Assembly (NCBI GenBank): GCA_963760795.1
Contig: CAVXEP010000007.1
Location: 64,001 to 128,000, forward strand
Direction: 5' to 3'
Source: an uncultured delta proteobacterium
GTDB taxonomy: Bacteria > Desulfobacterota > Binatia > UBA9968
Length of the DNA stretch: 64,000 nucleotides
Shown: positions 1-64,000 of the stretch, piece by piece
Layout of the letters: each line of letters starts with the position of its first letter
How positions within the stretch are numbered: position 1 is the stretch's first letter
Made by a program: the position numbers and the translations under genes
Notes under the pieces: model-generated
Told to the model about the DNA's origin: nothing
Seen by the model: only the letters and a program-made list of their open reading frames with translations
Databases searched by the model: none

Positions 1-237
1 CACGCCATCGACGGTCACGCCGGTGTCGAATAGAAACGAATCTTTGTGACCGGCCGAGTAGGTCGTCACCAGCATCGACACGCCATGCTCGGCGCGCAAC
101 TGCGGCCACGCATGGGCATCGCTGCCACGCTTGTGGCGCTTGGCCACCGGTGTGTTGCCCATCAGCACGTCGATGGAATTGTCCATCACGCTCAAGATCT
201 CCACGCGGTCGACCTCTTTCAGCGGCACCAGAGCCAT
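1..237 (-). CDS. MBL-fold metallo-hydrolase (MJ0301/MJ0448-like), N-terminal part; runs off the window edge
   Basis: Not in the ORF track. Manual translation MALVPLKEVDRVEILSVMDNSIDVL...RAEHGVSMLV...FLFDTGV carries AEHG and LFDTG motifs; AGGAGG RBS upstream. Confidence 0.75.
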   Translation of the reverse strand, partial: MALVPLKEVDRVEILSVMDNSIDVLMGNTPVAKRHKRGSDAHAWPQLRAEHGVSMLVTTYSAGHKDSFLFDTGVTVDGV

Positions 238-245
238 AGCGCCTC

Positions 246-1058
246 CTATTTCACTTCGTAGAGGAACGGCTTTTTCAGCATCCAGTTGACGATCTGCTCG
301 ATCGTCTCAGATTCCTTGCCCAGAAAGCCATGCTGGCTGCGCGCTTCGCAGGGCGTCGACTGCGGCGGCAAACCGCCCCACACGGTGATCAGTGGGAACT
401 TTTCAGAATAGCGCGCGGCATCGCCGTAAGGCGTGTAGCGGCATTGATCGCTGGCATGGTGCGCGAACAAAAGCGGGATTTGAATCGTCGCGAAGTCGAA
501 TCTGCTGAGACCGGGGCCGGGCTCGTTACTGTTCCGCCCGGCCTCGCGAAACATCGTCGCGGTGAGCACGGCGCCGGCGATTCTCGGACCGAAACGAGCG
601 CCGAGCGCCGCCGCGGATATCGTGCCGCGGCTGGTGCCGATCAGAAACACAGCCACGCCGGGGAAACGCTTATTGAGATCGGCGACTACGGCGGAGATAT
701 CCGTGAAGTGATCGCTGCCGAGGCGAAACTCATCGCTCATGCCCCAGCCGCTTTGCAGGTCCGAGGGCGCGTCGACGATAGCCGCGATAACGCCGCGCTT
801 GATGAACTCGGACCGGCTGCGGACAAGAAAATTGCCGCCGGCAAACTTCGGCTGGCCGCCTTCGCTGCGAAGCTGAATCAAACCGCCGGAGCCGGGAAAC
901 AAGACGGCAATCGCTTGCAGCTGTTTCGGCGCACTGGTGAGGAAATAGGATTGCGTCACGCCGGCGCGTGTCGGCAACGTGACAATTTCCTGCGCGCCGG
1001 CGACATCACAAAGACTGGCAACCCAGCAGGCAACGACAATGCGATTAAGGTGGTCCAT
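246..1058 (-). CDS. Secreted alpha/beta hydrolase
   Basis: Signal-like N-terminus from the MDHL start; FPGSGG oxyanion motif, GTSRG nucleophile elbow, C-terminal HGF. Confidence 0.75.
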   Translation of the reverse strand: MDHLNRIVVACWVASLCDVAGAQEIVTLPTRAGVTQSYFLTSAPKQLQAIAVLFPGSGGLIQLRSEGGQPKFAGGNFLVRSRSEFIKRGVIAAIVDAPSDLQSGWGMSDEFRLGSDHFTDISAVVADLNKRFPGVAVFLIGTSRGTISAAALGARFGPRIAGAVLTATMFREAGRNSNEPGPGLSRFDFATIQIPLLFAHHASDQCRYTPYGDAARYSEKFPLITVWGGLPPQSTPCEARSQHGFLGKESETIEQIVNWMLKKPFLYEVK

Positions 1059-1075
1059 GAACACGCGATGGAAAC

Positions 1076-1984
1076 TTACTTCTTGACGACCTTCCACGCC
1101 TGTTCGATATTCACTGGCAGGCGATCTTGCCCCTGCCAGTCGGCATACTCAGGCATCTTGAGCTCTTGCTTAACCTGATCGAGAGTCATTCCCTTGGCCG
1201 CCATCTCGCCCACCCGTTTCATCAGCAAAGTGTAATAGCCTTCGTACTCGTCGAAGATTTTGGTCGTGGTCGGCTGGCCATGGCCGGCAATGACGATTTC
1301 CGGGTTCAACGACTTCATCAATTTATAACTCGCCAGTACGTCGGGGATCACCACCGTCGGCCGCATGTTAATAAAAGTTTTGACGTTGGCCGCCGAGGCC
1401 GCGAACAGCACGCGTTCCTTGGGCATCCATACGGCCGTATCGGCAAAGCTGTGAACGTTTTTCAAATAGATCAATTCAAAGCTGCGCTCGCCGACGTTAA
1501 GCGTCATGCGATCTCTATACTCGATATGCGGCGGGATCATCTTCTCGCCTTTCACCGCCTCACGCATCTCCGGCGATTGCGCCGCCAGTGTCTCGGCGCG
1601 CTTGGGATTGTATTCCTTTTTCATCCCGGCTCCCGCCCCCTCGGCGTTGATGATCCTCGCCGGCGGCGAAAAAACAAAATGGTTGCCGGTATGATCGGGG
1701 TGGGTCTCGGTATCGATCAGGAAAAGAATCGGCTTGTCGGTAACCTTTTTGATCGCCGCCAACATGTTGCGCGAGTGCAGCGGGCTGTTGCAGGCATCGA
1801 TCATCACGACACCTTCCTCTGTCACGACAAAACTGCACGTCGTTGTACCTTGGTCTGGGGCAAAGGTGTAAATGCCGTCTTTGATCTTGTGAAACCCAGG
1901 GCCGAGGTCCTGCGCGCTCGATGCGCCTGCCCATAAGAACGCCGCGACGGCGGCCGCGCCAAGCGTATGGAGAGTCAATTTCAT
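1076..1984 (-). CDS. Secreted MBL-fold metallo-hydrolase (cyclase/glyoxalase II-like)
   Basis: Signal peptide MKLTLH...SSAQ; TETHPDH, HS and AGHG motifs; AGGAGG RBS. Confidence 0.8.
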   Translation of the reverse strand: MKLTLHTLGAAAVAAFLWAGASSAQDLGPGFHKIKDGIYTFAPDQGTTTCSFVVTEEGVVMIDACNSPLHSRNMLAAIKKVTDKPILFLIDTETHPDHTGNHFVFSPPARIINAEGAGAGMKKEYNPKRAETLAAQSPEMREAVKGEKMIPPHIEYRDRMTLNVGERSFELIYLKNVHSFADTAVWMPKERVLFAASAANVKTFINMRPTVVIPDVLASYKLMKSLNPEIVIAGHGQPTTTKIFDEYEGYYTLLMKRVGEMAAKGMTLDQVKQELKMPEYADWQGQDRLPVNIEQAWKVVKK

Positions 1985-2029
1985 GGCTACCTCCTTTTGT
2001 AAAACAGCAGACATTTCCGATCCGCGCCT

Positions 2030-2059
2030 AAGCTAACCGAAACACGCGGAGAGCGTCAA
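2030..2059 (-). promoter_or_regulatory. Candidate sigma70 promoter for the MBL/hydrolase genes
   Basis: TTGACG-N18-TAGCTT on the minus strand in a divergent intergenic region. Confidence 0.3.
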
Positions 2060-2156
2060 GCAACGATAGTCCGAATGTTTGGCATTGACCATTGAACTCA
2101 GGTTGTACTAAAGAGGCCCAATCTGAGGCGCATTCGCTATAGCGACCGGAGGCTAT

Positions 2157-3182
2157 ATGAAACCAACGTTCCTAGCTGTCGTCGTCCTGCTCGCCGTCTC
2201 GGCTGCCCAAGCCCAGACGCCGTTTTACCAAGGCAAGACGATCCGCATCGTCACCGGCTACCCCGCCGGCGATGTCAACGATCTCTGGCCGCGCCTCGTC
2301 GCCCGGCATATGGGCAAGTATATTCCCGGCAATCCCAGCTTCATCGTGCAGAACATGCCCGGCGCCAGTTCCATGATCGCGGCGAATTACGTCTACAGCG
2401 TTGCCAAGCCTGACGGCCTCACTCTCGGCTGGATCGCGCCAACGCTTTATTTCGATCAACTGGTCCGCCGCCCGGAAGCGCGATTCGATTGGGCCAAGTA
2501 CAGCTTCATCGGCTCGCCGGCGCAAAGCGAGCATCATCTCTACATGCGCACCGATAGTCCGTACAAAACCATCGAAGACGTGCGCAAAGCCAGCGAGCCG
2601 CCGAAATGCGGCTCCGGCGGCGCCACCGGCACCGGCTTTTATTTTCCCAAGCTGCTCGAAGAAACCGTTGGCGCCAAATTCAATATCGTTCTCGGCTATC
2701 AAGGCGGCGGTCCCATCGACTTGGCGGTGGAAAAGGGCGAGATCCACTGCCGCGCCATGACCATCGAATCTTTCATGGCCCGCGAGCCGTTTCATACCTG
2801 GCGCAAAAATAATTTCGTCCGGAGCCTGGCCCAATCGGCGCGCAAGCGCGACCCGCGTCTGCCCGACACCCCGACCATCCACGAACTGATGGATCAGTAT
2901 AAAACTGCCGAGCAATCGCGCCGGGTTGCCACTGTGATCCTCGCCGGAGGCGTCTTCGGCCGCCCGCTGGTCGGCCCAGCCGGTATCCCACCGGAAATAG
3001 TGAAAACCCTGCGCGCCGGCGTGGCCAGCGCCCTCAAGGATACCGAACTTAAAATTGAAGCTGAAAAACGCAACTACGAACTCGACCCGGTGGCCGGCGA
3101 AGAAATGCAGCGCCTAGCGAAAGAAGTCATGAGCCAACCGCCCGCGGTGTTGGAGCGAATGAAGAAGGTGTTGGGCGAGTAG
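2157..3182 (+). CDS. Tripartite tricarboxylate transporter SBP (TctC/Bug family)
   Basis: Signal peptide, FYQGKTIRIVTGYP, QNMPGA, AKPDGLT, GYQGGGPIDLAVEKGE. Confidence 0.9.
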   Translation: MKPTFLAVVVLLAVSAAQAQTPFYQGKTIRIVTGYPAGDVNDLWPRLVARHMGKYIPGNPSFIVQNMPGASSMIAANYVYSVAKPDGLTLGWIAPTLYFDQLVRRPEARFDWAKYSFIGSPAQSEHHLYMRTDSPYKTIEDVRKASEPPKCGSGGATGTGFYFPKLLEETVGAKFNIVLGYQGGGPIDLAVEKGEIHCRAMTIESFMAREPFHTWRKNNFVRSLAQSARKRDPRLPDTPTIHELMDQYKTAEQSRRVATVILAGGVFGRPLVGPAGIPPEIVKTLRAGVASALKDTELKIEAEKRNYELDPVAGEEMQRLAKEVMSQPPAVLERMKKVLGE

Positions 3183-3233
3183 CTAAGATCAATTCACCGC
3201 GAAGAAAGTGCGATAGGGTCGCGACTGCGCAGG

Positions 3234-4240
3234 TTATTTGCCAAACGTATCCTGAAATAGTTTTACGTAGCGGTCGAAATTTTCATATACCTGTTCGGCG
3301 GTGAACACCGCGGTAAAGCCTTGCGCCAGCTTGGGCGGATCAGGCAGGACATCGATGCGGTCGGGCACGCGTCGCTGCGCGCGAATGGTTTCCTGACCAA
3401 CTTTCGACAAGACGAAATCGATAAACAACTTGCCGGCACTGGAGCGCGGCGACTTAGCGGCAAGTCCCATCGGATTCAGGTTGGCATAGACCGGATCGAG
3501 CGGCACCCAGTCCACCGGGGCGCCATCGCGCTTGAGACTCTCGAAGTTCTGCGAGTAAGCCGCCAGTCCCGAATTGACTTCCCCCGCCGCCACCAATTGC
3601 GCGAGCAGCGTGCGACCATTGCGCAATTGCGGCTGTTGTTTCGCGAGCTCGCGCATGAAGACCAAACCCTTTTCTTGCCCCATCGCCTGCAACATCACCG
3701 CAAACCATTCGTAGGCGGTCTGCACGATGCCGACTTGGCCGCGCCAAATCGGCTTCAGCAAATCGCTATGCGATTTCGGCACATTATCCCGGCTCACCAA
3801 CCGGCTGTTGTAACCCAGCACGGTGTAGTTGGTATAGATCGATGTCCACATCGCCTGCGGATCTTTGTGGCCGGTGCGAATGAACTTGCGCTCGGGAGAA
3901 TCGTACGCCGCTAACATGCCGCGCTTTTTGAGATTGTGCGCGTAAAACCCGGTGGTGCTCGCGACAGTCCCATTCGAACTTTCCCGCCCGCGACTCGGCG
4001 AGGATCCGTTCCATCAACGTGGCATCCCCGGCACGGTAAAACTGCGCATCGATCTTTGGATAAAGCTCCTTGAAGCGATCGATAATCCGCCGCCCATCCG
4101 TCGCTCCCGAGAGAAGCGTACCAGGTCACTTTCCCTTCCGCTTCGGCTTTGTCTTTCCACTCGGAAGCATGTGCGGACGAAAATGCCAGGCCAACGAGCA
4201 GAAACATCAACTGGATGATTTGCATGAACATGTTACGCAT
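3234..4240 (-). CDS. ABC-type extracellular SBP (AfuA/FbpA-like), frameshifted
   Basis: N-terminal ORF 3911-4240 (signal, AEAEGKVTWYAS) continues after indels in ORF 3234-3917 (YNSRLV, DLLKPIWRG, AGKLFIDFVLSKVGQ). Confidence 0.8.
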
Positions 4241-4273
4241 CTCAGCTAATCGTTGGTTGTAGAAGTAGACCCA

Positions 4274-5062
4274 TTAAACTTTAATAAACCCGTGCTTCTT
4301 GAGAAAATCCAAAATGTGAGAATCAAAAGTTGCCGGGTCTTCCAGACAGCAAGCATGGCCGGCGCCGGCTATCGTGCGATGCTCGGCGCCGGTGATGCGT
4401 GTGCTCATCTTTCTGCTACGCTCAAGCGAGTTGTCGAACTCGCCGTTCATGATCAGCACCGGCATTTTTAATTCCGGCAAACGCGCCGTCAGATCGCGAT
4501 TTTGCAAAGCATAGAAAATCTCGGCGATCGCCGGCGCGCTTAGACGCGAATCCATCTCGGTGTGCAGGCTGAGCAAATACTTGCCGATCCCGGTCCGGGG
4601 AAATGTTTTGCTGACCAAATCGGTCAAATGCTGAATGTGAAATTGTGCGACGCCTTGTTGCATATAGCCGTCGATCCGGCTCTGGTAACGATCGCCCGGC
4701 ATGCTGCTGCAGCCCACCAGAATCAAGGCTTTGAAAATCTCCGGATGGTCCAAACCCAGTTGCAAACCCATGACTCCGCCAACGCTTACGCCGGCGAACA
4801 CCGCCTCGCTCGCCTTTTCTTGCTGACATACCGCGACGACATCGTCGCACAGCTCGTTCATGGTAACCGGGGTTGCCGGTTTATCGGAATAACCGTAGCC
4901 GCGCAGGTCGATATTGATGACTTTCATGAAGGTCGAAAAATGCGCGACTTGATAAAGGAACATCCGCCGGTCAAACGGATTGGCGTGCATCAGCACCAGG
5001 GGATAGCCCTCGCCGGATACTTCGTAGTAGGTCTTAACGCCGTTTCTGCTGCTGTAGGGCAT
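4274..5062 (-). CDS. Alpha/beta hydrolase (PcaD/MenH-like)
   Basis: Start MPYSSRNG; DLRGYGYSD, GVSVGG nucleophile, GEFD, AGH. Confidence 0.85.
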   Translation of the reverse strand: MPYSSRNGVKTYYEVSGEGYPLVLMHANPFDRRMFLYQVAHFSTFMKVINIDLRGYGYSDKPATPVTMNELCDDVVAVCQQEKASEAVFAGVSVGGVMGLQLGLDHPEIFKALILVGCSSMPGDRYQSRIDGYMQQGVAQFHIQHLTDLVSKTFPRTGIGKYLLSLHTEMDSRLSAPAIAEIFYALQNRDLTARLPELKMPVLIMNGEFDNSLERSRKMSTRITGAEHRTIAGAGHACCLEDPATFDSHILDFLKKHGFIKV

Positions 5063-5093
5063 GAGCTCACTCCGTAGGGGACAGAGAAACGGA

Positions 5094-5635
5094 CTCACCA
5101 CGAAGTGTTTCATGAGCTTGCGTCGTCTACAGATCATGAAAATCCGGAGGCCCCCTCCCGAGGGTTCATTCCTTAGACTCGTCATGCCGGCGCAGGCCGG
5201 CATCCGGGGCCGGAGGGGGATGGATACCGGCCTGCGCCGGTATGACGGAACAGAGAGTCGTTATCGATGCGCAGATCATCGCTGCACATGTATTTTCGAA
5301 GGAGCGAAGGCCACGAAGGTTTCGGAAAAAATTCCGAACTTCGTGCTCTTCGGTACTACTCTGCTGAATACTTACGCGGCTGGGCAAATTTTCCGGTGAC
5401 GGGAATACTAGAACATGGGATTGACTCGCGCAAAGGCGCAAAGCACGCCAAGTTCGGAGGGAAGAGATGAATTATCTTGAAGAATTTGTTCACCGTTATT
5501 TTCCGACCTTTGCGGCCTTTGCGTCTTTGCGCGAGATATTCCGAGTTTCGGTTGCGGCTCTGCCGCGCTAGGACCTTCGCGGTGAAAACTCTTTCCCATT
5601 TGGTTGCGGCCGTGCCTCGCGTCCTTCGTGGTGAA
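5094..5635. repeat. Stack of several palindromic repeat families
   Basis: GTCATGCCGGCGCAGGCCGGCATCC with inverted partner (5180-5247); CACGAAG/CTTCGTG arms (5298-5352, 5575-5633); CGCAAAG/CTTTGCG hairpin (5425-5535); GGTTGCGGCTCTGCCGCG (5550-5567). Confidence 0.85.
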
Positions 5636-5643
5636 AGGTATAT

Positions 5644-6469
5644 TCAATCGTTCGCATGCGCCGCGAAGGTCGCCGAGTCTTCGTTGGTGATCTGCAGGCG
5701 AAAGCCGCTCGGTTCTCTGAAGTACGTTCCCAGCTGTCCCGGCTTCGGCCGTCGCGCTCGCCATGTTCATCGCGTTCTTCGATGCCGGCGGCATGAAGCT
5801 TTATCGACGATGGCGTGAAAGTTATCGTCGGTCACATTGAACGCGAAATGGCGGCCGCGCCAGGTCGCTTTGGTCACGTCGCTCAGCTCGTCGACTTTGT
5901 TCAGAATCACGCTCTGCCCCGACGGCAGCGCCACTTCGGCCATGGTGTGGTTGCCGTCCGCACCGTGCCGTTGAGAAAACGCTTGTAGAACTCCACGCTG
6001 GCGTTGATATCCGTGCTGTCAAAGTGCAAATGGTGCAAACGGGTCTTGGCGATACCGGGGGCTTTGGTGATCTCGAAAAAGTTGCCTTCGGAATCTTGAA
6101 ACACCAGGCCGTCTTTCCAACAGCAACCCAAACCGCTTTCCGTTTTGATGTCCGTACGAACACGCCGGCGCGGCGAATCTTTGCGACCATCCCGTCATAT
6201 TCGCCTTCCGGCACTTGGAACGAATGGCGCGGATAGGAATTGGCGCTCTCGCGTTTGGGCAACTGGTTCTTGCCCTGGGAAAATAGCCCGACGTGATTTT
6301 CGCCGAGCTTCATGAAGATGCGCGTCATCTTCGGCGCGTTCTCGGATTTCAAAGTGCGCGCGCCGATGACTTCGGTATAGAATTTTTCCGCCCGCTCCGG
6401 TTCCATCACCGCGACGACGAAATGATCCAGGTGCTGTACATCGCCTTTTGCTTTGGTTTTACCGCTCAT
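5644..6469 (-). CDS. Two-domain VOC (glyoxalase/extradiol dioxygenase superfamily) protein, frameshifted
   Basis: Joined frames read MSGKTK..LDHFVVAV..AEKFYTEVIG..PRHSF..FQDSEGNFFEI..LHHLHF..HFAFNV..YFREPSGFRLQIT; about four indels. Confidence 0.75.
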
Positions 6470-6489
6470 AATTATCTCCTTTCTGTCAC

Positions 6490-9281
<2,792 letters not shown>

Positions 9282-9295
9282 GATTGGGCTCCGAA

Positions 9296-9382
9296 CGGAG
9301 TGTTGGAGTAATGGAGAATTGGAGTATTGGGTCCGGAGTCCATCACTCCATTACTCCACCACTCCATTACTCCAACCATCCG
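9296..9382. repeat. Inverted repeat of 8-bp units (TGGAGTAT / ATTACTCC)
   Basis: GGAGTGTTGGAGTAATGGAGAATTGGAGTATTGG ... CATCACTCCATTACTCCACCACTCCATTACTCCAAC between SBP and permease. Confidence 0.85.
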
Positions 9383-9386
9383 CGTT

Positions 9387-10439
9387 TCAGTTTCCCGCCA
9401 AAATCTTCTGAAACTTCTGCCGAATGCGGCTATGCTCCTCGGCGTTCTTCACGACCTCCGATACCGAATAGGCGGTAAACTTCACGCCGCGCTTTTCCTG
9501 CTCGGCGACGAATTTTTGCATCGGCGTGCCCTTGACCAGATGGGAACTGCTGCGCTCGGTGTTGTAGAGAATATCCTGGCCGTCTTTGCTCAGCAGAAAT
9601 GCCGCCAGCAACGTCGCCGCGTTGGGATTGCGCGCATTGCTCGGCACGGTGACGTACCAGTAGGAAAGAATGCCGGCGTCTCTAAAAACCTGGCCGTCCA
9701 CCGGCCCGCCCTTTTCCTTGGCTTCCTGCGGCGCGGCGAGATCGCAGTTGAACACCAGCATGGCGAACTCGCCGGCGGCGATGCGGTCGTCTTCGCCGCA
9801 GCGGATCAGCCCGGCGACCTGCTTGACGAATTTCTCCAAGAATGCGGTGGTTTTCTCCTCGCCCCAGATCATCGCCAGCCGGTCGAACGACGCCGCGTAG
9901 GGCGTCGACGCGATCTTACCTTTCCATTTGGGGTTGAGCACGTCTTCGACACGCTGCGGGATATCCTTGCCGGCGACCATCTTCGAGTTGTAGGTAAAGC
10001 CCGGCGTGCGCGTCGTCACGATCAAGACTTTATTGTCGAAATCGATCATCGGCGCGGTGATATGTGAAACGTCTTCGTCCACTCCACGCTCTTCAGCGAC
10101 ATGCGCGCCACATGGTTTTCCGAACCGACGAACAAATCCGTCGACGACGGCTGCCCGGCTTTGGCTTCTTGAATAATCCGGCTGGCGAACTGCGGCATCG
10201 CCGGACCGGGGGTGTATTTGAATTGTAAATTCAAACCGTAGGTTTTGTTGAACACCTTCTCCATCGTCGCCGCCCCGTCGATGCCGCCCATGGTCCCAGT
10301 GCCCCAGCTAAGAATCAGCTGGCCTTCTTTCTTCGCGCCCTCGATCAGCTGCGCCCGTGTCTGGGCAAATACGCTTGGCGGGCTTAACGCAGCGCCGATC
10401 GCCAACGACAATCAGCAATAGTTTGTGCACATGAGTCAT
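9387..10439 (-). CDS. ABC-type extracellular SBP (AfuA/FbpA-like), frameshifted
   Basis: LIEGAKKEGQL in ORF 10046-10411 joins YNSKMV, DVLNPKWKGK, NPNAATLLAAFLLSKDGQ in ORF 9387-10082; GGAGG RBS. Confidence 0.85.
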
Positions 10440-10512
10440 AATCTCAGCCTCCGGCTTTGAACCCTCGAACCTTTGAACGCATTATTAACGGACTTGAACG
10501 GTTTGAACCAAT

Positions 10513-11478
10513 TTAGAGATCCATCTTCTTGCCCAGCCCGCGCCGAACCGCTTCGTCGTAAAGCCAAGCGGCCAACGCCATGTCGCCGTAGCCGCCCTGG
10601 GATTCGCGAAAAATATTGATTTCATCGCGGCTGGCGCGCCCGACCGCCTGGCCGGTAACCAATTCACCCAACTCGGGGATGCGGCTCCACGAAAGTTTTC
10701 CCTTCGGCGGTCAGTTCGACCAGCGGCAACGCCGCCGATTTGTCCTGGTAGTTGCGCTCCTGTTCCTGGCTGCCGACCACGGTGCGCGCGGCCTTCGAGA
10801 TGCAATTCACGGCTCAACTCCGTCGGCTTGCCCATGCTGCTCACATGGGTGCCAGGCTCGACCCAATCCTCGGGAAAGATCGGCGTCAGCGAATTGGTCG
10901 CGGTGAGAATGACATCCATGCCGCGCACCGCTTGCTTCCGGTTTATCGACGCCGCGCACGGTGATGCCGAGCAGCTGCTCGCCCTCCTCACAAAATTTCC
11001 TCCGCCGCTCAGGATCGCGGCTGGAAACAAATATTTCTTTAATCGGCCGAACGGTTTGCAGCGCCTTGAGAATGCCGAAGGCATTTCGCCCGACGCCGAA
11101 CAAGCCGAGCTTTTTAGAGTCTTCCCGCGCCATATGCTTGGCCGCGATCGCTACCACCGCCGCCGTGCGCAGCGTGCCGAAGGGAAATCCCATGAACGAC
11201 AACAGCTCGCCGGTATCGGCATCGAAGAGCGTCGCGTACATCTTATCGCCGCCGCCCAGTCCGCTGTTGGGCCCCATGCGGACGCCGACCCGATGTTGTT
11301 TGAGCACCGCGCCGGAAACGATGCGCAATCCTTTGTTCGGCCCGACCGAAACATGATACGGCGCATGCGGCACGATCTGGCCGGCGGCTTGTTGTCGGTG
11401 CGCATCTTCGATCAACTCGATCGCCTTAGTCAAATCGAGCAGCGGTTTCAATTCATCGCGACTTAAAAATAAAGGCAT
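10513..11478 (-). CDS. Ornithine cyclodeaminase/mu-crystallin family protein, frameshifted
   Basis: MPLFLSRDEL, LFDADTGELL, GTLRTAA, GLFGVGRNA, ILTATNS, IFRESQGGYGD, AVRRGLGK. Confidence 0.85.
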
Positions 11479-11564
11479 GGACTCCGTTCGCAACTACTTC
11501 AAATCGTTCGCGCCGTTCAATCGCTACGCATACGTGTAATCCGAACTCGATCTTACTCTCGTCG

Positions 11565-12852
11565 TCACTCCGAACCGCACCTTGCCCACCTCCGAAGGAA
11601 CGGGGCTTTGAGCCGCGCTTGAACTGCGGAATTTACTTCGGTAACCGCGAGCTCATGCGCCCGTTTCCCCAACCGCCGCCCACCGTTCTTGGTCACGACC
11701 ACAGTATCGCCCCACTGGCAGATATACTCGCCGTCCGCCGAGATCGCCGAGGGCTTGCAGATAAACACCATATTCTCGCGCATCGCCACCGCCAGTTGGC
11801 GCGGGCTCTTGGCGTGCGGCGTGATGATCGGCCCGTCGTCGCCCTGGCCGCGGCCATGCATGTTGAGTTCGCCCACGCGCGCCCGCGGCCGGTCCGCTTT
11901 TCGGCGCCGCACTTTGCACCGCACTCTTGGTCAGCTCGGCCAACTCGCCGACGGTGACGCCGGGCTTCAAATTTTCCACCACGCGATTGAAGATTTCACG
12001 CTGCACTTTGATCAGCTCGGCCTGCACCGGATCGATCACTTCGACAAACACCGGCTGCACCGCCTTGGGCGCGATAACCGATCCACGACGCTTCGATTTC
12101 ATTGATGATCGCGTCGCCGCGCTCGAGCAGCCGCATGCTCGGCCGGGTCAGCGTGCGCTTGGGATTTTTTCCGGACACCCAGAAACAATGAATCGGCAAC
12201 TCGGAACCGTTGCGCGTCATGGCGTAATGCATCGCCGCCCACACTTCCCAATCCTTGACGCCGACCTTGGCCGCTTCGATCTCGGCTTGAATCGCCAGCT
12301 CGTTGATCTCCATCGACTTGGCGAGCACGTCGATTTCTTCCTGCGCTCTTCACATAGCGCACTTCGTCGAGGATCGCCGTGGCGTCGACCAATTGCGCCT
12401 GCGGGAAAGCCTTCGCGGATCTGCTTCCAGGTGCCGTAGAAAATCGTTCCCTCCGGCGTGCGCGTGCCTTCGACTTCGCCGAGACCGGTAATGCCGATGC
12501 GGCCATGATCGACGTCCAATTCGTTCAATCGCTCGACGATCACCTTGCCGTAATTGCGCCGCGCCTCGCGCACGTCGGTGACCCAGTCCTGCACCGTCGG
12601 CCAGCGCGGCCCGGCCGAAGTCGCGATCGCCGTCACTGCGCCGTCAATCGGAAAAACCGCCGCCAGATCGGGTTCGCCGCCGCCGCAGTGCGTCAGATAA
12701 CGCGTGTTGGCCTGATAGTCCGCCGAATGGCCGCTGTTCTGCGGCGTGACGATGACGTCAAGATTCTGCTGGCGCATCAACTCGCGGACAGCCTGCCATC
12801 GGCGGTCGCGTTCAGCGAGGGAAAAACGCGGATAAGGATAAAGTTCAGCCAT
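11565..12852 (-). CDS. M24 (Xaa-Pro peptidase/creatinase) family protein, frameshifted; 3' end approximate
   Basis: FSLAERDRRWQAVR, LDEVRYVKS, INEIEASWIGYRAQ, MHGRGQGDD, WGDTVVVTKNGGRRLG spread over several frames. Confidence 0.85.
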
Positions 12853-12889
12853 AATTTTATTCCGAAAGTTGATGCAAGATACTTGTTTC

Positions 12890-12966
12890 CACCACGAAGG
12901 CACGAAGACACGAAGTCCGAAGTTTATTTTCCGAACCCTTCGCGTCCTTCGTGTCTTCGTGGTGAA
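12890..12966. repeat. CACGAAG-family palindromic element
   Basis: CACCACGAAGGCACGAAGACACGAAG ... CTTCGCGTCCTTCGTGTCTTCGTGGTG. Confidence 0.9.
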
Positions 12967-12985
12967 CTATCCATTTCTTCAGTAG

Positions 12986-14164
12986 TTACACATCGATCAC
13001 AACCAATTTCATATCGCGCTTGCCCAAGCGTCGCGCGCCGTTTTCGGTCACCGTCACGGTATCGCCGACGCTGGCGCGGCCTTTGCCCTGGGTCGGCCGT
13101 ACCTGCGGTTTGAGTATGAAAGTCATGCCGGCTTTTAGCTCAATCTTGGCAAATCGCTCAAGATCCTTGTCACCCATCAGCGCCGGCCCGTCGTCGCCCA
13201 ACCCGCGCGCGTGCATCATCGGATGGTTCCAAGAGTACGGCCCGGCGCCTTCCACCGTGCGCGTGTAGATGTCGAACAACGTGCCGAAAGTCACGCCTGG
13301 TTTCATGGCAGCGAGAATCGCTTCGAAACAGGTGCGCGAGGCTTCGACCATCGCTTGATAAGCCGGATCGGGTTTACCGACCACCGCCGGACTCACCGCT
13401 TGCGCGGCATAGCCGCCATATTTGGCTTCGATCTCACCGACAAGATTGTCGCCGTTCTGAATCACGTAGTCGGTGGGCACAAACGAGCTATTGAACAGAT
13501 TGGGCCCGGCGCTGAGAAAAAACAATGTCGGCAACTCACCGCCGTTGGATAGCATGGCATGCAGCATGGTCGCGTAGACTTCTTTTTCGCTCACGCCCGG
13601 CTTGGCGGTTTGCTTCATCGCGTCAATGGCTTTCTCGATAATCGCCGCGGAGCGCTCTAGAAAAGACACTTCCTCGGAACTCTTGATGGCGCGAATCTCC
13701 TGCATCATCTCGGTGGCGTTGACGATTTTCGCCTGGGGAAACGTCTCTTGAATCGCCTTGACCGAAGAATAGGGAATGATCCCCTCCGGCGCGCGCACCA
13801 GACCGGCGAGCCCCGAAATGCCGATGGTGCCTTTGTCGAGACCCAATTCTTTGATGCGCTCGATGGCGTTCTGACCCCAGCGGTTGCGCCCGTCGCGCAC
13901 GTCCGCCACCCAGTTCTGTGCCTTCTGCCACCAGCCGGCGCGATTGAAAACATAGGACGTGACTTCCCCCTGCGCGGGGAAAACCGTAAACATCTCGGTG
14001 GCGAAACCACCGATGATAGTCAGATAACGCGAGTCACCCTGCAATTGCTCCCAGCGCCCGGTGTTCGCCGGCAGCAGCAACACATCGATGCCGCGCTTGG
14101 CCATCTCCGCGCGCACCAGTTGATAACGCCGGTCTCTTTCTTGAATCGATAACTGTGGAATCAT
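12986..14164 (-). CDS. M24 (Xaa-Pro peptidase/creatinase) family protein
   Basis: Creatinase N-domain LSIQERDRRY; IRAIKSSEEV, AKPGVSEKEV, MMHARGLG, VGDTVTVTENGARRL. Confidence 0.88.
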   Translation of the reverse strand: MIPQLSIQERDRRYQLVRAEMAKRGIDVLLLPANTGRWEQLQGDSRYLTIIGGFATEMFTVFPAQGEVTSYVFNRAGWWQKAQNWVADVRDGRNRWGQNAIERIKELGLDKGTIGISGLAGLVRAPEGIIPYSSVKAIQETFPQAKIVNATEMMQEIRAIKSSEEVSFLERSAAIIEKAIDAMKQTAKPGVSEKEVYATMLHAMLSNGGELPTLFFLSAGPNLFNSSFVPTDYVIQNGDNLVGEIEAKYGGYAAQAVSPAVVGKPDPAYQAMVEASRTCFEAILAAMKPGVTFGTLFDIYTRTVEGAGPYSWNHPMMHARGLGDDGPALMGDKDLERFAKIELKAGMTFILKPQVRPTQGKGRASVGDTVTVTENGARRLGKRDMKLVVIDV

Positions 14165-14186
14165 TCTGTCCTCCCGCTTGGTCGGA

Positions 14187-14263
14187 ATCTCAGATTTCAA
14201 ATTCCAGATTCCAAATTGAGCTCGCACGTTGAATCTGTAATTTTGAATTTGGAATCTGGAATC
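14187..14263. repeat. Inverted repeat of 7-bp units (ATTCCAG / CTGGAAT)
   Basis: AGATTTCAAATTCCAGATTCCAAATT ... AATTTTGAATTTGGAATCTGGAATC; one arm recurs at 25088-25122. Confidence 0.8.
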
Positions 14264-14266
14264 ATC

Positions 14267-15390
14267 TTATTTACCCGACCGTTGCCGCGCCGCGTTGATC
14301 AAATCGCCCACCGGCTTCCACTCCATCCAGTCGTGCGCGGCTGATTTCGATGTAGTCGACATCTTTTCGTCGGCGCGCCGCTTCGGGCACACACTTCAGC
14401 GGCAGATCTTCGCGCATCGACGTCGTCGTTTCGTCTTCAATCGTGTTGTTGGCTTGGCGGAAAGCGATCTGCCCTTCGCGCGATAGATACCAGTTGATGA
14501 AAACCTTTCGCCGCGCTCGGATGCGGCTGCGAGTTCATCAAGCCGATCGCGCCGTTATTCGAGCCGATGCCCGGCGCTTCTTTGAAATGGTACGGGCTGA
14601 TTTCGGCGACTGGCAGCCCTTGTTCCTGCGCGCGCCGGAGCCGGCACAGAAAACATAGCGGATATTTACCCGCGGCAAGCCAATCCGTGCCTTGGCGAAA
14701 GTCGCTGAAGTAAGTGATATCCATCTCGCCGCCGTAAAAGCGTTCGAGAAACTTCGGACCGATTTGCGGGTGGTGATACATGAAGAGCAGCGCCGTGGAA
14801 ACGTAATTGGCGCGCGGCCAGAGGCCGATGATCTTGCCTTTCCACTTGGGATCGAGCAGATCCCACACCGAGCGGATCGAATCCAGGCTAACTAGTTTTG
14901 TATGGTGGTACACCGGCGGTCCATAGAGCGAGCTTTGATAGACAAAGACATACTGCCCTTCCGGATCGACGTAGCGGTGCTTGCCTTTCCACCACTTCGA
15001 CAGATCCGTGACTTCGGGAAGCATCAGCGCCGGCGCAAGCGGATCGAGCGCTTTGCCGCGTTGGAGACTGTTGTAAGTCGCCCCCGGCGCGCCGAGCACC
15101 ACGTCGACGAGAAACTGGCTCGCGCGCCGCTCCGCCATCACTTTGGTGACGATCTCGGCGGTGGTGCTGATACCAACGGAGTTCAGTTTGATCTTAGGAA
15201 ATTTTTTCTTGAAGGCATCCCAAATAACTTGCAAATCACCGACTGAATTCGTCGCGTAGACCGTCACCTCGCCTTCCTTCTCCGCCGCGCGCACGACATC
15301 GTCCCAGCGCGCCTGCGCCGCCACAGCGGCCTGGCCAAACAACAGGCTCATTAGCGCAACTGACAGCAAGCTCCACATCCGAATCTTCAT
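14267..15390 (-). CDS. ABC-type extracellular SBP (AfuA/FbpA-like), frameshifted near the C-terminus
   Basis: Signal peptide, VVRAAEKEGEVTVY, DLLDPKWKGKI, PHPSAAK; C-terminus ...WKPVGDLINAARQRSGK* in another frame. Confidence 0.85.
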
Positions 15391-15414
15391 CTCCTGACTC
15401 CTGACTTCTGACTC
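15391..15414. repeat. 7-bp tandem (AGTCAGG/AGTCAGA) filling the OCD-SBP gap
   Basis: Minus strand reads GAGTCAGAAGTCAGGAGTCAGGAG directly before the ATG at 15390. Confidence 0.7.
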
Positions 15415-15415
15415 G

Positions 15416-16357
15416 CTATTCAGTGCTAATCTCCTGCCCCAAACCGCGCCGCTTCGCCTCTTCGTAAGCATACGCCGCCAAGGTTAAGTCGCCATAACCG
15501 CCCTGGGAGTCACGAAAAATAATCAAGCTGCGCGGCAAATTCGGCACCGCCACTTTACCGGTCACGACATCGCAAAATTCCGCGACGTCGTCCCAGGAAA
15601 GCTTGCCCTGCTGCGACAAGCGAATCAGCGGCTGATCGAGCTTGGTATCGTAATAGTTGAGTTCATGAGTTTTGCTGGGGACACTCACCAAGTTGGCCTT
15701 GAGATAAACCTCGTCGTCGAACTCATTGGGCCGGCCGATGCCGAAAACCGCAAGCCCTGGCCGAAGCCATTGACCGTGCAGCGCTGCCGCCGGCGAGTTG
15801 GTGCTGACCAGCACGAAGTCCGCTCGCTCGATCGCCGCTTGCGGCGAGTCGACAGCTACTACCGAAGTCTTCAAGGCCATCCCGGCTTTTCGGGCAAAGC
15901 TTTCGCGATTCACCGCGCTGCGGCTGTAGACCAACACGCGCTCGATGGAACGCACCGCGCAGGCCGGCTCAAGTATCGGCAACGCTAACCGGCCGCTGCC
16001 GATCATCGCCACGGTTTTGGCTTTGGCGTCAGTGAAGCGCTCGATGGCCAGGCCAACAGTTGCGCTGATGCGCAACTCGCTAAACGGATAGCCCATTAGC
16101 GACAGCAGCTTGCCCGAGCTGATCTCAAACAACAAAGCCAACGCGCCACCACCCGTCACACTGACGCGCAAGCCGTTCTTGTTCTGCGCTTCCAGGCCGC
16201 CCACGACCATGCGCATGCCGCGATTCATAAACCGCAGCGGCGCCACTTGTTTCACCTGACCCGCCGCTTGTTCGCGAAACGTTTGTTCAAGCACCGCCAT
16301 CGCTTGGCGCAGATCCAGCAAACCGGAAACTTCGGATCGTTTTAGGAGCAGCGTCAC
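15416..16357 (-). CDS. Ornithine cyclodeaminase/mu-crystallin family protein
   Basis: LLLKRSEV, LFEISSGKLL, ELRISAT, MIGSGRLA, VSTNS, IFRDSQGGYGD, AKRRGLGQ; start GTG 16357 or up to 16396. Confidence 0.85.
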   Translation of the reverse strand: MTLLLKRSEVSGLLDLRQAMAVLEQTFREQAAGQVKQVAPLRFMNRGMRMVVGGLEAQNKNGLRVSVTGGGALALLFEISSGKLLSLMGYPFSELRISATVGLAIERFTDAKAKTVAMIGSGRLALPILEPACAVRSIERVLVYSRSAVNRESFARKAGMALKTSVVAVDSPQAAIERADFVLVSTNSPAAALHGQWLRPGLAVFGIGRPNEFDDEVYLKANLVSVPSKTHELNYYDTKLDQPLIRLSQQGKLSWDDVAEFCDVVTGKVAVPNLPRSLIIFRDSQGGYGDLTLAAYAYEEAKRRGLGQEISTE

Positions 16358-16420
16358 GATGCGCAACTTATCGCTGTCGAAGCGATCAAACAACACATCG
16401 ACAACCGCCGACCGGCGCGA

Positions 16421-17095
16421 TCAGTGCTGAATCTCATGAACCATACTTTTTCCAGGGCAATACGTGTAGGTGTGATGGTCATAGCGTTTTTTCTCGGACT
16501 TATCGGTCACGCTCCAGTAGAATTCCAGACAATGCCGGTCATTACCCAAGGTGAAGTCGATCTGCTTGATAGTGATCGATTCCACCCTTTCAGAATCTCT
16601 CGATCCCTCATAAATCTTATAGACATGCTTTTTCGTTTCGCCTTCTTTCCACAAGCCAAGGGGAAATTTAAGACCGCCGGAAGATGTCCGAGTGTCTTGA
16701 TTCGGCCGTCCATCGTAAAGCCGGCCGAGACCGGTGCGTTCTTCGTTAATGACAAACAGTTGCCATTTGGCACCGCCCCTTTGAGGATTGATTCGCTCAT
16801 AGACGGCATGGTTCTGGCCGGTCGCTGGGTGTTTCCAGTCGGTAGGCCCTTTGATCGAGTAAGCGGCTTTATTGTGCCGATAGTTGCCATCGACCTTCGT
16901 CATTTTAAGTTCCTGCTTGCCATCCCACTCGGCGCCGGTCCACAGCTCCACCGGAATGAACCGTTCTTTTGTTTCCACATTCGTCGCGTTGTCCCATGGA
17001 TTCGCTGCCGCCGTGAAGGTCACAGTAATCGAAACTAATAGGCCCAGGATCAAACCACCCGAAATAATATCGTGCGTGGTCATCGAGCGTTTCAT
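16421..17095 (-). CDS. Hypothetical exported protein
   Basis: 224-aa ORF with signal-like N-terminus, RFIPVELWTGAEWDG, KFPLGLWKEGE and two late Cys; no family recognised. Confidence 0.7.
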   Translation of the reverse strand: MKRSMTTHDIISGGLILGLLVSITVTFTAAANPWDNATNVETKERFIPVELWTGAEWDGKQELKMTKVDGNYRHNKAAYSIKGPTDWKHPATGQNHAVYERINPQRGGAKWQLFVINEERTGLGRLYDGRPNQDTRTSSGGLKFPLGLWKEGETKKHVYKIYEGSRDSERVESITIKQIDFTLGNDRHCLEFYWSVTDKSEKKRYDHHTYTYCPGKSMVHEIQH

Positions 17096-17146
17096 AGCGC
17101 ACCGCCAATGGTTACGGTGTTGAATTTTAATTTGTCTTCAATATTT

Positions 17147-18175
17147 TCACTGCGCCAATATCTTTTTGATCCGCTCGACCACTTCCGCCGGCTGGTCGAT
17201 GACCTCCTTGGCGATCTTGGTGAGCTGCTCACCGCTAACCGGGGTGATATCGAGTTTCTTTTGCTTCGCCTCTTCGAGCAGCGCCGGATCAGCCATCGCT
17301 TTCATGAAACCGTCGCGCAGCAGCTTGATTCGGTCCGGCGGCGTCGCCGGATGAGTCACCATCGGCCGGCCAAGCTCACCGGAACCGAGCATGACGACGG
17401 CGACACGGCGGCTCAACTCCGGGGTCTTGTATTCGTTCATGAGGTCGCTGAGCAGCGGCGTATCGGGCAACTGCGGGTCTTTCTTCTCGCCGGTTTGCAT
17501 GAGAATCCGCACAAGGTTGGTTTTGCGCCAGGTGTGATAGGGCTCGCGGGAAAAATAAGCCTGGGTGGTAAATGACCGGCAGACCACTTCGTTGCGCTCC
17601 GTGGCGATGTCGATCTCATTACCGCCGGCGTAACCGGTGACGATGGTGAACTTGGTGCCGAGCAGCTCTTCGAGCAGGCGCGGAATATAATGGCCGCTAG
17701 TGCCGGTGCCGGTGGCGCCGCACTTAGGCGGCTCTTTGGCGTTGCGAATATCGCGCATAGTCTTGAACGGCGCATCGCTGCGCATATAAAGCAGATGCTC
17801 CGACTTATCCGGACTGGCGAGCCAGGTGAATTTGGTCCAGTCGAATTGAATCTCTTTGTTGCCCTGGAGCTGATTGAAATAATGCGCCGGATTGATCGAC
17901 GTGACGGTCAATCCGTCAGGCTTGGCGACGGCGTAGGCATGGTTAGCCGCGACGATGCCGCCCGCCGCCGGCATATTCTGCATGACCACGTTGGGATTGC
18001 CGGGAATATGTTTACCGATATGGTTCGCCAACAGGCGGGCGTAAATATCGTAGGCGGTTCCGGCCCCCGAGCCGACAACAAAATTGATAGTCTTCCCCTG
18101 ATAATAGGGTGTTTGCGCGCCCGCCTCCGCGCCCGGAATCAACAGCAATGCAGCCAACAAGAGCAGTCGTTTCAT
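17147..18175 (-). CDS. TctC/Bug family SBP
   Basis: YYQGKTINFVVG, QNMPAAGG, AKPDGLT, TGYAGGNEIDIATERNE. Confidence 0.9.
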   Translation of the reverse strand: MKRLLLLAALLLIPGAEAGAQTPYYQGKTINFVVGSGAGTAYDIYARLLANHIGKHIPGNPNVVMQNMPAAGGIVAANHAYAVAKPDGLTVTSINPAHYFNQLQGNKEIQFDWTKFTWLASPDKSEHLLYMRSDAPFKTMRDIRNAKEPPKCGATGTGTSGHYIPRLLEELLGTKFTIVTGYAGGNEIDIATERNEVVCRSFTTQAYFSREPYHTWRKTNLVRILMQTGEKKDPQLPDTPLLSDLMNEYKTPELSRRVAVVMLGSGELGRPMVTHPATPPDRIKLLRDGFMKAMADPALLEEAKQKKLDITPVSGEQLTKIAKEVIDQPAEVVERIKKILAQ

Positions 18176-18575
18176 ATCGTTTTCCTTTCCATAGTCAGAT
18201 CGCGAGGGGTGCGAATCGAGCCCGCGCCGCTAATCTCGTTACCATCAATTGAGATAAATTGCCAAACCGGCCGCAGCGTAATCGATGTGCCGGAAACAAT
18301 TCTGACAGGCAACACCTAGCGCAAGCTAAAACGATTGTTACTGCGCAACAAATTCGCTCGCAGTGTCAGGACAGCATCGAAAACTGTTCACTACGACCAA
18401 CTGGCGCCCGCTTGGACCGATGGAAACCGCTGGCCATGGGATGACAACCTGGCCACAAACTTGGCCGCAAATAATGTTGTCAAAGGACTAAAGCTTCTCG
18501 CGATAGATCGAACATGCTCTTCTGACTTCATTTGATAAGATTTTCCTCAAATTGGGCAACTTGGCCCGCCATGGC

Positions 18576-18591
18576 GGGTATGCAACTTGCT
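18576..18591 (+). promoter_or_regulatory. Candidate sigma54 (-24/-12) promoter
   Basis: GGGTATGCAACTTGCT fits the GG-N10-GC spacing of TGGCACG-N4-TTGCW, about 40 bp before the 18634 start; overlaps palindrome CCCGCCATGGCGGG. Confidence 0.35.
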
Positions 18592-18633
18592 CCAAAGCTA
18601 GGCAATCTAATCTTTTCAGTGGGGACGTATTGA

Positions 18634-19572
18634 ATGGATCACAGTGGCGGCAAAGCGGGAGGGTTTGGCCTCAAGGGTTTAATCGTGGTGATAGTATGGA
18701 CGATCGGCCTGGGAGTAATGCTCTACCACTCGGGTATCGGCAGGGAATCTGCGAAGAAGCCTGCACCACTGCCTGACAAATTCGCCCAAAAACCCGTCCA
18801 AATCATGAACATGGCCCTCGGCCACATGGTGTTTCTCGCCCGGGACCTCGGTTTCTCCATCAAGACCGCCAAGGGAGAATCGCTTCAAGACACTCGTATC
18901 GCGGCTCGGATCGAGACTCAATTACAAGGGGTGCGGGATCTATTTCGCCAGGAGATCGCGCGCAATGGCAAGCTAGTGGGCAGCTTGATTTTACAATTCA
19001 GCGTCAACCCGGCCGGCGAAGTCAGCCAGGTCAAGGAAGTATCCTCGCGCATCAACGACGCTGAGTTCAAAAAGACCGTGCTTGCGGAAACCGGCAAATG
19101 GACATTTGCCGAGTTGCTCATCGAGACAGTAACCGTTCAATGCCCTCTGCTATTCGTACAGGAGGGCATGGATATCACTACTTTGGTGCGCTGGGAAAGC
19201 TCTCTAAATAGCGCGATTGAAAAAGTGGCGGCTACACCCGCGGCGAAACCGGAAACAGTCCAACAGGCGAAGACAACCGCTGCGGTGGCACAACCGGCAG
19301 CGGTTGCCAAACCCGTCCCGGTGACGGTGAAGCCCGCGCCGGCAGCCCTGGTCAAGGCCGATGGCGAACAAGTCGAGATCAAATACGCGACGCTGTTGCG
19401 CAAGGAACCCAACTTTAATGCGCCCGTGCTCACGACGTTAACCATCGGCACCAAAGTTACGGTGATCATTCGAGGCAGCGAATGGCTCGAAGTCCGGTCC
19501 CATCACAATGGACCAACCGGTTACATCCGTAAAGAATTCGTCATCCCCGTCGACGTCGCGGTCAACCGCTAG
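18634..19572 (+). CDS. Membrane-anchored protein with TonB-C-like (AgmX/PglI C-terminal) domain, Ala/Pro/Lys linker and SH3b domain
   Basis: N-terminal TM helix; GSLILQFSVNPAGEVSQV...WTF; LRKEPNFNAPVLTTL...WLEV...GYI. Confidence 0.7.
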   Translation: MDHSGGKAGGFGLKGLIVVIVWTIGLGVMLYHSGIGRESAKKPAPLPDKFAQKPVQIMNMALGHMVFLARDLGFSIKTAKGESLQDTRIAARIETQLQGVRDLFRQEIARNGKLVGSLILQFSVNPAGEVSQVKEVSSRINDAEFKKTVLAETGKWTFAELLIETVTVQCPLLFVQEGMDITTLVRWESSLNSAIEKVAATPAAKPETVQQAKTTAAVAQPAAVAKPVPVTVKPAPAALVKADGEQVEIKYATLLRKEPNFNAPVLTTLTIGTKVTVIIRGSEWLEVRSHHNGPTGYIRKEFVIPVDVAVNR

Positions 19573-19640
19573 CTCGTCAGTTCTCGAATTTCGTAAAACC
19601 CGCGCTTGCAAACCGGCGGCATCGTCAGCACCATGGCCGC

Positions 19641-20606
19641 ATGGCGGTCCATATTCGAAAACTTTGGCAGCTGTCCGAGCGCGAGCTTACGGCGGAAAAG
19701 TTTTTCCGGCAGCGCCGCCAACTGGTCAAATCGGCCGGCCTCATCGGACTCGGCATAGCCAGCGGCTTAATCTCCGCTTGCGGCCCTGCCGGCGATGCAA
19801 TTCGCCTCGGCGCTCAAGAGCAGCCCGCGGCAGCCGATCTCTATCCCGCCCGCCGCAACCCACAGTTCATCCTCGATCGTCCAGTTACCGACGAAGCCTA
19901 CGCCGCCTCATACAACAATTTCTATGAGTTCAGCGTCTTCAAGAGCCGGGTCTACAAAAACGCCGCGCGCCTGACCACCCATCCATGGCAGGTGGAGATT
20001 GCCGGCTTGGCCGCCAAGCCGCGGCTTTACGACATCGACGAACTGGTTCGCTCCATGGGACTTGAAGAGCGACTCTACCGCTTTCGTTGTGTCGAGGCCT
20101 GGGCCATGGCGGTGCCGTGGTCCGGATTTCCGCTCGCCGCGCTGATCAAAAAAGTTGAACCGCTGTCAGCGGCCAAGTTCATCCGCTTGGTGACGTTTTT
20201 GAAACCCGACCAGGCGACCAATCAAAGCCCATCCTATGGTCCCTGGCCTTACACCGAAGCGTTGACGATGGCGGAGGCAATGAATGAACTCACTCTGATG
20301 GCAACCGGCATCTACGGTCATCCACTACCCAAACAGCATGGCGCGCCGCTGCGCCTGGTCGTGCCATGGAAGTACGGCTTCAAAAGCATCAAGTCGATTG
20401 TCAAAATCGAATTTACCGCCGAACGGCCGGCAACGTTTTGGCAAAGTAACCGGCCCAGCGAATACGATTTCACCAGCAACGTCGACCCAAACACGCCGCA
20501 CCCGCGTTGGTCGCAAGCGACGGAAAAACTCATCGACACCGGCGAACGCCGGCCGACGCTGCCGTACAACGGCTATGGGGAATGGGTGGCGCAGTTGTAT
20601 GGATAG
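19641..20606 (+). CDS. msrP: Protein-methionine-sulfoxide reductase catalytic subunit
   Basis: Tat signal RRQLVK; YNNFYEF, RFRCVEAW (Mo-ligating Cys), GAPLRLVVPWKYGFKSIKSIVKI, HPRWSQATE, YNGYGE. Confidence 0.95.
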   Translation: MAVHIRKLWQLSERELTAEKFFRQRRQLVKSAGLIGLGIASGLISACGPAGDAIRLGAQEQPAAADLYPARRNPQFILDRPVTDEAYAASYNNFYEFSVFKSRVYKNAARLTTHPWQVEIAGLAAKPRLYDIDELVRSMGLEERLYRFRCVEAWAMAVPWSGFPLAALIKKVEPLSAAKFIRLVTFLKPDQATNQSPSYGPWPYTEALTMAEAMNELTLMATGIYGHPLPKQHGAPLRLVVPWKYGFKSIKSIVKIEFTAERPATFWQSNRPSEYDFTSNVDPNTPHPRWSQATEKLIDTGERRPTLPYNGYGEWVAQLYG

Positions 20607-20614
20607 AAGAAATT

Positions 20615-20680
20615 GGTCGAGGATCGAAGATAGACGATCGAAGATGGCCATCCTCGATCGTCCATCCTCTACCCTCGACC
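20615..20680. repeat. Inverted repeat of 7-bp units (GATCGAA / TCCTCGA) between convergent genes
   Basis: GTCGAGGATCGAAGATAGACGATCGAAGATGG|CCATCCTCGATCGTCCATCCTCTACCCTCGAC; one arm recurs at 43573-43606. Confidence 0.85.
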
Positions 20681-20704
20681 CTTCTGCAGTTTTATCGAAG
20701 TGAA

Positions 20705-21814
20705 CTAAATCAGCTTCTTCAGCGCCCCGGCGAGAATCTCTACATTCTCCACCCGCGAGCCATGGCCCATCAAACCGACGCGCCAGATTTTCCCTTTGAG
20801 CGGCCCCAAGCCGGCGCCGATTTCGATGTTGAATTCGTCGTATAAGCGCGCGCGCACCTTGGCGTCATCGGCGCCTTCGGGGATCTTGATGGCGTTAATC
20901 ATCGGCGCGCGGATCGATTCGGCCACCGCCGGTTCGATTTCCAGCTTGCGCATCTCACGGATAAACACATCGTGAGTCTGCTTGTGGCGCTGCCAGGATG
21001 CTTGCAGTCCTTCTTCGAGGACGACGCGCAGCGCTTCGTGCAGCGCATAGTTCATCGAGATCGGCGCAGTGTGATGATAGACGCGCTCGCTGCCCCAGTA
21101 TTTTTCGATCATCGACAGATCGAGATACCAGCTCTGCACCTTGGTTTTGCGCTGGCGGATCACTTCGACGGCACGATCGTTGAAGGTCACCGGCGACAGC
21201 CCTGGCGGGCAGCCCAAGCATTTTTGCGTGCCGCTGTAGCAGGCGTCGATGCCGAGCTCGTCGACCCGCACCGGCGCGCCGCCTAACGAAGTCACGGCAT
21301 CGACCACCAACAGCGCGCCGCTGTCGCGCACCAGCTTGGCGATATCGTCCATCGGCTGGAGCACGCCGGTAGAAGTCTCGGCATGCACCACGGCGACCAG
21401 TTTGTATTTGTTTTTCGCCAAAGCTTCTTTGATTTTCTGGGCGTCGAGCGCGCTGCCCCACTCGGCATCCACCGTGTCGACATGCGCGCCGCAGCGCTGC
21501 GCGACATCGATCATGCGCGTGCCGAACACACCATTGACGCCGATCAACACGCGGTCGTCCGGTTCGATCAAATTGACAAAACAAGTCTCCATACCGGCGC
21601 TGCCCGTGCCCGACATCGGCAGGGCCAAACGGTTCTTGGTCTGAAACAGCTCGCGCAGCATCGCCATGCTCTGATCCATGATTTCCAGAAACTTCGGATC
21701 GAGATGGCCGACCACCGGCAACGCCAGCGCCGCGAGCACCCGCGGGCTCACCGGACTTGGACCCGGGCCGAGTAACGTACGAATCGGTGGATTGGCTTTA
21801 GGCGCCGCTGGCAT
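20705..21814 (-). CDS. Alanine-glyoxylate / serine-pyruvate aminotransferase (class V, PLP)
   Basis: LLGPGPS, SGTGSAGME, VHAETSTG, VDAVTSLGG, YSGTQKCLGCPPG, YHHTAP. Confidence 0.92.
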   Translation of the reverse strand: MPAAPKANPPIRTLLGPGPSPVSPRVLAALALPVVGHLDPKFLEIMDQSMAMLRELFQTKNRLALPMSGTGSAGMETCFVNLIEPDDRVLIGVNGVFGTRMIDVAQRCGAHVDTVDAEWGSALDAQKIKEALAKNKYKLVAVVHAETSTGVLQPMDDIAKLVRDSGALLVVDAVTSLGGAPVRVDELGIDACYSGTQKCLGCPPGLSPVTFNDRAVEVIRQRKTKVQSWYLDLSMIEKYWGSERVYHHTAPISMNYALHEALRVVLEEGLQASWQRHKQTHDVFIREMRKLEIEPAVAESIRAPMINAIKIPEGADDAKVRARLYDEFNIEIGAGLGPLKGKIWRVGLMGHGSRVENVEILAGALKKLI

Positions 21815-21878
21815 AATAACTCTCGTGATCTTCCGACCGCCGACTTCCGCTCGCGCGCAAGAGGCGGGGCCTAACAAA

Positions 21879-22766
21879 CTACGCTTCGTCTTTGACATTC
21901 AGATCCATGCTGCCGATCTTCTCGATGGTGCCATGCAATTTGTCGCCATCGTGCAATTTGCTGACGCCGGCAGGCGTGCCCGTGGTGATGCAATCGCCCG
22001 AGCGCAGCGTCACGCAGTTGCTGAGAAAGCGAATATGCTCGCGCAGGCCGCAGATCATGTCGCTGGTGTGCGCGATCATCGCTTCTTTGCCGTTCTGCAA
22101 AACTGTAATCGACAAATTCTGTGGTTCGTCGATTTCATCCCGCGTCACGATCCACGGGCCCAATCCGGTAAAGGTATCGAAGCCTTTGCGCATGTTGCGC
22201 GTGTTGTGCATGCCCTTGCCCCAGGGATCACGCTGGCTGATGTCCCAGCACATCATGTAACCGAACACATGGTTGAGCGAATCCGCTTCGCTGACCTTGC
22301 GCGCCGGCTTGCCGATGACCGCGCACAGCTCGCACTCGAAGTCGACCAGTTTGGACATCTTCGGCAAAATCACCGTGTCGCCGGGGCCGATGATCGATGA
22401 AGTGGTCTTGATGAAGAACTCCGCCATCAAGTCGTCTTTGTTGATAATCTGTTTGTTGGCGCTGCCCATGCGATCGACCATCTCGGCGCGGTGCGCGCCA
22501 TAGTTCGCCGCCGCAGCCCACAGCGTGCCGGGGTTTTGGATCGGCGCCAACAGTTTTACCGATTTCAAATCGAGCCCGCCCGAACCATTCGCCGCGTCGC
22601 GGGCGATCTGCATCGCCGCCGGTTTGTTGGCTAGGGCGTCGATGATTTCGAGCATGGTGTAGCCTTGGCGCGCCAGGCCGGCTTTGATCAATGCGTCGCC
22701 GAAGTTAATAACTTTGTCGCCGACAACGACGCCGGCCTGTTTATTGTCGTAATGACAGATTTTCAT
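21879..22766 (-). CDS. Fumarylacetoacetate hydrolase family protein
   Basis: Start MKICHY; VDFECELCAVIGK, DISQRD, KGFDTFTGLGPWIVT, TGTPAGV. Confidence 0.9.
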   Translation of the reverse strand: MKICHYDNKQAGVVVGDKVINFGDALIKAGLARQGYTMLEIIDALANKPAAMQIARDAANGSGGLDLKSVKLLAPIQNPGTLWAAAANYGAHRAEMVDRMGSANKQIINKDDLMAEFFIKTTSSIIGPGDTVILPKMSKLVDFECELCAVIGKPARKVSEADSLNHVFGYMMCWDISQRDPWGKGMHNTRNMRKGFDTFTGLGPWIVTRDEIDEPQNLSITVLQNGKEAMIAHTSDMICGLREHIRFLSNCVTLRSGDCITTGTPAGVSKLHDGDKLHGTIEKIGSMDLNVKDEA

Positions 22767-23006
22767 AGCGAACCTCCGAATTGGTAAGAACGTAAGATTT
22801 CCTCTCATACCTGAAGCACCGGCCAATGTCCAATGAATCGGCAGCGAGAAAGTCAAAGCATGCGCATGCGAATTCAAACTGAGGTCGGCGATTTTTGATT
22901 GACAAGTTTATATGAGCAGAGTTAAGAAAGTTTCTTCGTGAATAGCGAAGTCGGCTGCGCATCTAAACGTAGTGACAATTCATGATACGCTAGGGAGGGC
23001 AAACTC

Positions 23007-23816
23007 ATGGACGTTGGCAAAACAATGCAATCGATTATCGATGTCGGTATCCAAGTTGGTTTCAAGATCGTCGGCGCGATCGTTTTTTATTTAATCGGCC
23101 GGTGGCTGATCAGTTTAGCGATCCGCTTGGTGACCTCGGCTCTGGAAAAACAAAAGGTCGATCCCACCTTGCTGCGTTACATTGGCACGGTGATCTCGGT
23201 CACACTCAATGTCATCTTGGTCGTCGCCATCTTAGGCTACTTCGGGGTCGAGACCACCAGTTTCGCCGCCATCCTCGCCGCCGCCGGCGTCGCCATCGGC
23301 ATGGCCTGGAGCGGCCTGTTGGCCAATTTCGCCGCCGGCGCATTCATGATCGTGCTCCGCCCTTTCAAGGTCGGCGACTTTGTCACCGCCGCCGGTGTCA
23401 CCGGAACGGTCAAGGAAATCGGCCTCTTCGTCACGGCGGTGGTCACACCGGATAACGTGCTGACGATGCTCGGCAATAATAAAATATTCTCCGACACGAT
23501 TCAGAACTTCTCGGCGAACCCGTTTCGCCGCGTCGACCTGAAAGCCCAGCTCGCCCACTCGGTGGACCACAACGAAGCGATCAAACTATTGAAGGAACGG
23601 GTCGGCAAGGTGGCGAATATCAAGACCGACCCGCCGCCGGATGTCGAACTGCTTGAGTTCAACTTCAATGGCCCCGTACTCGCCGTGCGCCCCTACTGTC
23701 ACACCGATAATTACTGGCAAGTTTATTTCGACACCAACAAAGTCATCCGCGAAACCTGCGGCGCCGCCGGTTATCCCGTGCCCGAACAACATTTCGTCGT
23801 GCGCAATCCAACGTAA
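23007..23816 (+). CDS. mscS: Small-conductance mechanosensitive channel
   Basis: Three TM helices, LANFAAG, LRPFKVGDFV, GTVKEIGLF, RRVDL. Confidence 0.9.
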   Translation: MDVGKTMQSIIDVGIQVGFKIVGAIVFYLIGRWLISLAIRLVTSALEKQKVDPTLLRYIGTVISVTLNVILVVAILGYFGVETTSFAAILAAAGVAIGMAWSGLLANFAAGAFMIVLRPFKVGDFVTAAGVTGTVKEIGLFVTAVVTPDNVLTMLGNNKIFSDTIQNFSANPFRRVDLKAQLAHSVDHNEAIKLLKERVGKVANIKTDPPPDVELLEFNFNGPVLAVRPYCHTDNYWQVYFDTNKVIRETCGAAGYPVPEQHFVVRNPT

Positions 23817-23857
23817 CCCGCACGACTCGCCGTCTTTGCCGATAGCCGAAGTCAATC

Positions 23858-23970
23858 TCACCACGAAGGCACGAAGCGCACGAAGTTCGGAGCTGAACCT
23901 ATCCGAAACCTTCGTGTTCTTCGCGTCTTCGTGGTGAACACCCTTTCCCATTTGGCTGCAACTGTGCGGC
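23858..23970. repeat. CACGAAG-family palindromic element with conserved tail
   Basis: TCACCACGAAGGCACGAAGCGCACGAAG ... CTTCGTGTTCTTCGCGTCTTCGTGGTGA followed by CTTTCCCATTTGGCTGC. Confidence 0.9.
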
Positions 23971-24049
23971 GGCGCCGACCGCGCAGTTTGACCTTCCAGC
24001 ACGCCTCGGCGTATGAAGGACACATCATTTTTGAGAAACGAGCCATTCC

Positions 24050-25081
24050 ATGTTGAACCTAAAAGTCGGCGTCACCAAAAATCCTCGCTTCGAGCCGCTC
24101 ATCGACGGCAGCGTCAAATCGGCCAAGGCGACTCTGGATATTCAGGTCACCACACCGCCGGAGCTATTTTTCAGGAATCTCAAGAACGACGAATTCGATG
24201 TTTTCGAAATGTCGCTCTCCGAATTTCTCATCACCCGCGAGCAGGCCAAGGGCGAGCGCTGGCAGTGGGCGGCACTACCGATCTTCCCCGCCAAAGCTTT
24301 TGTCTGGATGACGCTGTTCGTCAACACCGGGGCCGGCATCCAAGCGCTCTGCGATCTCAAAGGTAAACGAGTCGGCATCCCTGACTACGTGATGACCGCG
24401 GGTTTGTGGTTCAGAGTTATTCTAAAGGAACTTTGTAAAATCCAACCGAATGATATCTCCTGGTACATCGGCCGGGTCCAAGAGCTGAGTCATGGCGGCC
24501 TACTCGGCATGGACAGCAGGCCTCCCGCCGGCGTATCTACGACCTGGCTCACCAAGGAGCAGACCTTCGATGTCATGCTCGACAAGGGCGAGATCGACGC
24601 GGCCTACGGCTTCGCGCCACGCCATGACCCCAAGCTGATGACTTTGAATATGGACCGCTACGGCGGCACGCCGTTGGAAGGCAATCCGCGGCTGCGCAAG
24701 ATGTTCGCCGACGGCGGCTTATCCATCGTCGACCAGTTCTACAAGAAAACCGGCATCGTGCCGGCCAACCATGTCATTGTCGCCCAGCGCCGAGTCCTCG
24801 AACAAAATCCTGAACTGCCGCACGAAATTTTGCGCCTGTTTAGCGAAAGCAAACGCATCGCCTACGAGCGCGGCAACTTCGGCAACGCGGCATACCTCTA
24901 TTTCGAACACAGCGATCGCGCCAGCCAAGAACAAATGGTCGGCACCGATCCGTTCCCGTTCGGCATCGCGAAAAATAAGCCAATGCTGGAAACGCTCTTT
25001 CGCAGCTCCCACGAAGAAGGCCTAACCCAACGCCTGGCGAAAATCGAAGAAGTCTTTTTCCCCGGCCTGCTCGACACCTAA
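24050..25081 (+). CDS. 4,5-dihydroxyphthalate decarboxylase-like protein (OphC/Pht5 family)
   Basis: EPLIDGSVK, PPELFFR, EFDVFEMSLS, LPIFP, GKRVGIPDYVMTAGLW, TGIVPANH, DPFPFG; no signal peptide. Confidence 0.8.
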   Translation: MLNLKVGVTKNPRFEPLIDGSVKSAKATLDIQVTTPPELFFRNLKNDEFDVFEMSLSEFLITREQAKGERWQWAALPIFPAKAFVWMTLFVNTGAGIQALCDLKGKRVGIPDYVMTAGLWFRVILKELCKIQPNDISWYIGRVQELSHGGLLGMDSRPPAGVSTTWLTKEQTFDVMLDKGEIDAAYGFAPRHDPKLMTLNMDRYGGTPLEGNPRLRKMFADGGLSIVDQFYKKTGIVPANHVIVAQRRVLEQNPELPHEILRLFSESKRIAYERGNFGNAAYLYFEHSDRASQEQMVGTDPFPFGIAKNKPMLETLFRSSHEEGLTQRLAKIEEVFFPGLLDT

Positions 25082-25145
25082 CGCTCGGGAACTTGGAATC
25101 TGGAATTTGTAATTTGAAATTGCCCACGAGCGAAGCGAGAAATTT

Positions 25146-26243
25146 ATGGCGAACCTATTCGGCACCGTCGACGCCGACGGCCACATGGAAGAAAACCATA
25201 TCGACTGGAAAGCGCGGCTGCCCGAGAAATACAAAAGCAAAGCGCCGGACCGGCGCGACAGCGGCAACGGCCAGTTGAGAACCATCATTGAAGATAAGGC
25301 CTGGCCGCGCCCCAGCGGACTTGGCATCGGCGTCGGCGGCCCGTACAACCGGCCCCACCCGCGCCGGCCCGGCATGACCGATCCGCATGCGCGCCTGGTC
25401 GACATGGATAGCGAGAAGATCGACGTCGCCGTGCTGTTCGGCGCCGGCTTGGCGGGAACCGTCCCAGCGTTAGAGGACGCCGGCCTCGCCGCTGCGCTCG
25501 CCACTGCGCGCAACACTTGGTTGGCCGAGTATTGTGCCGCCGACCCCAGGCGCATCAAAGGCACCGCCGCCCTGGCGCAGCAAGATATCGGCGCCAGCGT
25601 GAGCGAATTGCGCCGCTGCGTAAAAGAACTCGGCATGGTCGGCGCGTCAATTTTTCCTAACGTCAAAGGCCGCCATCTCGGCGATCCCTATTACTTTCCG
25701 CTATACGCCGAAGCGGAAAAATTAAACGTGCCGATCTGCGCGCATATGTTTCTCGGCCGCTACGGCTCCGATGCCACGGGAACAGAACGGGTCGACAAGT
25801 TTTTTTATTCGCACCTGTTCGGCCATCCGTTCGAACAGATGATCGCCTTATCGGTGATCCTCGGCGAAGGCGTCCTTGACCGCTTTCCCAAGTTGCGCTT
25901 CGTGTTTTTAGAATCCGGCTGCGGCTGGCTGCCCTACTGGTTTCACCGCATGGACGAGCATTACGAAGTGCTTGGCGTGCAGACGCCGGATTTGAAATCG
26001 GCGCCGAGCAAGTTGCTGGAACGCGGCCAGCTTTATTTTTCCTTCGAGGCCGATGAAAACGAGCTCGCCCATGTCATCGAAACTTTCGGCGACGAATGGC
26101 TGGTCTTCGCCTCCGACTACAGCCACTTCGACAGCCGCTGGCCCGGCGCCTCGGAACCGATCGTCAATCATCCAACCCTCAGCGCCGCCACCAAACGTAA
26201 GATCTTAAACGACAACGCGCGCAGGTTGTATCCGCTGGACTGA
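25146..26243 (+). CDS. Amidohydrolase_2 family protein (ACMSD-like decarboxylase/hydratase)
   Basis: DADGHMEE, RLVDMDSEKID, GVLDRFPKLRFVFLESGCGW, FASDYSHFD, NARRLY. Confidence 0.9.
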   Translation: MANLFGTVDADGHMEENHIDWKARLPEKYKSKAPDRRDSGNGQLRTIIEDKAWPRPSGLGIGVGGPYNRPHPRRPGMTDPHARLVDMDSEKIDVAVLFGAGLAGTVPALEDAGLAAALATARNTWLAEYCAADPRRIKGTAALAQQDIGASVSELRRCVKELGMVGASIFPNVKGRHLGDPYYFPLYAEAEKLNVPICAHMFLGRYGSDATGTERVDKFFYSHLFGHPFEQMIALSVILGEGVLDRFPKLRFVFLESGCGWLPYWFHRMDEHYEVLGVQTPDLKSAPSKLLERGQLYFSFEADENELAHVIETFGDEWLVFASDYSHFDSRWPGASEPIVNHPTLSAATKRKILNDNARRLYPLD

Positions 26244-26255
26244 AGCGAGGGAATA

Positions 26256-27179
26256 ATGCTGCTCAGGCTTTTGCTTTTATCCGTCCTATGGGCCGGAACT
26301 CTTGCCCACGCCGAAAACATCAAGATCGGCCTGCCGTCGGTGACCATCACCGCCATGCCGTTCTTCGTCGCCAAGGAGCATGGTTTCTTCCAACAGGAAG
26401 GCCTCAACGCCGAGATGGTCGTCATGCCGGCATCGCTCAACATCAAAGTGCTGCTCGCCGGCGACATTCAATACGCCGCCACCATGGGTTCCGCAGTCGC
26501 CGCCGCCATCCGCGGCATCAACGTGCGCATCGTCATGCTGTTCGTCGACCGGCCGCTGCAGGATCTGGTCGGCGCGGCTAACATCAGCACGATCTCCGAG
26601 TTAAAAGGCAAAGTAGTTGCAATCTCTTCCCGCGGCGGCTTGCAGGACATCATCATGCGGCGCATCCTCAGCCAGTCGAAAATCGATCCCAGCCAGGTCA
26701 ACGTCATCACCATACCGGGACAAACCGCGATGATTTCGGCGCTCAAGACCGGCCGCATCGGCGCGGCCATGCTCAATCCGCCGTTTAATTTTCTCGCCTA
26801 TCGCGAAGGACTCACTAACTTGGGCTTCTCAGGCAACTTCGTGCGCCTGCCGAGCACCGGGGTGGCGACTTTGGGCGAGACATTAGAACGATCACCGGAT
26901 CAAGTCCGCCGCCTGACCCGCGCGCTGGCACGCGCCAGAGCGTTTGCCAAAGAGAACAAGGCGAAAATCTTCCCGACGCTCAAACGCGCAATGCGCATCG
27001 AAGACGAAGACCTGCTGTCGAAGATCTACGAGCAACATAAACAAGTCGAAACCGCCGACGGCCGAGTCGACGCCCAGCTCATCGCCGACACCATCCGCGA
27101 CGCCCGCCAGACGGAAAATATCACCAAAGAGATACCGGCCAACCAGGTTTTCGATTTTTCCTACCTGCCGGCGCGTTAG
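26256..27179 (+). CDS. NitT/TauT (SsuA-like) ABC SBP
   Basis: Signal peptide, VAKEHGFFQQEGL, ELKGKVVAIS, ALKTGRIGAA. Confidence 0.88.
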   Translation: MLLRLLLLSVLWAGTLAHAENIKIGLPSVTITAMPFFVAKEHGFFQQEGLNAEMVVMPASLNIKVLLAGDIQYAATMGSAVAAAIRGINVRIVMLFVDRPLQDLVGAANISTISELKGKVVAISSRGGLQDIIMRRILSQSKIDPSQVNVITIPGQTAMISALKTGRIGAAMLNPPFNFLAYREGLTNLGFSGNFVRLPSTGVATLGETLERSPDQVRRLTRALARARAFAKENKAKIFPTLKRAMRIEDEDLLSKIYEQHKQVETADGRVDAQLIADTIRDARQTENITKEIPANQVFDFSYLPAR

Positions 27180-27197
27180 CGGATCGTCCAAACGCAA

Positions 27198-27267
27198 AGG
27201 GGCGCAGCATGCTGCGCCCCGACAAATCCGATGTCCTATTTTGCGAACTTTGCGTTCTCTGCGGCTA
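27198..27267. repeat. REP-like palindrome plus CTTTGCG arm between convergent genes
   Basis: Perfect palindrome GGGGCGCAGCATGCTGCGCCCC, then TTTGCGAACTTTGCGTTCTCTGCGGC. Confidence 0.75.
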
Positions 27268-27278
27268 ATCTCTCTTCT

Positions 27279-28220
27279 TTACAGTTTCGCCAGATCGCTG
27301 ATCTTGCCGCGCCGTCCCGCGTGGTGGAAATTCGGCCACTCTTCGACCTGGGCGTCGTGGTAATTCTCACGGTACCATTTGACGATCTCGCCGGCGGTGG
27401 CGAACCAGACTTTCTTGTGTTTTTTGGCGTAGCGGATGAACTCACGCAACAGTAAGGCGCGGAACGGCCGGCCGCCGACAAACGGATGATTGCCCCACAT
27501 CATAAACTTCGGATCGGTGGCGCCCTCTTCGTAGAGGCAATCGAAGCAATCCTTCCACATCTGCAATAAATCGCGCGGCGTGCGGCCGGCGCGCTGGTAG
27601 CTCGAATAGTCATTTAGATCTTGGAAGTAGGCCAGCACCGTCAGCTCCTTATTCTTGACCTTGAGCGTGTACGGGGTTTCCTCATGCTGCGGGTCCATCC
27701 AATAATTGTAGCCGCACTCCAGGATCACTTCCGGCGTCGAAGCGCTCGGCGCCACGCCGGTGGACAGATAGCCAACCGGCGCCTTGCCGACGACCTTTTT
27801 TACCGCGGCGACGGTGTTTTGCAGATCCTTCTTTTCCTTGGCCCGCTGCTTCATGTAACTGTAGTCATGGGTCCAGGTCTCGGTGCCGATCTCATGGCCA
27901 TATTCGGCGGCTTCTTTGAAGATCTCCGGATAATTCTGCACCGTGATGCCGGTGGGGAAAAAAGTCGTGCGGATCTTTTCCTGCTCGAAAATATTCAGCA
28001 TCCGGTAAATGCCGACGCGCTCGCCAAATTCGCGATCGGTGATGATCGCCAGGTTTCTTTTGGTGACGGCGTTGCGCGGGAAACTGCGCCGGTTCTCCTG
28101 CTGCAACGTGTCCGGCCCGCCCAAATCTTCCGGCCAGGTTTCAAAGGCAACGCACGGCGTGATCGCAATGCGCGCGCCGTTGGGCCATTTGATCGGCTTG
28201 CGCTTGGGTTTAACTTTCAT
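27279..28220 (-). CDS. Polysaccharide deacetylase family protein (PuuE allantoinase-like)
   Basis: KWPNGARIA, FGERVGIYR, GHEIG, FDCLYEEG, HPFVGGRPFR, VWFATAGEI. Confidence 0.85.
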   Translation of the reverse strand: MKVKPKRKPIKWPNGARIAITPCVAFETWPEDLGGPDTLQQENRRSFPRNAVTKRNLAIITDREFGERVGIYRMLNIFEQEKIRTTFFPTGITVQNYPEIFKEAAEYGHEIGTETWTHDYSYMKQRAKEKKDLQNTVAAVKKVVGKAPVGYLSTGVAPSASTPEVILECGYNYWMDPQHEETPYTLKVKNKELTVLAYFQDLNDYSSYQRAGRTPRDLLQMWKDCFDCLYEEGATDPKFMMWGNHPFVGGRPFRALLLREFIRYAKKHKKVWFATAGEIVKWYRENYHDAQVEEWPNFHHAGRRGKISDLAKL

Positions 28221-28300
28221 ACTGCCTCCCTAGAACTTGAAAAAATTTTTCTACTCATGCCACAGTTCGGACCCATTGCCAACCGAGGCCGGATAAAGCA

Positions 28301-28425
28301 AGGGCGGGTTGCAAACCCGCCCCTACGATTCGGATATCTATTTTGCGTTTTTTGCGTTCTATGCGGCCGGTCGTCCGACTCCGAGTCTTTTTACTTTGTC
28401 ATCCATGTGCTCTTTGTGGTGCATC
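28301..28425. repeat. GTAG-type REP followed by degenerate TTTGCG and CTTTGTG arms
   Basis: Minus strand GTAGGGGCGGGTTTGCAACCCGCCCT (28301-28326); related hairpin CAGAGGGCGGGGTTAAAACCCGCCCTCTG at 30760-30788. Confidence 0.75.
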
Positions 28426-28445
28426 TCCTAAATCCGAATCTTCTC

Positions 28446-29480
28446 CTACTTGAACTGCGGCATGACCTTGTCAGCGAACAAGCGGATGCTCTTGAGCGCC
28501 ATCTCCTGCGGCATGCCGCCGAAGTGAAACGTCCCGGAGATCGTCGTTAGATCGTTGGGCTCGGCCCATTTGCGAATCGTGTCCGCCACCCGTTGCGGAT
28601 CGCCGGCCAGGACAAACCCCTCGGCGATCTGCGTCTTGGCGTCGCGCTGGATCAGTAGGCCAACTTCTTTGCGGTCGGTATCCGCGGCCTGATGCACCAC
28701 GAGATAATTGTCCAGATACGGCGCCGCCTCTTCGATGGCTTTGTCCAGACTGCTCGACACGTAGATGTGAAACTTTCCCAGGATATCCATTTTGCCGGCG
28801 TCGTGCCCGGCTTTAGCTAAATTGTCGCGATAGATTTTTATAAACGCCGGCAACGCTCCCGGATCACGATAGAGATACGGCAGCGTCATCAAGTGAAAAC
28901 CGTTTTCTCCGGCCCAGCGAAAGGAATCCTCGGTGCGCGCGCAACCGACCCAAAAGCGCGGATGCGGCCGCTGCACCGGTTTGGGATACACCGGGACGTT
29001 TTCATAATTGAAAAACTCGCCCTTGAAATTCACCGGCATGTCCGACCACGCTTGCAGCATGACCTCGACGCCTTCATACATGCGCCCGGCCGCTTCCTTC
29101 TGATCGACGCGGTATTTCTTATACTCGTGCGCCTCGCTGCCCTTGCCGACACCGAAATCCAACCGTCCGTTGGAGATCACATCGACCATCGCATAGGACT
29201 CGGCCAGGTCGATGGGGTTATGCAGCGGCAATACGCCAATCGCCACACCGAGGCGAATTTGTTTGGTCGTGCGCGCGATCGCCGACATGAACGTCGGCGG
29301 ATGCGGCAGATCGCCGCCGTAGTGGGCGAAGTGATGCTCCGTGACCCAAATATGATCGTAACCAAGCCGGTCCATCTCCTCCATTTGGCCGAACATCTTC
29401 TGGTAAAAATCGGACACCGAGCCGTCGAGATCCGGCACATAGGTCGGCAGATAATGCGATCCAAACTTGGTCACGCCCAT
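28446..29480 (-). CDS. LLM-class flavin-dependent oxidoreductase
   Basis: WVTEHHF, IRLGVAIGVLPLHNP, DVISNGRLDFGVGKG, PKPVQRPHP, SIRLFADKVMP. Confidence 0.92.
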   Translation of the reverse strand: MGVTKFGSHYLPTYVPDLDGSVSDFYQKMFGQMEEMDRLGYDHIWVTEHHFAHYGGDLPHPPTFMSAIARTTKQIRLGVAIGVLPLHNPIDLAESYAMVDVISNGRLDFGVGKGSEAHEYKKYRVDQKEAAGRMYEGVEVMLQAWSDMPVNFKGEFFNYENVPVYPKPVQRPHPRFWVGCARTEDSFRWAGENGFHLMTLPYLYRDPGALPAFIKIYRDNLAKAGHDAGKMDILGKFHIYVSSSLDKAIEEAAPYLDNYLVVHQAADTDRKEVGLLIQRDAKTQIAEGFVLAGDPQRVADTIRKWAEPNDLTTISGTFHFGGMPQEMALKSIRLFADKVMPQFK

Positions 29481-29666
29481 GGTTTGATAAACCTCCAAGG
29501 AATTTCCCTCAACATATAAGTGGCTCGCGGACAAGAAGTCAACGGACCGAGCCTAACTCGAACACTCAACAATCGTAATGACGCCAGGTGGTTTGCGCGC
29601 CGATTTACATCACGATGCCATTCGCATAGGACAGATAGTCAGCGCTTGATTGAAGGAGGAAAGATC

Positions 29667-30641
29667 ATGATTCACACGCGCATTTGCGATCTGCTCGGCA
29701 TCGACCATCCCATCGTGCTCGGCGGCATGGGCAGCGCCACCACCGCAACCCTGGTCGCCGCGGTGTCCAACGCCGGCGGCTTCGGCACCCTCGGCACCTC
29801 GGCGTTCAACGCGGCAACGCTGGAGAACGAGATCGCCGCCATTCATGAGCGCACCGACAAACCCTTCGGCATCAATCACCTCTTGTTTCAAATCCAGGAA
29901 GACATGTTCGCGGTGACGCTGCGCGCCCGCCCGGCGGTCGCCGCCTTCGCCTGGGCGCGAAAAGATCAAAGCCTCCACGATTATTTTCAGCGCGCCCATG
30001 ACGCTGGTTGCAAAGTGATGCATATGGCCGGGGAAGTTACCGAAGCGCTGCGCGCTGCCGAAGCCGGCGTCGATGTCCTGGTCGCGCAAGGCACCGAAGC
30101 CGGCGGTCATGTTGGTTGGATGGCGTCGTTGCCGCTGTTGCCGATGATGGTCAAAGCGGTGGCGCCGCTGCCGGTGCTTTGTGCCGGCGGCATCGCCGAT
30201 GGCCGTGGTCTCGCCGCTGCCCTCGCTCTCGGCGCCGACGGCGTGCTGCTCGGCACCCGTTTCATGGCCACACCCGAAGCGCCGATCCATGCAAACTACA
30301 AACAAGCCATCGTCAAAAGCGACGGCCACGACACGGTACTCAGCGAAATCCCCGATCTCGCGAGCCAGCGCGTCTGGCCCGGCGCCATGTCGCGCGCCCA
30401 GCGCAATCGGTTCATCGAACGCTGGGCTGGCCGTGAGTGGGCGATCCGCCAGAACGCCGCGGAGGTCGGCAAACAAGTCGCCGCCGCCCGCGCCGCCGGC
30501 GATGTCGACAACGCACCGTTATCCTTCGGCCAAGACGCCGGCTTGATCGACTCGATCAAAAGCGTCAACGACGTAGTCCAGGATATCGTCGCCGAAGCAG
30601 AAGAAATTCTGCGCGTCCGGCTGCCCGGTCTGCTGCGCTAG
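29667..30641 (+). CDS. Nitronate monooxygenase / FabK-like flavoprotein
   Basis: MIHTRICDLLGIDHPIVLGGM, QGTEAGGH, AGGIADGRG, LLGTRF, GQDAGLI; GGAGGA RBS. Confidence 0.9.
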   Translation: MIHTRICDLLGIDHPIVLGGMGSATTATLVAAVSNAGGFGTLGTSAFNAATLENEIAAIHERTDKPFGINHLLFQIQEDMFAVTLRARPAVAAFAWARKDQSLHDYFQRAHDAGCKVMHMAGEVTEALRAAEAGVDVLVAQGTEAGGHVGWMASLPLLPMMVKAVAPLPVLCAGGIADGRGLAAALALGADGVLLGTRFMATPEAPIHANYKQAIVKSDGHDTVLSEIPDLASQRVWPGAMSRAQRNRFIERWAGREWAIRQNAAEVGKQVAAARAAGDVDNAPLSFGQDAGLIDSIKSVNDVVQDIVAEAEEILRVRLPGLLR

Positions 30642-31077
30642 CGAGGGGGTGACAAATTCGATTAGCGATTGCGAGTTCGCCAAGCAGGAACGCGATTGGT
30701 CGCACTCTCGGACCGAAGACAGGATCAATTAACCGCAGAGCACGCAAAAAATTGGAATACAGAGGGCGGGGTTAAAACCCGCCCTCTGGGAGGTGGCGCA
30801 TCGAAAGATTTGCCCAAGCGGCGTAAACTTTCCACAACAGTAGAACGATCTTTCCCTCCCCGCTGCAACTTCACACCATCGAGCTCGTTGCGGCTCATTA
30901 CTCCAGGATCGATCCCACGACCTTCCGCGTCCGAATCCTTCCCAATCTTTCCAAAAAATCCATCCCAGCGGCGATAATTACAACTGCCTGCAATGAATCG
31001 CTTGAGGCAGTGAAAAACTCTCGTACCGAGCCGCCGCCAGCATGTTAAACTTGACATTGTTTCACGCTGGTAAATCT

Positions 31078-32196
31078 ATGAAGCGCTGGCCAATAATCGT
31101 CCTCGCCGTGATCACGACCATCGCCGTCGCCGTCGGTGTCGCCTACCACATCGGAGCAAAGTTACTCCAGGAAAAAATCGTCGAAGCCCTGGGTCCCCGC
31201 AGCCGCGTCGCCGCGCTCAAGGTCAATTGGTTCACCGTCGAGCTTTTGGGTCTCAGGATCGACGCCCCCAAAGGTTGGCCGGCGGTGCGCACGTTGGAGG
31301 CCGAGCGGGTGACCATCGTTCCCGACCTGCGCAGTCTCTTGTCCGATAAAATCCGCATATCCTCCATCGTCGTCCAGCGGCCTTATCTCTCCATGCTGCG
31401 CATCCCAGGGAAACTCCGCATGGTTCCCAGTCTGACCGAAGACAATACACCCTCGCAGCCGGGACCGGACAACCGCCGTGCGGTGACGATCTCGACCATC
31501 GAGCTTAAGGACGGCAGCCTGGAGCTTTTTGACGCCACGGTGAGCCGACCGCCGCTGAAAATCACCATGGAACGGATCGACGCGACGATTCGTGACGTAG
31601 CCGCACCCGCTGCTGAGAAAACCCGCTTCGAGCTCACTGGGACCATCAAAGGAATCATCCGCGACGGGCGGGCCAGACTCAGCGGCTGGGTCGGTCCGAG
31701 CGCGCGGAACTCGTCATCGCGCATCGCACTCGCCGGGGTCGACATGATTGCGATCCAACCCTATCTGGTCAAAAAGCACGAGGCGCGGATTGTCAGAGGA
31801 TCTCTCGATCTGCGTCTCGACTCCGAAGTGCGCAACAATCAACTCGACGGCAAGGGCAAGATCATCATCAAAGACCTGGAACTTGCCCGGTCCCAGGGCT
31901 TCTTCGACACCTTCATGGGGCTGCCGCGCACCGCCGTTATCGGCTTTCTCAAAGACCATAACAACGCCATCGATGTCGCCTTCACTGTCCAGGGCGACAC
32001 CAGCAATCCCAACTTCTCGCTCAACGAGAACCTACCCACACGCATCGCCGCATCCATGGCCGGCACCCTCGGCGTCAGCATCATAAATGTCGCCGAAGGA
32101 CTCGGCAGCCTCGGCCGCAAGGGAGTGGAGGGCGCCGGCAGCGTGGTCGAAGGCGTCGGCTCGGCGATTAATAGCCTTTTCGGCGGCAAGCGATAG
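31078..32196 (+). CDS. DUF748/AsmA-like membrane-anchored beta-rich protein
   Basis: N-terminal TM helix, PDLRSLL, IELKDGSLELFDATV, LKDHNNAIDVAFTVQGDTSNPNFS. Confidence 0.7.
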   Translation: MKRWPIIVLAVITTIAVAVGVAYHIGAKLLQEKIVEALGPRSRVAALKVNWFTVELLGLRIDAPKGWPAVRTLEAERVTIVPDLRSLLSDKIRISSIVVQRPYLSMLRIPGKLRMVPSLTEDNTPSQPGPDNRRAVTISTIELKDGSLELFDATVSRPPLKITMERIDATIRDVAAPAAEKTRFELTGTIKGIIRDGRARLSGWVGPSARNSSSRIALAGVDMIAIQPYLVKKHEARIVRGSLDLRLDSEVRNNQLDGKGKIIIKDLELARSQGFFDTFMGLPRTAVIGFLKDHNNAIDVAFTVQGDTSNPNFSLNENLPTRIAASMAGTLGVSIINVAEGLGSLGRKGVEGAGSVVEGVGSAINSLFGGKR

Positions 32197-32211
32197 CCGG
32201 TTTCAGAGTTG

Positions 32212-32395
32212 GCCGCACAGAACGCAAAATCGCAAGAATAAATCGGATATTCCAAAACAGTGTTGAAACCCACCCTCTTGATTCTGGCATGACGACAATA
32301 GTTGTGCGATTGCCGCAGAATTTGTCGCCACACAACGCTACCCAAGAATTTCGCGCCATGATTTATTTTGCGCCCCTCTGCGTTCTCTGCGGCTA
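32212..32395. repeat. CGCAGAG/CGCAAAG-family inverted element
   Basis: GCCGCACAGAACGCAAAATCGCAAG ... TTTTGCGCCCCTCTGCGTTCTCTGCGGC between convergent genes. Confidence 0.7.
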
Positions 32396-32416
32396 GTTCT
32401 CCGTATCCTGAGCAAC

Positions 32417-33725
32417 TCAAAACTCCACGCACTTCGAAAAGCCTTGGCCCCAAAGATCAGCGCCGCCGATCATGACATCGCGCGCTTCCAATGGCAGCGC
32501 GGCGCGCCCGTCTACCGGCGCTGCGCCGGGGAATGGAAATATCTTGATCTGCCGGTACGGCCCGATCACTTTGTCCATGGCCGGCAGTTCAATCGGCCGA
32601 TCCAGAGTGCCGGTGCTGACCGCCGCATCAGCCTCGGCGACGTTGAACAGCACCGCACTATCCGTGCCCGCCTTGCCGCCGTTTTCATAGGTCACCAGCG
32701 TCGCCTTGATGTTCTGCCGTTCGCAGGCGCGCAGCGTGAACATGACATCGACAAAGGCGTTGCCGCCGCCGATCCAGGTCACCAGCGCGCCATTGGCTCC
32801 CATCGCCTTGGCGAGGCGCGCGGCATTTTGCGCGCCGACTTCTTTGCCATGGGAAGTTTCGAAGCGGATGCGCTGCAACACCACACCGGCAAAATTTAAT
32901 GTTTTGCCATGGGCCGCGTACAACGCCAGCACCAGCGGATGATTCTGCCAATCCCATGTCGTCGGATAGTAACCGCGTCCCGAGCGCGTCGTATCGACGG
33001 TCACTGCGCCATCGAATAGCTCGTTGGGATGAACGTAGGTGGCCAGCGAACTGCGCAGCGACAAGCCGTAATAACCGACGCCCGAGTGAACATGCTGCGG
33101 ATCGGTGATAACGCCTTGTATCAGCATCACGTTGGGCAGGCGGGAGTCGGTGGCGGCGAGATCATAAGTAGTAACATGCGCCGGTGCCAATTCGGCGGTG
33201 ATTCGCGCCAAGCGCTCGGCGACTTTGAACTCAGCCAATTGAATCGCCGTGTGCGCATCGAGTTCCGCCAGACCGTCAACAATCGTGAAGCTGATAACCA
33301 GGTGACAGAGCGAACTAAAACGCGACACCGCCGCGCCAGGCCCAGACATGTCGAGGATCGCACTGCGCTGCACGGTCGTACCCGCGCGAATCGTCCCTTC
33401 ATAGGCCGCCGCCGCGACCACCGTCATGCCGGAAAGCCGATGGGTCCGCCCCGCGCCGACATCTTCGACCGCAGCCCAACACCCCGGCAAAAACCTGTCC
33501 GCCGCCGGAAACTTTGCATCGCGGCTCGACGATGTCGCGAATACCGGTAATGCGCGTCTTCTCCCCCGGCAGCGCCACCGCCAGCGAAACATCCTCAATC
33601 CGCGCATCCTCGCGCACCAGCGCGAGCAGCTCCCCTTCATCGACCTCGAGCACCTGGTTCTCGTACGAGAAACGATGGCTCAAGCGAATTTGCTTTACCG
33701 GAAATTCCGCGATCTCAAGTTTCAT
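32417..33725 (-). CDS. Glycine/sarcosine/betaine reductase component B (GrdE/PrdA-like) homologue, frameshifted near 33480
   Basis: MKLEIAEFPVK, LALVREDARI, PGEKTRITGIRDIVEPRCKV, then GRTHRLSG, DMSGPGA, HPNELFDGAV, QNHPLV, ADAAVSTG, IELPAMDKVIG. Confidence 0.8.
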
Positions 33726-33759
33726 AATTACCGATGACCGACTGCAGTCCGAATAAACG

Positions 33760-33796
33760 ATTGGAACGTTTTGAACGACTGGAACAATTGGAACGT
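33760..33796. repeat. TTGAAC/TGGAAC 9-bp tandem arm
   Basis: TTGGAACGTTTTGAACGACTGGAACAATTGGAACG; related arms at 10456-10510, 11497-11530, 40197-40240, 45332-45355 and 62743-62824. Confidence 0.7.
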
Positions 33797-33805
33797 GTTC
33801 TGCGG

Positions 33806-34880
33806 TTACGGCGCCCCCATAATCTTGCGAAAGTCCTGAATATAAGTCGGCAAGATTCGCCCCCAGCTTGGGATTCACCACATAGTCCGGCTTCACTTGG
33901 AACTCTTTGAACTTGCTGCGCACTCCCTTCATGGCGCTGCCCTTGCCCAAGCTGCCGGCGAGAAAGTTCTGCGCCTCATCGGACAAAACCCACTCGACGA
34001 ACAGCAAAGCGGCATGTGGATGCGGCGCATTTTTCGCTACGAACAATCCTTCCGGTTTGACGATGGCCGGCGCCAGGACCTTGAAGCCTAACGGCGCGCC
34101 TTTTTCGCGGATCGCCGCCGAAGTCTCGCCGTTGATGGCGATGCCGATGGGATATTCGCCCGAGGTCACCACTTGCGTCGTCAAGGTCCCGCCGCGCCGG
34201 TAACTCAAGTCCTGCTTGGCAAGGCGCGATAAATAATTCACCGCCTTTTCGCGGCCCCACGCCTCTTCCATCGCCGCCAGAATGTAGCCCGCCTCCGGAT
34301 CGAAGAGCATTTTGCCTTTCCACGACGGGCTGAGCAGATCTGCATAACTCTTTGGCGCCTGCTCCGCTTTCACCGCGGCGCTGTTGTAGATGAGAGCCGT
34401 GGTTAAATAGTACATGCTGTGCCAGTTGCCGCTGGCATCGAAGGTGCCGTCAAAGTAACGGTTCGCGCCGGGCACTTGATACGCCTGCACCAGATTGGCG
34501 TTCATCAACTGGTAGCCATAGCTCAGGTCAACTTGTACCACATCCACCGCATGCCGCCCCGCCCGCGCTTCCGTCAAAGTCCGACTGAGAATGCCGTCCC
34601 GCGGCGAAAAATAATGATTCAGCTCCATGGCGCGATAGCGCGAGTTGTAAACCCGCGCCAACGGCAAAAACTCGTCGATCGGCAAGGTGCCGTAATAAGC
34701 CAACTCCCCTTCCGCCTGCGCGCCTTTGAGGAGATAGGCAATTCGCTCCTACGCTTTGAACGACTTAACTTTCGCCGCCACCTCGGCGACCGTTGCGGCG
34801 TGAAGCGGAACCAACCCCGCGGCCGTGCAAACCCATAATGCGCTAAAATAAACGAAAATATTTCCGAAGCCGCGTCCCAT
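33806..34880 (-). CDS. ABC-type extracellular SBP (AfuA/FbpA-like) with an in-frame TAG (34749-34751) and a late frameshift
   Basis: MGRGFGNIFV...KSFKA*ERIAYLLKGAQAEGELAYYG; DLLSPSWKGK, APHPHAALLFVEWVLSDEAQ; likely true end ...QDFRKIMGAP*. Confidence 0.8.
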
Positions 34881-35111
34881 CAAATTCTCCTGTGCTCTGT
34901 GGCAACTGCTCCTACCTGAGCTTGGTTGTACAAAACGGCAGAGTTCCGGTCAATCTCGCTCTTCCACGTGCTTAACTACCATTTTGTGGTTAAGACTCGG
35001 GCCATGAAGTGAGACGCATTTGCGGAAATCAGCTACTAGTCTCACATCGGGAATTCGGATAAAGTCCATCCGTATTTCTTTCGGATAGATAGATCCGAGG
35101 AGGAGAAAATC

Positions 35112-36737
35112 TTGGTGCAATGGGATGAAGAAGTCGATCTGATCTGCGTCGGCTCCGGTATCAGCGGCTGCGCCGCCGCAATAGCCGCGGCGGAAGCCGG
35201 CCTCAGGGTCATGCTCATTGAAAAGTCATATAAGCTGGGAGGCACCACGACCTGGTCATTGGGGATCGTCTGGGTGGGCAATGGTCACCTCGCGCGAGCC
35301 AGCGGTGTCGCCGATACCGAGGTGGAGGCGCGCGCCTACCTCGAATATCTGGGCGGCGGCCGCAACGATCCAGCAGTTACTCAAAGGTTTGTCGATCAGG
35401 CGCCGGAAGCGCTGCGTTTCTTCGAAGAAACCGCGCGGGTTCCGTTCTACATGGTCGACAAATTACCGGACCATTATTATCCAGCCGGGGAAGGTTCAAG
35501 GCCGTTCGGGAGAAGCCATCAGGTGCGCGCCTTTGAAGCGTCTTCGCTGGGCAGTTGGCAGAAGCATTTGGATCTCACCCCTTACCGCCATGGCCGGGTA
35601 ACCTTTGAAGAGATGGCCGCCCGCGGCGGCATGGCGGGACAATGGGATAAAGCACTGCTCGCGGAACGCGAAGCGAAAGATATTCGCACGTTCGGCGGCG
35701 CGCTCGCGGGTTATTTTCTCAAAGCCGTCATCGACCGCCGCATCCCGATAAGGATTGAAACTGAAGTCGCTCGCTTGATCGTCGATGCCGGGCGCGTTGT
35801 CGGCGTGGAATCAATTTCACGGGACAAGACCACCGCGATTGCCGCATCGCGCGGGGTAGTCTTGGCCACCGGGCAATACGATTCGAATCCGCGTCTCATG
35901 AACCTTTTCGATGAATTCAATTCCTGGCCGCCGCGCGGCGCGCCACGTAATCAGGGCGACGGCCTCGTGCTCGCCGCGGAACATGGCGCGGCACTCAAGG
36001 TCATGCACGGGACTCTCTCCATTCTCCTCGGTTATCACGTCAAGGGTGAGAGCGTCGACGGCCAGCCGCTCATGCGTGGGGCTGGTTCCCGGGAAGTTGC
36101 CTATCCCCACTGCATCATCGTCAACCGAGCCGGCAAGCGCTTCGCCGATGAATCCTCTTTCGGTGAAGTCGCCGCCAAGCTGCGCGAGTTCCATGTCTGG
36201 AGCCATCGCCCCGTCAATGTGCCTTGTTACCTGATCTTCGATTCGCAGTATTGGGGAAAGTATGGGCTCCAACCTCTCCCGCCCGGAAGTCAACCGCCAG
36301 AATGGCTCGACAGCGCCGCCACGGTTGGCGCATTGGCCGAGCGATTGGGCATCGCAAGCGTTGGATTGACCGAGACTGTCGAGCGCTTCAATGGCTTTGC
36401 CGCCGCCGGCCACGATGAAGATTTTCACCGCGGACGCATGCCTTGGTCGCAGCAGGCGTCAGGAGACTTGCAGCAGAAAAACGCCAACCTCGGCTCACTG
36501 TCACAACCGCCCTATTTCGCCATAGAGTTGAAACCGATCTCGGGTCACTCGGTGGGATTGCTAACCAACGGCAACGGCCAGGTGATTCATCTACGCGGCC
36601 ATGCCATGCAGGGTCTCTACGCGTGTGGCGACGTCGCCGCGTCGTTACATGTTGGCGTAGGTTATCAAGCGGGACTGAGTCTTGGCGGTGGAATGACCTT
36701 TGGATTCCTGGCGGCTCAACACGCGGCACAGCACTAG
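35112..36737 (+). CDS. FAD-binding oxidoreductase, 3-ketosteroid-delta1-dehydrogenase (KstD)-like
   Basis: WDEEVDLICVGSG, LGGTTTWS, PDHYYP, GVVLATG, IIVNRAGKRFADE, DEDFHRG, GLYACG, YQAGLSLGGGMTFG. Confidence 0.85.
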   Translation: MVQWDEEVDLICVGSGISGCAAAIAAAEAGLRVMLIEKSYKLGGTTTWSLGIVWVGNGHLARASGVADTEVEARAYLEYLGGGRNDPAVTQRFVDQAPEALRFFEETARVPFYMVDKLPDHYYPAGEGSRPFGRSHQVRAFEASSLGSWQKHLDLTPYRHGRVTFEEMAARGGMAGQWDKALLAEREAKDIRTFGGALAGYFLKAVIDRRIPIRIETEVARLIVDAGRVVGVESISRDKTTAIAASRGVVLATGQYDSNPRLMNLFDEFNSWPPRGAPRNQGDGLVLAAEHGAALKVMHGTLSILLGYHVKGESVDGQPLMRGAGSREVAYPHCIIVNRAGKRFADESSFGEVAAKLREFHVWSHRPVNVPCYLIFDSQYWGKYGLQPLPPGSQPPEWLDSAATVGALAERLGIASVGLTETVERFNGFAAAGHDEDFHRGRMPWSQQASGDLQQKNANLGSLSQPPYFAIELKPISGHSVGLLTNGNGQVIHLRGHAMQGLYACGDVAASLHVGVGYQAGLSLGGGMTFGFLAAQHAAQH

Positions 36738-36748
36738 CATTTAGTTTC

Positions 36749-36833
36749 ATTCACCACGAAGACGCGAAGGACACGAAGGTCTCGGCAAATTAATATTCCG
36801 AACTTCGTGCTCTTCGTGTCCTTCGTGGTGAAT
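36749..36833. repeat. CACGAAG-family palindromic element between convergent genes
   Basis: ATTCACCACGAAGACGCGAAGGACACGAAG ... CTTCGTGCTCTTCGTGTCCTTCGTGGTGAAT. Confidence 0.9.
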
Positions 36834-36848
36834 ACTTCTTCCCGCGAT

Positions 36849-37839
36849 TTATTTGAGGCGATCGATAAAGCCGCTGTCGTCCAATTCTTTCACGAACCTG
36901 GCATCGATGAAACGCTCGGGCTCGGCCGTCTTCGCGGCGGGGATGGTTTGGGCGAGCTGCTCTAGGACTAATTCAATCCCCTGAACAAAGGGATAGGGTT
37001 TCTGCCGATAGGTTTGAGCGTTGAAGTCGTATGCGATCTCGATCAACCGTGGATCGGCGACCTTCATATACTTGGACATCAAATCCACACTCCTGGCCTT
37101 ATGGGTTCGATAGAAATGAATCCCCTCGACGATCGACCTGATGAATCGGCGGACTGTCTCTTCGTCTTTCTTGATGAACGATCTGGTCGTCACGACGCCG
37201 GAGCTAAGAACTTCGATACCGAGCTTGGGTATATCGACCAGGATCCTTAGTCCGAATTTCTCCGCGACCAGACGATCCTCCACGGTGATGGTGGTGGCAT
37301 CGATGGAACCCGATTGCAGCGCCGCCAAGCGAACCGGAGACTGGCCCACTTGACGCAATGTCACGTCTTTCTCGGGATCGAGCCCCAACTTTCTCAGAGT
37401 GCGGCGTAGAATGAAATCGCCGGTGCCACCAAACCGGTCGATACCGATGGTTTTGCCCTTGAGCTGCGCGGGGCTAGTAAGTTTCGGCGACGAGACAAGA
37501 TATGCGATGCCCGAAACATTGCTCAGGCTAGCGATCAAAACCAAATCGCTGCCGCTCAAATTGCTCGATACCGCCGGCGCGCCGCTGGTCAAGCCGATGG
37601 GCGCATTTCCCGCCAGCATGGCGGCGACGAGAATCGGCGAGCTCTGGATGAAGAGCAATTCCACATCCAAGCCATGCTTGCGAAAAATCTGTTCTTCCTT
37701 GGTGATCCAAGCCATCAGCATAGCCGGATGTCAAAGTTGGATAGGCGACACGCAGTTTGATAGGTGCGTCCGCGCCATAGCTCAGCGAGGAAAAAACAAA
37801 CGTGAGAAATAAACTAAGAACCATTCTGCAACTGCGCAT
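36849..37839 (-). CDS. NitT/TauT ABC SBP, frameshifted near 37725
   Basis: Signal plus KLRVAYP in ORF 37528-37839 joins WITKEEQIFRKHGLDVEL, LKGKTIGIDRFG, ALQSGSIDA. Confidence 0.85.
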
Positions 37840-37976
37840 CCGACGATCTCCTAACCATCACAGGAACGGTGACTCTTGCTAACTCCGAACTGTGGCGAGG
37901 AACCCACATGCTCCTCATCCCTGTGGCCAATCTCCGCGCACAGCCATGACGAAATATCGTGCGAAACCAGAAAATT

Positions 37977-38561
37977 TTACTGCGTTAGCGGCGCGTTCCA
38001 AGTCTTAAGCGCTGGAGTGTCGTAGTAATAACCGAGCACATTTAACGTCGCGGTGTCGAGCAACAAGTGCTCGCCGAAACTCGGCGGCTGATCGATCCAC
38101 CGCGCCGCAATGACCCTGAGGATATGGCCATGCGCGAATAGCGCTACATCGCCATCGGTGGCGCGCACTTTGGCGAGCACGTGATCGGCGCGGGCAGCGA
38201 CTTGCTCCGGTGATTCACCGCCGGGACAGCCATGATGAAATACCGACCAACCCGGCCTCGCTGATTGAATTTGCTTGGTCGTGAGTCCTTCGTATTCGCC
38301 GTAGTTCCATTCCATCAAGTTTGGTTCAATAACCGCAACTTTTGCGAGCCCCGCCAGTTCGCAGGTTTCGCGCGCTCGCTGAAGCGGGCTGGTCAGCACC
38401 AAAACGAACTGCTCTCGCGCCAACACCGGCTGCAACAATCGCGCGATTTTCCGGCCCTGCTCGGTAAGCGGCACATCGGTGACCCCGGTATGTTTGCCGT
38501 CGCGGCTCCATTCGGTTTCACCGTGGCGGATCAAATAGATTTTTTGCGCTTCGTTAGCCAT
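37977..38561 (-). CDS. Histidine phosphatase (phosphoglycerate mutase) family protein
   Basis: RHGETEWS, SPLQRARET, EWNYGEYEG, AHGH. Confidence 0.92.
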   Translation of the reverse strand: MANEAQKIYLIRHGETEWSRDGKHTGVTDVPLTEQGRKIARLLQPVLAREQFVLVLTSPLQRARETCELAGLAKVAVIEPNLMEWNYGEYEGLTTKQIQSARPGWSVFHHGCPGGESPEQVAARADHVLAKVRATDGDVALFAHGHILRVIAARWIDQPPSFGEHLLLDTATLNVLGYYYDTPALKTWNAPLTQ

Positions 38562-38621
38562 CCTTCAACCGGAGATTTTTTGCGTTCTTTTGCGTTCTTT
38601 GCGGCCAATCACTCCGGCCGG

Positions 38622-40056
38622 CTATCTGACGCCGACCTTGTCGTTCAAAAACCCCTGCCAGTCGCCGGCGACTTTGTCTTTCAGCTCGCGGCTGTGGCCG
38701 CTCGACTTGGGGAACTTGTCGCGCCACTCGTACGGGCGCGTCGCGTCGATGATGGCGCGCGAGTTGAAGCCTTTTTCACCGACCGGAATGCGCGGGTCGA
38801 GGGGGCCGCTCCAGCAGCGCCGGAGAATTTCGATGGAGTCGACGGGGTCGGAGCGCGAGCTGATCGCCCAGATGACTTCTTCGGTATTGGTGATGTCGAT
38901 GTCTTCGTCGACGACGATGACGTAGCGGCCGAGATAGGCGCCGGAGCGGCACTGGCTGGCGATCATCGCCGCCTGGCGCGCGTGGCCGGGATAGCGCTGC
39001 TTGATCGCCAGCACGGTCATGAAGCGGCCGCCTGAAGGATGCGACCAAACGGCTTGCACGTCAGGCACGCCGGCTTCGTCGAGAGCGTTCCAGATCAACG
39101 CCGAGAGCATCAACGAGAAATGCAGGTTGTCGCCGCTGGAAGGTTTGAGCAATGGGAAAGCCGCACAGGATCGGATCGTTGCGATGATAGACCGCTTTGA
39201 CACGGATCACCGGCACGGCGGGTTGGTTGCTGGCGTAGTACCCGGTCCACTCGCCGAACGGCCCTTCGGGCATGAAATCGTTGGGCGCCACCTCGCCTTC
39301 GATGGCGATCTCGGAGTCGGCGGGGATCGGCAGTCCGGTGAGCGGCCCTGCGACGATGTCGAGGGGCTGGCCGGTGATGCCGCCGGCATAGGCGTATTCG
39401 TTAACCCGGTAGGGCACGTCGGTGGAAGCGACGAGAAAATTGATCGGATGATGGCCGAAGGAGACTGCGATGGGCAGCGGCTTGCCTTCGGCGTGAGACT
39501 TGTCGCGATGGACGCGACCATGCTTGCCCGGCGACATATGCAGCCCCATGTGATCGCGGCCATGAATCATGATGCGATAGGTGCCGACGTTGACCCATTT
39601 TTCTTCCGGATCGCGGGTGACCACCAAATCGTCGGTGCCGATGTAGCGGCCGCCGTCGAGCTCATGCCATTTCGGCACGGGAAATTTGAATAAATCGATA
39701 TCAGCGCCCTTCTGAACGTTTTCAAACAGCGGCGCGCTTTTGACCAGGCGCGGCTCGATGGGTTGAATCGATTTAACCCGCTTGCGCCACTGCTGCACGA
39801 AGTCGAAGGGCGCTAAATTCGGGTCCATGCCCATGGTCAGCGCGAGCCGCTGCAACGACGACAGCAAGTTAACCGCTACTCTATGACCGGCGGGATACTC
39901 TTTGATCTTGTCGAAGACAATCGCCGGCCGGGTCTTCGAGCGCTCGTTGATGAGTTCGGTCAGCGTCGACAGCTCCAGATTCCAATGGGCGTCGTTGACG
40001 TTCATCAACTGGCCGAGTTTGTTGACCTCATCGAGCCAAGTCCGTAGGTCTGCCAT
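38622..40056 (-). CDS. UbiD family (prFMN-dependent) decarboxylase/carboxylase, frameshifted near 39170
   Basis: DLRTWL, HELDGGRYIG, NVGTYR, EGPFGEWTGYY, then KQRYPGHARQA, VVDEDID, SRAIIDATRP. Confidence 0.9.
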
Positions 40057-40113
40057 AATAAATATTCCTATCTCGCTGAAAAATTCTGAAACTTTTAAGC
40101 AGCGGCGAATTTA

Positions 40114-40240
40114 CCCCTTGTCTCTCTGAGAGAAGCCAGGGATGAGGACTGCCGCAGCGTTTGCCTCACCTCACTCTCCTCCGTGTCATCGGGGAGTTGA
40201 ACGGAGCGAAGCGGTTGAACGGCTTGAACGTTTCGAACTT
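40114..40240. repeat. Degenerate CCTCACC-type hairpin plus TTGAAC arm
   Basis: GGGATGAGG...CCTCACCTCACTCTCC, then TTGAACGGAGCGAAGCGGTTGAACGGCTTGAACG. Confidence 0.6.
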
Positions 40241-40251
40241 CTTTCTTCAGC

Positions 40252-41310
40252 TCACCGCGGCGGCAATTTCTTCGGACCGGCGATGATTTTAAACAGCTCG
40301 ATCGCCTCCGGGTCGCGCGGCACGTCTCTGATCGCCTTCTCGTGGTTTTCCGGCAGCAACGGCGTCGGATCGTCGGCGGTGAGCTTGTGATAGTACTTGG
40401 CGAACTCGGGATCCAGATAGGTCTTGCGGAAAGCATCCTTCAAGATGTCGACACGATCCTTGGGTGTTCCCGGCGGCAGCACGAACGGCGTGCCGGTGAC
40501 ACGGAAGCCGCGCTGCAAGGCGAGCATCCTACGCTCACGGTCGTTCTTGGCAAAAGTCTCGATCTCGGGCAGCTTGGCAAAAAATGGATGAGGGTGCTTG
40601 TCGCCTCGGGGCGTTTCCATGATCGCATGAATGTTGGCTAAACCCTTGTCGATCCACTCGCGGTTGCGTTGCAGAATGGTGTCCGGGCCGGTGGCGCGGC
40701 CGTCGATCTCACCGCGCATCAGTGCCGGATCGAGCTCGGCGCCGCCAAAGGCGGCGATGAACAACGGATCCTTGAGACCGAGCATGTAGCCGAACAGCCG
40801 CCCTTCATTGTAAGTGGAGAATCCGAGAGACTGGCCGCCGATCTTGAGCCCGGTGGCCGCGCGCAGCTTGTCGAGGGTGTCGAGGCCGGCGTCTTTGCGG
40901 GTGACAAACACCGAGTGATAGGCGCTGTAGGGCGAGCCCAAGTAATGGAACTTATCGATATCGTATAAAACTCCGGATTCCCCGAGTATGGCAAGGGAAA
41001 CCATGCCTGAGCTCAAGTTGCCGATGGTCAGGCCATCGGGACGGGACGAGCGGAACACATGATTGGCCGCCTTGCGGCTGCCGCCGCCAGGCATGAATTC
41101 CATGATAATCGTCGGACTGCCGGGAATATATTTTTGCAGGAACGGAACCAATGCGCGCACCCGCAAATCGCCGGTGCCGCCGGGGTCGCGGCCTTGCACG
41201 ATGGTGATCGTCTTGCCTTGAAAGAACGGCGCTTGGCCGTAGGTTAGACTGGGAAATAAATGGCTGAATAACAGAACGCCGAGAGTAGCAAACCAATTCG
41301 ACCTGTTCAT
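40252..41310 (-). CDS. TctC/Bug family SBP
   Basis: FFQGKTITIVQG, EFMPGGG, RPDGLTIG, ALMRGEIDG, PPGTPKDRV. Confidence 0.88.
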   Translation of the reverse strand: MNRSNWFATLGVLLFSHLFPSLTYGQAPFFQGKTITIVQGRDPGGTGDLRVRALVPFLQKYIPGSPTIIMEFMPGGGSRKAANHVFRSSRPDGLTIGNLSSGMVSLAILGESGVLYDIDKFHYLGSPYSAYHSVFVTRKDAGLDTLDKLRAATGLKIGGQSLGFSTYNEGRLFGYMLGLKDPLFIAAFGGAELDPALMRGEIDGRATGPDTILQRNREWIDKGLANIHAIMETPRGDKHPHPFFAKLPEIETFAKNDRERRMLALQRGFRVTGTPFVLPPGTPKDRVDILKDAFRKTYLDPEFAKYYHKLTADDPTPLLPENHEKAIRDVPRDPEAIELFKIIAGPKKLPPR

Positions 41311-41379
41311 CTTTGCCTCCTGACTGACTACCGAGGACTTGTACGCTATTTGTCGCTTCGGTCAAGTGATCTATCGCGC

Positions 41380-42417
41380 TCAGTTGCCCAAGACTTTCTT
41401 CAACCGCTCGATGATCTCCGGCGGCTGGCCGATGACTTCCTTGGCGAGTCTTTCCAGTTCTTCGCCGCCGACCGGATCGAATTCATAATTGCGCTTCTTC
41501 ACGTCGGCGCGGAACTGCTCGTCGGCCATGGTTTTGACGAAGGCGTCGCGCAGCGTCTTCAAGCGCTCCGCCGGCATTCCTGGCGGACCGAACATGGGCC
41601 GGCCCATGTCGTCGGCGCCGAGGAGCACGGTCGCTAACCGTCGCCCGGCCTCGGGAGTTTTATAGCGATCCATGATCTCAAAAATTGTCGGCGTATTGGG
41701 CAGGCGCGCGTCGCGTTTGCCGCCGCTCTGAAACATATGATGGACAAAGTTGGTCTTGCGCCAGGTGTGATAGGGTTCGCGGCCGAAGAATGCTTCGATG
41801 GTAAACGCCCGGCAGTGAATTTCGCCGCGCTCGACGCCGAGATCGATGTCGGTGCCGCCGGGATAGCCGGTGACGATTTGAAACTTGGCGCCGACCGTTT
41901 CTTGCAGCAGTTTGGGAAAGTAAGAGTCTGGCCCGGTGACGCCGGTGGCGCCGCATTTGGGCGGTTCCTTGGCGGTGCGGACTTCTTCGATGGTTTTGTA
42001 CGGACTGTCGGCGCGCATGTACATCTGACTGTTGCCGCGCGCCGGCGAGCCGATCCAGGCAAATTTCGACCAATCGAATTGAATCTCCGTTCTGCCGACC
42101 AGCTGATTCAGATAGAGCGAGGGAATGACCGAGCCGATGATCGTCAGGCCGTCCGGCTTGACCCCGGTGTACAGATGGTTGACCGCGATCACATGGCCCG
42201 CGCCGGGCATGTTCTGAACGACGAAACTGGGATTGCCGGGGATATGCCGGCCCATATGGTCGACGATCAGCCGCGCCCAGAAATCGTAAAGATTCCCCGG
42301 CGGCGTGCCGACCAGCACGCGGATAGTCTTGCCTTGGTAGAAGGGGGCCTGCGCTTGAGCGATAGCGCTGAATCCTAAGAGAAAGCTGCAGAGAACCAGC
42401 CAGAAGCACTTTTTCAT
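41380..42417 (-). CDS. TctC/Bug family SBP
   Basis: Start MKKCFW with GGAGG RBS; FYQGKTIRV, QNMPGAG, KPDGLT, TGYPGGTDIDLGVERGE. Confidence 0.9.
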   Translation of the reverse strand: MKKCFWLVLCSFLLGFSAIAQAQAPFYQGKTIRVLVGTPPGNLYDFWARLIVDHMGRHIPGNPSFVVQNMPGAGHVIAVNHLYTGVKPDGLTIIGSVIPSLYLNQLVGRTEIQFDWSKFAWIGSPARGNSQMYMRADSPYKTIEEVRTAKEPPKCGATGVTGPDSYFPKLLQETVGAKFQIVTGYPGGTDIDLGVERGEIHCRAFTIEAFFGREPYHTWRKTNFVHHMFQSGGKRDARLPNTPTIFEIMDRYKTPEAGRRLATVLLGADDMGRPMFGPPGMPAERLKTLRDAFVKTMADEQFRADVKKRNYEFDPVGGEELERLAKEVIGQPPEIIERLKKVLGN

Positions 42418-42476
42418 TTCGCACCTCCGAGACTTGAACATTGCGCTGGCTACTGTACTAAAAAAACGCCGTAATG

Positions 42477-43577
42477 CTAGAGGGATTTTTTTGCAATCAG
42501 CGTCTCCAACCAAGGGCGGAACTCGTTGATCTTGTCTTTGTGCTCTTCCAAGCCGGTGAAGAGATACTCTTTCTTCGGGTCGAGGATGTAGAACGGGTTG
42601 ACGATGCCTTCTTTGGCGATGTCGACGCGCAGGGAGTTTTCGCGGGTGAGTTTTTGAAATTGGCTCTGGCCGTCGCGGCTCAAGATCCAGTTCAAGAAAA
42701 CTTTGGCGGCATTGACATTGGGCGATGAGGCGAGCCAGGCGGCTGGGTCGGTGCCGGCTCCCACGGCGGCGATGCCTTCGAAATGGATCGGCACCACCGG
42801 CAGCCCCTTGACCGCCAGGTCGTCGCAATCGACGCCGCCGATGGCGATGGCGTACTTGCCGCTGGCCACCCAGTCGGCGATCTGCGGCAAATTCCTAGAG
42901 ATCGTCACATCCATCTCGCCGTAGAGACGCTTTAAGTATTCGGCACCGAGATCCTTACGAGAGTAGACCGTGTACATCTGATTGCGCGCGCTGCCGATGC
43001 GCAAATCCTGCGAGACGATCTTGCTCTTCCACTTGGGCTGGAGCAGATCCCAGTAACTTTTGAGCTCATTGGCTTTGACTAAGTTGGTATTGATGCACGC
43101 CGCCGTGTAGGGCACGGCGCGCCACATGGCGACGAATTTATCTTCATTGTCGGCAAACCAAAGTTTGCCTTTGAACCAAGCGTTGGCATCGAGGACTTCC
43201 GGGAGCACGAGCGCGGGACGGATCGGCTGGAGCAAACCTTTGTCTTTGAGCGTGCCGAGCAGAATGTCGGTGCCGCCGAGAACCAGATCGGCCTGGCGCA
43301 TGCCGGCGCGCTGCTCGGCCATGATGCGCGAAATGAGTTCGCTGATTCGCCCCGGCGTGTAGTTGACCCTGATTTTCGGAAACGCCTGTTGGAAAACCTC
43401 GGTGTAGAGTTTCTGCTGATCGGCGCCCGGGGGGCCGTAGATGACGAGCTTGGCTTCTTTCTCCGCGGCGCGTTGGCTGGCTTCCCAGTCAGCTTTCCAA
43501 TTCGCCGGCGCTTGCGCGGCGAAGAGCTCACCTCGCATGAGCAAATGAATTAGTGCCAGAAAAATCAGGACTGCCAT
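42477..43577 (-). CDS. ABC-type extracellular SBP (AfuA/FbpA-like)
   Basis: Signal peptide, AAEKEAKLVIYG, WDLLQPKWKSKI, NAAKVFLNWILSRDGQ. Confidence 0.88.
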   Translation of the reverse strand: MAVLIFLALIHLLMRGELFAAQAPANWKADWEASQRAAEKEAKLVIYGPPGADQQKLYTEVFQQAFPKIRVNYTPGRISELISRIMAEQRAGMRQADLVLGGTDILLGTLKDKGLLQPIRPALVLPEVLDANAWFKGKLWFADNEDKFVAMWRAVPYTAACINTNLVKANELKSYWDLLQPKWKSKIVSQDLRIGSARNQMYTVYSRKDLGAEYLKRLYGEMDVTISRNLPQIADWVASGKYAIAIGGVDCDDLAVKGLPVVPIHFEGIAAVGAGTDPAAWLASSPNVNAAKVFLNWILSRDGQSQFQKLTRENSLRVDIAKEGIVNPFYILDPKKEYLFTGLEEHKDKINEFRPWLETLIAKKSL

Positions 43578-43621
43578 TCTCGATACTCGATCATCCATCC
43601 TCGACCAGCCGTCGCGCCGAT

Positions 43622-44813
43622 TCAGATCCTTACCACCCGCGGCCGGTGCTCGACCATCTCGCCTTGATTTACCAGCCGGCCAGAGCCGACGACGTCGAAG
43701 TGGAGCATCTCAGTTTCTTTCAAGTCACGCAGGATGCCGGGCGGGTCGTCGCCGCGCATGACCGCTTGGATCGCCGACATCCAGAGCTTGCGCACTTGAA
43801 TGACGCCCCGGTCTGAGTAGCCGAGATGCTCGGCGACGCGGTCGGCGATGCGGCCCTGGCCGATCTGCGCCGCAGCGTCCTGGCCGTTGACCGTGGTCAT
43901 GTCGAACTTCATCCGGGTGCCGCGCAGGAGCGGCGGCGGCCGAGGCGAATTGCGTTTGGGCCGAATTGTCGAGCAGCCATCTTTGAATGGAAAAAATTTT
44001 AGAATGAATGACTGCGTGCTGTAGTCGTCCACCGGCACGCGCCAGGCAACATCGGCGAAATAGCCGTTTGGGTCGCCAGGGGTTGAACCGCCGTCATGAA
44101 TGACCAGCACGGGGGGCGTGTACGAAACTTCTCGATGCCACTCCTTCCCGGCAACCGGACCCTGGCGCCGCGCCACGTAGCTGGCGAATAATTCATCGGC
44201 GAGCACTTCGAACTCCGGCGTTTCAGCGCGTTCCGGGTTTTCCCTGGCGCCGTTGACTTCGCGGCCATGCAGGATGGTGGCATGCACCGGGTCGAGGCAA
44301 TTGTCGAGCTGGTTCAAGAAATTGCACTCGCGCACATAACCATCGTAAGTTCGCTCGCCATCCTGGCGAAACAGAAAGTCGTAGCGCGGAAACGGCGGCG
44401 GTTCGCCTGGCCCCATGTAGGCGAAAATTAGGCCGCCGACTTCTCGGGTGGGATAGGCTTTGAGCAGAATCTTAGCCTTAAAATTGCTGTCCGCAGGCTC
44501 GCCGGGCTGCTCGATGCAACGCCCGTTCACGTCGAACACCCAGCCATGGTAGCAGCAGCGGATGCCGCCGGCTTCGATCCAGCCATATTCCAGCGAGGTG
44601 CCGCGGTGCGGGCAGGTCGGCTCGGTCAAACCGACACGGCCCTGCTCATCGCGGAAGATCAACAGGTCTTCGCCCAAGCGGCGGACAATTTTCGGCTCGT
44701 CGGAATTGATCTCTTGGGAAAAACTCACGGGCAGCCAGTAGCGCCGCAGGGTTTCGCCGGCCGGTGTGGCTGGGCCGACGCGGGTCATCATGTCGTTTTC
44801 TTGTTTGCTCCAT
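43622..44813 (-). CDS. Rieske non-heme iron oxygenase (phthalate 4,5-dioxygenase/LigX-like); probable indel just after the ATG
   Basis: TRVGPATPAGETLRRYW, CPHRG...CCYHGW Rieske ligands, NCLDPVHATILH iron site, QDAAAQ, EHLGYSDRG. Confidence 0.9.
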
Positions 44814-44899
44814 GGTCCGATTCGTGTTAGGTGATTGGGTGGCAAACTTCAAGATCGCCGATCCAACCCTAGCCGCAACGTTTTTGCTGCTTTTCAGCC

Positions 44900-44977
44900 G
44901 TAGGATGGGTGGAGCGTTAGCGATACCCATCATTCTGAACGGTGGGTATCGGCGCTTTGCGCCTCCACCCACCCGAC
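44900..44977. repeat. GTAG-type REP doublet
   Basis: GTAGGATGGGTGGAGCGTTAGCGATACCCATC ... GGTGGGTATCGGCGCTTTGCGCCTCCACCCACCCGAC. Confidence 0.8.
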
Positions 44978-45029
44978 AATTCACTCGAAGTGCGCTTACT
45001 TTGATATCCCGCAGCCTGACTGTGGCATA

Positions 45030-45320
45030 TCATTTGACGACGTGGGTCAGAAAGTGGCCGCCGTCGCTCTTGACCGTCTGATACTTTGACGTCGCCTCGC
45101 GCATGGCGTTATGCACCGGCGTGCCCCGATGCTGGGTATGCGCCTCGACGCTGTCCCACTCGATCATCAAGATCACCCGGCTCGGATCTTCGACGCTGGT
45201 AAAAAACTTGATGCCATGGGAACCGGCGAAGTTGGCTTTCTTGAGAATGTCGGCAAAAACTTGGACATACTCGTCGCGCTTTTCCGGTTGGACCTGCTGA
45301 ATGAGGATTTCTTGGATCAT
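45030..45320 (-). CDS. Antibiotic biosynthesis monooxygenase (ABM) domain protein
   Basis: 96 aa; SVEDPSRVILMIEWDSVEAH; AGGAG RBS. Confidence 0.85.
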   Translation of the reverse strand: MIQEILIQQVQPEKRDEYVQVFADILKKANFAGSHGIKFFTSVEDPSRVILMIEWDSVEAHTQHRGTPVHNAMREATSKYQTVKSDGGHFLTHVVK

Positions 45321-45417
45321 GTTATTCTCCTGTTCAAATAGTTCAAATCGTTCAGTACCGCCTCAATTGCTGATGCTAACGTCATGACCCATAAATAGGT
45401 TTATTGAGCTGCTCAGG

Positions 45418-45454
45418 TTTCCCCCTTTGAAAAAGGCGGACTGAGGGGGATTTT
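45418..45454. repeat. CCCCCTTT-N-AAAGGGGG family arm
   Basis: TTCCCCCTTTGAAAAAGGCGGACTGAGGGGGATTT, similar to 46681-46714. Confidence 0.75.
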
Positions 45455-45637
45455 CCCTTATCCCCTTTCCAAAGCTGATCATGCGACGCATCTTGTTGGC
45501 TGGACACGGAGCTGCGGCGCCGGTGGCTCGGCAGGGTCAGACAGTGAAAATAGATCGACGCATGGAAGATCCTGTTGCGGCGAATCCTATGAGATCGGCC
45601 AGCCTTGTGTCAACGCGCGCAGCCGCGCTGTAAAAAT

Positions 45638-46825
45638 CTAATTGTCGCCCAGAAGTTCTTTAACTCGTCCGATCAGTTGCGGCGGCTGATCGATTACTTC
45701 CCGCGCCAAGGCTTGCAGTTCTTCGCCGCTGACTTGTTCCAAGCTCCAGTTACGTTTTCTTGCTTCTTCGATCAGATCGGGGTCTTTCAACGCGCGCGCG
45801 TAGGCTTCGCGCAGAATCTTCACACGCTCGGCGGGCGTTGCCGGCGGCGCGACGGCGGGATATTGGCCGAAATGATCGGCGCCGAGCAGCACCGCCGCTA
45901 GACGCTGTTTGGCTTCGGGCGTTTGATGGCGCGTCATCAGTTCGTAGATTGTCGGCACATCGGCGAGTTTTGGGTTACGCTTGCGCCCGCTCTGTACCAG
46001 GATGCGGACGAAGCCATTTTTCTGCCAACTGATAAACGGTTCGCGGGCGAGGAAAGACGCCGAGGACACCGAACGGCATTGCACTTCGCCTCTCTCGATG
46101 GCGAGGTCTTGATCGCTGCCGCTCTTGTAACCGGTGACGATGCGAAACTTCGCGCCCAGCGCATCTTCCAAAACTTTGAGGCTGATATGTCCGCTCGACC
46201 CCGGAGCCGTGGCGGAACATTTGGGCGGCTCGCCGGCAGTGCGAATATTTTCTATCGATTTGTACGGCGCATCGGCGCGCATCATCAACAGCGCCTCAAC
46301 CAGGCCCGCCGAGCCGATCCAGCTGAACTTGCGCCAATCGAACTGGACTTCGCGCCGGCCGGTGAGCTGCTGAAAATAAAGACTCGCCGAGATTTGGCCG
46401 AGGGTAAGGCCGTCCGGTTTGGCGACGCTGTAGAGATAATTGGCCGAGATCATCGAACCGCCGCCGGCCATATTCTGCGCCACGATGTTCGGGTTCCCTG
46501 GAATATATTTCACCAGATTGCGCGCCAGGGCGCGCGCCCAAAGATCGTTGGCATCGCCGGCCGCCATGTTGACGATGAACGTCATGGTCTTGCCTCGATA
46601 GAAATCGCTTTGAGCTGATGCGGGGATGTTTGCGAAAAGCACCATTGCGGCGCAGCTGAGAAGCCAAGCGAGCAGTCCCATCCCCCTTTGGAAAAGGGGG
46701 ACTAAGGGGGATTTGTTTTTGCGTGCGTGGGAAAGTTCCGCCTGTGAAAATCCCCCTATAGAAAATCCCCCCATACCCCCCTTTTTCAAAGGGGGGAACT
46801 GCCAAGCATAGATCGAGCTGATCAT
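45638..46825 (-). CDS. TctC/Bug family SBP; start ambiguous because of a repeat at the 5' end
   Basis: FYRGKTMTFIV, QNMAGGGS, AKPDGLT, TGYKSGSDQDLAIERGE. Confidence 0.88.
   Translation of the reverse strand: MISSIYAWQFPPLKKGGMGGFSIGGFSQAELSHARKNKSPLVPLFQRGMGLLAWLLSCAAMVLFANIPASAQSDFYRGKTMTFIVNMAAGDANDLWARALARNLVKYIPGNPNIVAQNMAGGGSMISANYLYSVAKPDGLTLGQISASLYFQQLTGRREVQFDWRKFSWIGSAGLVEALLMMRADAPYKSIENIRTAGEPPKCSATAPGSSGHISLKVLEDALGAKFRIVTGYKSGSDQDLAIERGEVQCRSVSSASFLAREPFISWQKNGFVRILVQSGRKRNPKLADVPTIYELMTRHQTPEAKQRLAAVLLGADHFGQYPAVAPPATPAERVKILREAYARALKDPDLIEEARKRNWSLEQVSGEELQALAREVIDQPPQLIGRVKELLGDN
46681..46798. repeat. CCCCCTTT-N-AAAGGGGG family inverted doublet
   Basis: TCCCCCTTTGGAAAAGGGGGACTAAGGGGGATTT ... 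AAATCCCCCCATACCCCCCTTTTTCAAAGGGGGGA. Confidence 0.85.
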
Positions 46826-46852
46826 TATACGTTCGCGGTAGAGGTCGTTTCA

Positions 46853-47579
46853 GTCTAAAAGGTAACGCGGGCCAGCTGGCCAACAGCTTGCCGAATCCGC
46901 GCAGCGGGTGTTTCAATCCAAGCTTGGACAGCATGTACCAATTCATCGCCGGATTGCTCGCGACGACCGGCAGATTCAATTCGCGCTCCATCTGTTCAAG
47001 ACACTCCATCGGATCGAGCACCGCACCTTGGAAATAGATCGCGTCCACTTGGCGCTGCTCGCTGATCGCCCGGCGCGCGTAGGCGATGACATCGTCGGGG
47101 GTCATTTTGAGCGCGTCGGTGTAGTGCGGCAAAGTTTCGCCAGGGGAAATGGCAACCAGGTCGAATCGGCCGAGAAAGTCGCGAATCAGTCGATTCAACG
47201 ATGGATCGAACGGCGTGAGCAGGAGAATCCGTTTGGCGGCAAAAGTTGTCAGCGCCGCCGCCGAGGCGCGCAATGCCGTGGCGACGGGAATTTTGAGCGC
47301 CGCGGCAAAGGCGTCAGACAAATTAGGATTCAACACTTCGCGCGGCGCGCCGGGGAATATCAAGCCGTTTAGCTTCTGCTTGTCGGCGAACTGCACGGCG
47401 CGGCTGACGATCAAATCCAGTTTGCCCTGGACGTCATTCAAGACACCGTCGTGCAGCACCAGCTGCTCGTAAAGGACTTCGACGTTGGCCGGCACCAAGT
47501 TGAGAAACTTTTTAATATGCGAGCTCGACTGCGCGCTGGGTCCGAGCCAGCCGATTCTTGGGTTGTGATTGTCAGACAT
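46853..47579 (-). CDS. Asp/Glu racemase superfamily protein (maleate isomerase / arylmalonate decarboxylase / EutA-like); 3' end approximate
   Basis: RIGWLGPS, KIPVATA, RILLLTPF, LEQMERELNLPVVASNPAMNW, GFGKLL; the stop appears lost to an indel. Confidence 0.8.
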
Positions 47580-47726
47580 CGGCCACTCCATTCGACGATT
47601 CTACTGCGCCGGCGTAGATTTAACTCCGCCGCGATCAGACTGCTTTCCCTATAGAGTAGAATCCGCCGCGCGATTGCCGCCGCACCATTGTCCGTAAGTA
47701 GCCGCGCTCAATGAGAAAAATCCATC

Positions 47727-47841
47727 TCACCACGAAGGACACGAAGAGCACGAAGTTCAGAGAATTAATTCTCCAAACCTTCGTGTCCTTCGTGACCTTC
47801 GTGGTAAAAACTCTCTCCCATTTGGTTGCGGCTGTGCCGCG
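47727..47841. repeat. CACGAAG-family palindromic element with conserved tail
   Basis: TCACCACGAAGGACACGAAGAGCACGAAG ... CTTCGTGTCCTTCGTGACCTTCGTGGT-AAAAACTCTCTCCCATTTGGTTGCGGCTGTGCCGCG. Confidence 0.9.
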
Positions 47842-47870
47842 ATTAGGGATTTGGCGGTTCGTTACTTTTT

Positions 47871-48973
47871 TTACGCCTGGCCCCAGACTTTAACGGCGGT
47901 ATCGACTACCAACTTGAGCTTTTGCCACTGCTGCTCCTCCGTCAACAGATTGCCCTCCATCGTCGAGGCGAAGCCGCATTGCGGACTGAGCGCGAGATTC
48001 TCCAACGGCACGTACTTGGCGGCTTGGTCGATGCGCCGGGCCAGTTGGTCCGCCGACTCCATGGCCGCCAGCTTGCTGCTCACCAGGCCGAGAACCACGC
48101 TCTTGCCGCCCGGCATGAAGCGCAGCGGTTCGAATGTCCCGGCGCGCTCGGACTCGTACTCGAGCAGAAACGTGTCGACCTGCAACTGGCCAAACAGTTT
48201 CTCGGCGATGGCGTCGTAGCCGCCCTCGGCGTACCACTGGCTGCGGTTGTTGCCGCGGCACAGATGTATCGCCATGATCACCCCCTCGCGCTGCGCTCCC
48301 TCCAGGCAAGCGTTGTCGGCGCGAATCGCTTCGTCAAGCGCCTGCTCGGGATCGAGCCCCATTTCGTCTTTCACGTAGCTGCGCCACTTCGGATCGATGT
48401 AGTAGCTGTAGCGCGGCGCGTCGATTTGGATGTAGCGCGCCCCTTGGGTCGACAAGGCGTCAATCTCGGCCTTGATCACCGGCACGATGTCCCACAGAAA
48501 AGCGGAATGGTTGGGATAGACCTGGTCGCTGATGCCTTTCTTATAATAGATCGCGGGAAACTGATTGGCGGTGGGCAGCGTGACTTTGATGTCGCCAGGC
48601 TGCTGCTGCTTCAAGAAGGCGAACTCATGGTCGGTCAGGCGCCGGGTTTGTTTGATCTTGCCGACAACCGTGCCGGGCACCATCGAGGGACGGGACGATG
48701 CGCCGGCTGCCGTTTGCCAAGTGCGCGGCACCGCCACCCCTTCGTCGATTCCTTCCACGGCTTCGTTGAAATCGCTCATGAAGTTGCCGCGGCGCAGCTC
48801 GCCGTCGGTAAAGATCTTGAAACCGAGCTCCTTCTGCTTCTCGATCACTCGCAGGATGTGCTGTCCTCGAGCGCGCGCAGCTCTGTGCCGCCGACATTCG
48901 CGCTGCGTGCCTGCAATAGCTCCGCGGGCCGAAGCAAACTGCCAATGTGATCGGCGCGATACTGGGTTGCCAT
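47871..48973 (-). CDS. Cobalamin-independent methionine synthase II family (single-barrel MetE-like) Zn protein, frameshifted near the N-terminus
   Basis: MATQYRADHIGSLLRP, TDGELRR, YIQIDAP, Zn ligands HLCRGN, LEY and SPQCGF. Confidence 0.88.
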
Positions 48974-49064
48974 AATACCTCCTTAAGAGCCGCTTAATTG
49001 ATCCCTGTCGATGCCTTTCCGCTTTCGCGGGAAAGACACCGGTAACTAAACAAATGGTTCTCTC

Positions 49065-50078
49065 TTAACCAGTGATTGGCTCACTCTCTAATGACAAACC
49101 CGCCACAGTTGCCAACGCTCTCTGGGTATAAACCTTGGCCATGCGCTTACGATACCAATAGTCCAGATCGGCGTTGTCGAGGGGATGGGAAATCTTCGCC
49201 GCGGCATCGGCGACGGCGTCAATCAACTCCTTGGTGACTTTCTTGCCCTGAAGCAAGGTCAAGGCTTCGGTCACAACCTTTGGCGCCGAGGCGACCGCCG
49301 TCAGTACCACGCGCGCATCGCGGCATTCACCCCGATCATCGATGTCCAGGGTCGCCGCCACTCCCAGGATCGGAAAGTCGAAGGAGCCGCGCCGGCGCAG
49401 CTTCATGTAGATGTTGCGCCAGCCCAACACTTGCCGCGGGATGAGCAAACCTTTTAGCACTTCATCGTTAGCCTTGGTCGAATAGTCGATACCGTCATCG
49501 CGGTATAGCTCTTCGAGGTTGACCCGCCGCTCGCCTTTTGGACCGACTAGGACCGCTTCCGCTCCCAAGCTCACCAGCACTGGCGCGGTATCCGATGACG
49601 CGATCGCCAGGCACTTGGCGCTGCCGGGAGCGACCAAACAAATATCGCCGTCTTTCTTAATGCAGAAGCCGGCCGCCTGACGCCAGAAAAAAGTTTGGTC
49701 GTAATAGTTGCAGCGAGTGTCGACAAGAACGTTACCGCCGATGGTGCCCATGTTGCGTAGTTGCGGTGTGGAAACCGATACCGCCGCGTGGGCGAGGGCG
49801 GGAAAATGTTTTGCGATCAGGCGATGATGCGCAATCGCCGTAAGGCTTTCGCCGGCGCCGATCCATAGGCCTGCTTGGCTCTGGCGAATGCCTTTAAGCT
49901 CACGCAGCGATCGGAGCGAAATGAGATGACGCGGCGTGAATTGCCCGCGCTTCATTTTCGGATAGACGTCCGTGCCGCCGGCCACGAGCATCGCGTCCGG
50001 GCCAAATTCAGACAACATCTTCGTTGCTTGGCGCAACGTCCGTGGTTGAAGGTAATTAAATTCTGGTAGTCGAAGCAT
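49065..50078 (-). CDS. hcrB: 4-hydroxybenzoyl-CoA reductase beta subunit-like FAD/[4Fe-4S] protein
   Basis: AGGTD, RNMGTIGGN; four-Cys insert RCNYYDQTFFWRQAAGFCIKKDGDICLVAPGSAKC typical of HcrB; KLRRRGSFDFP. Confidence 0.8.
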   Translation of the reverse strand: MLRLPEFNYLQPRTLRQATKMLSEFGPDAMLVAGGTDVYPKMKRGQFTPRHLISLRSLRELKGIRQSQAGLWIGAGESLTAIAHHRLIAKHFPALAHAAVSVSTPQLRNMGTIGGNVLVDTRCNYYDQTFFWRQAAGFCIKKDGDICLVAPGSAKCLAIASSDTAPVLVSLGAEAVLVGPKGERRVNLEELYRDDGIDYSTKANDEVLKGLLIPRQVLGWRNIYMKLRRRGSFDFPILGVAATLDIDDRGECRDARVVLTAVASAPKVVTEALTLLQGKKVTKELIDAVADAAAKISHPLDNADLDYWYRKRMAKVYTQRALATVAGLSLESEPITG

Positions 50079-50096
50079 GGTATCTCGATACCTGCA

Positions 50097-50179
50097 CCCT
50101 CACCCTTCCCTCTCCCTCGATTACGAGGGCGAGGGTAAGACTTTTCCCCTCTCCCGTTGGCAGAGGGCTAGGGTGAGGG
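50097..50179. repeat. CCCTCACCC...GGGTGAGGG palindromic element inside the hcr-like cluster
   Basis: CCCTCACCCTTCCCTCTCCC...GAGGGCGAGGG...CCCCTCTCCC...GAGGGCTAGGGTGAGGG. Confidence 0.85.
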
Positions 50180-50196
50180 AATTCTGTGACATAATT

Positions 50197-52573
50197 TCAA
50201 CTCTTCTGGGTTACTTCCACACCATCGCCCGGATGCCACTTGATCGGCGCGGGAAATTTAAAGTCGGGAATCGAAGTCGCTTTCAGCCGGCCGTCGAGGG
50301 CGCGCAGGATCTTGTCCGGCGTGATCGGCACTTCATGGATGCGCACGCCGATGGCGTCATAGAGCGCATTGGCAACCGCGGGAACCACCGGCAGGAGCGG
50401 ACCCTGGCCGGCTTCCTTGGCGCCGTAGGGGCCTTCGGGATCGATGGTCTCGACCAAAATCGTTTCAATCTCCGGCGTCTCCAACGTCGTCGGACTTTTG
50501 TATTCCAGAATCGACGGAATTTTATGCAGACCGTTTTTGCGGAAGATCTGCTCTTCCATCAGCGCCTCGCCGAGAGCCATGTAAACACTGCCTTCGGTTT
50601 GACCTTCGACGAGCAGCGGATTGAAGGCGCGGCCACAGTCGTGGGCGATCCAAATTTTATCGATTTTAATCTCGCCGGTGGCGCTGTCGCAGTGCAGCTC
50701 GACGATAGAAGAAGTAAAACTATAGGCCGGCGTGGGGCCGACGCCCGAGCCTTTGAAGTCGCGCGGGTTCTTGGGCGGCCAATAGCTGCCCGTGGCGCCC
50801 AGCGCGCCGTGTTTGCTCTCCGCCTTGACTACGGCATCGGCAAAGCTTATGCCGCGCTCCCGCAGGCTTGCGCTGCGAACTTTGCCTTCGGCAAATTCGA
50901 GATCATCCGGCGGAACCTCCAACGCTTCGCTCGCCGCTTCGAGGAGCAGGGGCTTGAGCTTGGCGCAAGCCTGAATCGCTGCGTTTCCGGTCATTACGGT
51001 CACGCGGCTGGAATAGCTGCCGAGATCCACCGGCGTGAGATCGGTATCGGCGGTCAACACCCGGATGTCGCCGGGGTCGATGCCGAACTCTTCGGCCACG
51101 GCGTAAGCCAGAATGGAATCCGATCCCTGGCCGATGTCGATGGAGCCGCAAAAAACCGCGACGCCGCCGCTGCGGTCGAGCTTAATCTGCACGCCGGAGT
51201 GAGGCATGTTGTTCCAATAAATCGGCAATCCCGCGCCGCTGATGTAGGAGCTCGCCGCGAAGCCGACGCCGTGGCCGAACGGCAGCTGGCGAAATTTTTT
51301 CTTCCACTCGGCGCGCTCGGCGACGCGTTCGGTGCATTCGCGTAGCCCCGTGCTGCTGACGCGCAAACCGTTCACCGTGATGCTGTTGGGCTTGACGAGC
51401 TGTTTGAGCCGCAACTCGATCGGGTCGAGGTTGAGTTTCTCGGCGATTTCATCGAGCTGAATCTCCAGCGCGAAGCGCGGCTGCGGCGTGCCGTGGCCAC
51501 GCTTCGGTCCGCAGGCCGGCTTATTGGTAAAAACTCGCACGCCCTCGAACTTATAAGCCGGCACTTCGTAAGTCACCGTCTGCAGCGCGCCGGTATAATA
51601 GACCGAAGCCAAGCCGTAGCTGCTGTAGCCGCCGCCGTCGAGATAGGTTTTATACTGCATCGCCTGGATCGTGCCGTCGTTCTTCACGCCGGTCTTGGCG
51701 AACATCTTGACCGGGTGGCGGCCGCGATGGACGTAAAACGTTTCCTCCCGTGTGAGCGTGATCTTCACCGGCCGTCTGGTGATCATCGAGAGTTTGGCCG
51801 CGCAGATCTCGTGCGAAAAAGGATCGCTCTTGCCGCCGAAGCCGCCGCCGACCGGAGTTGCGACAACGCGTATTCTGCTCGCGGGTAATCCCAGAACTTT
51901 CGCCAAGGTGCGATGGACATAATGCGGCGTCTGCGTCGAAGACCACAACGTGAGCTTGTCATCGGGGCCGTAGAAGGCCACCGCGGCGTATTGCTCCATC
52001 GGTAGATGAGTATTGCCCTGGTAGAAAAATGTCCCCTCTAAAACAAAATCTGAGCCGGCGAAGCCGCCGTCGACGTCGCCGAATTCGAACGACACGGCCT
52101 TTTGAATGTTGGCGTGACGGTTCCAGGTATGAATCCGTTCGCTCTCTTCGGTGCAAGCCAGCGCTTCTTCGATGGAAAGAATCGGTTTCAGGACCTCGTA
52201 CTCGACGTCAATGCAAGCCGAGCGCTTTTTCGGCTATACTCTCGCTCGCCGCAGCCACTGCCGCCACCGGATCGCCGGCGTAACGGACTTTGTCAATCGC
52301 CAGCGCCTCTTCGTCTTCGGTCGAAGGCATGATGCCGAATTTTTGCGGCAGGTCCGCTCCGGTGAGCACGGCGAACACACCGTCGAGTTTGACTGCCCGC
52401 GCGATATTGACGCCAAGCACCCGCGCGTGCGGGTGGGGACTGCGCAAAAGTTTGGCATACAGGGTGCGCGGCAGATTGAGATCGTCGGCGAAGACGGTGG
52501 TGCCGGCGCATTTCGCCATGGCGTCGATCTTGCGCAGCGGCTTGCCGATTACCGACAGAGTCTGCTTTTTCAT
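50197..52573 (-). CDS. hcrA: 4-hydroxybenzoyl-CoA reductase alpha subunit-like molybdoprotein (xanthine oxidase family), indels near 52100-52210
   Basis: LRSPHPHA, KVRYAGDPVAAV, GGGFGGK, KRGHGTPQ, DIGQGS, DLGSYSSRVT, GPYGAKEAGQGP; start overlaps the hcrC stop. Confidence 0.78.
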
Positions 52574-53085
52574 TTGCTTATTTCCTGAGCCGCGAGCTCC
52601 ACCGCTTGCAAGATTTTCGTGTAGCCGGTGCAGCGGCAGAGATTTCCCGACAAGGCTTGGCGGATTTCCTGCCGCGTCGGATGCGGATTGGCGTTCAACA
52701 ACGCCTTGGCCGTGAGCAGGATTCCAGGGATGCAATAACCGCACTGGGCCGCACCCAAGTCGGCAAAGGCGGTTTGCAGCGGATGGGGTTTGCCATCTTG
52801 CATCAATCCCTCAACGCTGGTGATCTCGGCGTCGACTGCTTCAATGCCGAGCATCAGACAGGAAAGCACCGGCTGGCCGTCAACCAGCACGGCGCAAGTG
52901 CCGCACTCGCCGACTTCGCACCCATGTTTGGTGCCGGTCAGCCCCAGATCTTCGCGCAGAACTTCCAATAGAGTCTTGTTGATTTCCGTGGCGGTCTCGT
53001 GCAGCTCGCCATTGACACGCAGCCGAAGAAGGATCTTGCCGGCAGGCTGATGATCGCGGGGCTTTTTTCTCGGTGGCATGTTCAC
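52570..53085 (-). CDS. hcrC: 2x[2Fe-2S] small subunit (HcrC/CoxS-like)
   Basis: GTKHGCEVGECGTC...SC; AQCGYCIPG; GNLCRCTGY. Confidence 0.82.
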   Translation of the reverse strand: MNMPPRKKPRDHQPAGKILLRLRVNGELHETATEINKTLLEVLREDLGLTGTKHGCEVGECGTCAVLVDGQPVLSCLMLGIEAVDAEITSVEGLMQDGKPHPLQTAFADLGAAQCGYCIPGILLTAKALLNANPHPTRQEIRQALSGNLCRCTGYTKILQAVELAAQEISK

Positions 53086-53091
53086 GGCGAT

Positions 53092-54366
53092 CTACAGTTT
53101 GAAAAACCGTCTGGCTTTAAGTTCAAATCGCGGCAATGTTCCCGGCGCGACCAAGTCAACATCGGCGCGCAGCCCGATGCGCTGGCGCAACCGCTGGGAA
53201 ATTTCCTGGCGCAAGGCGTCGCCGGTGCCGTGAAGCACGCTTGGCTCGACCACCAGCCTGATCTCGCGCATCGCTTCGCGTTCGAAGACTTCGACGCGAA
53301 ACTCCTCGATCTCGGCGAACTCACGGATGACGTTTTCCACCGCGCTGGGAAACACGTTGACGCCGCGCACCACGACCATATCATCGACCCGCCCAAGCAC
53401 GCCACCTTGCAAGAGCAGGAATGGCCGGCCGCATGGACAGGATGCATAACTCGGTTCAACCAGATCGCCGGTGCGGTAGCGGATGACCGGGCTGCCGATC
53501 CTGCCCAGGTTGGTGAGCACGAGCTCGCCCTGGTCATTTTCATCCACGGGGGCAAGGCTGACGGGATCGACAACTTCGGCGATGAATTCATTCTCGTTGA
53601 CGTGGACGCCGCCGGTCTGGAACTCGCACTGAAATCCGAAGGCGCCGACCTCGGTGGCGCCCGGGTGGTCGAAGCAGCGTGCGCCCCAGGATTCTTCGAT
53701 AATTTTTCGCGTGCTCGGAATGCTCGCTCCAGGCTCGCCGGCGTGAATGGCGATTCTGACGGCGGAATTTTTGGCTAGATCTATGCCAGCTTTTTTCGCT
53801 TCCGCCGCCAGATGGAGCGCGTAGGTCGGCGTGCAGACCAATACGGTCGCGCCGTAATCGACCATCGATTTCAGCCGCTGCGCGGTCGACTGCGCGCCAC
53901 CGGAAATCGCCAGCGCGCCGATTTTTCGCGCGCCTTCCCAGCCAGCCCAGAAGCCGATGAACGGGCCGAACGAGAAAGCGAAATAAATACGATCGTGAGC
54001 GCCAACTCCCGCGGCAGCAAAAATTGTTTTCCAGCACTCGGCCCACCAATTCCACGACTGTTCGGTATCGAGCCAGTACAAGGGTTTGCCGGTGGTTCCT
54101 GAAGTCTGGTGGATGCGGATGTAATCTTGCTGGGCAAAGGTCAGATCGCTGCCAAAGGGCGCATGGCGCTGCTGGTCCTCGACCAACTCGCTCTTGGTTG
54201 TAAACGGCAGCTCGCGCAAGGACGCCAGCGAATCAATATTTTCAACATTGGCCTGGGCAAACTTGCCGCGATAGAATTGATTCGCTGGCAAAAGCCTGTC
54301 GAGCATTTCGCCCAGCCGCGCAAGCTGCTGTTGCTCTAGGTGTTCGCGGCTCGAAGAAACATTCAT
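53092..54366 (-). CDS. Phenylacetate-CoA ligase (PaaK) family aryl-CoA ligase
   Basis: LPFTTKSEL, HQTSGTTGKP, TPTYAL, AGEPG, GATE, RYRTGD, GRVDDMVVVRGVNVFPSAVE. Confidence 0.88.
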   Translation of the reverse strand: MNVSSSREHLEQQQLARLGEMLDRLLPANQFYRGKFAQANVENIDSLASLRELPFTTKSELVEDQQRHAPFGSDLTFAQQDYIRIHQTSGTTGKPLYWLDTEQSWNWWAECWKTIFAAAGVGAHDRIYFAFSFGPFIGFWAGWEGARKIGALAISGGAQSTAQRLKSMVDYGATVLVCTPTYALHLAAEAKKAGIDLAKNSAVRIAIHAGEPGASIPSTRKIIEESWGARCFDHPGATEVGAFGFQCEFQTGGVHVNENEFIAEVVDPVSLAPVDENDQGELVLTNLGRIGSPVIRYRTGDLVEPSYASCPCGRPFLLLQGGVLGRVDDMVVVRGVNVFPSAVENVIREFAEIEEFRVEVFEREAMREIRLVVEPSVLHGTGDALRQEISQRLRQRIGLRADVDLVAPGTLPRFELKARRFFKL

Positions 54367-54378
54367 GGCGATGGCAGA

Positions 54379-55245
54379 CTATGCTTTGCCCGGTTCGATG
54401 ATTTTCCCCGCTGCGAAATCGACGACCACTTCCCAACCGCGCTCGGCGAACAGGCGATGGGTTGCTGCGGCGCCGGGAAGAGCGATGCCCGCTTTGCCGG
54501 CCAATTCCATGGCTCGGCCGGTGCGCTCGGGGCGTAAATTCAAACGATAGCGTTTGTCGCCGAGATTGAAGACGCCGTTGACCAGTTCGTCCAACCGCCA
54601 GCTCTGAGCGCAGCCGGCGGAGGCGGCGCGGGCAAAACTTTGCAGATCCAGACCCATCTTCTCGGCCAGTTGCAATCCTTCGTAAATCGCCAGTTGGGAG
54701 AACGTCTGCATCATCTCGTTGATGATCTTGCCCAGCTGGCCGTTGCCGTTCTTGCCCAGATAGGTGACCGTGCGGCCGATGATCTGCAGCACCGGCAGGC
54801 TCTGCTGGAACGCCTGGTAGCTGCCGCCGACGAATAGAGTCAAGTTGCCGTTGGTCGCGCCGATATCGGCGCCGCTCAGCGGCGAGTCGAGCATCTCGAT
54901 GCCGCCCTGGCGCAAGCTTGACGAGATTCTAACCGCCAGCTCCGCAGCGGTGCTGCTGAGATCGACGAACAAAGGCGCCGGGGTTGCGGCTTTGTCGATG
55001 CCCTGTTTGCCCAGGGCAACTTCCTCGAGGTCGCCGGCTTGGAGCGAAGCGATGACGATGGTCGCATGATCGGCGACTTCGGCGGGGGATCCAGCTTCCA
55101 GCGCACCCTCGCGCAAAAGCGGCAGCATTTTTTCTCGCACCAGATCGAAAACCGTCAAGGGATAGCCGGCGCGCAAAAGGCGCAGGGCGATCGCCCCGCC
55201 CATGTTGCCCAGGCCGATAAAGCCAAGCTGTTCAGGCGTTAGCAT
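54379..55245 (-). CDS. NAD(P)-dependent beta-hydroxyacid dehydrogenase (3-hydroxyisobutyrate dehydrogenase / tartronate semialdehyde reductase family)
   Basis: GFIGLGNMG, VDLSST, LDSPLSG, GNGQLGKIINE. Confidence 0.88.
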   Translation of the reverse strand: MLTPEQLGFIGLGNMGGAIALRLLRAGYPLTVFDLVREKMLPLLREGALEAGSPAEVADHATIVIASLQAGDLEEVALGKQGIDKAATPAPLFVDLSSTAAELAVRISSSLRQGGIEMLDSPLSGADIGATNGNLTLFVGGSYQAFQQSLPVLQIIGRTVTYLGKNGNGQLGKIINEMMQTFSQLAIYEGLQLAEKMGLDLQSFARAASAGCAQSWRLDELVNGVFNLGDKRYRLNLRPERTGRAMELAGKAGIALPGAAATHRLFAERGWEVVVDFAAGKIIEPGKA

Positions 55246-55256
55246 GACGATGCTTT

Positions 55257-56468
55257 CTAACCGAGCTTGGAGATGCTCTCTTGAAGCTCAGGGATGAGAT
55301 CGCGGAGTACCTCGGGAACTTTGTCGATGTCATATTCCTGCAGGCCGATTTCCAGATCGATGCTGGCGAGTTGTGTTTCTAACACGCCTTTGGGCCGCTT
55401 GCCGTTGGCCACCGCGGCGATGCCTTCGCGCAGCATTTTGCGCAGGAGCAAGATGGCGCGGTCGCCGTAGCCGGGATGTTCGAGGGTGCGATCGACGATC
55501 GCGCCCTGGCTTTCGACCATGGCTTTGTCTTCCAGCGGAATATTGCCGCGGATCTCGCCGTAGAATCTACGGTCGTAGGGTTTGCGCTCTCGCTGCTTGG
55601 CCTTTTCGACGTAGCCGCCGTGATAACTTTTCTGCTCGGGCGCTTTGGAATAGACGGTGAGGCGCATCTCCTCGCAGTGGGTATCGTCGATGGGCAGAAG
55701 CCAAATCGCCTGCTGGATCGGCTGCTCAAGTCCGCCGCCTTCGTCCCAGGGTTCGCGCGACTTGCGGTTGATGTTGGGAAGCACGGTACAACGCCGGCGC
55801 ACTTGTACCCTGTTGGGCGTCGCGCCGGGCGAGACGATGTAGATCGTCACGCCGTAGTCGCTCTCCACGGCTTTAAAGATCGGACATTGTTTATAGATGC
55901 CGTGGAGATAAGTCATGTGCGTGGTGTCGGTGGTGTTCTCCGCGCCCTGAAGCCAATTGCAGCTGTAGCCTTTGCCGAGCCGGGTGTCGCCCCGTTCGGC
56001 GACGCGATGGCCATCCATCACCAAGACATCGTAGCGCGGCAGCGGCGGCGGATTGGTTTTTTCCGGTCCCATGTAGGCAAAGACAAAGCCGCCCAACTCC
56101 TCGACCGGATACCAGGGATGGCGAATGTTGGGCGCGCTCTTGATCGGTTCGGCGGGGCGGTCGACGATGTTGCCCTTCCGGTCGTAACACCAGCCATGAT
56201 AGGCGCAACGAATGCCGTGATTTTCAATGATGCCGTACTCCAAAGAAGCTCTTCGATGAGCGCACTGGCGTCCGAGCAGGGTTAGAGAGCCGGAGAGATC
56301 GCGAAACAGCACCAGCTGTTCACCCAGGGCGTCGACCGGCACCGGAATGTCTTTGACTTCGTCGGAGAGCGCCACCGGCCACCAAAATTGGCGCAAATAG
56401 TTGCCGCCGAGACTTCCCGGCCCGACCTTCACGATGTCGTCCCAACTGAGATCGCTCGCTGTGGTCAT
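55257..56468 (-). CDS. Rieske non-heme iron oxygenase (phthalate 4,5-dioxygenase/LigX-like)
   Basis: VGPGSLGGNYLRQFW, CAHR...CAYHGW, ENTTDTTHMTYLH, EDKAMVESQG, EHPGYGDRA. Confidence 0.9.
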   Translation of the reverse strand: MTTASDLSWDDIVKVGPGSLGGNYLRQFWWPVALSDEVKDIPVPVDALGEQLVLFRDLSGSLTLLGRQCAHRRASLEYGIIENHGIRCAYHGWCYDRKGNIVDRPAEPIKSAPNIRHPWYPVEELGGFVFAYMGPEKTNPPPLPRYDVLVMDGHRVAERGDTRLGKGYSCNWLQGAENTTDTTHMTYLHGIYKQCPIFKAVESDYGVTIYIVSPGATPNRVQVRRRCTVLPNINRKSREPWDEGGGLEQPIQQAIWLLPIDDTHCEEMRLTVYSKAPEQKSYHGGYVEKAKQRERKPYDRRFYGEIRGNIPLEDKAMVESQGAIVDRTLEHPGYGDRAILLLRKMLREGIAAVANGKRPKGVLETQLASIDLEIGLQEYDIDKVPEVLRDLIPELQESISKLG

Positions 56469-56596
56469 CTATTTTTACCTCCGTTCATAATCCACCGTGG
56501 CACACGAAGATTTTGCAGAACTCTTTCCCATTTTGTTGCGGCTCTGCTGCGCCAGGCTCGTTGTGATTAATTCGTTTTCCGCTGTTCCACGGCGGT

Positions 56597-57580
56597 TTAG
56601 CGATACAGCTGTTGAAAAAACCCTTCCCGTTCGAGATTGCGCAAGATCGTGTCGTCGTAAAATTCTTCCGGCTTGGCCGTTTTGGCGCGGGGCTCGTCGG
56701 ACAGGCTTTCCAACGCCAGGCGAATGCCGTTAAGGGTCGGATAGGGAATGCGCGGCATCTTGGGCGCGAACAGATTGTAGGTTTCGTCGAGAATTCCTTG
56801 ATCCTGAACCCGCAGGTACTTTCCCATCACGCGCTTGGTAAACGCACCATCGGTCTTGTAGCGGTGCAGGCCTTCGGCATAGCCCATGAGAAATCGGCGC
56901 GCCATGTCCGGCTGGGTCTGGAGAAAACGGTCGGTGACGGTCACGTTGGAATTGGGAAACTCGAGGCCGATGTCGGAGAAATCCACCAGCTCTTTGAATC
57001 CCTTTCTGATCGCTGCGGCCGTGGTCGGGTAAGATAGTACGCCGCCGTGAATCGCGCCGGTCTGGAGCGCGACGAAGATCCCCTGGGCCTCGCCGAACTG
57101 GAGAAAAGTAACATCGCGATCCGCAATGTTGTGCTTTTTCAAAAGATAACGCATGCCGAAGTCGGTATTGCTGCCGAAGCGCGAGATGCCCAGACGTTTG
57201 CCTTTCAAGTCGGTCATGCTGCGAATGTCGGTCTGAGTAATCATCGACAGCGCGAGAGTATTAAAAGCCACCGCGATGATTTTTATTTCCGCGCCGCGCA
57301 GCCGGGCGCCCAACGGCGCGGCGCCGCCCACCTGGCCAATCTTGATATCGCCGCCGACCAGGGCCTGGACCATCTTGGTGCCGGTGCTGATGTAGATCAG
57401 ATCCACATCGAGACCGTGGCGCTGAAACGCGCCCGCCTCCTTGGCGAGCCAAAGCACGGCTTGGGTTCCCGACAGAGAGCTGTAGGCCGCGACCAATTTC
57501 TGCCCGCTCTGCGCCGCGACTAGCCTAGCGCAGCCGATTACGACAAGCAGGAAAATGCTGGCGCAACGGAAGGGTGTCAT
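56597..57580 (-). CDS. NitT/TauT ABC SBP
   Basis: Signal peptide, WLAKEAGAFQRHGLDV, LKGKRLGISRFGS, ALQTGAI. Confidence 0.9.
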   Translation of the reverse strand: MTPFRCASIFLLVVIGCARLVAAQSGQKLVAAYSSLSGTQAVLWLAKEAGAFQRHGLDVDLIYISTGTKMVQALVGGDIKIGQVGGAAPLGARLRGAEIKIIAVAFNTLALSMITQTDIRSMTDLKGKRLGISRFGSNTDFGMRYLLKKHNIADRDVTFLQFGEAQGIFVALQTGAIHGGVLSYPTTAAAIRKGFKELVDFSDIGLEFPNSNVTVTDRFLQTQPDMARRFLMGYAEGLHRYKTDGAFTKRVMGKYLRVQDQGILDETYNLFAPKMPRIPYPTLNGIRLALESLSDEPRAKTAKPEEFYDDTILRNLEREGFFQQLYR

Positions 57581-57589
57581 TTCGCTCCG

Positions 57590-57619
57590 ACTCTACGCGA
57601 GCGGCAAAGTTCAAGTCAA
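57590..57619 (-). promoter_or_regulatory. Candidate sigma70 promoter for the SBP-Rieske-hcr run
   Basis: TTGACT-N18-TAGAGT ending about 10 nt before the SBP ATG. Confidence 0.3.
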
Positions 57620-57680
57620 GGAAGTGACCAGCGTGAGTTTGCCTTGACAAGCACAACCGTGCATAGGAGATTTGCCTGCC

Positions 57681-58655
57681 ATGGCCAAGATCGTTTTAGG
57701 ACTGGCGACCTCGCACAGCCCGATGCTGTGCGTGCCGTCGAACCAGTGGGTGACGAGCTACGGTGCCAAGGATCAGCATGATCCGAGCTTGCCGCACTAC
57801 CCCGAGCTGCACCGGCAAAATTCCGCGCGGCTCGTGGCAGAGATAACCGCTGAAAAATGTCAGGAGCGGTTCGCCCTGGTGCAGGGAGCCATGGACCGGA
57901 TGGCGAAAACCTTGCAACGAATCTCCCCGGACGCCGTGATCGTCATCGGCGACGATCATCACGAAATGTTTCCCGAAGATCACATGCCCGCGGTCAACGT
58001 CTATTGGGGCGACAAGTATTTAAATTCCCCCGCGGACATGGAAAGGATTCCACCCTTTCGCCGCGCCGGCATGTGGGCCTATCATCCGCAGGAGCCGGAG
58101 TGGTATCCCTGCGACGCCGAGCTGGGACTGCGGTTGATCGAGTCGCTGATCGAGCAACAGTTCGATATCGCGCACTCGCGCGCGGTGTCGTCGGATCGCG
58201 GCATCGGCCATGCGTTTAACTTCATCGTGCGCCGCTTCATGTCGGCGATCGAACCGATCCCGCTGGTGCCGATTTTTCTCAATACCTATTTCCCGCCGAC
58301 CCAACCCACCGTGCGGCGCTGCTACGCGTTCGGCATGGCGCTGCGGCAAGCGGTGGAAAGTTGGGATGCCGACAAGACCGTTGCCGTGGTCGCTTCTGGT
58401 GGCTTGTCCCACTTCGTCATCGATGAAGCGATGGACCGCGCCCTGCTCGCCGCCATGGCGCAAAAAGATCGGGCCGCGCTCTGCCGCTGGCCGGAGCAAA
58501 TCTTTCAGTCGGGCACCTCGGAGATCAAGACCTGGATGGTTCTTGCCGGCGCCATGGAACAGACCGCGCTCCAAATGGGCTTGATCGATTACGTTACCTG
58601 CTACCGCTCGCTGGCCGGCACCGGCGTCGGCGCCGGATTCGCCGAGTGGGTGTGA
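57681..58655 (+). CDS. Class III extradiol ring-cleavage dioxygenase (LigB family)
   Basis: MAKIVLGLATSHSPML, IGDDHHE, GHAF, NTYFPP, SGGLSHF, SGTSEIKTW. Confidence 0.88.
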   Translation: MAKIVLGLATSHSPMLCVPSNQWVTSYGAKDQHDPSLPHYPELHRQNSARLVAEITAEKCQERFALVQGAMDRMAKTLQRISPDAVIVIGDDHHEMFPEDHMPAVNVYWGDKYLNSPADMERIPPFRRAGMWAYHPQEPEWYPCDAELGLRLIESLIEQQFDIAHSRAVSSDRGIGHAFNFIVRRFMSAIEPIPLVPIFLNTYFPPTQPTVRRCYAFGMALRQAVESWDADKTVAVVASGGLSHFVIDEAMDRALLAAMAQKDRAALCRWPEQIFQSGTSEIKTWMVLAGAMEQTALQMGLIDYVTCYRSLAGTGVGAGFAEWV

Positions 58656-58814
58656 TTGAGCCATCGGCGTCGCGTCGCATTCGAAAATTTTTCGCCGAGT
58701 CTGAGCACACTTCATGCCGCCAGAAGTTTTTTAATCGCTGTAACCGAGATAGAACTGCAAGGCGATCCATCCGAAGCCCGCACAAGACAGGCGAGTGCTT
58801 GACGCTACTCAGCC

Positions 58815-58842
58815 TTGCCCTGGTCATTCGCCTTGTTATAAC
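58815..58842 (+). promoter_or_regulatory. Candidate sigma70 promoter with extended -10 for the ABC operon
   Basis: TTGCCC-N16-TATAAC with TG-n directly before the -10 box. Confidence 0.35.
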
Positions 58843-58873
58843 CTGCCCCTCTCAAGCTATAGTCGGGAAACCC

Positions 58874-59680
58874 ATGGCGGCATTAACCAAGATCGAAATT
58901 CGCGATGTCGAGCATGTCTACCAAAGCGACTTCGCAACCGTCCCGGCATTGGCGAGCGTGAGTCTTACGGTCGGCGACGGCGAATTTGTCGCGCTGTTGG
59001 GGCCAAGCGGCTGCGGCAAGTCCTCGCTGTTACGCATCGTCGCGGAGCTGTTGCGACCGACGGCCGGCTCCGTGCAAATTTTTTCTTCAAGCGGTTTAGT
59101 TCAACAAGGCAACGGCCGGCCAAAAACCGCGCTGGTGTTTCAAGAGTATGCGCTATTTCCCTGGCGCACGGTCCTCGATAATGTCACCTTCCCGCTGGAG
59201 ATGCGCGGCATGACCCGTCATGACGGTCTGACTCGGGCAGGCGCGGTGTTGGCGCGCGTAGGGCTGCAACCGTTCGCCGGCGCTTACCCGCATCAGCTCT
59301 CAGGCGGCATGCGTCAGCGCGTCGGCATCGCCCGCGCCCTGGCGGCCGAGCCTGAGGTGCTGCTGATGGATGAACCGTTCGGCGCGCTCGATGCGCAGAC
59401 CCGCACGGTGCTGCAAGAAGAACTGCTGCGGGTGTGGGAAAGCGAGCGCAAAACCGTTCTCTACGTTACCCACAGCATCGACGAAGCCGTCTATCTGGCC
59501 GACCGCATCGTGCTCCTGACGGCGCGCCCTGGGCGGATCAAAGCCGAGTATGCGGTAGAGTTGCCGCGCCCGCGCCATATGGAGATGCGCGGTTGGAGTA
59601 CCTACACGAAGTTGTCGTTGGAAATTTGGCACGCGCTCAAAGACGAAGTGGATATGGCGTTGGCTTCGGAAGTGCCATGA
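58874..59680 (+). CDS. NitT/TauT ABC transporter ATP-binding protein
   Basis: GPSGCGKSS, VFQEYALFPW, LSGGMRQR, LLMDEPFGALDAQTR, VTHSIDEA. Confidence 0.93.
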   Translation: MAALTKIEIRDVEHVYQSDFATVPALASVSLTVGDGEFVALLGPSGCGKSSLLRIVAELLRPTAGSVQIFSSSGLVQQGNGRPKTALVFQEYALFPWRTVLDNVTFPLEMRGMTRHDGLTRAGAVLARVGLQPFAGAYPHQLSGGMRQRVGIARALAAEPEVLLMDEPFGALDAQTRTVLQEELLRVWESERKTVLYVTHSIDEAVYLADRIVLLTARPGRIKAEYAVELPRPRHMEMRGWSTYTKLSLEIWHALKDEVDMALASEVP

Positions 59681-59716
59681 CTCGCGCAAGTAATGGCAAC
59701 AGGGCGGTGGTGCGGC

Positions 59717-59950
59717 CTTTGCGAACTTCGCGTGCCTGGCGCGAACCAAATCCGAATCCGGAGAAGAAATTTTCTCGCAAAGGCGCAAAGACGCCAAGGT
59801 AAGATTCGGATTTTTTCGGGGTCGGTTCGATCCCTAAACTTTGCGCCTTGGCGTCTTGGCGAGAGTAATATCCGAATTCCGAGAAGAATTATCTCGCGCA
59901 AAGCATTTCCTGAGCACCGTCGAAGGGAGCGCAATGGACGCCAAGCTCGG
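59717..59950. repeat. CGCAAAG/CGCCAAG-family multi-arm element between ATPase and permease
   Basis: CTTTGCGAACTTCGCGTGCCTGGCGCG; CTCGCAAAGGCGCAAAGACGCCAAG ... CTTTGCGCCTTGGCGTCTTGGCGAG; CTCGCGCAAAGC...GGACGCCAAG. Confidence 0.85.
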
Positions 59951-59956
59951 AGAGTA

Positions 59957-60748
59957 ATGATGTCTTCTGGCCTTTTATCTCGCGAGGTCACTATTCCGCT
60001 GGCGACTTCGCTTGCCATGCTCGCCGCTTGGGAAACCCTGGTCCACGCCGGCTTGCTGCGCGCCGCCTTCTTTCCGGCGCCGACGCACATCGCTCACACC
60101 CTTTTCAGCTTGGCCTTGAGTGGCGAGTTGTGGCTTCATATTGCGACGACGTTAGCGCGTCTGATTGCCTCGTTCCTGATGGCAGTGATACCCGGCACGG
60201 CGCTCGGCCTGGCGATGGGCTGGTGGCTCGAGATGCGCCTGGCAGCCGATCCGCTCGTGCGGCTCTTGTTTCCGATCCCGAGCATCGCTTTTTTCCCGGT
60301 GGTGATTTTCTATTTCGGTCTGAGCGAATGGGGCTTGCTTCTGACCGCCGCGATCACGCCGTTTCTCTTGATCACGGTGCAGGCCGCCGCGGCCGTCGAG
60401 GGATTGGAGCGGACGCTCTTGGAAGCAGGGCGGAATTATGGCGCCACCGGACGGCGGCTGTTCATGCGCGTGATACTGCCGGCGGCGCTGCCGCAGCTGT
60501 TCATCGGTTACCGCCTCGCTCTAGGAGTCGGCTTCATCGTCACCGTGGCGGTGGAAATGATCGCGGCTAAACATGGACTAGGCGGTTTTCTCTGGCACTC
60601 CTGGCAGATCCTGCGCATCGAGGAAATGTATGTCGGTCTGGCGCTGATCGGGCTGCTCGGAATTGTCGTAACCTACGGATTGGCAGCGCTCGCGGACCGC
60701 TTAATGCCGTGGCAAGTCGATTTGTTACGCTCGAAGGGACAGCGGTAA
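59957..60748 (+). CDS. NitT/TauT ABC transporter permease
   Basis: WETLV...FFPAP, LFPIPSIAFFP, LLEAGRNYGA, VILPAALP, VAVEMI. Confidence 0.9.
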   Translation: MMSSGLLSREVTIPLATSLAMLAAWETLVHAGLLRAAFFPAPTHIAHTLFSLALSGELWLHIATTLARLIASFLMAVIPGTALGLAMGWWLEMRLAADPLVRLLFPIPSIAFFPVVIFYFGLSEWGLLLTAAITPFLLITVQAAAAVEGLERTLLEAGRNYGATGRRLFMRVILPAALPQLFIGYRLALGVGFIVTVAVEMIAAKHGLGGFLWHSWQILRIEEMYVGLALIGLLGIVVTYGLAALADRLMPWQVDLLRSKGQR

Positions 60749-61524
60749 TGGCGCGACGGCATAGCGCTTGGCGCGCTGTTGTTTCTCCGGCGATCGCCGT
60801 CCTCGTCTGGGAGCTGTTAGCGCAGGCTGGAGTCCTGCGCGCCAACTATGTCCCTGCGCCGAGCCAACTGGCACCTCATCTCGTCGAGCTTTTGGCCGGT
60901 GGCGAGCTGTGGCGCCACCTCTCCGTGACTCTGTATAGGCTTTCACTGAGTTTTCTATTCGCGCTCATCCCCGCCGTGCTGCTAGGCTTGAGTCTGGGCA
61001 TGTCGCGCGGCTTGCAGCTAGCTCTTGAACCTCTGCTCAACTCGCTCTACGCAATCCCGAAAATCGCCCTGTTGCCATTGGTCATGCTGATATTGGGCGT
61101 CAACGAGCGCACGCTGATCTTCACGTCGACGCTGACGAGCTTCGTGCAGATGACCGTGAGCACGACTGGCGGGGTGTTGGCGGTCGATCGCAGCATCTTG
61201 GAAGCGGGCAAGAACTACGGCGCCACCGGCTGGCGTTTGTTCCGCTATGTGCTATTACCCTCAGCCTTGCCGGACATCTTCACCGGCATGCGCATCGGGC
61301 TGGGTCTGACCCTGGTTCTGGTGATCGCCGTTGAGCTGACCGCCGCGCAGGAAGGGCTCGGCGCGTTTCTTTGGACCGCGGGCCAGACTTTTTCGGCGAA
61401 AAATTTATTCTCCGCATTCATCGTGATCGGCGTCCTCGGTTGGACGCTCAGCTATGGACTGGAGCGCATCGGGCGGTGGTTAATGCCTTGGCAGCAGCGG
61501 TCGAGCGCTGCTATGTTCTTGTAA
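60748..61524 (+). CDS. NitT/TauT ABC transporter permease
   Basis: TAATG stop/start overlap; YAIPKIALLP, ILEAGKNYGA, LLPSALPDIFTGMR. Confidence 0.9.
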   Translation: MARRHSAWRAVVSPAIAVLVWELLAQAGVLRANYVPAPSQLAPHLVELLAGGELWRHLSVTLYRLSLSFLFALIPAVLLGLSLGMSRGLQLALEPLLNSLYAIPKIALLPLVMLILGVNERTLIFTSTLTSFVQMTVSTTGGVLAVDRSILEAGKNYGATGWRLFRYVLLPSALPDIFTGMRIGLGLTLVLVIAVELTAAQEGLGAFLWTAGQTFSAKNLFSAFIVIGVLGWTLSYGLERIGRWLMPWQQRSSAAMFL

Positions 61525-61544
61525 GGCTGGCAAAAGGCGGCAAG

Positions 61545-61680
61545 AACAGAAATTCGAAGCGCGGCCGAACCGAAACAAATTGATGAAAAACAACTCAATG
61601 CTCCGAACGAGAAGGATCGGATTCGGTTTGTTTCAGTTTGTGGCCCGTTTTCGATTTCGGCTTCGGATTTTATTTCGCTA
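61545..61680. repeat. Degenerate inverted element of TTCGAA/TTCGGA units
   Basis: GAAATTCGAAGC...CGAACCGAAACAAA ... TTTGTTTCAGTTTG...TTTCGATTTCGGCTTCGGATTT. Confidence 0.6.
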
Positions 61681-61718
61681 GCGTCTTGACGCGAGGAATA
61701 ATTTGAGGAGGAAAACAT

Positions 61719-62723
61719 ATGAACGGCAGTAAATCGTGGCTTAGTGTACTGCTTGTCCTTGGAGTTGCGATCTCACTGGGCACCAACGGTTGGGCGCAAT
61801 CGGTGGTGAAGATCGGTTTCGTTCCTTCCGAATCGTTTGCGCCGCTGTTCGTGGCGCACGAGCGGGGTTATTTCAAGGCGCAGGGTATAACCACCGAGCT
61901 GGTGCGCTTGCCCAGCGGCGCGGCGATTCTTACCCAGGTTTCCACCGGCGACATTCAAGCGGGCGGCGGCGCTCTGGGCGCGGCGGCATTCAACGCGGCC
62001 AATCAGAAACTACCAGTGGCGTTTGTCGCGCCAATGCATTTTGCCTACGTCGAAGATTATCTGGTGATTCGAAAGGTGGAGATTGACGCGGGCCGGTTCA
62101 AGTCCGTCGCTGACTTGCGCGGCAAAGCCTGCGCCATCAATGCCAAAGGCGTGGCAACCGAATGGGTGCTCGACGAAGTGTTGAAACCGGGCGGACTCAG
62201 GATCGACAACGTCGACGTCAAGACACTGCCGTTTCCTGAAATGTTACCGGCCCTGGACAATGGCGCTATTCACTGCGGCATCATCACCGAGCCTTTCGCG
62301 ACGCAAGCGGAGGAGAAAAACATCGGCGTGCGCCCGCTCAAGGCGAAGCCCGGCGCCAAGCCGGTGCCGATCACGGTCGCCTTCTGGAATAGCGACTGGG
62401 CGAAAAAAAACGATAGCGCCGCCAGGGCGTTCATGAGCGGTTATCTGCGCGCGGTGAGAGATTTGAGCGAGCCCAACGCTTGGAAAGCGCCCGTGCACAC
62501 CGAGATCATCAACAAACACACCGGCGTTGCCGCCGCCGTCTTGCTCAAGACGCGCGCGCCGGTTTTCAGTCCCAACCTGGAGCTTGAAGATAAAGAGATG
62601 ATGTCGCAGCAGGAGTTCAACCTGCGGCTGGGTTATTTGAAATACAAAGAGATCAAACCGATTAAAGAATTGGTCGATCTGTCCTACGCTGAAGCGGCGG
62701 TGAAGCAAGCGGGGCGGAAGTAG
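61719..62723 (+). CDS. NitT/TauT ABC SBP
   Basis: Signal peptide, APLFVAHERGYFKAQGI, DLRGK, LPFPEMLPALDNGAI, TEPF. Confidence 0.9.
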   Translation: MNGSKSWLSVLLVLGVAISLGTNGWAQSVVKIGFVPSESFAPLFVAHERGYFKAQGITTELVRLPSGAAILTQVSTGDIQAGGGALGAAAFNAANQKLPVAFVAPMHFAYVEDYLVIRKVEIDAGRFKSVADLRGKACAINAKGVATEWVLDEVLKPGGLRIDNVDVKTLPFPEMLPALDNGAIHCGIITEPFATQAEEKNIGVRPLKAKPGAKPVPITVAFWNSDWAKKNDSAARAFMSGYLRAVRDLSEPNAWKAPVHTEIINKHTGVAAAVLLKTRAPVFSPNLELEDKEMMSQQEFNLRLGYLKYKEIKPIKELVDLSYAEAAVKQAGRK

Positions 62724-62742
62724 CCGGTCATTTTTGAATAAC

Positions 62743-62824
62743 CGTTCAAGACGTTCAAAGATCGGTTGACAAATCGTTCAAACCGGAGTTTGAACGGAGC
62801 GTAGCGGTTAAATTGCTTCTGAAC
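62743..62824. repeat. GTTCAA/TTGAAC family inverted element
   Basis: GTTCAAGACGTTCAAAG...CGTTCAAAC-CGGA-GTTTGAACGGAGCGTAGCGGTT. Confidence 0.75.
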
Positions 62825-62855
62825 ATCTTGCGCTTTACAACATTGAGGAGCCGCC

Positions 62856-63113
62856 ATTAGCCTCTACGACGTCCAGAAACTTTTCTTCCAGGTCAATCGT
62901 GATCCGAAGACGTTGGAACGCTTCCTCAAGGAGCGCGAAACACTGATTGCCGAATACCGGCTAACGGAGGAAGAGCGGCGCGCCGTCATGGCAACCGATT
63001 TTCGACTGCTCTACGAAATGGGAGTGCATTCGCTCTTGCTGGGTCCGCTGGCCGCCACGCTGGGCCTGAGCTTTCCAGATTATCTTGCGATCCTGCGAGG
63101 GCAACAGCCATGA
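62856..63113 (+). CDS. LigA-like small subunit of an aromatic ring-opening dioxygenase (ATT at the apparent start)
   Basis: GAGGAG RBS, then ATT-AGC-CTC-TAC read as (M)SLYDVQKLFFQVNRD..., in frame with YRLTEEERRAVMATDFRLLYEMGVHSLLL; ATGA overlap with the next gene. Confidence 0.8.
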   Translation: MSLYDVQKLFFQVNRDPKTLERFLKERETLIAEYRLTEEERRAVMATDFRLLYEMGVHSLLLGPLAATLGLSFPDYLAILRGQQP

Positions 63114-63937
63114 GCCTCGTCGGCGCCTTTGCCGCCAGCCATGCGCCCGGCATTACCGGCCGCCCTGCGCTGCCGCCCGCGGCGGAGTCGGAGCCGATCT
63201 TGCGCGCGTACGATGAATTGCGCGCCCGGCTCATGGCGTTACAAGCGGATGTTTTGGTCGTCGTTGCGCCGGAGCACTGGGCGAATTTTTTCCTCGATAA
63301 TATGCCCTCGTTCTGCATCGGCATCGCCGACCAGTTCTGCGGACCGACGGACGAGAAGTTCGTCAATATTCCGCGCCAAAATGTCCGCGGTAATGCGCGG
63401 CTCGCGCGCGCGCTCGCCGAGGGCATTGCGGAAGAGGTGGACCTGGCAACTTCGCAGGAGCTGGCGTTAGATCACGGCGTAATGCTGCCGCTTCACTTAC
63501 TTCAAACCGAGCTGGCGATCATTCCCATTATCGTCAATTGTCTCGCAGGTATGCCCGCGCCGCTACACCGTTGTCATGCGCTCGGCGCAGCGATCCGGCG
63601 CACGGTGGATGGCTGGCCCGAGCGCGTCGCGTTGCTCGGCACGGGCGGGCTGTCGCACTGGCCGGCGATGCCGGAGTCGGGACGAATCGGCGTCGACTTC
63701 GACCGGCGTTTTCTCGAGGCATTCATCGGCGGCAGGATCGAGAGCTTTCTGCGCTATCCAAAAGAGCAGCTGGAAGCGGAAGCGGGGCCGGGTGGTCATG
63801 AGATTCGCACCTGGATCGCCGTCGCCGGCGCAGCGGGTGACGGGCAAGGATCATTGCTCGATTACCAGCCCGTGCCCGCGTGGTCGACCGGTTGCGCTGT
63901 CGCGGTGTTGCAGATCGAAGCAGCGAAACGGAGGTGA
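63110..63937 (+). CDS. LigB-family extradiol dioxygenase catalytic subunit
   Basis: ASHAPG, PEHWANFF, LDHG, GTGGLSHWP, GGHEIRTW. Confidence 0.88.
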   Translation: MSLVGAFAASHAPGITGRPALPPAAESEPILRAYDELRARLMALQADVLVVVAPEHWANFFLDNMPSFCIGIADQFCGPTDEKFVNIPRQNVRGNARLARALAEGIAEEVDLATSQELALDHGVMLPLHLLQTELAIIPIIVNCLAGMPAPLHRCHALGAAIRRTVDGWPERVALLGTGGLSHWPAMPESGRIGVDFDRRFLEAFIGGRIESFLRYPKEQLEAEAGPGGHEIRTWIAVAGAAGDGQGSLLDYQPVPAWSTGCAVAVLQIEAAKRR

Positions 63938-63941
63938 GTCC

Positions 63942-64000
63942 ATGCGTGTCTACGAAGCCATCGGTGAAACGTTAAAAAAACTCGAAGTGCAGGCGACGTT
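63942..64000 (+). CDS. Probable thiamine-pyrophosphate-binding enzyme, N-terminus only
   Basis: GGAGG RBS; MRVYEAIGETLKKLEVQAT resembles TPP-enzyme N-termini, but only 19 codons are visible. Confidence 0.45.
   Translation, partial: MRVYEAIGETLKKLEVQAT

Follow-up and report, generated by a model that had tools for sequence, protein, structure and literature searches.

The closest described system is the HcrCAB enzyme of Thauera aromatica (PDB 1RM6/1SB3; TIGR03193-5), the reductase of 4-hydroxybenzoyl-CoA (4-HBCR), which shares with the enzyme examined here its three subunits, the gene order C-A-B, and, within the FAD subunit, an inserted loop bearing four cysteines. Most members of its family are hydroxylases. 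According to the published accounts, reductive action is known in the family from 4-HBCR and Ucdh only, and the [4Fe-4S] loop is a peculiarity of 4-HBCR. The urolithin C 9-dehydroxylase of Enterocloster bolteae (UcdCFO/Ucdh) is described as a xanthine-oxidase-family enzyme that acts in the reductive direction on a phenol with a carbonyl in the para position. Its substrate, however, is no thioester, the [4Fe-4S] loop is described as absent from its FAD subunit, and its host is a strict gut anaerobe.

Another three-subunit Mo enzyme is 2-furoyl-CoA dehydrogenase, HmfABC, and the HmfD ligase of Cupriavidus basilensis is of the ordinary AMP-binding type. As described, HmfABC, HmfD, and the UbiD-family HmfF make up an aerobic set of CoA ligase, Mo enzyme, and UbiD in this species (PMC3223595). 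HmfABC differs by working oxidatively. In Syntrophorhabdus aromaticivorans, isophthalate-CoA ligase is reported as a PaaK-family member whose substrate is a ring carboxylate instead of phenylacetate and whose gene lies beside UbiD-family genes (PMC9516798). By description, this ligase and the UbiD-type isophthalyl-CoA decarboxylase share with the present loci the combination of PaaK-type ligase and UbiD, but differ in that the account reports no Mo enzyme in the cluster.

The gene run and its conserved module

The window, the whole stretch of 64,000 nucleotides that was analysed, carries eight genes on the minus strand in the order given by the initial annotation: an NMT1/SsuA-type SBP (56597-57580; Pfam NMT1), a Rieske oxygenase alpha subunit (55257-56468; Rieske, LigXa_C), a beta-hydroxyacid dehydrogenase-like gene (54379-55245; NAD_binding_2, NAD_binding_11), a PaaK-like aryl-carboxylate CoA ligase of 424 aa (53092-54366; AMP-binding_C_2, AMP-binding), an hcrC-like [2Fe-2S] small subunit of 171 aa (52570-53085; Fer2_2, Fer2), an hcrA-like molybdopterin large subunit in two frames (50197-52573; Hammerhead, MoCoBD_1, MoCoBD_2), an hcrB-like FAD subunit of 337 aa (49065-50078; FAD_binding_5 with ~40 extra residues, CO_deh_flav_C), and a MetE-like gene with the catalytic domain of cobalamin-independent methionine synthase (47871-48973; Meth_synt_2). 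From SBP to MetE-like, the gaps are 128, 11, 12, 6, -4, 118, and 91 bp, the hcrC stop and hcrA ATG overlapping by 4 bp, and the re-derived coordinates returned the core spacing first reported (11, 12, and 6 bp plus the overlap). Order and spacing were thereby borne out, but two features had been missed: hcrA and the MetE-like gene are both frameshifted. On the plus strand, divergent from the run, lie a LigB-type extradiol dioxygenase (57672-58655; LigB) and an ABC transporter with ATPase, two permeases, and SBP (58646-62723; ABC_tran, BPD_transp_1). A frameshifted UbiD-family decarboxylase (38622-40056, minus strand; UbiD_N, UbiD) lies 9 kb from the module. Pfam and NCBIfam scans of the 59 long ORFs agreed with the annotation in detecting no benzoyl-CoA reductase, box, or ferredoxin genes in the window, where the CxxCxxCxxxCP motif occurs once, inside a 22-codon frame.

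The PaaK-like ligase and hcrCAB constitute a fixed module of this Binatia order. Of 40 relatives, 26 carry orthologues, which are 75-93% identical (the unpublished G004 included). Among the relatives' loci that could be assessed, 17 of 18 have the ligase next to hcrC, and the order ligase-hcrC-hcrA-hcrB is kept in 17 of 18 across three families of the order (15 with all four genes and two cut before hcrB). The ligase scores 226.6 bits against the PaaK equivalog (cut-off 646.3), and its nearest solved relatives lie close together in score: a Bacteroides thetaiotaomicron PaaK-like protein (198 bits), 2-hydroxyisobutyryl-CoA synthetase (197), and PaaK2 (178). UbiD genes lie 3' of hcrB in seven of ten loci of families f1 and f2, and the window's UbiD falls in one protein cluster with those that lie close to the module in L011, L012, and L018. 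The outermost genes of the run stand apart from the module: the SBP (TIGR01728, 92.8 bits against a cut-off of 163.5) was found adjoining neither the module nor the Rieske pair in relatives' loci and is a neighbour specific to this genome, while the MetE-like gene (PRK06520, 253.7 bits against 313; PDB 1ypx, 213 bits) has the module as its neighbour nowhere but here and in L051.

Identity of the Mo enzyme and its possible reactions

The alpha and beta subunits find their best solved match in the Thauera enzyme (alpha, 1rm6_A at 502 bits with the next at 221; beta, 1rm6 at 173 bits with the next at 107), and both have Hcr models as top NCBIfam match. Residues C123, C139, C147, and C156 of the hcrB-like loop align with the four cysteines of 1rm6_B and are kept in 84 of 84 aligned homologues. 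The names hcrC, hcrA, and hcrB hold as a likeness, but all three subunits fall below the curated NCBIfam cut-offs: hcrC-like has 175.6 bits against 257.8 for TIGR03193, a model that comes third, outscored by glyceraldehyde dehydrogenase gamma (188.8) and XdhC (180.2); hcrA-like has 112 + 682 bits (817 in an intact orthologue) against 994.55 for TIGR03194; and hcrB-like has 261 against 404.55 for TIGR03195. The canonical representative, P0141, shares just 40% identity with the window's enzyme and falls outside its clade; the window's enzyme is not a canonical Hcr, as the proposal of a new system had implied. It also differs from the Thauera system in its partner ligase, which is of the PaaK type instead of the benzoate type.

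In the trees, a Binatia clade (22 rows, support 100) lies inside a 68-row clade together with a Rokubacteria/Methylomirabilota clade. The Mo enzyme belongs to a large sister clade of the canonical reductase. This clade is spread over aerobic soil phyla and includes Chondromyces apiculatus. In the Rokubacteria/Methylomirabilota clade, boxC and boxB, genes of the Box (benzoyl-CoA epoxidase) clusters, directly follow hcrB in eight of nine loci, and L075 reads hcrCA-hcrB-boxC-boxB-benzoate-CoA ligase-PaaK-like ligase on one strand. Among the 80 loci of the same Hcr-like clade outside the order, 59 of which have at least 5 kb on at least one side, the trio adjoins boxC and boxB in ten and a benzoate-CoA ligase in six. 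The box-cluster proteins score well above their cut-offs (BoxB, 744 bits against 499; BoxC, 928 against 712; benzoate-CoA ligase family, 696 against 375). Five of the ten box loci (L046, L047, L049, L066, and L075) carry an orthologue of the window's PaaK-like ligase at 53% identity. The wider idea that an Hcr-type enzyme may work alongside O2-dependent enzymes unexpectedly finds support in the sister clades, though with Box, not Rieske, as the partner.

The window's own genome (88.9% complete) differs from both of these systems. It has three haem-copper oxidase genes, unlike the Thauera setting, and no BcrB or class I benzoyl-CoA reductase was found in it, nor a BamB-type enzyme (three of four AFOR genes were tested, all nearer aldehyde oxidoreductases than BamB). 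Unlike the Box clusters, neither this genome nor the 40 relatives searched yielded BoxB over the cut-off (0/41 genomes of the order), and BoxC had no match in this genome. Two genomes of the same class with Box lack the Hcr-like gene. A full anaerobic benzoyl-CoA pathway was likewise not found in this genome, which supports that part of the proposal. The presence of oxidases and the failure to find a known benzoyl-CoA consumer in this genome count against a reductive reading of the Mo enzyme, as do the limited Box linkage (just 10/80 loci), the predominance of hydroxylases in the family, the failure of all three subunits to reach the curated Hcr cut-offs, and the position of canonical P0141 outside the clade.

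The Mo enzyme might instead work oxidatively, as an aerobic aryl- or heteroaryl-CoA hydroxylase resembling HmfABC, which follows a CoA ligase and a UbiD decarboxylase. An organism able to respire oxygen, a genome in which no benzoyl-CoA consumer was found, a clade of aerobic soil phyla, and the match of ligase, Mo dehydrogenase, and UbiD decarboxylase to the furoate/HMF gene set as described (PMC3223595) all suit this reading. It is nevertheless unlikely, given that the nearest characterised enzyme is by a wide margin a reductase, that the loop described as peculiar to the reductase is kept in all 84 aligned homologues, that sister clades adjoin box genes, whose products consume benzoyl-CoA, and that the best plasmid-borne relatives are just 35-36% identical, with neither of the two inspected being an hmf cluster.

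Dehydroxylation of a free phenolic instead of a CoA thioester, in the manner of gut urolithin C dehydroxylase, is highly improbable. The published description of Ucdh indicates that the family can dehydroxylate non-CoA phenols with a para electron-withdrawing group, and 71 of the 80 loci outside the order have no PaaK-like ligase by the trio; within the order, however, the ligase is fixed beside hcrC, and Ucd is described as lacking the [4Fe-4S] loop and, by its authors' count, Ucdh is 32.7% identical to 4-HBCR.

The Rieske-dehydrogenase pair

The Rieske protein has its best solved relatives among phthalate-dioxygenase-type enzymes (7fhr, 9ina, and 7fjl; 124-132 bits, N-terminal half). The run had been proposed to be a hybrid operon extending from the Rieske oxygenase to hcr. 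In 20 loci drawn from the 26 relatives carrying the orthologue, none of the Rieske, dehydrogenase, SBP, LigB, and MetE-like genes adjoined the ligase-hcr module (0/20). Rieske orthologues occur in nine of 40 relatives, four of which also hold the module, and in these four the Rieske gene is on a different contig or 3.7 Mb off. Rieske and dehydrogenase form a pair of their own, away from hcr, in six of seven loci. Because of this absence of linkage, the separate Rieske loci, and the independent pair, the series 'oxygenate, oxidise, activate, dehydroxylate' does not form a conserved pathway. Of the wider hybrid aryl-CoA proposal, the non-canonical Mo enzyme and the missing anaerobic pathway stand, while the conserved hybrid gene order does not.

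A hybrid pathway could still operate in this one strain, with Rieske oxygenase, dehydrogenase, ligase, and Hcr-like enzyme co-transcribed and acting in turn on one aromatic acid. The spacings of 11, 12, 6, and -4 bp from Rieske to hcrA are too small to hold a terminator or promoter, the GC content stays even where pair and module join, and both modules plausibly take benzene-carboxylates, the Rieske enzyme being like phthalate dioxygenases and PaaK-type ligases being able to use isophthalate. We regard this as quite improbable, since the arrangement recurs in none of the relatives' loci, the modules are unlinked in all four relatives that hold both, and the same-genus loci L021, L022, and L029 join paaK directly to an ABC transporter, with the LigB-SBP-Rieske-dehydrogenase block absent. 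Moreover, a cis-diol-forming oxygenase followed by reductive dehydroxylation would be chemically circular, and a promoter and terminator scan performed no better than shuffles.

The hcrA break and the proposed role of the module

The hcrA gene is divided into an N-terminal frame of 121 codons (52211-52573) with the Hammerhead domain and a frame of 632 codons (50197-52095) with MoCoBD_1 and MoCoBD_2, a TGA following the shift. The break is one extra base near 52217, absent from seven of seven aligned relatives and from contigs of four of four soil or sediment metagenome runs (four studies), which are strain-level relatives with 13-18 differences per 484-991 bases and not proven to be the same strain. 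Intact orthologues are 789-791 aa long. An assembly indel is the likely cause, because the MetE-like gene (shifted ~35 codons past its true ATG at 48973, the N-terminus lying in another frame) and the nearby UbiD gene (UbiD_N and UbiD in one frame, the C-terminal domain in another) are frameshifted too. Such noise appears to be assembly-wide, as splits also hit unrelated, probably needed genes on other contigs, namely the two alpha genes for oxoacid oxidoreductase and, on C9, a paralogue of XDH.

It is rather doubtful that the insertion is real and the module dead in this strain, with hcrA decaying as a pseudogene and the MetE-like and UbiD genes perhaps sharing that fate. Decay is favoured by three frameshifts within 14 kb, by the intact rpoB and three COX1 genes, and by the UbiD and AMP-ligase genes flanking the module in relatives having no close orthologue in this genome (best matches 42-48% identical, located elsewhere); the splits on other contigs speak against it, as does an hcrA that, once the one base is set aside, matches intact orthologues at 91-93% identity and contains no other stop.

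With moderate confidence, we read the run as two separately inherited catabolic modules, the second pairing a ligase with a dehydroxylating Hcr-like reductase, and the hcrA break as an assembly error. The setting would be a gene-dense region for aromatic acids in the genome of a soil bacterium of Binatia type. The phthalate-dioxygenase-like Rieske protein and the beta-hydroxyacid-type dehydrogenase would form an ordinary O2-dependent unit, grouped here with the SBP, the LigB ring-cleavage dioxygenase, and the ABC transporter. We infer both the reaction direction and the substrate of the Mo enzyme. In the conserved module of PaaK-like ligase, hcrC, hcrA, and hcrB, the ligase would activate an aromatic acid with a ring carboxylate to its CoA thioester, and low-potential electrons, for which the 2-oxoacid:acceptor oxidoreductase genes present in the genome may encode the source, would enter the Mo enzyme by way of the FAD subunit's additional [4Fe-4S] cluster. 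They would pass to FAD, two [2Fe-2S] clusters, and the Mo-pterin site, where the ring hydroxyl para to the thioester would be removed to give benzoyl-CoA or a close analogue, as in the Thauera enzyme.

The gene run and the break in hcrA

The eight-gene run reported in the initial annotation is present on the minus strand, with the tight spacing described there. It is composed of an SBP gene (56597-57580), a Rieske oxygenase gene (55257-56468), a beta-hydroxyacid dehydrogenase gene (54379-55245), a PaaK-like ligase gene (53092-54366), the hcrC-like (52570-53085; Pfam Fer2/Fer2_2), hcrA-like (50197-52573; hammerhead, MoCoBD_1, and MoCoBD_2), and hcrB-like (49065-50078; FAD_binding_5 and CO_deh_flav_C) genes, and a MetE-like gene (47871-48973), separated in that order by 128, 11, 12, 6, -4, 118, and 91 bp. 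GC content is flat over the region (0.57-0.60), and a promoter and terminator scan of 47500-58000 performed no better than on shuffles (5 versus 3.1±1.9 and 14 versus 13.1±4.4, respectively). The source genome, G000, constitutes 6.58 Mb in 35 contigs and is 88.9% complete, the window being G000:C7:64001-128000. Proteins 80-93% identical to the hcrA product carry source names that include 'Candidatus Binatia bacterium' and 'Deltaproteobacteria bacterium', on which basis the organism is treated as a Binatia-type bacterium, and runs with DNA near-identical to the window are labelled soil or sediment metagenomes; in six RNA runs, only 5-18% of words were present.

A feature absent from the initial annotation is that hcrA is split over two frames, with a TGA after the shift. 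An alignment with seven relatives, one row of which is the unpublished genome G004, places one surplus base near 52217 in the window alone, and the base at 52217 or 52220 is missing in the contigs of all four metagenome runs, taken from four studies. These contigs show 13-18 differences from the window per 484-991 bases, so they are strain-level relatives for which identity of strain is unproven. Breaks were also found elsewhere in the same assembly. In the window, the MetE-like gene (47871-48973) is frameshifted approximately 35 codons past its ATG at 48973, a UbiD gene is split between frames (38622-40056), and in one ORF, an SBP runs on into the beginning of a glycine-reductase B domain (33399-34703). 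Elsewhere in G000, both 2-oxoacid:acceptor oxidoreductase alpha genes and a xanthine dehydrogenase (XDH) paralogue on contig C9 are split, and a benzoate-CoA ligase gene is without its first 146 or so profile positions (C32:253513-255229, C24:13783-15550, C9:47708-49769, and C22:195951-197042). The split genes of G000, hcrA included, thus probably represent assembly-wide indel noise, a reading held with good but not full confidence; the less likely alternative is a real pseudogene in hcrA, and rpoB and three COX1 genes are whole in the same assembly.

Separate conservation of two modules

Orthologues of hcrA with 75-93% identity were identified in 26 of 40 relatives, including 12 of 24 members of the genus (three as contig-end pieces only), three of five in family f2, and all 11 in family f3 of this Binatia order. 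Twenty of the 26 loci were fetched for neighbor comparison, and the PaaK-like ligase, hcrC, hcrA, and hcrB occur together in 15 of them. Two further loci end before hcrB and two others end at the expected place of the ligase, while in L028 no ligase lies within 6 kb of the hcr genes; the ligase-hcr module is therefore kept in 17 of the 18 assessable loci. Searched at thresholds of 45% identity and 60% cover, none of the 20 module loci has the SBP, LigB, MetE-like, Amdase-like, or dehydrogenase gene, or either of the two Rieske genes. Three same-genus loci have the ABC transporter (58646 onward in the window) beginning directly past the ligase, and compared with them, G000 possesses an extra four-gene block at 54379-58655.

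The Rieske oxygenase and dehydrogenase behave as a pair of their own. Rieske orthologues (65-72% identical) occur in nine of 40 relatives, with a second copy on G000 contig C13, and the dehydrogenase follows the Rieske gene in six of seven loci read. Four genomes have both the Rieske gene and the hcr module, always on different contigs or 3.7 Mb apart. The Rieske domain of the protein is over the Pfam cut-off, LigXa_C scores 29.6 against a cut-off of 27, and its best solved relatives, of the phthalate-dioxygenase type (7fhr, 9ina, and 7fjl), align with the N-terminal half only (residues 10-192). As each module is kept in relatives without the other beside it, the two simply abut in the window. 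The initial annotation had proposed a hybrid pathway joining the Rieske oxygenase to the CoA ligase and the HcrCAB-like enzyme; the gene run is real, its key gene hcrA being broken in the assembly, but the hybrid operon as a conserved pathway is not supported, with the Rieske-dehydrogenase genes beside the ligase-hcr module in 0 of 20 relatives' loci. The close spacing was not, by itself, a sign of a pathway, and the run is a local juxtaposition.

The neighbors of the ligase-hcr module differ among families. UbiD-family genes lie 3' of hcrB in seven of 10 f1/f2 loci, the remaining three of which end there, and an ordinary AMP-binding ligase is found in three f1/f2 loci. Close orthologues of these flanking UbiD and AMP-ligase genes were not found in G000, where the best matches are 42-48% identical and on other contigs. 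The f3 loci fetched (n = 10, a single genus) have formyltransferase-like and dynamin-like genes at their flanks. The MetE-like gene adjoins the module only in the window and in L051, a locus of an unclassified MAG (95-6600) that comprises hcrC, hcrA, hcrB, a MetE-like gene 65% identical to that of the window, and the PaaK-like ligase, the MetE-like gene thus standing between hcrB and the ligase. Further aromatic-catabolism genes crowd the window (43622-47591 and 63110-63937). They comprise another Rieske/LigXa_C oxygenase and another LigB-type dioxygenase, an arylmalonate-decarboxylase-like gene, a KstD-like flavoprotein (35112-36737), TctC receptors, and several SBPs of the NMT1 type.

The Mo enzyme, its relatives, and benzoyl-CoA consumers

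The hcr trio belongs to the xanthine oxidase/dehydrogenase family, with all expected domains over the Pfam cut-offs. All three subunits score below the equivalog cut-offs for 4-hydroxybenzoyl-CoA reductase (Hcr, also 4-HBCR): gamma, 175.6 versus 257.8 (NCBIfam TIGR03193); alpha, 112.4 and 681.7 in two pieces, or 817 for its intact orthologue P0002, versus 994.55 (TIGR03194); and beta, 261.1 versus 404.55 (TIGR03195). The control P0141, representative of the canonical 4-HBCR cluster, gave 1301.7 bits to the alpha model and 1017 bits to 1rm6_A of the Thauera enzyme structure. P0141 is 40% identical to P0002 and is alone in passing the Hcr cut-off among the 50 nearest representatives (50%-identity clusters) to P0002. 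The trees are quick or FastTree searches. A 56-row tree has the Binatia protein with P0141 in a 15-row clade (support 98), not as sisters, and in a 114-row FastTree, P0141 falls outside a 105-row clade (support 100) containing the window protein. With its subunits below the cut-offs and its position outside the canonical clade, the Mo enzyme is not a canonical Hcr, as the reading in the initial annotation required.

The Thauera 4-HBCR is nevertheless by far the closest solved structure (alpha, 502 versus 221 bits for the next; beta, 173 versus 107). The beta (FAD) subunit has an insert of approximately 40 residues, in which C123, C139, C147, and C156 match the four Cys of 1rm6_B in the alignment, and these cysteines are kept in 84 of 84 sequences (66 outside-order hcrB copies, 17 Binatia-locus copies, and the window's own). 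The [4Fe-4S] loop of 4-HBCR is retained in the beta subunit by this alignment, and cluster binding is predicted. The PaaK-like ligase scores below the PaaK equivalog (TIGR02155, 226.6 versus 646.3) and the haloarchaeal model (260 versus 700), and, as judged from sequence, is a member of the PaaK superfamily only. On plasmids, tblastn of the intact orthologue gave only generic XDH genes 35-36% identical, and the two plasmid loci inspected (Caballeronia and Shinella) are neither hcr nor hmf clusters. Dozens of XDH-family large-subunit paralogues exist in every genome of the order (G000 and 40 relatives), at least 30 being scored in most genomes and 48 candidates in G000; the expansion is striking, and annotation pipelines may label such genes 4-hydroxybenzoyl-CoA reductase.

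Outside the order, a species-genome scan revealed 80 loci with 50-59% identity to the first sequence of the query, hosted by Acidobacteriota, Methylomirabilota/Rokubacteria, Gemmatimonadota, Planctomycetota, Chloroflexota, Myxococcota (among them Chondromyces apiculatus DSM 436), Actinomycetota, and others. Many of the contigs are short; hcrC is present in 72 loci, hcrB in 66, and the PaaK-like ligase (at least 50% identity) in nine, one of which (L052) lies inside the Binatia clade. A benzoate-CoA ligase occurs in six of the 80, and boxC and boxB adjoin the trio in 10 (L046, L047, L049, L050, L066, L075, L044, L058, L062, and L095, from Rokubacteria/Methylomirabilota and a small number of other phyla). 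The latter count is a lower bound, because flanks of at least 5 kb are available on one side in only 59 loci and on both sides in 28. Among the 10 box loci, L049, L050, L066, and L075 have the benzoate-CoA ligase, and L046, L047, L049, L066, and L075 have the PaaK-like ligase; L075 carries hcrCA, hcrB, boxC, boxB, benzoate-CoA ligase, and PaaK-like ligase on one strand. The corresponding models are over cut-off (BoxB, 744 versus 499; BoxC, 928 versus 712; benzoate-CoA ligase family, 696 versus 375).

In the 114-row FastTree, a 68-row clade (support 95) that leaves P0141 outside is made up of three groups: a Rokubacteria-type group with box genes in eight of nine loci; a Binatia group of 22 rows (support 100); and an Acidobacteria/Gemmatimonadota/Planctomycetota group of 35 rows, two with box genes. 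No neighbor past the trio is widely shared in the 80 outside-order loci, the next commonest being a MocA-like cytidylyltransferase beside the trio (7-8 loci) and boxB (7-10). In L073, L076, L095, and relatives (Acidobacteriota and a Planctomycetes MAG), the trio stands beside panB, panC, panD, and folK. Full-text literature searches found no paper that joins hcr and box genes.

The initial annotation had seen no benzoyl-CoA reductase or box genes in the window, and when the whole of G000 was searched, no benzoyl-CoA reductase, Bam, or Box route was found. BcrB (TIGR02260) had no match in this 88.9% complete genome, BoxC (TIGR03222) had no tblastn match at E 1e-10, and no gene was over the BoxB cut-off (TIGR03225; best BoxB-like gene 201-240 bits versus 499), while the Box models matched their positive controls in L058 and L050. 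Three of the four AFOR genes of G000, when tested, scored 208-220 bits to aldehyde oxidoreductase versus 112-133 to BamB, and Bam-like neighbors are absent from all four. Three AFOR-family genes lie within 26 kb at G000:C10:42000-80000 (L031 and L032), a region that also holds MoeA, MobA-like, and tungstate/molybdate-type ABC transporter genes, which is an unusual set for a presumed aerobe. G000 further has two genes of the benzoate-CoA-ligase family that exceed the subfamily cut-off, oxoacid:acceptor oxidoreductases, and three haem-copper oxidases.

BoxB was over cut-off in 0 of 41 genomes of the order. The best BoxB-like gene of G000 (C21:24556-27340; L123:9557-12342) encodes a 375-aa diiron protein of 240 bits and adjoins a NuoF-like flavoprotein gene; it was rejected as a module-linked benzoyl-CoA consumer, because 39 of 41 genomes of the order have it irrespective of the module, with which it does not co-vary. 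Over the phylum, true BoxB with boxC and benzoate-CoA ligase was found in two of 201 genomes sampled, both of the same class as G000, with no Hcr-like neighbor and no orthologue at E 1e-150. BcrB-like genes of approximately 300 bits, which is below cut-off, were detected in 10 of the 41 related genomes and are uncorrelated with the module, as they are found both with and without it. A congener's locus, L129 (G014:C3:192000-210000), groups BcrC-like, BcrB-like, and BadH-like genes with those for a single activase, an enoyl-CoA hydratase, and an acyl-CoA dehydrogenase, none of which reaches its equivalog cut-off; the cluster is adjoined by a DMSO-reductase type II (ethylbenzene-dehydrogenase-like) set and may constitute an ATP-dependent aryl-CoA reductase or dehydratase system.

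Proposed reaction and its significance

The reaction considered most likely for the ligase-hcr module is CoA activation followed by dehydroxylation. The acid activated by the ligase would be an aromatic one with a ring carboxylate and, probably, a para hydroxyl; electrons would enter via the [4Fe-4S] cluster and pass to Mo, and loss of the hydroxyl would yield benzoyl-CoA or an analogue. This reductive reading is supported by the fixed ligase-trio module, the kinship, the cluster loop, and the clade's repeated linkage to benzoyl-CoA-consuming genes; by similarity, the nearest kin is the family's one CoA-dependent reductase. In published work, 4-HBCR and Ucdh are described as the sole known reductive members of the family, both acting para to a carbonyl, and of the two, only 4-HBCR has the [4Fe-4S] loop (PMC11760930, bioRxiv 10.1101/2025.01.17.632430). 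A PaaK-type ligase active on isophthalate and encoded beside UbiD genes is reported in another study (PMC9516798).

Against dehydroxylation count the aerobic host, the lack of a known benzoyl-CoA consumer in the searches of the order, and the fact that most members of this Mo enzyme family are hydroxylases. The enzyme could instead be a hydroxylase patterned on 2-furoyl-CoA dehydrogenase HmfABC (PMC3223595); no enoyl-CoA hydratase-type hmfE-like gene was found beside the module in six loci scanned with Pfam, and a literature search found no paper linking furoyl-CoA dehydrogenase to 4-HBCR.

On sequence grounds, the conserved ligase-hcr module is assigned to an uncharacterised clade. It is conceivable, if rather doubtful, that the reductive dehydroxylation proposed for the module extends to a large clade of [4Fe-4S]-loop Hcr-like enzymes in soil bacteria that respire oxygen (Binatia, Rokubacteria/Methylomirabilota, Acidobacteriota, Gemmatimonadota, Planctomycetota, and Myxococcota including Chondromyces), which would dehydroxylate thioesters of the hydroxyaryl-CoA type outside strict anaerobiosis. 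The box-linked members would feed benzoyl-CoA into the O2-dependent epoxidase pathway, and the Binatia ones, with their PaaK-type ligase and UbiD (de)carboxylases as fixed partners, would feed another benzoyl-CoA consumer. Annotation routinely labels the genes of this clade 4-hydroxybenzoyl-CoA reductase, and they are counted as marker genes for the anaerobic benzoyl-CoA pathway. Large copy numbers for 4-hydroxybenzoyl-CoA reductase in Binatota MAGs are reported in a preprint (bioRxiv 10.1101/2025.11.25.690425). Such marker-gene counts may mislead, because the clade fails the curated cut-offs, branches apart, and is hosted by oxygen-respiring soil bacteria without benzoyl-CoA reductase. If true, the wider reading would imply that lignin monomers of the 4-hydroxybenzoate type follow an undescribed route, first reductive and then oxidative, and that lignin-derived phenolic acids have a new entry route in soils.
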